A stretch of 24,000 nt of DNA from Micrococcaceae bacterium RIT 802. GTDB taxonomy: Bacteria; Actinomycetota; Actinomycetes; Actinomycetales; Micrococcaceae. This document shows, in pieces, positions 1 to 24,000 of the stretch. The notes below the pieces were generated by a model. The model did not search any database, was not told the origin of the DNA, and worked only from the letters and a program-made list of their open reading frames with translations. Where the stretch lies: assembly GCA_016892645.1 (NCBI GenBank), contig JAFEMX010000006.1:19600-43599 (forward strand). Direction: 5' to 3'. The position numbers were made by a program, and so were the translations under genes. Each line of letters begins with the position of its first letter. The first letter of the stretch is position 1.

Positions 1-258
1 GGATCCAGCGCACCCGGTCCGCACCGGGTTTGGCCCGGGCGACGTCCAGTGACGCGACGGCTGGGTCGACGCCGACGACGTCGATGCCGCGGGCGGCCAA
101 CACGATGGCCAGGGTGCCGGTGCCGCAGCCGACGTCGAGCACGCTGCGGGCATTGAGTTCCCCGGCGATGCCGACGTAGGCGTCCAGGTCGCTGCGGTCC
201 GGATCCAGGGCGTCGTAGATCGCGGCCAGCCGGGGGGATCCGAAGATCTCATCGGACA
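1..258 (-). CDS. Class I SAM-dependent methyltransferase, N-terminal part (3' end lies off the window)
   Basis: My minus-strand translation from the ATG at 258-256 gives MSDEIFGSPRLAAIYDALDPDRSDLDAYVGIAGELNARSVLDVGCGTGTLAIVLAARGIDVVGVDPAVASLDVARAKPGADRVRWI. The VLDVGCGTG stretch is methyltransferase motif I. The frame stays open to the window edge. Confidence 0.8.
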
Positions 259-301
259 TAGAGGTTCCCCGGTCGTGCCGAGTTTCGCGTTACCGGGCCG
301 G

Positions 302-670
302 TCAGCGCCACTTCACGCCGTCGTCGTGCAGTTCACGGATCCGGTAGGCGATCATCCGGCCCAGCAGGTCTGCGGGGATCGGCTGGTCGTAGGGAAGCCG
401 GACGGATCCCTTCCCCGTGCCGTACCCGTCCAGCTCGCCGAGATGTGCCTGCAGCGTGCTGGGGGTGAACACCAGGTTCGCGTGGTCGCGGTGCCCGCTG
501 AAGACCAAGAGGATGACGTCGAGGGAGTAGGCGGGGTTTCCCCATTTGAGCTCCTCCGTTGCCGCCGGGGCGTGCGAACGCACCAGCTCGCGGAGTTCGA
601 CCAGCCGTCGGCGGGCGTCGGTGGGGAACGAGTCGATGTACTGATCGACGGTTTCGGGTTTCGTCGCCAT
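302..670 (-). CDS. DUF1801 (YdhG-like) domain protein
   Basis: 122-aa ORF starting MATKPETVDQYIDSFPTDARRRLVELRELV and containing KWGNPAYS. This is the typical DUF1801 N-terminal signature, and the third-position GC looks like coding sequence. Confidence 0.75.
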   Translation of the reverse strand: MATKPETVDQYIDSFPTDARRRLVELRELVRSHAPAATEELKWGNPAYSLDVILLVFSGHRDHANLVFTPSTLQAHLGELDGYGTGKGSVRLPYDQPIPADLLGRMIAYRIRELHDDGVKWR

Positions 671-694
671 GCCGACAGTCTGGCACGGAGCCGG

Positions 695-1618
695 CTATCC
701 GGCGATGCGCAGGACCAGCTTGCCGCGGGCAGTTCCCTCCTGGGAAGCGGCAAAGGCCTCCGGGAGTTCGGACAGGTCCACGGTGCGGTCGATATCGACC
801 GTCAGCTTGCCGGAGGCGACCCGGGCCAGCAGCTCGGCGAGGCGGGGGCCGTCGGGACGGACCCACAGCCAGCGTCCGCCCTGCTCGATGACCGTGGGAT
901 CGGCGATGGAGACGTGGCGGCCACCGTCCTTCAGGACCGCGAGGGTCGTTTCCACGACCCCACCGGCGAAGTCGGCGACGGCGTCGAATCCCTGTGGCGC
1001 GATCTCCTGCAGGCGCTCCAGCAACCCGTCGCCGTAGGCCACCGGGGTCGCGCCGAGGGCCGCGAGCTTGTCGTGGTTCGCCGGTGAGGCGGTGCCGACG
1101 ACCTCGGCCCCGGCGGCCACCGCCAGCTGCACGGCGAGGGATCCGACTCCTCCGGAGGCCGCGTGGACCAGCAGCCGGTCCCCCGCACCGATCTGGAGCG
1201 CCTCGATGCTGCGCAGCGCGGTCAGGCCCGTCAGCGGCAAGGCTGCGGCGACCTCGTCGCCCACACCGTCGGGCACGGCGGCGACGTCGGGGGCGAAGAC
1301 GGTCACGTATTCGGCGAACGTGCCTCCGGAAACGACCTGTTTACGGGCGTAGGTGGCGACCCGGTCACCGATGCCGAACTCGGGGACGTCCGGGCCGACG
1401 GCGTCGACGACTCCCGCGGCATCCCATCCGGGGATCACCGGGAAGCTGGCGTCCATCAGCTGGTCGAGTCCACCGGACATGACCTTCCAGTCGACGGGGT
1501 TGATCGAGGCGTAGGTGACCCGGATCCGGACCTCCCCCGGCCCGACCTTGGGCTGGGGCCGCTCGGTCAGTTCCAGGACGTCGTTGTTGCCGTATTTGCT
1601 GTAGGTCATTGCACGCAT
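695..1618 (-). CDS. NADPH:quinone oxidoreductase / zinc-type alcohol dehydrogenase-like (MDR superfamily)
   Basis: The track ORF 695..1780 is trimmed to the internal start MRAMTYSKYG (ATG at 1618; an alternative ATG is at 1609). It has the GPGEVRIRV and INPVDWK stretches and the Rossmann-type HAASGGVGSLAVQLA motif. The upstream 54 codons are P/R-rich and look non-coding. Confidence 0.85.
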   Translation of the reverse strand: MRAMTYSKYGNNDVLELTERPQPKVGPGEVRIRVTYASINPVDWKVMSGGLDQLMDASFPVIPGWDAAGVVDAVGPDVPEFGIGDRVATYARKQVVSGGTFAEYVTVFAPDVAAVPDGVGDEVAAALPLTGLTALRSIEALQIGAGDRLLVHAASGGVGSLAVQLAVAAGAEVVGTASPANHDKLAALGATPVAYGDGLLERLQEIAPQGFDAVADFAGGVVETTLAVLKDGGRHVSIADPTVIEQGGRWLWVRPDGPRLAELLARVASGKLTVDIDRTVDLSELPEAFAASQEGTARGKLVLRIAG

Positions 1619-1646
1619 GTTGAGGCCAACCTCGTCCGCCGGTGGG

Positions 1647-2234
1647 TTATTCCGCGGGGGCCGGGCGGAAATGGCGTCGGCACCGGGCCTGGTATGCCTC
1701 GGACCCGCCGATGAATGCTGCGGAGGCAACGTGCGCGTTCGCAGCCCCTCCGGGTGCCGTGCGCTGGTGGAACGCGGCATCGGCGCCGCACACGGTGCAC
1801 ACGGCGGTCAGCTTCGTGACGTCCTCGGCGAGCGCCATCAGCTCGGGGATCGGCGCGAAGGGCCGGCCGTCCAGCATCACGCACAGTCCGGCGACCACGA
1901 CCGTGGTCCCCCCGGCGGCCAGCTCGTCGACGACCGGTACCAGGTCGGCGCCGAAGAACTGCGCCTCGTCGATCGCGAGCAGGTCCAACGGGCGTTGGCC
2001 GGCGATCCTGCGGATCGTGTCCACATCGCCGGCGGCGTGGGAGGGGACGCTCAGGCCCACATGCGAAGCCACGGCCCCGGCCCCGTGGCGTTCATCCAGT
2101 GCGTGGTTGACGACCTCCAGGTGCAGCCCGGCCAGCTGGGCGCGGCGGACGCGGCGCAGCAGCTCCTCCGACTTGCCCGCGAACATCGGCCCGGTGACGA
2201 CCTGGAGCCTGCCCTGCCGCGGTCCCATCGTCAT
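1647..2234 (-). CDS. tdk: Thymidine kinase
   Basis: 195 aa with the P-loop GPMFAGKSEELLRR, a D-E-A-Q-F stretch (IDEAQFF), and the C-terminal Zn-ribbon cysteines CTVCG...RCRRH. Confidence 0.92.
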   Translation of the reverse strand: MTMGPRQGRLQVVTGPMFAGKSEELLRRVRRAQLAGLHLEVVNHALDERHGAGAVASHVGLSVPSHAAGDVDTIRRIAGQRPLDLLAIDEAQFFGADLVPVVDELAAGGTTVVVAGLCVMLDGRPFAPIPELMALAEDVTKLTAVCTVCGADAAFHQRTAPGGAANAHVASAAFIGGSEAYQARCRRHFRPAPAE

Positions 2235-3097
2235 TCCCTCCCGCCGGACGGGTCCGCCGGGCCGGGTGCGGCCCGCCAGCCGTCGAGGACCCTGAGCAGC
2301 CGCGCCGGCTCGTCCCCGACCAGCCGGACCCCGAGGTCCCTGACGGCGTCCACGGCTTCACGGGCGGTGATCTCCTCATGGACGGTGGCGCGCCCGGGGG
2401 CACGCACCGTCCGCGTGCCCTCCGTGATGGTGACATGCCCGGAGTCGGTGTAGCGGGCGGCCACCAGGGACCGGGTGAAGCGTCCGGACCCGGCGTTGGT
2501 GGAGGTCATCACGTGGCCGGTGCGCACATCGACCGGCTGGACCGTCAACTCGTCGGTGATGTGCTGGAGCTCCCCGTCGCGATTCAGCGTCCACCGGCCC
2601 GTGCCGTCCACGTCGGAATGTTCCAGGGTGAAAAGGCGCCCGCCCTCATCGCGCCGTGCCCCGTGCGCCATCGGGATCGGGCCGCGGACGCTGAAACCGA
2701 AACCGGGGTCCGTGAGGAACCAGGAGCCCCCGACCGACACGGCGACGGTCATGTGGGTGCGGGTGTTGTGGGGCGAATGCACCCGTCCGAGGTGGCGGAG
2801 GACCCGGAAACCCAGGTCCTGGAGCGCCGCGGCGAAAAGCTGGGCGTGCTCAAAGCAGTAGCCGCCGCGCCCCCGCCCGACGAGCTGGCGCTGCACCGTT
2901 GCCGGGGCGACCCCGGGATGGTTGCCGAACAGCACGTCCACATTGGCGAAGGGAATCGCCCGCACGTGCGCCTGATGCAGCTCCTCCAGCAATTCCAGTC
3001 CGGGGTGCCCCCTGCCGACGCCGATCAGCGCCAGGTAGGCATCGACGTCGAACTCCTCCTGGTGCCAGGAAGCCCCGGTGAGCGCCTCGTCCTGCAT
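2231..3097 (-). CDS. nat: Arylamine N-acetyltransferase (NAT family)
   Basis: The track ORF 2231..3478 is trimmed to MQDEALTG (ATG at 3097), which is preceded by GGAGG (plus-strand cctcc at about 3105-3109). The catalytic-Cys motif RGRGGYCFEHA is present. The stop overlaps the tdk start in ATGA (2231-2234). Confidence 0.88.
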   Translation of the reverse strand: MQDEALTGASWHQEEFDVDAYLALIGVGRGHPGLELLEELHQAHVRAIPFANVDVLFGNHPGVAPATVQRQLVGRGRGGYCFEHAQLFAAALQDLGFRVLRHLGRVHSPHNTRTHMTVAVSVGGSWFLTDPGFGFSVRGPIPMAHGARRDEGGRLFTLEHSDVDGTGRWTLNRDGELQHITDELTVQPVDVRTGHVMTSTNAGSGRFTRSLVAARYTDSGHVTITEGTRTVRAPGRATVHEEITAREAVDAVRDLGVRLVGDEPARLLRVLDGWRAAPGPADPSGGRE

Positions 3098-3207
3098 GCA
3101 GTGTCCTCCGGTTCGGTCGGTGTTGGGAGCAACCCTATCCCCGCACCGGGCCGGCCGGTGCGACGCCATCCGTCGCGGCGGGCCGCCGGGCACCGTAGGG
3201 TGAAGCC

Positions 3208-3972
3208 ATGCACGTTCTCGACCGCGGATCAGACGTCCCCGACCCGCTCGCCCCGTACCTGCACGTCGACCGGTCCCGGCCGCTGCACGACTGCTGGGTG
3301 ACCGGCCACATGGTCGCCGGCCTCGACGGGACGGCAGCGGTGGACGGGAAGGTGGGCCCCTTGTCCACCGGCCCGGACCAGGCCCTGTTCCGCAGCATGC
3401 GCGAGATCGCCGACATCGTCCTGCTCGGCGCCGAAACGGTACGCCGCGAAAAATACGGGGCCGTCCGCCTCGGCGCACCGGCGCAGGCCCGGCGGCGCGC
3501 CCTCGGCCAGCCGGCAGTGCCCCCGGTCGCCGTCGTCAGCCGGAGCCTGGACTTCGACTGGTCAGCACGGGTGTTCGCCGACGCCCCGCCCGATGCCCGC
3601 ACCCACATCATCACCTGCGCGGCCGCGGACCCGGCGCGCCGAGCCGCGGCGGAGCAGGTCGCCACCGTCGTCGTCGCCGGCGAGGAGCGCGTCGACCCGG
3701 CCGCGGCCGTGCGGGCCCTGGCGGAGCTCGGCCACCGGGTGGTGCTCTGCGAGGGCGGCCCCACCTGGCTCGGCGAGCTCGTCGCGGCGGACCGGCTCGA
3801 TGAGTTGTGCCTGTCGATCTCCCCGCTGATGGGCGGTGACCCGCTGCCGGTCGCGGTCACGCCGCCGGGTGCCGGGACCGCCAGGTTCGGGCTGAAGGGC
3901 GTCATGGCGGAAGACGACACCCTCTTTCTCCGCTACGAGCGGGCCCGACAGGAAGGACACGGCGATGAGTGA
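3208..3972 (+). CDS. RibD C-terminal domain / pyrimidine reductase (dihydrofolate reductase-like) family protein
   Basis: 254 aa containing GHMVAGLDGTAAVDGKVGPLSTGPDQALFRSMREIADIVLLGAETVRRE and CEGGPTWLGELVAADRLDELCLSISP, the typical bacterial bifunctional deaminase-reductase C-terminal domain pattern. Confidence 0.8.
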   Translation: MHVLDRGSDVPDPLAPYLHVDRSRPLHDCWVTGHMVAGLDGTAAVDGKVGPLSTGPDQALFRSMREIADIVLLGAETVRREKYGAVRLGAPAQARRRALGQPAVPPVAVVSRSLDFDWSARVFADAPPDARTHIITCAAADPARRAAAEQVATVVVAGEERVDPAAAVRALAELGHRVVLCEGGPTWLGELVAADRLDELCLSISPLMGGDPLPVAVTPPGAGTARFGLKGVMAEDDTLFLRYERARQEGHGDE

Positions 3973-4474
3973 CAACGCCTTCGGCCGTTCGCTGGCCTCG
4001 CTCGATGCCGCGCTGATCGTGGTCACGACCGTCGCGGAGGGCGAACGGGCCGGTTGCGTGGTCGGATTCCACACGCGGTCGAGCATCGTGCCGCAGCACT
4101 TCAGCCTGTGGTTGTCCAAGGCCAACCACACCTACCGGACCGCCCTGCGGGCCACCCACTTCGCCGCCCATTTCCTCACGGCGGACGACCTCGCGCTGGC
4201 CGAGGCGTTCGGCACCCGTTCCGGTGACGACACCGACAAGTTCGCGGGCATCGACGTCGACATCGACGACCACGGCCTGCCGTTGCTCCGGGCCTGCCCC
4301 AACCGGACGGTGCTGGAGCGGATCACCCTGCTCGACGACGGCGGGGACCACGTGTGCCTCACCACCCGGGTCCTCGCGGCCCAGGCCGACGGGCCCTTCG
4401 TCCCCCTGCGCATGTCCGACGCCCTACACCTGGACCCCGGCCATGGGAGCGAGGAGCGGGCCATCCAGCCCTGA
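3965..4474 (+). CDS. Flavin reductase-like (FMN-binding split-barrel) protein
   Basis: 169 aa containing LIVVTTVAEGERAGCVVGFHTRSSIVPQHFSLWLSK and TRSGDDTDKF. The start overlaps the preceding gene by 8 nt, which suggests an operon. Confidence 0.75.
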   Translation: MSDNAFGRSLASLDAALIVVTTVAEGERAGCVVGFHTRSSIVPQHFSLWLSKANHTYRTALRATHFAAHFLTADDLALAEAFGTRSGDDTDKFAGIDVDIDDHGLPLLRACPNRTVLERITLLDDGGDHVCLTTRVLAAQADGPFVPLRMSDALHLDPGHGSEERAIQP

Positions 4475-4497
4475 CGCCGGCGGCGTCCCCCTCCGAT

Positions 4498-4863
4498 TCA
4501 GTGCTGATGGAGGTAGGTGCGCATTTCAGCGATCCTGGCACTCTTGGCGGCACCGGTGAACCGGAGCATGTGGGCGAAATCGACGCGGCCCGCCGAACTG
4601 GTCAGGAACCCGTCACAGGCGGCGAGCCGGCCGTGGGTGACCGTGGACAGGATCTCGATCCGGTCCGCGGTGATGGGTGCCCAGGGAATGCGCCCACCGG
4701 CCGCGGCGTCGTCCTCCGCCCCGCCGATGAGCTTCCACGTGGCATCGTCGGCCAGCCAGGGTGCCATGGCCTCTTCGTGACCGCAGGCCCAGTTGACGAC
4801 GAATTCGCCGACCAGGAGCAGGCGCGGTGAGTTGCCGCAGTCGGTGGGGAGGATGATCTCCAC
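4498..4863 (-). CDS. NTF2-like / SnoaL-like small protein
   Basis: The track ORF 4498..5079 is trimmed to a GTG at 4863, preceded by AAGGAG (sense tcacgaAAAGGAGaaccGTG). The product starts VEIILPTDCGNSPRLLLVGEFVVNWACG, contains ILSTVTHGRLAACDG, and is about 121 aa. Confidence 0.6.
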   Translation of the reverse strand: MEIILPTDCGNSPRLLLVGEFVVNWACGHEEAMAPWLADDATWKLIGGAEDDAAAGGRIPWAPITADRIEILSTVTHGRLAACDGFLTSSAGRVDFAHMLRFTGAAKSARIAEMRTYLHQH

Positions 4864-4895
4864 GGTTCTCCTTTTCGTGACGGGTGCCGGCCTGG

Positions 4896-5210
4896 TCACC
4901 GACCGCCGGAATTCACGCGCAGGACGGCCTCGCTGCCGGTCATCCACGCGGCGAAGGTGGCGCTTCCAAGCTCGAAGGCCACGAGGCGGGAGTCCCACCG
5001 GCCCGTTCCCCGGGCCGTGCGTCGGATCAATGCCAGGCCGCCGGCCAGGTTCGCGGCTCCCCACCCGGCATTGACCCACTGCGATGAATTCCGGCCCGCG
5101 ACGGGTGTGAGATGGCGGCGGCCCGTGATGGCCGTCGCGAGATGCGGCAGGCTATTGGCACACAGCATCCCGGCGATGAACATCTTTGATTCGGCCTTCG
5201 TGGGTCCCAT
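4896..5210 (-). CDS. Small hydrophobic (probably membrane) protein, unknown function
   Basis: ORF 4896..5240. Likely starts are MGPTKAESK (5210) or MFIAGML (5183). Two hydrophobic stretches are present (FIAGMLCANSLPHLA and WGAANLAGGLALI). I recognise no family. Confidence 0.45.
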   Translation of the reverse strand: MGPTKAESKMFIAGMLCANSLPHLATAITGRRHLTPVAGRNSSQWVNAGWGAANLAGGLALIRRTARGTGRWDSRLVAFELGSATFAAWMTGSEAVLRVNSGGR

Positions 5211-5372
5211 CCCCCACACGCTAGGCGGATTCCGCCGCACTGTGAAGGGGAACCCGACACGTTCCCCGGGACGACCATGAAGCCGTCCAGGGCGGCCGCT
5301 GGGGCACTTGGCGACGGTCCACCGCCGGGAGGCGGCAGGGTGCGCAGTCCGAAGTGCTCTAGCGTTGCAACC

Positions 5373-5948
5373 ATGATTCGTCGTCTAGCAGCCCGTGCCT
5401 TTTGGGCGCTGAGCCCCTGGAAACTGGATTCCCAGTCCGCGCCATCCCGCCCCACCCTGCTCATTGGGGCACCACACACCTCCAATTGGGACTTCGTCCT
5501 CATGTTGGGCATCGCCTGGCGGTTGGGCATCCGGGTGCACTGGCTGGGCAAGGAGAGCCTGTTCGGCGGATGGTGCGGTCCGATCATGCGCGCGATCGGC
5601 GGAATTCCGGTGAACCGTGCCGATCCCCGCCGCGTCGTCACCGAAGTGGTCGAGCGGGTGCATTCGGGCGAGGTCTTCGGGCTGGTCGTCACCCCCGACG
5701 GCACCCGGGGAGCCCACACGCATTGGAAATCCGGTTTCTACCGCATCGCCCGGGAGACCGGACTGCCGGTGACGCTGGGCTATGTGGATCGCACGACGAT
5801 GACGACTGGGCTGGGCCCGACCATGGATCTCACCGGCGATGTCGCACAGGACATGGACCGCATCCGCTCGTTCTATGCAGACAAGGCCGGTTTCCACCCC
5901 GGCAACCGAGTTCAGCCCCGGTTGCGCGAGGAGGAAGAGGCCAACTAA
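5373..5948 (+). CDS. 1-acyl-sn-glycerol-3-phosphate acyltransferase family (PlsC-like)
   Basis: The track ORF 5277..5948 is trimmed to MIRRLAARAF (ATG at 5373). It has the acyltransferase H(X4)D box (APHTSNWD) and the downstream VTPDGTRG (block III-like) stretch. Confidence 0.8.
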   Translation: MIRRLAARAFWALSPWKLDSQSAPSRPTLLIGAPHTSNWDFVLMLGIAWRLGIRVHWLGKESLFGGWCGPIMRAIGGIPVNRADPRRVVTEVVERVHSGEVFGLVVTPDGTRGAHTHWKSGFYRIARETGLPVTLGYVDRTTMTTGLGPTMDLTGDVAQDMDRIRSFYADKAGFHPGNRVQPRLREEEEAN

Positions 5949-5973
5949 GCGGTCATCCCGCTGCCGGTACGAG

Positions 5974-6567
5974 TTAGCCGTAGGCCAGGTACTTCCCGGG
6001 TTTGCCGGGTTCGACCAGTTCGAACTGCAGGACCAGGTCGGTGCCCTCGATGAGACCGACTTGCTGGGTGAACTGCTCATGGGTCACGAAGGCAGTTCGC
6101 GACAGCTTCCACTCCTCGGCGAACCACGTCCGCAGCTTCTCCAGCAGGCGCGCGTCGACCCCGGAATCCATCTGCAACTGGCGGGTCCAGAAATACACGA
6201 CGGCGTCCATGTCCGCCCACGTCTGCCCGCCGACCGACTCCACCGTGGACTTGGCCAGGAACGTGGCGGTCGGGGGAAAGATGTAGACGCACCCCAGGCA
6301 GGTGGTTCCGTCGGGGTCCAGCACGGTGTAGGTGAAGGCGCGACGTTGGGCATGGCGCTCTTCCAGGTCGAGGAGGTCCGCTCGGTTCGCCTCCACGGTG
6401 AAGTCGTCTGCCGGCCACGACGACTGCTCCCAGAGCCGCAGATACCCGCGTGACTCCATGACTGCAGCGTGGTCCGACGCCGCGTCGTCGGCCACGATCG
6501 GACGCAGGGCGAACTCCGGGGTGTTCAGCCTCTCCGGGATGTTCCGGTGTGGATCGGTGATGCCCAT
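5974..6567 (-). CDS. GNAT family N-acetyltransferase
   Basis: The track ORF 5974..7548 is trimmed to MGITDPHRNIPERL (ATG at 6567), preceded by GGGAGG. The product is 197 aa. The 327 upstream codons run antisense through the neighbouring gene and are not credible. Confidence 0.75.
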   Translation of the reverse strand: MGITDPHRNIPERLNTPEFALRPIVADDAASDHAAVMESRGYLRLWEQSSWPADDFTVEANRADLLDLEERHAQRRAFTYTVLDPDGTTCLGCVYIFPPTATFLAKSTVESVGGQTWADMDAVVYFWTRQLQMDSGVDARLLEKLRTWFAEEWKLSRTAFVTHEQFTQQVGLIEGTDLVLQFELVEPGKPGKYLAYG

Positions 6568-6948
6568 GGCTGCCTCCCGTTGGCCCTCTGCCTGACAAGC
6601 ACCGAGCCTACTGCGCCCGCCGGCACTATGGCGGACAGCCATCGCCTCGGCCAACGCACCGACGTCGGACAAACATACAGACCTGATCCCGACATGGCTG
6701 TCGGTGGAGACAGCTCCCGACCGCGGCCTATCCGGCTCGTAGTCGACAAAGACGTTCATGGCCCTCCCCCTGCCCGGACACCCATCTTGCGAAGTCGCCG
6801 GCCCCGACAAGGCTCCCCAATCGTTGTTCCCGTCGTCGTCGCCTCCCGGGCTCGACAGACTCCCCGGCATCGTTGCACGCATCGCGCGTCGCGTTGGATC
6901 GGACGGGACTCCCCCAAACTGACGCCGTCGTCCCCATGAAGTGCTTGA

Positions 6949-7536
6949 ATGGCAGGCATGGAGGCGAAGGGATGCTCGATTCAGCCATTGTCTGTGCACA
7001 CGTGGGACGCGTTCGCCGCCATGGTGGAGCGGCACAACGGCATCTTCGGCGGATGCTAGTGCACTTACTTCCACGACTGTGCCAATCGCGGTCCGGGGTA
7101 TGAAGGCAGCCGCGCGTTCAAGAAGGAACTGGTCGAGGCCGGGCGGGCCCATGCGGCGTTGGTGGTGGTTGGGGACGAAGCCATCGCGTGGGCGGAGTAC
7201 GGCACCCCCGATGAACTGCCGAACATCCATCACCGCAAGCAGTATCTCGCCGAGGCCGGCACCCTGCCCAACTACCGCATCACCTGTATCTTCGTCGACA
7301 AACGCTACCGTCGACAGGGGTTTGCCAAGGTGGCCCTGGACGCGGCTATCGATCACATTGCGGCCCAGGGCGGCGGGGTGGTCGAGGGATACCCGCATGA
7401 GGTGGGCGAGAAGAAGATGAACAACTCGTTCGTCTACAACGGGACACGCACGATGTACGAGGAAGCCGGATTCGAGTTCGTCCGTTCCAAGGGGCTGAAG
7501 AACACCGTCATGCGGCGCACGATCCGACCTGCCTGA
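6949..7536 (+). pseudogene. GNAT family N-acetyltransferase interrupted by an in-frame TAG at 7057-7059
   Basis: My frame-1 translation from the ATG at 6949 or 6958 gives M(AGM)EAKGCSIQPLSVHTWDAFAAMVERHNGIFGGC*CTYFHDCANRGPGYEGSRAFKKELVEAGRAHAALVVVGDEAIAW. This runs straight into track ORF 7159..7536, which contains the acetyl-CoA motif RRQGFAKVALDAAI. The stop sits where this family has GGCWC, so the change is TGG to TAG. Confidence 0.8.
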
Positions 7537-7577
7537 GCCTACCGACACGTATCACCCCACCAACTCGGCGAAATCGG

Positions 7578-7628
7578 ACACCACCGTCTGGAAGCGGAAC
7601 TCCACCGTGTTGCGGCGCCAAACAGCCT
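7578..7628 (-). repeat. ychF-3'-end-like repeat, copy D (most distal; stop codon lost)
   Basis: The 16 nt at 7591-7606 (gaagcggaactccacc) are identical to 17764-17779 inside the ychF terminus. The adjoining arm (sense GAGGCTGTTTGGCGCCGCAAC) matches about 24 of 33 nt of copy B in my hand alignment. The sense reading is WRRNTVEFRFQTVVS. Confidence 0.6.
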
Positions 7629-7767
7629 CACGATCTTGTGGGCGCAGCGGCAACCACGCATCGATCCAGGTCCAGGCGGCCGCGTCACCTTTCGCGGTAG
7701 CAGTGAGCACCCTGGCCTCAGCGGGAGCAGACATAGTCTAGGAACCCGTAGCAAAAGGAGAGATCCC

Positions 7768-8607
7768 ATGCCCGCTGTACTCGCTGCCGGACGGCGGCAC
7801 TCCGTAGCCTGCCGCGCAGACGGGACTGCCATCGCCGCCGGCGACGGCCGGGCAGGCGAGTGCGACGTAGTTGATTGGTCAGGTCTCATCGCCGTAGCCG
7901 CCGGAAACGTGCACTCCGCACCCAATACCGGTCGCTCACATACCGTCGGTCTGAGGGTCGACGGAACCGTCGTCGCCACCGGGTGGGACAGCGATGGGCA
8001 GGGCAACGTCTCCCGTTGGAGCGAGATCGTTGCCGTCGCAGCAGGGTGGAGAACAACTCTCGGTCTCCTAGCCGACGGAACCACGGTGTCCACCGGCCGC
8101 ACTGCGGAGGGCCAATGCGAAGTTCGAGCGTGGACAGGGGTCGTCTCGATCGCTGGCGGAGATTGGCACTCAGTCGCCGTCCGGAGCGACGGCACGGCCC
8201 TCGCGGCAGGCAACAACCAGCGCGGGCAATGCAGCATCGGCGGGTGGCGGAACCTGGTCGGCATCTCCGCCGGCTACCTGCACACTGCGGGTCTCCGGGG
8301 CGACGGCACGGTCGCTGCCACCGGCGATAACAGCTGGGGCCAATGCGACGTCGACCAGTGGAGTTGCGTCACGGAAATCGCGGCTGGCAGCGTACACACC
8401 GTTGCCCTTGGCGAAGATGGCCGGGTCCACGCTGTCGGCGACAATCGCTTCCGGCAGTGCGAGGTACAGGCGTGGACCGGTGTCACCGCCATCGCTGCCG
8501 GGTCGGCCCATACCCTCGGGCTCTTGGCGGACGGAACCGTGGTGTCTGCGGGAAGCAACGACAACCAGCAGTGCGACGTGGGCACCTGGCAGCTGCACCG
8601 ACGCTGA
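7768..8607 (+). CDS. RCC1-like repeat (beta-propeller) protein, seven ~38-aa blades
   Basis: The ATG at 7768 is preceded by AAAAGGAGAG. There are seven tandem units of the pattern (V/I)xAGxxH(T/S)xxLxxDGTVxxxGxNxxGQCxVxxW. No signal peptide and no additional domain are visible. Confidence 0.85.
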   Translation: MPAVLAAGRRHSVACRADGTAIAAGDGRAGECDVVDWSGLIAVAAGNVHSAPNTGRSHTVGLRVDGTVVATGWDSDGQGNVSRWSEIVAVAAGWRTTLGLLADGTTVSTGRTAEGQCEVRAWTGVVSIAGGDWHSVAVRSDGTALAAGNNQRGQCSIGGWRNLVGISAGYLHTAGLRGDGTVAATGDNSWGQCDVDQWSCVTEIAAGSVHTVALGEDGRVHAVGDNRFRQCEVQAWTGVTAIAAGSAHTLGLLADGTVVSAGSNDNQQCDVGTWQLHRR

Positions 8608-8641
8608 GGCAAACACCCTGACCGGCACAGACACCCCGAAC

Positions 8642-8659
8642 AAGTTGTTATAACAACTT
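8642..8659. promoter_or_regulatory. Perfect 18-bp AT-rich palindrome AAGTTGTTA|TAACAACTT
   Basis: Read directly. It lies between the convergent RCC1-like and WYL genes, in otherwise GC-rich DNA. It could be an operator or a weak bidirectional hairpin; its function is unknown. Confidence 0.35.
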
Positions 8660-8745
8660 CGCGCCGGCTGACGAAGAGTGAAACCGGAGTCGTCGACGGC
8701 CGAAAACTGAGCCGGTGTGACTGTTGAAAACCATGCCCGAGTTAA

Positions 8746-9732
8746 TCATCGGTCGTCGCCAGCAGCGTGAAGCAGCCTCGTCGCTGCAGCCCTCACCCGG
8801 TTTCGGAGTTCGTCGGGGCGATCGACCACGACCTCGCAGTCAAGAGCCGCTATGACGGACGGTAGCCAGTCGAGGTTCTCGGCATGGATCTTGGCCTGAT
8901 GCCAAGGCAGGGCGTCCTCGCGCCCCCGGTCCGCCGCGCGGTCCAGTCTTTCGAGTCGAGCCACGCTGCGCGGTAGATGCCGCCGGATGTGATCCTCTGT
9001 CGCTCGGATGCGCAGCACGACCTTCCATCGATAGTCCGCATTGGCAAAGAGCTCGAGGAGGCGACCTTCCACGTCGGGTTGCTGCGGCGGGGCGAAGGTT
9101 CCACGAATCGACCGAGCCGTTCGAATCCGGTCCACCCGGAACGTACGTTCCTCCTGCTTGTCCGTGTCGAACGCCACGAGATACCACCGGTCCGAGTGCG
9201 CGACCAGGGCATAGGGGTGGATCGTGCGCCGCGACGGGACACCTTCCCCGCTGAGGTAGCGCACGTCGAGGACGCGTCGGAGGTTCACGGCCTCCGCCAG
9301 GGTCAGCATCACGGCTGGGTCGGGCGCCACTCCCCCATGCTGGGACGTGCGCGTCATCACCCCGAGCAGGGTGTCGATCCGCTTCGCATCAGCGGTCGGC
9401 ATCGCTCGTTTGATCTTGGACAGGGCAGTCTGCGCGGCAATCTCCGGTTCGCGTGATGCTGCCTGCGCACGGGCGAGCCCCAGAAAAACCGCGACCACTT
9501 CCTCCCTGCTGAACATGAGCGGGAGGACGCGCTGGCCGGGCGCGAGCCGATAACCGCCGTAGCGCCCTCGCAGCGTCTCGACCGGCACTCCCAGATCGTA
9601 CAGACGCGCCACATCTCTGCGGATCGTCCGCTCGTCGACGCCGAGGCGTTCTGCCAGCTCGGCAACAGTGCGCTGTTGCGCGGACTGCAGTAGTTCGAGC
9701 ATTTGCAAGGTTCGCTCGGTTGGGCCGACCAT
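8746..9732 (-). CDS. WYL-domain transcriptional regulator (HTH - WYL - WCX; YafY/PafBC-like)
   Basis: N-terminal wHTH (TERTLQMLELLQSAQQRTVAELAERLGVDERTIRRDVARL), a WYL core (IHPYALVAHSDRWYLVAFD...RTFRVDRI) and a C-terminal extension. The start is ambiguous, with three candidate ATGs at 9732, 9741 and 9744. The track start at 9846 is not credible. Confidence 0.88.
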   Translation of the reverse strand: MVGPTERTLQMLELLQSAQQRTVAELAERLGVDERTIRRDVARLYDLGVPVETLRGRYGGYRLAPGQRVLPLMFSREEVVAVFLGLARAQAASREPEIAAQTALSKIKRAMPTADAKRIDTLLGVMTRTSQHGGVAPDPAVMLTLAEAVNLRRVLDVRYLSGEGVPSRRTIHPYALVAHSDRWYLVAFDTDKQEERTFRVDRIRTARSIRGTFAPPQQPDVEGRLLELFANADYRWKVVLRIRATEDHIRRHLPRSVARLERLDRAADRGREDALPWHQAKIHAENLDWLPSVIAALDCEVVVDRPDELRNRVRAAATRLLHAAGDDR

Positions 9733-9751
9733 GACACCCATCATTCCCCAG

Positions 9752-9776
9752 ATACCGGACAAATGTCGCCCGGTAT
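9752..9776. promoter_or_regulatory. Inverted repeat ATACCGG-N11-CCGGTAT in the divergent WYL/VOC intergenic region
   Basis: Perfect 7-bp arms at 9752-9758 and 9770-9776, between the WYL start (about 9732-9744) and the VOC start (9846). It is a candidate operator. Confidence 0.35.
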
Positions 9777-9845
9777 GGGCACTACCGTCATGTCCGTGGT
9801 CCGGTTCGTAGGCCGCATTCACGTTCACAACAGGAGGAGACGGCA

Positions 9846-10256
9846 ATGCAGTTTGCAGCCACCCGCATCATCACCGACGACGTCGACGGGCTCGTCGCGT
9901 TCTACGAAGCAGCAACAGGAATCACCGTGGAGCGGCTTCACCCGATGTTCGCCGAGTTTCGCACCCCATCCGGCACGCTAGCCGTCGCCAGCACCGCAAC
10001 GGTGCCGTTGCTCGGCGACAATGCCGCCGAGGCTCGCGCGAATCGCAGCATCACCTTAGACTTCCTCGTCGACGATGTTGACGCGACCTTCAAGCCTCTT
10101 CAGGGTGTCGTCGAAGTATTCGTCAATGAACCGACGGACATGCCCTGGGGCAATCGTTCGCTCCTCGTCAGGGATCCGGACGGCAACCTGATCAACTTCT
10201 TCACACCCATCGGCGAGACGGCCCGGGCCCGATTCGCGAACGGGGCCCAGGAGTAG
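9846..10256 (+). CDS. VOC family (glyoxalase/bleomycin-resistance/dioxygenase fold) protein
   Basis: 136 aa, with the ATG preceded by AGGAGGAG. The C-terminal part PWGNRSLLVRDPDGNLINFF is the classic VOC signature. Confidence 0.85.
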   Translation: MQFAATRIITDDVDGLVAFYEAATGITVERLHPMFAEFRTPSGTLAVASTATVPLLGDNAAEARANRSITLDFLVDDVDATFKPLQGVVEVFVNEPTDMPWGNRSLLVRDPDGNLINFFTPIGETARARFANGAQE

Positions 10257-10472
10257 AAACTGGTTTAGATAGGGGGCAAAGCAGCCACCGCAGTCGCCTC
10301 CGGGGGGACGCAGCGCCGCGTCGAAGATTGTGGAAAGGCGAACAACCGCGTCGTGCCCACCCTCGACCGAATGTCCTCCATGTGGGGTCGACATCGGCCC
10401 GGGGGCTTCTTGCTGCGCTTGTTCTTCCGGTTTTGCTGCGTCGGCCATGAGCTGGGTGGCTAGGCTGGGAGG

Positions 10473-11165
10473 ATGGCGACAGTTATCCTCGTGCGGCACG
10501 GCCGCACCACAGCCAATGCCACCGGGCTGCTGGCCGGTCGGGCCGTCGGAGTCAACCTGGACCAGATCGGGCGGGACCAGGCGGCGCTGACCGGCGACCG
10601 GATCGCGGCCGTTCCCGTGGTCGCGGTGGTGTCGAGCCCACTTGATCGTTGTCGGCAGACCGCCCAGCTCATCCTCGATCGCCAGACTGGAGCGCCTCAC
10701 GCGCCAGTCGATCCGGCGATTAATGAGTGCGATTACGGACAGTGGCAGGGTCGGCCCCTCAGCGAGCTAGCCAAGGAGGATTTGTGGACTGTGGTGCAGT
10801 CGCAACCGTCCGCCGTCGTCTTCCCCGGCGGTGAATCCATGGCCGGGATGCAGGCTCGATCCGTAGCAGCAATTCGACGCCATGATGCAGCCTTCGAAGC
10901 CGAGTACGGGCCCGAGGCCGTGTGGGTGGCGGTGAGCCACGGTGACATCATCAAATCAGTTCTTGCCGATGCGCTGGGCATGCACCTTGACCTGTTCCAG
11001 CGTATTGATGTCGGTCCGGCTTCAGTATCGATCGTGCACTACGGCGCTAGTCGGCCCAGCGTCCACGCGACCAACACCACCGCAGGCGATCTGTCGTGGC
11101 TGTCGAACCACGTCCACTCCGGCGACGCGCCGGTGGGCGGCGGTGCAGGGCATAAGGCGCCATGA
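10473..11165 (+). CDS. Histidine phosphatase family protein (MSMEG_4193-type putative phosphomutase)
   Basis: The catalytic RHG motif sits at the N-terminus (ILVRHGRTTAN), with a later SHGD stretch. It is followed by DUF3090 and SCO1664-family genes, as in the conserved actinobacterial cluster. Confidence 0.85.
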   Translation: MATVILVRHGRTTANATGLLAGRAVGVNLDQIGRDQAALTGDRIAAVPVVAVVSSPLDRCRQTAQLILDRQTGAPHAPVDPAINECDYGQWQGRPLSELAKEDLWTVVQSQPSAVVFPGGESMAGMQARSVAAIRRHDAAFEAEYGPEAVWVAVSHGDIIKSVLADALGMHLDLFQRIDVGPASVSIVHYGASRPSVHATNTTAGDLSWLSNHVHSGDAPVGGGAGHKAP

Positions 11166-11189
11166 ACCACTTGCGCCTAGAATACTGGC

Positions 11190-11744
11190 ATGCCTACACG
11201 TGTTCACGAGTTTGACTGGCCCGACCGGGTCGTCGTCGGCACCATCGGACTTCCGGGCGCGCGTACCTTCTACCTGCAGGTGCGCGCAGGGACGCAAGTC
11301 GTGAGTATCGCCCTCGAGAAGCAGCAGTCGGCTCTGCTCGCGGAGAAGATCGACGAAATCCTCGACGAACTCTTCACCCTCGACGGCAATCCCTTCAGCG
11401 TTCCCACGGGCACTCCCATTGAACTTGTCGACAATGACCAACTCGACGTTGTCCAGGAGCAGTTTCGCACCGGGACCATGGGCCTCGGGTGGGACCCCAC
11501 CACCGCCCAGGTCGTCATCGAGGCCCGCCCCATTGCCGAGGTCGATGCTGGCGACGGTGGCGAATGGCTTCAAGAGGACAGCGCGGACGAGTCCGAAATG
11601 CTCCGCGTGCGCATACCGGTCGGCACCGCCCGCGCATTCGCCAGACGCACCCGCGAGATCGTGGGCGCCGGGCGTCCGATGTGCCCGCTCTGCGGTTACC
11701 CCATTGATGCCGACGGACACACCTGTACCCTTCCCGAGGCGTGA
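11190..11744 (+). CDS. DUF3090 domain protein
   Basis: 184 aa starting VHEFDWPDRVVVGTIGLPGARTFYLQ and ending with the Cys cluster CPLCGYPIDADGHTC. This is the typical DUF3090 architecture. Confidence 0.8.
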   Translation: MPTRVHEFDWPDRVVVGTIGLPGARTFYLQVRAGTQVVSIALEKQQSALLAEKIDEILDELFTLDGNPFSVPTGTPIELVDNDQLDVVQEQFRTGTMGLGWDPTTAQVVIEARPIAEVDAGDGGEWLQEDSADESEMLRVRIPVGTARAFARRTREIVGAGRPMCPLCGYPIDADGHTCTLPEA

Positions 11745-12511
11745 TGCCAGCGCCGGACCTCGTGACCGCTGAACTGAATCTCACCGGCCGCATCACGACG
11801 GCTTCAAATGCAACTTTTCTGGGCAGCATCGGCGACGTGGTGGTCGTCTACAAGCCGATAGCCGGCGAAAGTCCGCTGTGGGATTTCCCCCAAGGGTTTC
11901 TGGCCCACCGGGAGGTGGCCGCCTACCTGGTGTCACAGGCCCTCGGCTGGAACATCGTCCCGCGGACCTGGCTGCGTGATGGACCGCTCGGTGACGGAAT
12001 GGTGCAGCTCTGGCAGGAACCGGACCCGGCCCACAGCGCCGTGGAACTGGTCGCAACGGATCAGGTGCCGGAGTCTGGCTGGAAACACGTCCTCGAGGGA
12101 CAAGACGAGAACGGACAGATGGTCGCCCTCATCCACGAAGACACTCTGGCGCTCCGACGGATGGCGGTCTTCGACATCATCGTCAACAACGCGGACCGCA
12201 AAGGCGACCACATTCTTGCCATGAGTGACGGACACCGGCACGGAGTGGACCATGGGGTCACCTTCCACCACGACCACAAGCTGCGCACGGTGCTGTGGGG
12301 ATGGCTGGGAGACCCGTTGAATGCCGACGAGCTCGACGGCGTCGCTCGCGTGAGCGAGGAACTCCGCGGTCCGCTGGGCCGGGAGTTAACCGGCTTGCTC
12401 AGCGCCGAGGAAATCGCGTCGCTCGCGGAGCGTTGCACCCGGCTGCTCTCGGCAGGACGGTTTCCGGCCCCCCGGGGTGAGATGCCAGCGGTTCCTTGGC
12501 CCCTGTTCTAG
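11741..12511 (+). CDS. SCO1664 family protein (PI3/4-kinase-like fold)
   Basis: 256 aa. The start overlaps the DUF3090 stop by 4 nt. It contains ASNATFLG, VYKPIAGESPLWDFP, NNADRKGDHIL and DHGVTFH. Confidence 0.8.
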   Translation: MMPAPDLVTAELNLTGRITTASNATFLGSIGDVVVVYKPIAGESPLWDFPQGFLAHREVAAYLVSQALGWNIVPRTWLRDGPLGDGMVQLWQEPDPAHSAVELVATDQVPESGWKHVLEGQDENGQMVALIHEDTLALRRMAVFDIIVNNADRKGDHILAMSDGHRHGVDHGVTFHHDHKLRTVLWGWLGDPLNADELDGVARVSEELRGPLGRELTGLLSAEEIASLAERCTRLLSAGRFPAPRGEMPAVPWPLF

Positions 12512-12535
12512 CTCGAGCCACACCCGGATCGGGCT

Positions 12536-12883
12536 TCAGTGGCCACCCGCCGCGTGCAACTTCCGCGCCGCTGCCGTCCTGAGCCGGTGGCGGAGTTCTT
12601 CGGGGCGATCGACCAGCACCTCGCAACCGACGGTCTCAATGACCGGCCGTATCCGGTCGAGGTTTACGGCATTGATGTCCATCCGACGGCAGGGCGGGGC
12701 AATGTTATGCATCCGTCCGTCCGGCGCAGCCCAGTCGTTCAAGCCGCGCCGCGGCGCAATGATGGCGGCTCCCAGATAGTCCTCGAGCACCGCATTAAAG
12801 ACCACCTGAGGCAGACTCAGGGCTGCACGACTCATCTGCCGTCCTGCGAACGGTTCACTAATTGCTCGCAGTACATGCCGCAT
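12536..12883 (-). pseudogene. Chimeric gene remnant: the 3' piece of a 17160-17600-type gene fused to the 3' (WCX) tail of a WYL regulator
   Basis: The C-terminal 44 aa (INAVNLDRIRPVIETVGCEVLVDRPEELRHRLRTAAARKLHAAG) match the tail of the intact WYL regulator at 8746-8890 at 27 of 44 positions. Bases 12797-12886 align without gaps to 17262-17351 at 64 of 90 nt by my hand count. There is no HTH, no WYL core and no credible start context. Confidence 0.6.
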
Positions 12884-12934
12884 CCCCTGCGCAACGGGAA
12901 CTCAACCACGGCGTCACGGTTGGATCCAGATTTT

Positions 12935-13345
12935 TCAGCGAGGCTCCGTCACGCCTGGCGCGATCACTTCGAGCCCTGCGGCTCGGGAAGCTTCACCAAG
13001 CCTGCGGTCGTACGTGAGGATCGCTGACGCATCAAGTCGCATCGCCGCTTCAAGATGCAGGGCGTCGAGCGTGCGGAGGTACGGCATCGGCAAGAAGCCC
13101 GCGCTGCGGTAGACAGCCCTGTCAAGCGCGGCGAGTCCGACACCTTCGAGGACACGAGTCACATCGGACTGTTCGAGTTTCTCCCGGACCGCGACACGGC
13201 GCAGTTCGGTCTCGAGCAGGTCGCTGGAGACGAGGGTAGCCTGCGTCCGGTCAAGCCAGTCCAGCACCGCCGGACTCTCGGGCTGGTCGATCAACAGCGC
13301 ACCAAGAGCGGAGGTATCGACGTAGACTACTGGATGGCTGGTCAC
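12935..13345 (-). CDS. vapC: PIN-domain toxin (VapC family)
   Basis: 136 aa starting VVYVDTSALGALL (first acidic PIN residue), with later SSDLLETEL and TLDALHLEAA and a C-terminal ILTYDRRL. Confidence 0.88.
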   Translation of the reverse strand: MTSHPVVYVDTSALGALLIDQPESPAVLDWLDRTQATLVSSDLLETELRRVAVREKLEQSDVTRVLEGVGLAALDRAVYRSAGFLPMPYLRTLDALHLEAAMRLDASAILTYDRRLGEASRAAGLEVIAPGVTEPR

Positions 13346-13623
13346 AGGCGATCGCCGCGCACGTCGTCGAGGATCGCGCTGAGGCTGTGCTCCGAGGTCT
13401 TACGTTCAATGGCCAGCCCCCTCCAGCCACCCTCGCGACGGGCGGGCCGGGTGATTTGCAGCGTGGCTGCGGGCGCATCCAACGGCACGATTCGCCCCAC
13501 GGGCACCCCACTGTTGGTCAAGATGAACGAGTGGCCCTCGCTCACCGCGCGGAGCACGCGGCCGGACTCGTTGCGAAGCTCGCGTTGTGACAAGCTCTCC
13601 GCCTGGGGTTCGCCGATGCTCAT
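13342..13623 (-). CDS. Phd/YefM-type antitoxin paired with the PIN toxin
   Basis: 93 aa containing SQRELRNESGRVLRAVSEGHSFILTNSGVPVGRIVPL, the Phd/YefM N-terminal fold signature. It overlaps vapC by 4 nt. Confidence 0.82.
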   Translation of the reverse strand: MSIGEPQAESLSQRELRNESGRVLRAVSEGHSFILTNSGVPVGRIVPLDAPAATLQITRPARREGGWRGLAIERKTSEHSLSAILDDVRGDRL

Positions 13624-13629
13624 GTACTA

Positions 13630-13635
13630 ATCGTA
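13630..13635 (-). promoter_or_regulatory. Candidate -10 box (TACGAT) for a leaderless antitoxin/PIN transcript
   Basis: The sense strand reads GGTGC-TACGAT-TAGTAC-ATG. This is a TANNNT hexamer 6 nt before the start codon, with no Shine-Dalgarno sequence. Confidence 0.3.
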
Positions 13636-13759
13636 GCACCCGTGCGACGTGGGGCAGGAAGTTGTCACCACGCCGAAACAGGCGGCTCCCGCACATCGGA
13701 CAGCCTGAACTAGCATCAACTACGCGTTAGTCCGAGTCGGCGATTTTCAGGTGACCCGA

Positions 13760-13806
13760 CTACACCTCCAAGCGGAATTCCAGCACGTTCCGTAGCCGAA
13801 TAATGT
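13760..13806 (-). repeat. ychF-3'-end-like repeat, copy C
   Basis: The sense strand reads AACATTATTCGGCTACGGAAC-GTGCTGGAATTCCGCTTGGAGGTGTAG (..IIRLRN VLEFRLEV*). The stop is at the same position as in ychF, and the arm is shared with copies A and B. Confidence 0.7.
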
Positions 13807-13871
13807 TTAGGCGCGGGAACGCCTGCGCCAGCTCAGTGACGGCAGCCGCAAGGCTCGATAAAGTACGTACC

Positions 13872-14141
13872 ATGACTACGTGGAGGTATGTCGCGAGCCG
13901 AGTCCGCGACCAAGCATCCTCCGAGGAGTCATGGGAGATCAGGGAACTCTTCCTCGAGTAGGACGGCAGATTCTCGTTCACCGACCAGGCGATCGCGCCC
14001 GCGGGCGCCACGATCGAGGAACTAGAGCGTGACCTCGAGGCCATGCTTCGCGATAGTCAGCAGCAGCCTCATCTTGATCTCACTGGCAATGAGCCGCGAC
14101 TCGCCAACGAGGGCGAGAAGATGGGCCGCCCGGCCGGATAG
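13872..14141 (+). pseudogene. Small hypothetical gene with an in-frame TAG at 13959-13961
   Basis: My frame-3 translation gives MTTWRYVASRVRDQASSEESWEIRELFLE*DGRFSFTDQAIAPAGATIEELERDLEAMLRDSQQQPHLDLTGNEPRLANEGEKMGRPAG*. The sequence looks protein-like on both sides of the single stop. The overlapping minus ORF 13760..14044 is S/R-rich and less credible. Confidence 0.4.
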
Positions 14142-14206
14142 ATACCGCCGACGCTGCTGCTTACACTGGGTTGAATCGCATCGCCCGAATAAGCCAGACC
14201 ACCTGC

Positions 14207-14461
14207 TCAGTAGTGGTATCGCGCTTGGAGGATGACAAGGTCGTCGCCGTCAACAAGGTAGACCAGCCTGTGTTCATCGGTGATGCGTCTCGACCACGAA
14301 CCTTGGGCGCCGTATTTGAGCTGCTCGGGCTTCCCTATACCGTCGAATGGCTCACGCAGGCAGGCGTCGATGAGCGTGTTGATCCGCTTGAGGATCCGTC
14401 GATCCGCCGTCTGCCAGTGCCTGTAGTCCTCCCACGCAGAGGAATCCCAAACGAGGCGCAA
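14207..14461 (-). CDS. yoeB: YoeB/Txe family toxin (mRNA interferase)
   Basis: 84 aa, with SAWEDYRHWQTADRRILKRINTLI, GIGKPEQLKY and WSRRITDEHRLVY, ending in ARYHY. The apparent TTG start directly follows the yefM TAA stop. Confidence 0.9.
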   Translation of the reverse strand: MRLVWDSSAWEDYRHWQTADRRILKRINTLIDACLREPFDGIGKPEQLKYGAQGSWSRRITDEHRLVYLVDGDDLVILQARYHY

Positions 14462-14713
14462 TTAGTCCTCGCGATCGAGTTCGTGCACCTCGGTCTGGCC
14501 CGTCCGAGCACGCTCGTAGGCGTCGAGCAGCCGGCGGGCATTGGCGGGCGAACGAAAGAGATATGCCGTCTCCTGCCACGCCGCGTACTCGGTGGCGGGC
14601 ATCAGTACGGCATTGCCTCCCCGGGAGACGATTTCCACGGCGTCATGGTCGTCGTTGATGCGTTGGATCAGCGGGAACAGGGTCTTGCGCGCCTCGCTGG
14701 CACTGATGGACAC
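14462..14713 (-). CDS. yefM: YefM/Phd family antitoxin
   Basis: 83 aa starting SISASEARKTLFPLIQRINDDHDAVEIVSRGGNAVLMPATEYAAWQETAYLFRSPANARRL. The GTG start at 14713 has AGGAG 8 nt upstream. Confidence 0.9.
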   Translation of the reverse strand: MSISASEARKTLFPLIQRINDDHDAVEIVSRGGNAVLMPATEYAAWQETAYLFRSPANARRLLDAYERARTGQTEVHELDRED

Positions 14714-14869
14714 GAGGAAGCTCCTATCGCACGTGGAACTGGAAATGGTACAACACTACGGTACCACTTCGATGCTGTCGGTCCATCCCATCAAGCCAAT
14801 GATGGGACTCAATAGGACCGCAGCCGGATCGACGGCCATGTCTCGGGGATCCGGAGATCCACTGCTGCT

Positions 14870-15214
14870 TTGTCTGCGGTCGGGCGTCACTCCGGAACAC
14901 CGGTGGCTGGATTGCGCGGACCACCCTTGACTTCGCCATCACTCCCATTAGATCTCGCACCAGCTGAAGGCGTGGTGGAGTTTCGGCTGGGAGCGCCCTG
15001 GTTACAGCTCGGCGAAGAGCCGACGACGCGTTCCGGGGCCGAGGTTGTGACTCGATTCGGAGTAGGTGACGCCGCTGTCGAACGGGCACGCTTGATCAGC
15101 TGCGTCATCGAGGTCGGGCCGTTGGAAAATGTTCCGGGCGCAGTCGACTATTTCGATTTCCTCGACCCCTGCGGCAACAACCTCAGCTTCTACTCCGAGG
15201 TGCAGCCGTGCTGA
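14870..15214 (+). pseudogene. 5'-truncated VOC/glyoxalase-fold gene fragment
   Basis: The C-terminal two-thirds look like a VOC domain (VVEFRLGAPWLQLGEE...FGVGDAAVERARL...VDYFDFLDPCGNNLSFY). The first beta-alpha unit is absent, and the N-terminal 25 codons look non-coding. Confidence 0.45.
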
Positions 15215-15335
15215 GTGATCGTCGCCAGATGGAATCCTGTTGAGTGCCGAATGGCGACCTCGCGATGGAAAACCTGTCGCCCGTCGACGGGACCCGTTCG
15301 CCGTTCACCGTGTCCATGCGCTGAGGAGGCAGACG

Positions 15336-15755
15336 TTAGACCGGAACCCCACTACACATTGAATCTGAATTCGACCACGTTCCGTAGCCGAACAACCTCT
15401 GCCTCGGACCCGCCATGCGCCCTCGTCCAACCGAGCCAAAATAGCCACGGATCGCCGGCAGGTCGACCACGAGAGTGTCCCAGACAGCCCCGTAGTCCGT
15501 TCCTTCATAGTGATGGGCCAGACGGTCACGCATACGCTTGATGAGCGACCAGGGCACATCGGGATGCAGAGCTGTCGTCTCCGTGCTCAGTCGCGCAACG
15601 TTTTCCCCGATCTTGATGATCAGGGACTCCGCTGCCAGGCCAGGGACGTTCTGCGGGTCGTCGACGAACCAGGCGTGTCCACGGGCAACCAGAACCGCGC
15701 CGACGTCACACAGGCGCACGATCTCCCGCAGCGCAGCTGCATCCCGCCCCGTCAT
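15336..15755 (-). CDS. hepT: HepT (DUF86/HEPN) toxin of a type VII HepT-MntA pair
   Basis: 139 aa with the HEPN R-x4-H motif in IKRMRDRLAHHYEG. The start overlaps the mntA stop (ATGA at 15752-15755). The last ~21 codons run through repeat copy B in a different frame. Confidence 0.85.
   Translation of the reverse strand: MTGRDAAALREIVRLCDVGAVLVARGHAWFVDDPQNVPGLAAESLIIKIGENVARLSTETTALHPDVPWSLIKRMRDRLAHHYEGTDYGAVWDTLVVDLPAIRGYFGSVGRGRMAGPRQRLFGYGTWSNSDSMCSGVPV
15352..15397 (-). repeat. ychF-3'-end-like repeat, copy B
   Basis: The sense strand reads GAGGTTGTTCGGCTACGGAAC-GTGGTCGAATTCAGATTCAATGTGTAG, which is ..VVRLRN VVEFRFNV*. The octapeptide and stop are identical to ychF, and all 5 nt differences are synonymous. 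Confidence 0.8.
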
Positions 15756-16195
15756 ACGGCAACGGCCGTGGTCAGCACCTCATGATCAGCTCGCAGGCCG
15801 CCATCAGTCACCACGTCGACCTCGACTCCGAGCAGTTCCGTCGCCCGCTCAGTGAACGCGGCCAGCGCCATCAATCCGACGCCGGGCGAGCGTGTCACCA
15901 GGATGTCGAGGTCACTGCCCGGTTCGTCTGCCCCGCGCACGACCGACCCGAAGACGCGAAGGTTCGTGAGGCCGTAGTTCCCGGCCAACGTCACAAGCTC
16001 GTGACGGTGCTCAGCCAGCGCCTGATGAGGCAGCGGGCGGGCGGCGCGTCGCAGGCGCTCCAACATAACCGCCGAAGCCCTGCGTCTGCCGGCCTCGTAC
16101 GCCGCGATGTTGGGTTGTGCCACTCCTGACCGGTCGGCCAGCTCAGCTTGGCTGAGACCGGCCTCCTCACGCAGTTGTCGTACGGTGTTCACCAT
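15752..16195 (-). CDS. mntA: MntA-type nucleotidyltransferase antitoxin with an N-terminal XRE-type HTH
   Basis: The track ORF 15752..16480 is trimmed to MVNTVRQLREEAGLSQAELADRSGVAQPNIAAYEAG (HTH; ATG at 16195). It is followed by the NTase motif FGSVVRGADEPGSDLDILV. Confidence 0.85.
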   Translation of the reverse strand: MVNTVRQLREEAGLSQAELADRSGVAQPNIAAYEAGRRRASAVMLERLRRAARPLPHQALAEHRHELVTLAGNYGLTNLRVFGSVVRGADEPGSDLDILVTRSPGVGLMALAAFTERATELLGVEVDVVTDGGLRADHEVLTTAVAV

Positions 16196-16201
16196 GCAAC
16201 T

Positions 16202-16218
16202 ATCATATCGCGTGATAT
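16202..16218 (-). promoter_or_regulatory. Candidate -10 (TATGAT) for leaderless mntA-hepT, overlapping the inverted repeat ATATC-N4-GATAT
   Basis: The sense strand reads ATATATCACGCGA-TATGAT-AGTTGC-ATG, a TANNNT hexamer 6 nt from the start with no SD. The AT-rich inverted repeat at 16205-16218 is a plausible operator for the fused HTH. Confidence 0.3.
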
Positions 16219-16242
16219 ATAGACCCGCGGGGCTCGAGACCC

Positions 16243-16280
16243 CTAACACGTTCAATCGGACTCCACCGCTTTGCAATGCT
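16243..16280 (-). repeat. ychF-3'-end-like repeat, copy E (degenerate, with indels)
   Basis: The plus strand ctaacacgttcaatcggactccaccgctttgcaatgct aligns with copy A (ctacacgttgaaacgggaattccaccacgtttcgtaacc) with a few 1-nt indels. It lies between mntA and the DUF4177 gene. Confidence 0.5.
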
Positions 16281-16346
16281 GAGACCCTGTCGACGCGCCG
16301 GCACTTCGGGCTATCCAGACTCCCCGGCGCGTTTCGCGATGTGCGA

Positions 16347-16553
16347 TTAACCGAGGCTCTCGAAAACCATCGTTGCCTGGATGCGGTCACCGCCACCGAT
16401 TCCCTTGCTCCCGCTACTCGCAGTGGTAATGGTGTGGAGTCGATAGCCCTTCGCGGCCTGCTCGTTGATGGCCTGCTCAAGGGAGGACAGGTTGCCTGAA
16501 CCGGTTCCCCAGAGTTTCTCTTTGAGGATTACCAGTACGACGACATAGTGCAT
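16347..16553 (-). CDS. DUF4177 domain small protein
   Basis: The track ORF 16347..16931 is trimmed to MHYVVVLVILKEKLWGTGSGNLSSLEQAINEQAAKGYRLHTITTASSG...ATMVFESLG (ATG at 16553, 68 aa). This is the typical DUF4177 layout. Confidence 0.65.
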   Translation of the reverse strand: MHYVVVLVILKEKLWGTGSGNLSSLEQAINEQAAKGYRLHTITTASSGSKGIGGGDRIQATMVFESLG

Positions 16554-17043
16554 GACGTGACTTCTTCCGTTGCTGGTCAATTTGGAGTCATGCTCCTCGA
16601 TGCTGCGAGGTCCGGGCATAAGCGTGCATCCCAAAGGTCCTGAAGGAAGTAAGCCCTGCCAGCCGAAGCGCCGAGCGCACGGCTCCGCAGCCTTCTGCGT
16701 GATCCGCACTTCGACTTGCCGAACCTTGCCCGCGTTCCGAATGAATGCCGCCAAGACGCCAGGTGGAATTCTCAGGGCGCCGTCGCCTCGGCGAGACGTC
16801 GCGGCTGCCGCCGCCAATGTACCCCTGCGATGTTTGCGGCGACCTGCCCACAGAGCCCGGCTGTTCTGCCTTAGCCCGGAATTCGACAGGGGATTAATCC
16901 AGACACTCAACCCGACGAAACTCGCTGTCAATCATGGCGTGACCCCAGTTAGCTCATGATGGGCGTTCTAGACAACGCAATTCCTGGCCTCCAGCTTGTA
17001 AGTCGATCGAATAGCAGATTCGGCAGAATCGTGGGGAAGCTGA

Positions 17044-17090
17044 CTACACGTTGAAACGGGAATTCCACCACGTTTCGTAACCGATCAACA
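17044..17090 (-). repeat. ychF-3'-end-like repeat, copy A
   Basis: The sense strand reads GATGTTGATCGGTTACGAAAC-GTGGTGGAATTCCCGTTTCAACGTGTAG. Deleting one C of the CCC run restores VVEFRFNV* with only synonymous differences from ychF. Confidence 0.8.
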
Positions 17091-17159
17091 TCACCGGCGC
17101 CTGCGATCCCAGCTACGTCCTCAGGCTCCGCGGCCGGCGGCCCTCGCGTGGCGGCGTCA

Positions 17160-17600
17160 CTAACGGGGGCGCCGAAATGGGTAGGGCCACCACCACCGAT
17201 GTTGCGATCGGCGCTCAGCCCTGCGTCGAGCAGTGTCCAGATAATCATCACGCGCTGGGACAAAGACCGACTCAGGCAAACTCAGCGGCGCACGATTCAA
17301 CTCACTTTCTGCCAGCAGATGGCTAATTGCCCTCGGCATCAGCCGCATCCCGCCAGAACCTTTCACGGACCGCATGAGCTGTCCGCCCTGCTCAGTGAGC
17401 CTCATCCTCCAGGATGGATCGACCTCAGCAAGGCCGGAACCCACCAGGATAGATATTGCCGTCTCAATCTGTGTGCTTGAAGGCACGTCGGCCTGCAGCA
17501 TGTCCCATCCTGACAGCAACCCGCGTATCGATGAGGGGTGCTTCCCTCGACGGAGCAGGGTCATAAGCGTCGCGGCGTCCTCCGTGTCTCTACGGTCCAT
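17160..17600 (-). CDS. Hypothetical protein (possible winged-helix-like); orphan cassette next to ychF
   Basis: The track ORF 17160..17723 is trimmed to MDRRDTEDAATLMTLLRRGKHPSSIRGLLSGWDMLQADVPSSTQIETAISILVGSGLAEV (ATG at 17600). The 3' part has a paralogous remnant at 12797-12886. The W/R/P-rich last ~20 codons may be out of frame. Confidence 0.5.
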   Translation of the reverse strand: MDRRDTEDAATLMTLLRRGKHPSSIRGLLSGWDMLQADVPSSTQIETAISILVGSGLAEVDPSWRMRLTEQGGQLMRSVKGSGGMRLMPRAISHLLAESELNRAPLSLPESVFVPARDDYLDTARRRAERRSQHRWWWPYPFRRPR

Positions 17601-17754
17601 GAAGTTCAGGCTAGCCAGCTTCGAGCCCCCCGCCGAATCGGGAACAGCCACCGTTCCCGAAGTACTTGACGTTCCCGTCGGTCCAGGAAGCGAAGGAAGA
17701 AAGGCCCGAGATGCGATCAGCATCCCGAACCTTTCTCAAGCAATTGGTCGAGGC

Positions 17755-18840
17755 CTATACATTGAAGCGGAACTCCACCACGTCGCCGTCCTTCATGACG
17801 TAGTCCTTGCCCTCGATGCGCGCCTTGCCGGCGGCCTTGGCAGCGGCGGTGGATCCGGCGGCGACGAGGTCGTCGAACCCGATGACCTCGGCCTTGATGA
17901 AACCGCGCTGGAAGTCGGTGTGGATGACGCCCGCGGCCTGCGGGGCCGTGTCTCCCTGGTGGATCGTCCAGGCGCGCGATTCCTTCGGTCCGGCGGTCAA
18001 GTAAGTCTGCAGTCCCAGGGTCTTGAAGCCGACGCGGGCCAGCTTGTCCAGGCCCGACTCGGCATAGCCGGCCTCCGCGAGCATCTCGGCTGCCTCGTCC
18101 TCGTCGAGTTCCACGAGGTCGGATTCGAACTGGGCATCCAGGAAGATGGCCTCCGCCGGCGCGACGAGTTCGGACAAGCGCGAACGCAAGGCGTCATCGG
18201 CCAGTCCGTCCTCGTCCATGTTGAAGACGTAGATGAACGGCTTCGTGGTCATCAGCTGCAGCGAGGCGATCTCCGCCAGGTCCAGCTTCGCGGCGGCAGC
18301 ACCAGCGAACAGGGTGGTCCCGGATTCCAGGACCTCCTGGGCGGTCTTGATGGCCGCCAGCAGGGAGGCGTCGGCCTTCTTGGCCTTGACCTCCTTTTCC
18401 AGGCGCGGCAGCTGGTTTTCGATCGTCTGCAGATCGGCGAGGATCAGCTCGGTGGCGATCGTCTCGATGTCGCCGGCCGGATCGATCTCGCCGTTGACGT
18501 GCACGACGTCGGAATCGGAGAACGCACGGGTGACCTGGCAGATGGCGTCGGCTTCGCGGATGTTGGCCAGGAACTTGTTGCCCAGCCCCTCCCCCTCGGA
18601 CGCGCCCTTGACGATGCCGGCGATGTCGACGAACGACACCGTCGCCGGCAGGATGCGCTCGGATCCGAAGATCCCGGCCAGGACCTTCAGCCGGTCATCG
18701 GGCAGGGACACCACTCCGACGTTGGGCTCGATCGTGGCGAACGGGTAGTTCGCCGCGAGAACCTGCGCGCGGGTCAGTGCATTGAACATGGTTGACTTGC
18801 CGACGTTGGGCAGTCCGACGATTCCGATTGTTAGAGCCAC
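17755..18840 (-). CDS. ychF: Redox-regulated ATPase YchF (Obg-like GTPase family)
   Basis: A GTG at 18840 gives the canonical N-terminus (M)ALTIGIVGLPNVGKSTMFNALT. The TGS-like C-terminus is KDYVMKDGDVVEFRFNV*. The track start at 18864 is a TTG 8 codons upstream. Confidence 0.93.
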   Translation of the reverse strand: MALTIGIVGLPNVGKSTMFNALTRAQVLAANYPFATIEPNVGVVSLPDDRLKVLAGIFGSERILPATVSFVDIAGIVKGASEGEGLGNKFLANIREADAICQVTRAFSDSDVVHVNGEIDPAGDIETIATELILADLQTIENQLPRLEKEVKAKKADASLLAAIKTAQEVLESGTTLFAGAAAAKLDLAEIASLQLMTTKPFIYVFNMDEDGLADDALRSRLSELVAPAEAIFLDAQFESDLVELDEDEAAEMLAEAGYAESGLDKLARVGFKTLGLQTYLTAGPKESRAWTIHQGDTAPQAAGVIHTDFQRGFIKAEVIGFDDLVAAGSTAAAKAAGKARIEGKDYVMKDGDVVEFRFNV

Positions 18841-18894
18841 GGGAGACAACTCTACCTGCCGCAAACTGTCGGCGCAGGCTGGCAGAGTGGGGGC

Positions 18895-20145
18895 ATGGAC
18901 GCTTTCGCATGGGTTGTGTCGACTCTCACGCTGTTATTGGGACTGGTACTCGGGGCCGCTGGCCTGTGGGTGCTGGGCTTCCGCGACCGTTTTGCGGCCC
19001 TCACCGACGAGAACCGCCGGACCTCCCAGGACCTGGCCGCCGCCCAGTCGGCCTTGGCCACGGCCCGCGGTCAGGTGGAGTCGCTGCAGTCACGCGCCGA
19101 TGCCGACCGTGCACGGGAGGGTGCCGACCGCCAGGTGCTGCAGGTCCTGGCCCCGGTGGCGGACAAGCTCCACCAGGTCCAGCAGCAGGTCACCGTCCTG
19201 GAACGCGACCGGGTGGAACAGTACGGCCAGCTCAGCCAGCAGCTGAGCATGGCCGCCGAACAGGATGCCGCCATCCTGAGGACGACGTCGTCGCTCGCCG
19301 GTGCCCTGCGCAACACCTCGGCGCGGGGCACCTGGGGCGAGGTGCAGTTGCGACGCGTGGTCGAAGCCGCGGGCATGTTGTCCCGGGTGGACTTCAACGA
19401 ACAGGTCACCACGTCCACCGGCAAGCGCCCGGACATGGTCATCACGCTGCCGGGCGGAAAATCCGTCGCCGTGGATTCCAAGGTGCCGCTGAACTCCTAC
19501 CTGTTGGCGCAGGAGATCGACCTGCTGGCCGAACCCGCCCGCGAGACGGAGCGCCGTTCGCTCCTGGAAGCCCATGCAAAGGCATTGCGGGCGCACGTCG
19601 ATGACCTGGCCTCGAAGTCGTACTGGGAATCCATTCCGGGCAGCCCCGAGCTGGTGGTCTGCTTCCTGCCGGCCGAGTCGTTCCTGGCCGCGGCGGTCAC
19701 CAGTGATACCGAGTTGCTGGACCATGCGTTCTCCAAGAACGTCGCCCTCGCGGCACCGGCCACGCTGCTCTCCATCCTCAAGGGGCTCTCGTTTGCCTGG
19801 CGGCAGGAGCTGCTCACGGAGAATGCGCGGGCGCTGTTCGATGAATCCCAGGAGCTGTACAACCGGTTGGGCACTCTGGGAACCCACGTGACCAGGCTGG
19901 GGTCCTCCCTCAAATCGAGCGTGGAGAAGTACAACTCGTTCGTGGGGACGCTGGAATCGCGGGTCCTGCCCTCGGTGCGCCGGATCCAGAACCTCGATCC
20001 CGGCCACGGCGTCAGCTCGGTGGACGGTGCGGGCTTGTCGGTCGCGCCGCTCGAATCGACGCCGCGGGTGCTCAGCGCCAGCGAATTGCTGTCGGCCGAG
20101 CCGGATCCCGAGGACCAGGACGGCCGGAGCAGCGCAACCGCCTAG
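18895..20145 (+). CDS. rmuC: DNA recombination protein RmuC
   Basis: 416 aa with an N-terminal TM helix, a coiled-coil region, and the RmuC core ([18 protein letters not shown]...[22 protein letters not shown]). Confidence 0.9.
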
Positions 20146-21236
20146 CGGCCGCCGTGGCCGCCGAGCCCGCGTGAGGAGTCGCCGGCTTCCTTGAGCTTGG
20201 AGCGCAACTCCTTGGGCAGCGAGAAGAGGATGTCCTCCTCTGCGGTGACGACCTCCTCCGCGGGGCCGAAGCCGTACTCGGTCAGCAGGTCGAGCACCTC
20301 GCGGACCAGCACCTCGGGCACGGAGGCGCCCGAGGTGATGCCGACGCTGGAGACGCCCTCGAACCAGCCCTCGTCGATCTCGTTGGCGAAGTCCACGCGG
20401 TGGGCGTCCTTGGCCCCGTATTCGAGGGCCACTTCGACCAGGCGCACCGAGTTGGAGGAGTTCGCCGATCCGACGACGATGACCAGCTCGGCTTCGGGGG
20501 CGATCTTCTTGATGGCCGTCTGCCGGTTGGAGGTGGCGTAGCAGATGTCGTCGCTGGGCGGGTCCTGCAGGTTGGGGAAGCGTTCGCGCAGGATGTGCAC
20601 GATCTCCATCGTCTCGTCGACCGAGAGCGTGGTCTGCGACAGCCAGATCAGGTGGTCGGGGTCCTCGACCTCGACCGTGCGGGCCTCGGCCGGGTTGTTG
20701 ACGATCGTGGTGCTTTCCGGTGCCTCGCCGTAGGTGCCCTCGACTTCCTCGTGGCCCTCGTGGCCGATGAGCAGGATGTGGTTGTCGGCCTTGGCGAAGC
20801 GGACGGCCTCACGGTGGACCTTGGTGACCAGGGGGCAGGTGGCGTCGATGGTGCGCAGCTGGCGGTCCGCCGCCGATTGCACGACGGCGGGACTCACCCC
20901 ATGGGCCGAGAAGACCACCAGGGCCCCCTCCGGGACCTCGTCGGTCTCCTCCACGAAGATGGCGCCGCGCTCCTCCAGCGTGGAGACCACATGGACGTTG
21001 TGCACGATCTGCTTGCGCACGTACACCGGTGCGCCGTAGTGCTCCAGGGCCTTCTCGACCGCGATCACGGCACGGTCGACGCCGGCGCAGTATCCGCGCG
21101 GCGCGGCCAGCAGCACGCGCTTGGGACCTTCGACGGGGGCGGCTGCGGCGATTTCCTCCGGGGAGCGACGACGACGGGGCACCCGGGGCATGGGCACGGA
21201 TACCGGGACGGCAGGGCTGATGGACATGCCCTCCAT
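20142..21236 (-). CDS. ispH: 4-hydroxy-3-methylbut-2-enyl diphosphate reductase
   Basis: Contains [42 protein letters not shown] and GSANSSNS, which are the IspH signature blocks including the three Fe-S cysteines. The start could be 21236 or 21227. Confidence 0.93.
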
Positions 21237-21237
21237 G

Positions 21238-22203
21238 CTATCCGTTCCGGCGTCTGTCCTCGATGAGTCGGATCACAACGCCCAGGACCACCACCGCGCC
21301 CCCGGCGACGAGGGACAGGATGCCCGCCGTTTCCAGGCGGCCGCCCACGACGCTGGAGGCGTGGGCCCGCACGGCCTCGCCCAGCAGGGCGCCGGCCTCC
21401 GCGACACTGGGGGTTTGCCCGGGTTGCAGTGCCGGATGCCCGCCGTCAGCCGACAACCACTGCCCGGGGGCGTTGAGCAAGACGATGGCCCAGATGCAGG
21501 TCAGGAGCCCGCCCAGGACCACGACCGGGCCGCGTGCACGCGGCCGGGCCAGCAGGATCGAGGCAATGGCGGCCAGCGCCGCCACCGCGGCCGCCCACCC
21601 CCAGAATCCCGCCGCCCAGACCAGGGCGGCGATGCGCGCCGAGCCCTCAGGGCCAATGCCCGGGATGTCCAACTCCACGGACGCCTCGACGTCCGTGGGC
21701 AGCATCCCGGCCAGCATTCCGAGGCCCAGTCCGCCCGCATCGTCCTTCAGCCGCTGTACCCCCTGCGTGGCCAGCGGGCCCAGCTCCAGGACCACCGGTG
21801 CAGTCTCGGCCTTGCCGGTGCGCACGGCCTCCAGCCGGTCCACATACGCCTGACGGGACGCGTCGATGCTCGTCATCCACGCCGGCTGGAAGCCGCTGCT
21901 GTCCAGCACCGCTGTCACCGCACGCGCACTGGCGCGTTCCAGCACGTCCTCCAACGCAGAGGGAACCGGCACGCCCGCAGGGAGCTGGTCCAGGATCCCG
22001 TGCAGGACCAACGGAGGAAGCGCTGCTCGGACGGCGTCGTCCTGGGGCAGGCTTCCGGCGATCTCCCGGGCGGGTCCGGACGTATGCGCCAGCCGGTCGA
22101 CGGCCGAACCGGCCACCGCGGCAAAGGCCAGCAGTGCTGCCAGCACCATCAACAGCGCGGATGCCGCAGTGCGCACGCAACCCCCTCGGATCGGTCGATT
22201 CAC
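21238..22203 (-). CDS. Conserved-position integral membrane protein, unknown function
   Basis: The track ORF 21238..22509 is trimmed to the GTG at 22203, preceded by GGGGAGGG. It has an N-terminal TM helix ([17 protein letters not shown]), a soluble middle part and 3-4 C-terminal TM helices. The stop abuts the ispH start. Confidence 0.6.
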
Positions 22204-22374
22204 CCGGCACGCCCTCCCCGGGGTGCCCCATTTATCCCAGCCTACTGGTATGCATGTACATGGACCCGGACGACCGCCGGAGCCACCACGAGACCGGGAG
22301 CAAGAGCAGTGGAGAACCCGAACCTGCCCGCCGAGGACGGCCCGCGCCCCGACGGCGGGGGCACCCTTCCCCGG

Positions 22375-23625
22375 ATGGCCGGCGACACCACCCCCGAGTC
22401 CCCCTGGCCGCTGCGCGTCTTTTCCGAAAAGCTCAAACAACACATCGAACGCGCACCGGCCGCCTGGATCGAGGGCCAGCTCCTCGAGGCCAATGTGCGC
22501 AACGGGCATGCCTACCTGACCATGCGCGACGTCGATGTCGAGTACTCGCTCTCCGTGAATGTCTGGTCCTCGGTGATGCGCCGGCTGGAAACGAAACCCG
22601 AGGTCGGTTCACGCGTGGTTGCCCGGCTGGCCCCGAACCTGTACCTGAAGACCGGCCGGCTCTCCATGGTCGCCTCCGACGTCCGGCCGGTCGGGCTCGG
22701 GGACCTGCTCGCCCGGCTGGAGCGGCTGCGGCACGCCCTGGCCGAGGAGGGGCTCTTCGATCCCTCCCGGAAACGCCGGTTGCCGCTGCTGCCGCAACGG
22801 ATCGGCCTGATCACCGGCCGGGACTCGGACGCCGAGAAGGACGTCATCCGCAATTCCACGCTGCGGTGGCCGGCCGTCGAGTTCGTGGTCCGCAACACCG
22901 CAGTGCAGGGAGTCAACGCGGTCTCCGAGGTCATGGCCGCCCTGCGCGAACTGGACGCCGACCCCTCCGTGGACCTGATCGTCATCGCCCGCGGCGGAGG
23001 CGCCCTGGAGGACCTGCTGCCCTTCAGCGCCGAGGAACTCGTCCGGGCCGTCTCCGACGCGGGCACCCCGGTCGTCAGCGCCATCGGCCACGAGGCCGAC
23101 CGCCCCATCCTCGACGATGTCGCGGACCTGCGGGCCTCCACCCCGACCGACGCCGCCAAGCGCATCGTCCCGGACCTGGGCGAGGAGCTGCTCGGGATCG
23201 AACAGGCCCGGGCACGGATGGACCGTGCCGTCGCGTTGTTCATCGATCGGGCCGGGCAGCAGCTCGAGTCCCTCCGCACCCGTCCGGTGCTGGCCCATCC
23301 CGAGGGCATGGTGCAGGTGCGCAGCGAGGACCTGGAGCGGCTGCGGGAGCGTTCACACCGCTCCATCGACACGCTGGTCCGCCGCGGGCACGACGCCGTG
23401 GCCCACCTCCGCGCCCAGGTCAGGGCGCTCTCCCCGCAGCAGACCCTGGACCGCGGCTACGCCGTCGTCCAAACGGCGGCCGGCGCCGTGGTCCGCTCCC
23501 CCGCGGATGCACCCACAGACACCGGGCTGGCCATCCGGCTGGCCCGCGGAAAGCTCACCGCCGTCGTCCTCTCGACCGAGGACGATCCCCAGGAAGCGGC
23601 GGCAGACAGGAAGGCAGCAGGATGA
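22375..23625 (+). CDS. xseA: Exodeoxyribonuclease VII large subunit
   Basis: The track ORF 21121..23625 is trimmed to MAGDTTPESPWPLRVFSEKLKQHIERAPAAWIEGQL (ATG at 22375). It contains GLITGRDSDAEKDV and IARGGGALEDLLPFS, the typical XseA blocks. Confidence 0.9.
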   Translation: MAGDTTPESPWPLRVFSEKLKQHIERAPAAWIEGQLLEANVRNGHAYLTMRDVDVEYSLSVNVWSSVMRRLETKPEVGSRVVARLAPNLYLKTGRLSMVASDVRPVGLGDLLARLERLRHALAEEGLFDPSRKRRLPLLPQRIGLITGRDSDAEKDVIRNSTLRWPAVEFVVRNTAVQGVNAVSEVMAALRELDADPSVDLIVIARGGGALEDLLPFSAEELVRAVSDAGTPVVSAIGHEADRPILDDVADLRASTPTDAAKRIVPDLGEELLGIEQARARMDRAVALFIDRAGQQLESLRTRPVLAHPEGMVQVRSEDLERLRERSHRSIDTLVRRGHDAVAHLRAQVRALSPQQTLDRGYAVVQTAAGAVVRSPADAPTDTGLAIRLARGKLTAVVLSTEDDPQEAAADRKAAG

Positions 23626-23873
23626 CAGAGACCGAGGCCAACGCGGACATCGCCGGGCTCAGCTACGAACAGGCGCGCGAGGAACTGGTGGCCGTCGTCT
23701 CCCAGTTGGAGGCCGGTGGGGCCAGCCTGGAGCAATCTCTGGCCCTCTGGGAACGTGGCGAGGCGCTGGCAGCGCGCTGCGAAGCCTGGCTCGAGGGGGC
23801 CCGCGCACGTCTCGATGCCGCCCGTGACCGGGCCGGGCGCGGCGACGCCCCGGAGGGCGACGCCGGGGCCTGA
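23622..23873 (+). CDS. xseB: Exodeoxyribonuclease VII small subunit
   Basis: 83 aa containing LSYEQAREELVAVVSQLEAGGASLEQSLALWERGEALAARC. It overlaps the xseA stop in ATGA. Confidence 0.9.
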   Translation: MTETEANADIAGLSYEQAREELVAVVSQLEAGGASLEQSLALWERGEALAARCEAWLEGARARLDAARDRAGRGDAPEGDAGA

Positions 23874-23936
23874 CACCCCATGGTGCACCACCCTCCTGCG
23901 CTGTAGCCTTGGCCGAGCGGACGACAAGGAGTCGAC

Positions 23937-24000
23937 ATGTTTCGAGCACGGGTCCACAGCCTGAACATCTCACTCGACGGCTATGCCGCCGGCGGCCACG
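23937..24000 (+). CDS. Probable dihydrofolate reductase-like (RibD C-terminal domain) family protein, 5' end only
   Basis: The ATG at 23937 is preceded by AAGGAG. The 21 visible residues (MFRARVHSLNISLDGYAAGGH) resemble the N-terminus of this family. The gene runs off the window. Confidence 0.4.
   Translation, partial: MFRARVHSLNISLDGYAAGGH

Follow-up and report, generated by a model that had tools for sequence, protein, structure and literature searches.

Results

The region analysed is a 24,000-nucleotide stretch of Micrococcaceae bacterium RIT 802 (contig JAFEMX010000006.1, assembly GCA_016892645.1), hereafter the window, in which the housekeeping gene ychF, encoding a redox-regulated ATPase, occupies positions 17755-18840 on the minus strand with a GTG start. 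The identification rests on the translation and on Pfam-annotated homologues that are 93-98% identical. The last eight codons and stop of ychF (17755-17781) recur as part of a repeated unit downstream of the gene, and divide approximately 10 kb into small gene cassettes. The repeats had been described in an earlier note as five copies, A to E, and that observation is confirmed, although copy E is marginal: the sequences were all found at the positions given, on the minus (ychF-sense) strand.

The cassettes were examined in order from ychF, using Pfam and NCBIfam. Cassette 1 (17068-17777, minus strand) contains orf187 (17160-17723), a gene of unknown function with no Pfam or NCBIfam hit, and the same cassette, flanked by units, occurs in four loci of other genomes (L051, L057, L083 and L074; L numbers here denote loci in other genomes). 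The last 27 nt of ychF are considered part of this first cassette, since in L051 and L057 the same 27 nt plus the DNA that follows is joined to an element arm. Cassette 1 ends at unit A (17039-17092, minus strand), which carries a 1-nt insertion in its right half and is probably dead; the identical decayed copy is present in L051 and L057. Cassette 2 (15375-17067, minus strand) comprises a DUF4177 gene (16347-16556), remnant E (16244-16269), an HTH-MntA-like nucleotidyltransferase gene (15752-16195) and a HepT-like RNase gene (15336-15755), and ends at unit B (15351-15401, minus strand), the best-preserved unit, with its central GT at 15375-15374 and a trailing right-half remnant at 15330-15355. 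Cassette 3 (13783-15374, minus strand) contains a glyoxalase-like fragment on the plus strand (14870-15214), yefM (14462-14713), yoeB (14207-14461) and a doubtful orf94. An orthologous cassette is present in L116 at 90-92% identity, where the gene at that position has a weak Glyoxalase hit, and YefM-YoeB is 81-89% identical at the amino acid level in L066, L023 and L027. Unit C (13759-13808, minus strand) has CT as its central dinucleotide (GTGCTG) and is probably frozen, with the same CT being present in the orthologous L116 site. Cassette 4 (12896-13782, minus strand) encodes VapB (13342-13623) and a VapC PIN toxin (12935-13345) and ends in a core remnant at 12896-12910; a VapBC pair with 80% amino acid identity lies between two units in Demequina soli (L036). 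Beyond this, on the plus strand at 10473-12511, are MSMEG_4193-family phosphomutase, DUF3090 and SCO1664-family genes, which are conserved actinobacterial genes that lie inside the array, and which form the distal anchor in L116, L117 and L051. Unit D (7591-7630, minus strand), in the gap between a GNAT gene and an RCC1-repeat gene, is a decayed copy that retains the arm and inner core, including a 16-nt exact match to ychF, but has lost the stop.

The significance of the repeats was examined next. The pattern TCGGYTACGRAACGTGNTNGAATTC, allowing up to three mismatches, matched exactly A, B and C in the window, whereas none of 100 dinucleotide shuffles gave any hit; similarity no better than shuffled background had been named in the earlier note as grounds for abandoning the idea, and the similarity is far above it. 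An nhmmer profile built from 75 units of other species, with the close relatives of the window excluded, scored B at E 6e-17, A at 4e-13, C at 3e-11 and the true ychF end at 1e-9, the last through its right half only (profile positions 23-56). D scored 1.7e-4, indicating a decayed but real copy, whereas E scored 0.026, matching through the right half only and without an arm. Two further right-half remnants that had not been listed previously were detected at 15330-15355 (E 0.026) and 12896-12910 (E 0.23). The synonymous divergence described in the earlier note holds at the level of the family: of 81 displaced units, 61 still read VVEFRFNV followed by a stop, with nucleotide diversity of 0.34 at third codon positions compared with 0.07 at first and 0.05 at second positions.

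The earlier note had also reported that no recombinase gene lies between the copies. Indeed, Pfam searches found no recombinase, transposase or relaxase among the ORFs judged most likely to be genes across the region and both flanks, which is a selected set as opposed to every ORF, and tblastn with a large serine recombinase (LSR) found none anywhere in the window; the rest of the genome was not examined. Similarly, no tyrosine recombinase and no polymerase domain was found among the window ORFs scanned.

A scan of 185,579 species genomes was conducted to establish whether the unit is a dispersed repeat, an outcome that the earlier note had accepted would count against its reading. The unit was found in about 75 actinobacterial species of many genera, and every genome with the unit has it in one region, with the only genomes that have two loci having them in adjacent 8-kb blocks. 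Units are co-oriented in every locus but one (L055), and lie downstream of ychF in all 23 loci where ychF is in view. Arrays, present in more than 20 genomes, reach at least 9 units, and the 127 inter-site segments have a median length of 1.2 kb, with 96 of them being 0.3-2 kb. At least three arm types exist.

Comparison with close relatives addressed the remaining condition set out beforehand, namely that an identical gene order without indels bounded by the copies would refute the idea. L115, L116 and L117, with YchF 93-98% identical, keep LytB-RmuC-ychF on one side, and L116 and L117 also keep the SCO1664 block on the far side (it is not within the 10 kb read for L115), but all three carry different cassette sets between. 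Homology with L116 resumes at the core of copy B, homology with L051 and L057 starts at the core of the ychF end, and three strains share the left side of unit B and differ directly after GTGGT. The specific arrangement suggested in the earlier note, of ychF directly followed by the GNAT gene, was not seen; in L020 ychF is followed directly by the SCO1664 block. None of the three refuting conditions of the earlier note thus refuted the idea.

Cassettes 1 and 2 together, a recombinase-less block of 2.4 kb, are 99.2% identical to L051/L057, while the neighbouring SCO1664 gene is 77% identical. In addition, a HigBA cassette is 87% identical between the Nocardia loci L104 and L105, where ychF is 75% identical; it sits at different array positions, and the homology starts at the core. 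HigBA-plus-cargo cassettes without an LSR recur in at least 8 genera with different left neighbours.

The identity of the associated recombinase was then examined in other genomes. An intact LSR, with Pfam Resolvase and Recombinase domains, starts 15-26 nt from the arm of the unit in L102 and L098, and a 59-residue LSR stump sits there in six more genera. Complete elements of 8-10 kb, of the form ychF-attL ... LSR-attR, are seen in L199 and L198. Of 80 metagenomic loci encoding relatives of the LSR, 43 have ychF upstream in the same orientation, and in 26 of these it is within 18-61 nt.

In 34 pairs of units with the same upstream but different downstream DNA, linkage to the left flank ends exactly after GTGGT, although the sample for right-flank linkage is small (9 pairs). 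Reconstructed attP is a dyad centred on the G|T of GTG-GTG, with 15-20 of 30 symmetric positions compared with 6-9 of 30 for attB. The outer B' motif matches P' best at a 5-nt shift (7-8 of 14) in four of the five elements reconstructed, while the fifth (L131) ties at 5 of 14 between shifts of 1 and 5. These features agree with LSR attachment sites, in which attP is an imperfect inverted repeat of about 50 bp, attB is much less symmetric and the outer (zinc-ribbon) motif is displaced by about 5 bp between P-type and B-type half-sites.

Discussion

The data are best explained, with good confidence, by the 3' end of ychF being the chromosomal attachment site (attB) of a clade of LSRs carried by integrative mobilisable or conjugative elements of Actinomycetota. 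The interpretation in the earlier note, that the copies are ychF termini displaced by elements that integrate site-specifically into the gene end and bring a replacement end, is supported, and can be made more specific in that the recombinase family can be named. Some elements of this view are shown by, or follow directly from, the sequences. Strand exchange is at the GT inside the Val-Val codons (GTG|GTN), such that everything 3' of that point, including the last eight codons and stop of ychF, travels with whatever lies downstream; the junction in L051 and L057 shows the replacement end directly. Each repeated unit in the window is an attR-type hybrid, joining the element-side (P-type) left half-site, AGGTTATTCGGCTACGGAAC, to a chromosome-side (B'-type) right half-site that once served as a ychF terminus, which explains why the copies differ almost only at synonymous positions. 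The ychF end itself (17755-17802, minus strand) is an attB-type site, with a left half of ychF coding sequence and a central GT inferred to be at 17778-17777 in the sense order. The window therefore reads as an intact attB at ychF, then at least four recombinase-less cassettes carrying toxin-antitoxin and small unknown genes, separated by attR scars A, B and C plus remnants, followed by a block of conserved genes with an old scar, D, beyond it.

Other elements are inferred. Arrays presumably grow at the ychF-proximal end, and recombinase-less cassettes would spread as passengers or in trans. An integrated LSR element could excise using a distal attR instead of its own, carry the intervening cassettes to a new host, and leave them behind when it excises precisely. 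Only the ychF site and B look intact in the window. The currently movable unit would be cassettes 1 and 2 together, which is exactly the block found to be 99% identical in distant strains.

There are difficulties with this model. No LSR is present in the window, and nothing has been tested experimentally, recombination in vivo or in vitro included. Canonical LSR chemistry (attP x attB) does not by itself create a segment bounded by a B'-type half on the left and a P-type arm on the right, leaving the origin of new cassettes without an account. The LSR-bearing elements seen whole (L198, L199 and a second subfamily) replace the YchF tail, for example with VVEFR-SGLTSGGKR and a stop, whereas the cassettes of the window carry normal ends of the FNV-stop type. 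The cognate recombinase of each arm type was not assigned, and the presence of the conserved SCO1664 block inside the array is unexplained. Sites A, C and D are damaged, hence much of the array may be immobile.

It is conceivable, although unlikely, that the cassettes are fossils only, each being the in-place remnant of a once-autonomous LSR element that lost its recombinase, with none having moved without its own recombinase and array differences reflecting independent insertions and deletions. The LSR stumps next to arms in six genera, the decayed sites of the window, and site scores that range from intact to barely detectable are consistent with this. However, most inter-site segments are far below the size of the complete elements in L198 and L199, the near-identical 2.4-kb block is bounded by intact sites, and the HigBA cassettes recur without an LSR beside different left neighbours. 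It is less likely still that the units act only as portable homology, with RecA-dependent recombination between the roughly 48-nt repeats, after conjugation or transformation, creating the presence and absence patterns. Units are 85-95% alike and co-oriented, and could support rare homologous exchange; indeed, the window and L116 share a 4.9-kb segment at 92% identity that includes the SCO1664 block, while their ychF regions are 83% identical, which looks like a larger homologous replacement. Yet left linkage in the 34 informative pairs ends at one position as opposed to being spread along the unit, that position is the dyad centre of the reconstructed attP, and LSR genes abut the sites.

A tyrosine-recombinase system (integron-like, Xer/IMEX-like or a classical integrase) using the ychF end as its core site appears very improbable. 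The unit does have a short dyad, CGGAAC-N8-GTTCCG, which could in principle be a tyrosine-recombinase core, and the arrays of small cassettes look integron-like, but no tyrosine recombinase is next to any unit examined: the only Phage_integrase gene seen, in L202, is 10 kb from the element and unrelated to a unit. The gene next to the arm is repeatedly an LSR, and the attP dyad of roughly 50 bp and the 5-nt half-site shift match the published rules for LSR sites. Equally improbable is a generic dispersed repeat (REP or MITE), families in which short, conserved, repeated non-coding units are typical and many copies are scattered in both orientations, or a local duplication of the gene end, with no site-specific role. 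This is contradicted by the single region per genome, the near-uniform orientation, the linkage to ychF, an arm that is not ychF sequence and yet is conserved across genera, and the coding-type substitution pattern of the displaced ends.

A more far-reaching but tentative possibility is that Actinomycetota possess a serine-recombinase counterpart of the integron. The 3' end of ychF would be a self-renewing platform, because each incoming cassette brings a new functional gene end and so regenerates attB, and one- and two-gene cassettes (toxin-antitoxin, defence, resistance-like enzymes) would be captured there, stockpiled and redistributed in trans by LSRs carried on mobilisable or conjugative elements.

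Comparison with known systems

The earlier note knew of no description of ychF as an accretion hotspot. However, the gene has already been named, in 2024, as an integration site for LSR-encoding pipolins in Actinomycetota (NAR, PMC11551731), the only published mention of ychF as such a site that was found; no description of the attachment-site anatomy or of the cassette arrays was found. The target gene, phylum and recombinase class are the same, but that work inferred the site from gene context only, and reports no direct repeats, attachment-site structure or arrays. Neither the primer-independent PolB (piPolB) gene that marks a pipolin nor a recombinase was found among the window ORFs scanned, the cassettes of the window are 0.7-1.7 kb, and the elements seen here are mobilisable elements (relaxase plus NikA), conjugative-type elements (FtsK plus DUF927) and tiny cassettes.

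The layout resembles the SCC and SCCmec composite islands at rlmH (orfX) in staphylococci, which are moved by the CcrAB or CcrC LSRs. There too, an LSR integrates at the 3' end of a conserved housekeeping gene with the reading frame kept, every element is flanked by direct repeats that contain the gene end, and elements stack in tandem, including recombinase-less pseudo-SCC elements that depend on a recombinase supplied elsewhere. Tandem elements bounded by repeats containing the gene end, some without a recombinase, are seen both in the window and in the arrays of other genomes. The system works like SCC but is not a member of that family: the target, phylum and LSR clade differ, although relatedness of the clade to Ccr was not tested, the cassettes are much smaller and more numerous (at least 9 sites), and the complete LSR elements change the YchF tail, whereas the cassettes restore it.

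Integron cassette arrays, and attC clusters that lack an integrase (CALINs), are likewise one-directional arrays of one- or two-gene cassettes, rich in toxin-antitoxin, defence and small-enzyme genes, next to a fixed platform, with most arrays lacking their own recombinase and growth probably at the platform-proximal end. The array is not an integron, however, which has an IntI tyrosine recombinase with attI and Pc and cassettes ending in attC hairpin sites: no tyrosine recombinase was found among the window ORFs scanned, the linked recombinase in other genomes is of the serine type as opposed to the tyrosine IntI, and the sites are ychF-derived direct repeats, that is, double-stranded attR-type hybrids that contain coding sequence and not folded single-stranded attC sites. 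Gene orientation within the cassettes is mixed, so a common promoter is unlikely. In the accretion and cis-mobilisable elements (CIMEs) at the ICESt1/ICESt3 site in fda, and in IMEX elements at dif, non-autonomous elements flanked by attachment sites similarly accumulate beside an autonomous element and are moved by its recombinase, but those systems use tyrosine recombinases, and the arrays here are longer and follow the attachment-site logic of an LSR. Finally, the sites share with those of canonical serine integrases (phiC31, Bxb1, A118/LI integrase) an attP of about 50 bp that is an inverted repeat around a central dinucleotide, a weakly symmetric attB, and an outer motif 5 bp nearer the centre in attB-type than in attP-type half-sites, as in the half-site model of Rutherford et al. 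(2013); they differ in that the central region lies in a coding sequence, and in that many attR sites persist in tandem next to an intact attB.

Recurrence of the ychF terminus within the window

The window comprises high-GC DNA (66.7% G+C), in which ychF is located on the minus strand at positions 17755-18840. Examination of this strand revealed that the last 27 nt of ychF (GTGGTGGAGTTCCGCTTCAATGTATAG) recur at each of the positions listed in the earlier note, and that in copies A to D they are preceded by about 20 nt that is not ychF sequence; the observation made in that note is therefore confirmed. Since similarity no greater than that of shuffled sequence had been named beforehand as grounds for abandoning the idea, the window was searched with a degenerate pattern allowing up to 3 mismatches, which identified exactly copies A, B and C, whereas none of 100 dinucleotide shuffles gave any hit. 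Additionally, a profile constructed only from units of other species recovered B (E 6e-17), A (E 4e-13), C (E 3e-11), the true ychF end through its right half only (E 1e-9), and D (E 1.7e-4). Conversely, copy E and two further remnants, at 15330-15355 and 12896-12910, are marginal and comprise the right half only. The possibility that the units represent the 3' ends of real genes was rejected, since the upstream in-frame sequence is full of stop codons. A search with the exact sequence of the window's YchF found it not to be on record.

Analysis with Pfam and NCBIfam revealed the gene content of the array which, in order from ychF, comprises an unknown 187-aa ORF, unit A, DUF4177 followed by an HTH-nucleotidyltransferase with a HepT-like RNase, unit B, a glyoxalase-like fragment followed by YefM-YoeB, unit C, VapBC, a fragment of a WYL regulator, the conserved SCO1664/DUF3090/MSMEG_4193 trio, a glyoxalase, a WYL regulator and an RCC1-repeat protein, unit D, and a GNAT gene. 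No recombinase, transposase or relaxase was found among the ORFs scanned anywhere in the 24 kb, in keeping with the earlier note. The G+C content of the cassette region is 59-63%, against 65-75% in the outer flanks. A 115-codon ORF without a Pfam hit at 12536-12883 duplicates the 3' end of the WYL-regulator gene at 8746-9846 (165 nt at 72% identity, repeat family D1), and the glyoxalase-like fragment at 14870-15214 may be the other half of a second divergent WYL-glyoxalase pair that was split by cassettes 3 and 4. The RCC1-repeat protein (7636-8607), which has seven RCC1_2 repeats with an internal DNA periodicity of 114 and 228 nt, is located between unit D and the WYL regulator.

Distribution of the unit

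Next, the distribution of the unit was examined by scanning one genome from each of 185,579 species for CGGYTNCGNAACGTNNTNGARTTC. This returned 103 loci, of which about 75 carry the complete unit, including the ychF end and a stop codon; individual loci from this and later searches are designated L followed by a number. The remaining loci, which lack the rest of the unit, are the number of chance matches estimated in advance from pattern degeneracy and collection size (about 35). With two exceptions, the loci with the complete unit are from Actinomycetota, the genera including Demequina, Arthrobacter, Brevibacterium, Brachybacterium, Corynebacterium, Acidipropionibacterium, Kocuria, Nesterenkonia, Dietzia, Microbacterium and others. 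One exception is labelled only 'uncultured Micrococcaceae bacterium', whereas the other (L007), a 10-kb contig (QFNC01000053.1) with two typical units that is filed under a Pseudoxanthomonas suwonensis metagenome-assembled genome, is probably a mis-binned actinobacterial contig. Genome-wide scattering without linkage to ychF had been proposed as a result that would count against a site-specific role; however, no genome has units in two separate regions, and the only genomes with two loci have them in adjacent 8-kb blocks.

Use of the profile identified 229 sites in 101 loci. Within each locus all sites point the same way, the single exception being L055, in which two identical units, with identical flanks over at least the 94 nt compared, lie in inverted orientation about 3.5 kb apart (4275-4327, minus strand, and 7796-7848, plus strand), and which could be an inversion substrate or an assembly artefact. 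In all 23 genome loci where ychF is in view the units lie downstream of it and in the ychF orientation. Arrays are common: Demequina soli has at least 9 units spaced 0.5-0.9 kb apart (L099 plus L036), and Nocardia farcinica has several sites 5-9 kb beyond ychF. The 127 inter-site segments have a median of 1.2 kb, and 96 of them are 0.3-2 kb. Cargo is diverse, with 88 Pfam families among 150 representative ORFs, including TetR, GNAT, glyoxalase, AAA_33 kinases, GmrSD, Abi_2, Zeta and Phd/YefM. Orientation of the cassette genes was also examined, but the crude ORF calling employed placed 126 in the ychF direction and 124 opposite, from which a bias can be neither asserted nor dismissed; called genes in L115, L116 and L117, three Arthrobacter loci described below, are mixed in orientation.

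The earlier note had also suggested that extrachromosomal elements be searched for the unit. No hits to the unit pattern were obtained in viral contigs, and the consensus unit gave only two matches in plasmid and phage collections, both to the right half plus the HigBA leader. One was to a Nocardia farcinica replicon and the other to an unverified 'bacteriophage' contig that is really a ychF locus; hence no free attP was found on a plasmid or phage in these collections.

A widespread family of cassettes comprising HigB-HigA plus one cargo gene was observed (L104 12001-12630, L105 11460-12064, L115 16677-19368, L117 17969-19213, and L199), in which the cargo is an aminoglycoside-resistance-like gene, a hydrolase, an AAA_33 kinase or a GNAT. 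The family has a conserved leader directly after the stop codon (TAGCGTTATTGACG-N5-CGTTATA) and, in the two Arthrobacter loci checked (L115 and L117), the arm at its far end is of the T2 type described below. In Mycobacterium tuberculosis, ychF (Rv1112) is followed directly by vapBC32 (Rv1113-Rv1114), an arrangement that was not checked in this analysis; if it is correct, toxin-antitoxin genes behind ychF in mycobacteria may be a relic of the same system.

The associated recombinase

In two loci the gene that starts next to the arm, and which reads away from it, is an intact large serine recombinase (LSR). In Brevibacterium casei (L102) the protein is 514 aa, with Pfam Resolvase plus Recombinase domains, and its gene starts 26 nt from the unit, whereas in a Brachybacterium (L098) the gene starts 15 nt from a unit. 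In six more genera the same position holds a 59-residue stump of that LSR, followed by a TetR and oleate-hydratase cassette. Indeed, the composite of the N-terminal LSR stump, a TetR gene and a 585-aa MCRA/oleate hydratase gene occurs next to a unit in at least seven genera from two orders (L066, L068, L086, L008, L038, L021, and L117 at 15062-17969), and looks like a recently spread, recombinase-dead element.

The LSR family has at least 500 homologs, and is found at the ends of mobilisable or conjugative-type elements that carry relaxase plus NikA, or FtsK plus DUF927. Two complete examples were recovered. In Brevibacterium sp. LE-L (L199) the order is LytB, RmuC, ychF, an element of about 8 kb (methyltransferase, relaxase, NikA, HTH_17, LSR), a unit, and then further cassettes including HigBA; Microbacterium aurugineum (L198) is analogous. 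Metagenomes were then scanned with an LSR alignment, which revealed that in 43 of 80 loci ychF lies upstream in the same orientation as the LSR, and that in 26 of these it ends 18-61 nt before the LSR start. This second subfamily is 43-48% identical to the L102 protein and is located at the ychF-proximal end of its element. However, not every member of the clade targets ychF, since the LSR of Arthrobacter sp. I2-34 (L106) has a diverged, non-ychF site. When the far end of the Brevibacterium aurantiacum conjugative-type element was examined for an attL of the LSR type closest to L102, no ychF was present within 10 kb, and the attR of that element has a non-ychF right half.

In genomes with an LSR element, or some cassettes, at the site, YchF has an alternative C-terminal tail. 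VVEFR-SGLTSGGKR, -TGLTSGGKK, -IGNTSSGSK or -TGLTSGNKK precedes the stop codon in place of VVEFRFNV (L199, about 3526-3567 in the flipped locus; L198; L159, L160, L131 and L136; L103, 4664-4690), and the last residues of this universally conserved protein therefore vary with the inserted element.

Crossover point and site architecture

Among 34 pairs of units that share upstream but not downstream DNA, mismatches are almost absent up to GTGGT, and rise to background level from the very next base. At unit B, the window and loci L051 and L057 share the left side and diverge directly after GTGGT. For five complete elements, attP was rebuilt from the left of attR and the right of attL, and was found to be a dyad centred on the G|T of GTG-GTG, with 15-20 of 30 symmetric positions, whereas the rebuilt attB has 6-9 of 30. 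The outer part of the ychF-side half-site matches the element-side half-site best when shifted by 5 nt in four of the five elements. This is the published architecture of serine integrase attachment sites (Rutherford et al. 2013) and, by that reading, the units in the window are attR-type sites (P-type left half, B'-type right half), and its ychF end is an intact attB. At least three related arm types occur, namely T1 (AGGTTATTCGGCTACGGAAC), T2 (GGTTNNTCCGTGCCGGAAC) and T3 (ACGTTCGCTAACYGCGGCGAC).

In the window itself, sites A, C and D are probably dead, and only the ychF site and B look usable. Site A carries an insertion, whereas unit C has CT rather than GT at the inferred crossover dinucleotide (GTGCTG, Val-Leu; window 13782-13783), as does its counterpart in L116 (about 14898). 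For a serine recombinase this would block recombination with GT sites and freeze that boundary.

Polymorphism in close relatives

The earlier note had proposed a search for presence/absence differences between close relatives with breakpoints at the repeat copies, and this was examined using YchF homologs 93-98% identical to that of the window, which led to the Arthrobacter loci L115, L116 and L117. All three keep LytB, RmuC and ychF on one side, and L116 and L117 also keep the SCO1664 block on the far side, which is not within the 10 kb read for L115. Between these anchors the content differs completely: L116 has an Abi_2 cassette, L117 has a 6.9-kb segment ending in the LSR stump and then HigBA, and L115 has HigBA-plus-cargo cassettes and an IS element. 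In the part of the array where the window has the RCC1-repeat gene the close relatives have a TPR_5 gene, which in L115 is flanked by units, whereas in L116 no units were detected beyond 14922.

Alignment against the window revealed that homology with L116 stops at the ychF end and resumes at the core of unit B (window 15380), whereas homology with L051/L057 (99.2% over window 15356-17783) begins at the core of the ychF end. In L051 and L057 the very sequence that ends the window's ychF, together with the DNA after it, is joined to an element arm, and other cassettes lie upstream of it, so the last eight ychF codons of the window belong to cassette 1. The ychF ends of L115, L116 and L117 each differ in the right half, and one carries an amino-acid change (FSI before the stop), as expected if each end is supplied by a different first cassette. 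Cassettes 3 and 4 together with the SCO1664 block (window 10454-15380, L116 13200-18233) are 90-92% identical to L116, whereas ychF and the 6 kb upstream are only 83% identical, which suggests a larger replacement of the array-plus-anchor segment, possibly by homologous recombination.

Movement of recombinase-less DNA

The block made of cassettes 1 and 2 is 99% identical between the window and L051/L057, despite the adjacent SCO1664 gene of L051 being only 77% identical to that of the window. This block is bounded by intact sites, and its internal site A carries the same 1-nt insertion in all three genomes. Additionally, a HigBA cassette is 87% identical between Nocardia farcinica, where it lies 5.3 kb from ychF, and another actinobacterium, where it is fused to ychF; the two ychF genes are 75% identical, and the homology starts at the core. 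Across 81 displaced units, 61 still encode VVEFRFNV and the stop codon, and variation is concentrated at third codon positions (0.34, against 0.07 and 0.05). These ends therefore evolved as working ychF termini, as inferred in the earlier note, the interpretation of which is supported.

Mechanism

The sequence comparisons show that the sites have LSR architecture, where the crossover is positioned, that the sites are linked to LSR genes, that polymorphisms are bounded by the sites and that recombinase-less blocks have been transferred recently, whereas the route by which such blocks move is inferred. It is envisaged that an integrated LSR element can excise using a distal attR, in which case it would carry the intervening cassettes to a new host and deposit them when it later excises with its own attR. 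This would need only canonical attL x attR and attP x attB reactions, and would explain both block transfer and foreign ychF ends.

How a new segment bounded by a B' half on the left and a P arm on the right first arises is not clear, since the complete LSR elements that were observed replace the YchF tail (VVEFR-SGLTSGGKR, -TGLTSGGKK, -IGNTSSGSK) rather than restoring FNV and the stop; for the same reason, self-renewal of attB through a ychF-like P' half was not shown. Likewise, it is unexplained how housekeeping-type genes came to lie between attachment sites. In the window the conserved actinobacterial trio of MSMEG_4193-family phosphomutase, DUF3090 and SCO1664 (10473-12511) lies between units C and D, whereas in Arthrobacter mobilis (L020, 3081-4265) a frameshifted SCO1664 plus DUF3090 form a 1.3-kb cassette-like segment bounded by the ychF end and a unit, with an ArfB-like gene in the next cassette. 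Loci L052 and L059 also bear on this observation.

The system would define a sequence-recognisable hotspot for horizontally acquired genes in a large, medically and industrially important phylum, the genera observed including Corynebacterium, Brevibacterium, Arthrobacter, Nocardia, Acidipropionibacterium and Microbacterium, and a 48-nt signature lets cassettes be delimited automatically. The last eight codons of a universally conserved gene are routinely exchanged by site-specific recombination and, since ychF is used as a phylogenetic and typing marker, its 3' end should not be assumed to be inherited vertically. The analysis also yields natural attB, attP and attR sets for a diverse LSR clade, with the crossover inferred from sequence comparison, as material for recombinase engineering, and provides a test case for the question of how recombinase-less DNA is mobilised by unidirectional serine integrases.

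Comparison with known systems

Previous work named ychF as a new integration site for LSR-encoding pipolins in Actinomycetota, from gene context alone (PMC11551731), whereas further full-text searches, confined to open-access papers, found nothing on attachment-site anatomy or cassette arrays at ychF. The system is not an integron, having no IntI and no attC sites, and neither is it a dispersed repeat; its reading as an integron-like serine-recombinase platform is tentative. The closest functional analogue is the staphylococcal SCC composite island at rlmH, which also has an LSR, a target at the 3' end of a conserved gene, repeats that contain the gene end, and tandem elements that include recombinase-less ones. 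The present system differs from SCC in target gene and phylum, and its cassettes are far smaller.

Follow-up and report, generated by a model that had tools for sequence, protein, structure and literature searches.

How do three intact toxin–antitoxin (TA) gene pairs come to lie one after another behind the housekeeping gene ychF in an actinobacterium, and what put them there? We addressed this question in a 24,000-nt stretch (the window) of Micrococcaceae bacterium RIT 802 (assembly GCA_016892645.1, contig JAFEMX010000006.1, positions 19,600 to 43,599). The original prediction placed three unrelated TA families within 3.3 kb of this stretch, PIN/Phd-type (12935-13623), YoeB/YefM (14207-14713) and HepT/HTH-MntA (15336-16195), on the strand of ychF, separated by repeats of the ychF end and gene debris in DNA less GC-rich than its flanks. 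It likened them to the TA cassettes that stabilize superintegrons, although neither an integron integrase nor an attC structure was present. Our analysis bears this observation out, whereas the proposed interpretation is supported only in part.

First, to validate the gene pairs, we checked the six open reading frames and searched them with profile HMMs. All six exist on the minus strand, the strand of ychF, and together span 3261 nt (12935-16195). The PIN protein scored 52 bits on PF01850 against a cut-off of 23.6, with four conserved acidic residues readable from its translation, and the 93-aa antitoxin encoded immediately upstream by an overlapping, translationally coupled gene scored 31.5 bits on the NCBIfam model TIGR01552 (phd_fam) against a cut-off of 20.8, although it fell below the Pfam gathering threshold. 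This pair has the features of a VapBC-like type II TA system. YoeB reached the Txe/YoeB equivalog TIGR02116 at 115.7 bits against a cut-off of 51.8 and contains GKPEQ, HRLVY and a C-terminal HY, as expected for a YoeB RNase fold with E46, R65, H83 and Y84, and the yefM gene abuts yoeB on its upstream side; this pair, too, has the features of a type II TA system. The third pair has the features of a type VII TA system: the HEPN toxin HepT carries the RX4HXY motif as RDRLAHHY, and the upstream, overlapping gene encodes a nucleotidyltransferase antitoxin with the GSX10DXD motif in GSVVRGADEPGSDLD. The latter scored only 25.9 bits on the NCBIfam MntA equivalog against a cut-off of 60 and is therefore a divergent member with an added N-terminal HTH_3 domain. 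Both the Phd-like and the YefM antitoxins hit the same Pfam family, PF02604, so the three pairs are not wholly unrelated on the antitoxin side.

Table 1. Features of the ychF locus, in window coordinates (E, E value of the profile match for genes and of the repeat match for sites).
Feature	Coordinates	Strand	E	Remarks
ychF (ribosome-binding ATPase)	17755-18864	-		Start codon uncertain (18864, 18855 or 18840); ends with KDGDVVEFRFNV and a stop codon; homologues in 80 genomes at 68-83% amino-acid identity; Pfam MMR_HSR1 and YchF-GTPase_C on the same gene in L082
attB-like core at the ychF 3′ end	17755-17789	-		GACGGCGAC GTGGTGGA GTTCCGCTTCAATGTATAG; proposed entry point of new cassettes
Cassette 1	17045-17754	-	2e-8 (site A)	187-aa ORF (17160-17723, no family match) plus site A (17045-17094)
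Cassette 2	16246-17044	-	0.04-0.5 (site B)	DUF4177-like 68-aa gene (16347-16553) plus weak, decayed site B (16246-16283); L019 carries MntA/HepT directly after ychF without this cassette, which supports B as a true boundary
HTH_3-MntA antitoxin	15752-16195	-	1e-11 (HTH_3); 4e-9 (NTP_transf_2, PF01909)	Near-palindrome ATATCACGCGATAT at 16205-16218 just upstream is a candidate operator, conserved in L019
HepT toxin	15336-15755	-	1e-11 (PF01934)	One extra T in a T-run near the 3′ end shifts the frame compared with relatives; 139 aa instead of 113 aa, reading through site C
Site C	15353-15401	-	1e-11	Best-preserved site; arm GAGGTTGTTCGGCTACGGAAC plus the core, which encodes RLRNVVEFRFNV and a stop codon; right-hand boundary of the transferred block
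YefM antitoxin	14462-14713	-	8e-16 (PF02604)	
YoeB toxin	14207-14461	-	2e-38 (PF06769)	E46 and C-terminal H83-Y84 present
Site D	13770-13806	-	2e-4	Core runs on to 13760; closes cassette 4 (13770-15352), which holds about 600 nt without a called gene, YefM/YoeB and a doubtful 94-aa ORF
Phd-type antitoxin	13342-13623	-	4e-6 (PF02604)	Overlaps the PIN gene by 4 nt
PIN-domain (VapC-type) toxin	12935-13345	-	1e-13 (PF01850)	D10, E46, D94 and D113; homologue with 79% amino-acid identity next to an intact site in L172
Site E	12893-12910	-	Not significant on its own	Decayed; marks the end of the Phd/PIN cassette; in the position where the homologous Phd/PIN cassette of L172 has an intact site
Distal site with an arm	7590-7631	-	1e-5	Beyond the HisPhos/DUF3090/SCO1664 gene cluster; edge of an insertion/deletion difference relative to L081

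Next, we examined the repeats that separate the pairs (Table 1; L numbers denote the individual loci compared). These are copies of the last ~27 nt of ychF, and a sixth copy, the distal site, lies outside the range of the original prediction. Each copy carries a conserved ~22-nt left arm that ychF itself lacks, and a consensus built from 70 unique sites shows no conservation after the stop codon. The copies are not merely ychF-end repeats amid debris but ~49-nt att-type recombination sites with an element-specific arm. To test for attC-like structure, we folded eight sites as single-stranded DNA; only site C folded better than its shuffled versions (z = -3.1), whereas the others gave z from -1.2 to +0.6. 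The array (12893-17754) has a GC content of 0.618 against 0.681 for the rest of the window, and GC3 of the TA genes is 0.70-0.83 against 0.87-0.92 for ychF, rmuC and ispH, a drop that is real but modest.

To probe whether this arrangement is peculiar to one genome, we searched for it elsewhere. Such same-strand arrays follow ychF in 20 of 80 actinobacterial species genomes and in 33 metagenome contigs. In the 20 species genomes and 43 metagenome loci, 51 arrays have all their sites on one strand, and the 85 spacings between sites have a median of 1184 bp (interquartile range 861-1675 bp). The arm is conserved from Arthrobacter-like genomes to Demequina, Cellulomonas, Microbacterium and metagenomes. 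In L021 and L047, the sequence that directly follows the ychF stop codon in other genomes resumes after the last site.

We then compared the window with its close, Arthrobacter-like relatives. Relatives with a 100% identical MntA carry different cassette sets, and the TA pairs are independently present or absent among them, which supports the original interpretation in this part. A 2.4-kb block of three cassettes that includes MntA/HepT (15352-17783) is 99.2% identical to L081 and L083, while the flanking core DNA is only 77-87% identical. The block ends exactly at the sites, with crossover in GTGGTGGA, and the core remainder to the right of GTGGT differs in each genome. In L081 and L083, extra cassettes lie between ychF and this block, and the same core plus the same downstream DNA is preceded by a cassette arm instead of ychF; in L083, ychF now ends in EFRFAL and a stop codon, with foreign DNA after GTGGTGGA.

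No integrase or recombinase Pfam hit was found on any called gene across window positions 1190-24000 (annotation of L082 and L085), nor was a recombinase gene found within ±10 kb in the closest relatives, and most arrays likewise lack one. However, one lineage of large serine recombinases (LSRs), a family with 1539 homologues, sits next to the same sites in at least four genomes, and LSR genes or fragments were observed beside the sites in L020, L066, L016, L089/L090, L091, L129 and L145. The enzyme is thus assigned by association only. The motif AAC(C/G)TCT lies 5 bp further from the centre in the left arm than in the ychF-type right half, which is reportedly the hallmark of P-type versus B-type half-sites of LSRs (Rutherford and Van Duyne). 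In addition, ychF is reported as an integration site of LSR-encoding pipolins in Actinomycetota (PMC11551731).

These data allow us to propose, with moderate confidence, that the TA pairs are cargo of a tandem array of small cassettes without a recombinase of their own, built by site-specific recombination at an attB inside the last ~30 nt of ychF; an integron-like mechanism fits less well. In this view, each incoming unit carries a ~49-nt site, the left half of which is the element-specific arm AGAGGTTnTTCGGCTACGGAAC and the right half of which re-encodes the ychF C terminus (EFRFNV and a stop codon). Strand exchange would occur within GTGGTGGA, so that ychF stays intact, the previous ychF end is pushed downstream with the newcomer's arm fused to it, and the newest cassette lies next to ychF. 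The recombinase most likely belongs to the ychF-specific LSR lineage, encoded on larger mobilizable elements that use the same site and acting on the small cassettes in trans. The TA pairs look functional from sequence, apart from the 3′ frameshift in HepT, and probably act as addiction and/or abortive-infection modules that penalize loss of the non-replicating cassettes. The sites and their arms, the array architecture, the variability between relatives, the recent transfer of a site-bounded block and the association of the LSR lineage with the same sites are demonstrated here, whereas action in trans, the exact crossover dinucleotide, toxicity and neutralization by the TA pairs and their stabilizing or defensive role are inferred. 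Some observations sit uneasily with this model. Canonical LSRs recombine only attP with attB, and a cassette site with a P-type left half and a B-type right half is formally attR-like, so repeated insertion and trans-mobilization do not follow simply from the textbook rule. One internal site (L081 5335-5376) looks like P-left plus P′-right, which would imply insertion into an attL. Sites B and E are weak, the GC shift is modest, and the core also has a 6-8-6 inverted repeat, CGGAAC-N8-GTTCCG, which would suit a tyrosine recombinase.

The best surviving alternative, although we consider it unlikely, is that the array is a graveyard, in which each site is the attR scar of a separate integration by a full-size element that encoded its own serine recombinase and then lost it, with most of its cargo, by deletion. 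The small cassettes would then not be mobile units, and the TA pairs would survive simply because they are hard to delete. Consistent with this, decayed recombinase genes or fragments occur in or next to arrays (L020 has an internal stop, L066 a frameshift, and L016, L129 and L145 hold fragments), sites B and E and a HigBA remnant in L050 are visibly decaying, and canonical LSR rules do not predict mobility of attR-like sites. However, the transferred block has no recombinase, yet is nearly identical between divergent genomes with ends exactly at sites, and the cassette size distribution is tight across the 51 arrays. Furthermore, ychF keeps an intact EFRFNV-type end after most insertions, whereas recombinase-bearing elements alter it, as in L020 and L091.

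A second alternative, which appears less likely still, is that the sites are used by a tyrosine recombinase, either a host Xer-type enzyme or an unlinked integrase, in the manner of pdif modules, IMEX elements or integrons, with CGGAAC-GTGGTGGA-GTTCCG as the core and an 8-bp overlap region. The inverted repeat and the crossover mapped inside its 8-bp spacer agree with this, reversible recombination between similar sites would explain differences both proximal and distal to the shared block, and pdif modules also carry TA pairs. However, no tyrosine recombinase gene was seen in any array or flank examined, whereas serine recombinases recur at the sites; the conserved arm extends ~22 nt on one side only, the site is asymmetric, and it is not known to resemble the dif consensus. 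Ordinary clustering of TA genes without mobility, with repeats arising by local duplication or gene conversion of the ychF end, is very unlikely: TA genes often cluster and the GC shift is modest, but this reading is contradicted by the conserved arm absent from ychF, the differing cassette content of strains that share an identical MntA and the transfer of a site-bounded block.

Among described systems, the closest analogues are the SCC and pseudo-SCC composite islands at the rlmH (orfX) 3′ end in staphylococci, which use the LSRs CcrAB and CcrC, and the Enterococcus cassette chromosome. There, insertion also occurs inside the 3′ end of a conserved housekeeping gene that is kept intact, direct repeats containing that gene end separate tandem units, units without a recombinase sit beside units that have one and are mobilized in trans, and cargo is enriched in defence genes (PMC11470126, PMC6222049). 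The present system is an analogue rather than a member: its target is ychF, the associated LSR lineage is a different, actinobacterial one, its units are about ten times smaller (often one gene or one TA pair), its site has a conserved 22-nt arm, its host range spans many families of Actinomycetota, and for its trans-mobilization the transferred block gives indirect support only. In scale and TA content, the arrays resemble sedentary chromosomal integrons, with same-strand arrays of ~1-kb cassettes that each end in a recombination site, the newest cassettes next to the fixed platform site, cassette content that varies strongly between strains, and TA pairs and defence systems as frequent cargo (bioRxiv 10.1101/2024.07.02.601686). 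They differ in that no IntI tyrosine recombinase lies next to the platform, the sites do not fold into attC-like hairpins (apart from the one fold noted above), the platform is the coding end of an essential-type gene rather than an attI, and the TA cassettes have their own upstream regions, for example the palindrome before MntA. CIMEs, site-specific accretion of integrative elements and tycheposons share elements without an integrase bounded by att sites and tandem accretion at one attB, but use tyrosine recombinases and tRNA or other targets and have larger units. Pipolins at ychF share the target gene, recombinase class and phylum, but are large elements that carry piPolB, of which nothing was seen in the window, and arrays of small cassettes are not described in the passages we consulted (PMC11551731).

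More tentatively, the ychF 3′ end may be the platform of a 'serine-recombinase integron' operating across Actinomycetota, in which cassettes of about 1 kb with a ~49-nt half-attP-like site are captured, stacked and exchanged in trans by a dedicated LSR lineage, with TA and defence genes as the dominant cargo. This possibility would represent a cassette-capture system that evolved independently of IntI/attC integrons. Actinobacteria essentially lack classical integrons, and if the reading is right they have a platform comparable to integrons and SCC, built on a different recombinase class and anchored in a universally conserved gene. It would offer a simple way to mine TA, defence and other accessory genes, by reading downstream of ychF until the sites stop, and would define a compact attB/attP pair and a recombinase lineage that could be useful as genetic tools. 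It would also pose the mechanistic puzzle of how an LSR normally restricted to attP with attB can build and reshuffle tandem arrays.

Last, TA and defence cargo recurs in these arrays. HigBA lies directly behind ychF or behind the last site in 12 of the 80 loci and in 8 metagenome loci, in many genera, and vapBC32 follows ychF in M. tuberculosis, a recurrent TA neighbourhood of ychF that such a platform would explain. YefM/YoeB and Phd/PIN homologues occur in other arrays, and a type I restriction-modification system plus Mrr forms a 9-kb unit.

To validate the toxin–antitoxin (TA) pairs that the original prediction had placed in this region, we searched the encoded proteins with Pfam and NCBIfam profiles. 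All six predicted ORFs exist on the minus strand, the strand of ychF, and the searches confirmed the families: a PIN toxin (E 1e-13) with a Phd-type antitoxin that falls below the Pfam cut-off but above the NCBIfam phd_fam cut-off, a YoeB toxin that reaches the NCBIfam equivalog (115.7 bits against a cut-off of 51.8) with a YefM antitoxin, and a HepT toxin with an HTH_3-nucleotidyltransferase (MntA-type) antitoxin. Catalytic motifs can be read in the translations of PIN (D10, E46, D94 and D113), YoeB (E46 and the C-terminal H-Y), HepT (RX4HXY) and MntA (GSX10DXD). The observation of three TA pairs is therefore confirmed, with two qualifications. First, one extra T in a T-run of the window's HepT gene replaces the last 8 residues with a 34-residue tail that reads through the next repeat (site C), giving an ORF of 139 aa instead of 113 aa, whereas the same-species contig L086 and the relatives L081 and L083 have the 113-aa form (L numbers denote individual loci or contigs). 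Second, the Phd- and YefM-type antitoxins belong to one Pfam family, so that the description of three unrelated families is true of the toxins only. The array has a GC content of 0.618 against 0.681 for the rest of the window, and the GC3 of the TA genes is 0.70–0.83 against 0.87–0.92 for ychF, rmuC and ispH. A scan for consensus promoters and terminators found nothing above the shuffled expectation. Just upstream of the HTH-MntA gene lies the near-palindrome ATATCACGCGATAT, which is conserved in Paeniglutamicibacter gangotriensis (L019) although the surrounding DNA differs and is a candidate autoregulatory operator.

Next, we examined the repeats that separate the pairs, which are copies of the last ~27 nt of ychF. 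The repeats are recombination sites: the copies share a 5′ arm (..GGTTGTTCGGCTACGGAAC) that the real ychF lacks, as ychF has ..AAGGACGGCGAC at that position. This is what attR-type junctions look like, an element arm fused to the right half of the target. Folding of the sites as single-stranded DNA showed no general hairpin, with only 1 of 8 sites beating its shuffles, and the idea of an attC-like structure was rejected. A core-like match in inverted orientation (GGCGTGGTGGAGTTTCGGCTGGG) was found in the ~600-nt stretch without a called gene between site C and YefM; it could be chance or a remnant of an inverted site, and the gene debris proposed here in the original prediction gave no Pfam hit.

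Coordinates of features in the window and in two other loci.
Feature	Sequence	Coordinates	Strand	Remark
ychF	window	17755-18864	-	
Cassette array	window	12893-17754		
Copy of the ychF end	window	17045-17094		
Copy of the ychF end	window	16246-16283		weak
Copy of the ychF end (site C)	window	15353-15401		
Copy of the ychF end	window	13770-13806		
Copy of the ychF end	window	12893-12910		decayed
Distal copy of the ychF end	window	7590-7631	-	arm-bearing; about 10 kb from ychF
Block shared with L081 and L083	window	15352-17783		
HepT 3′ end	window	~15440		one extra T in a T-run
Near-palindrome upstream of HTH-MntA	window	16205-16218		candidate operator
Core-like match	window	14985-15010	+	inverted orientation
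HisPhos/DUF3090/SCO1664 cluster	window	10473-12511	+	
Segment with an RCC1-repeat gene	window	7585-8659		absent from L081
Region in which no recombinase or integrase gene is called	window	1190-24000		
Internal site with a left arm and a right half	L081	5335-5376		
Restriction-modification unit	L021 (Brachybacterium)	11101-20133		9 kb

To probe how widespread such sites are, we retrieved ychF with 10-kb flanks from 80 species-representative actinobacterial genomes. Twenty of these have one to four extra arm-bearing copies downstream of ychF, and they include Paeniglutamicibacter, Glutamicibacter, Demequina, Cellulomonas, Brachybacterium, Brevibacterium, Janibacter, Varibaculum and Propionibacteriaceae. 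A metagenome scan for 17 nt of the arm gave 43 loci that the site profile confirmed, 33 of which have two or more sites. Across 51 arrays every site is on the same strand, and the 85 spacings have a median of 1184 bp, an interquartile range of 861–1675 bp and a range of 542–9032 bp. The consensus of 70 unique sites is ccAGAgGTTatTCGGCTACGGAAC GTGGTgGA gTTccGnTTcAAcGTnTAg. Part of the arm conservation is inflated by the search pattern, but AGAgGTT lies outside that pattern and is still conserved. An apparent right arm (TTCCGGTTCAACCTCTGG) after some sites proved not to be general, as nothing after the stop codon is conserved across the 70 sites, and the site is therefore about 49 nt long. BLAST of a consensus site against phage and plasmid collections returned only ordinary ychF ends or short chance matches, the one phage hit (MT835996.1) being a contig that starts inside ychF, and a scan of viral contigs gave a single 17-mer hit that the site profile rejected.

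We then compared the window with its close relatives. Exact-protein look-ups with two start choices for ychF found nothing, because its start codon is ambiguous, whereas look-ups of the window's exact MntA and DUF3090 proteins did find relatives; a cluster look-up, which finds Arthrobacter sp. JSM 101049 in the same 90% cluster, points to an Arthrobacter-like organism. One contig (L082/L085) has the window's layout, L086 is the same species (99.2% identical over 10.8 kb), and L081 and L083 differ from the window. All of them share the block [187-aa ORF][DUF4177][MntA/HepT]. Beyond that block the window continues with [YefM/YoeB] and [Phd/PIN], L081 with [YjdM] and [MsrA], and L083 with [HigB/HigA plus a kinase-like gene], [methyltransferase, YefM and a YoeB fragment] and [MsrA]; L081 and L083 also have further cassettes between ychF and the shared block. 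The shared block is 99.2% identical to L081 and L083, whereas ychF is 87% identical and the SCO1664-DUF3090-HisPhos genes are 77–78% identical. The block starts at ACGTGGTGG of the ychF-end core and ends in site C at CGGAACGTGGT, and to the right of that point each genome has a different core remainder. In L081 and L083 the window's exact ychF end plus its downstream DNA is preceded by a cassette arm, and in L083 ychF itself now ends EFRFAL-stop with foreign DNA after GTGGTGGA. The refutation test named beforehand, which looked for conserved position with native composition, therefore fails to refute cassette-wise acquisition.

To identify a candidate recombinase, we inspected the genes around the sites. 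No recombinase or integrase gene is called across nearly the whole window or in the flanks of the relatives, and none appeared in the arm-type arrays covered by a crude Pfam survey, in which ORFs picked by length included many antisense ORFs and missed the HigBA pairs later found by tblastn, so that it was used only qualitatively (a second ORF selection based on GC3 fragmented the genes and was dropped). A large serine recombinase (LSR) does, however, occur at the same sites elsewhere. In Schaalia (L020) an LSR gene starts 10 nt after an altered ychF end (EFRTGLTSKK-stop) and lies in a 9.5-kb element with a relaxase and a primase, the far end of which is an arm-bearing site. Fragments of the same protein lie next to the ychF end in L066 and inside the Demequina array L016, and decayed copies abut sites in the metagenome loci L129 and L145. 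The protein has 1539 homologues at E <= 1e-20, with 55–60% identity across many actinobacterial genera. The Glutamicibacter creatinolyticus homologue lies in an element that ends at a ychF-type site, and the Microbacterium aurugineum homologue lies between an altered ychF end and an arm-type site, with a HigBA cassette following behind another site. A published survey lists ychF as an integration site of LSR-encoding pipolins in Actinomycetota (PMC11551731), the only paper for Actinomycetota found by literature searches for ychF with integrase, attB, genomic island or serine recombinase.

The anatomy of the ~49-nt site also fits an LSR. The motif AAC(C/G)TCT lies 5 bp further from the centre in the left arm than in the ychF-type right half, which in LSR–DNA structures is the distinction between P-type and B-type half-sites. 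A site with a P-type left half and a B-type right half is nevertheless formally attR-like, and textbook LSRs recombine only attP with attB; the 6-8-6 inverted repeat would also suit a tyrosine recombinase. In addition, the internal site of L081 has both a left arm and a right half ending CTCTAACCTCTGG, the same right half that follows ychF in L083. It looks like a complete palindromic attP (CCAGAGGTT...AACCTCTGG), which would imply insertion into an attL-type site, an event that canonical serine-recombinase rules do not predict.

TA cargo recurs in these arrays. A HigB/HTH_3 pair with a conserved upstream motif lies directly behind ychF, or behind the last site, in 12 of the 80 genomes and in 8 metagenome loci. 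This motif (GCGTTATTGACG...GTGATCA; GCGTTATTGACG-N-CGTTATACACTGGTCTCGTGATCA) is found just after the ychF stop or the last site in L005, L013, L015, L021, L025, L041, L047, L050, L062 and L083, and precedes a HigB-like/HTH_3 pair in many genera. At first it looks like native DNA downstream of ychF, but that reading was rejected, as the motif is the head of a very widespread TA cassette. In M. tuberculosis, vapBC32 follows ychF. YefM/YoeB and Phd/PIN homologues occur as single cassettes in other arrays, the Phd/PIN homologue having an intact site right after PIN, and MntA/HepT is the only cassette behind ychF in P. gangotriensis. Other cargo includes KAP NTPase, HEPN_Swt1, PLD and zeta-toxin-like genes and, in a Brachybacterium genome (L021), a unit at the ychF site with a complete type I restriction-modification system (HsdM, HsdS and HsdR), an Mrr nuclease and an IS fragment but no recombinase.

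The closest mechanistic analogue is the SCC/pseudo-SCC system of staphylococci, in which large serine recombinases insert units into the 3′ end of rlmH, tandem units are separated by repeats of that gene end, units without a recombinase are mobilized in trans and defence cargo is common (PMC11470126). In scale and TA content the array resembles sedentary chromosomal integrons, but it fails both defining tests for an integron, having no IntI and no attC. We found no description of small-cassette arrays at ychF in literature searches, although these covered open-access papers only and prior description cannot be excluded. We therefore describe the feature as tandem att-site cassette accretion, probably driven by an LSR, at integron-like scale and at the ychF 3′ end, and the interpretation in the original prediction is partly supported. 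The comparison of relatives shows insertion at the ychF end with crossover inside GTGGTGGA, as well as recent horizontal transfer of a site-bounded unit that carries no recombinase, and we are highly confident that the TA pairs are cargo of a site-specific cassette array. By contrast, the enzyme is inferred, and we hold with moderate confidence that it is an LSR; movement of the small cassettes in trans as such is also an inference and remains a tentative possibility. Toxicity and its neutralization are likewise inferred from sequence. The most economical reading of the TA cargo, itself inferred, is that TA pairs persist because losing a non-replicating cassette is penalized, and that some of them may also act as abortive-infection defences.

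Last, the distal arm-bearing site lies beyond the conserved HisPhos/DUF3090/SCO1664 cluster, and Paeniglutamicibacter L001 has the same layout, with sites on both sides of that cluster. The GC3 of the cluster (0.73–0.78) is lower than on the ychF side (0.87–0.92), and core-looking genes therefore seem to sit inside array territory. The edge of the RCC1-repeat segment that is absent from L081 coincides with the distal site, and L081 has a weak GTGGCGGAGTTCCG remnant at the corresponding junction.
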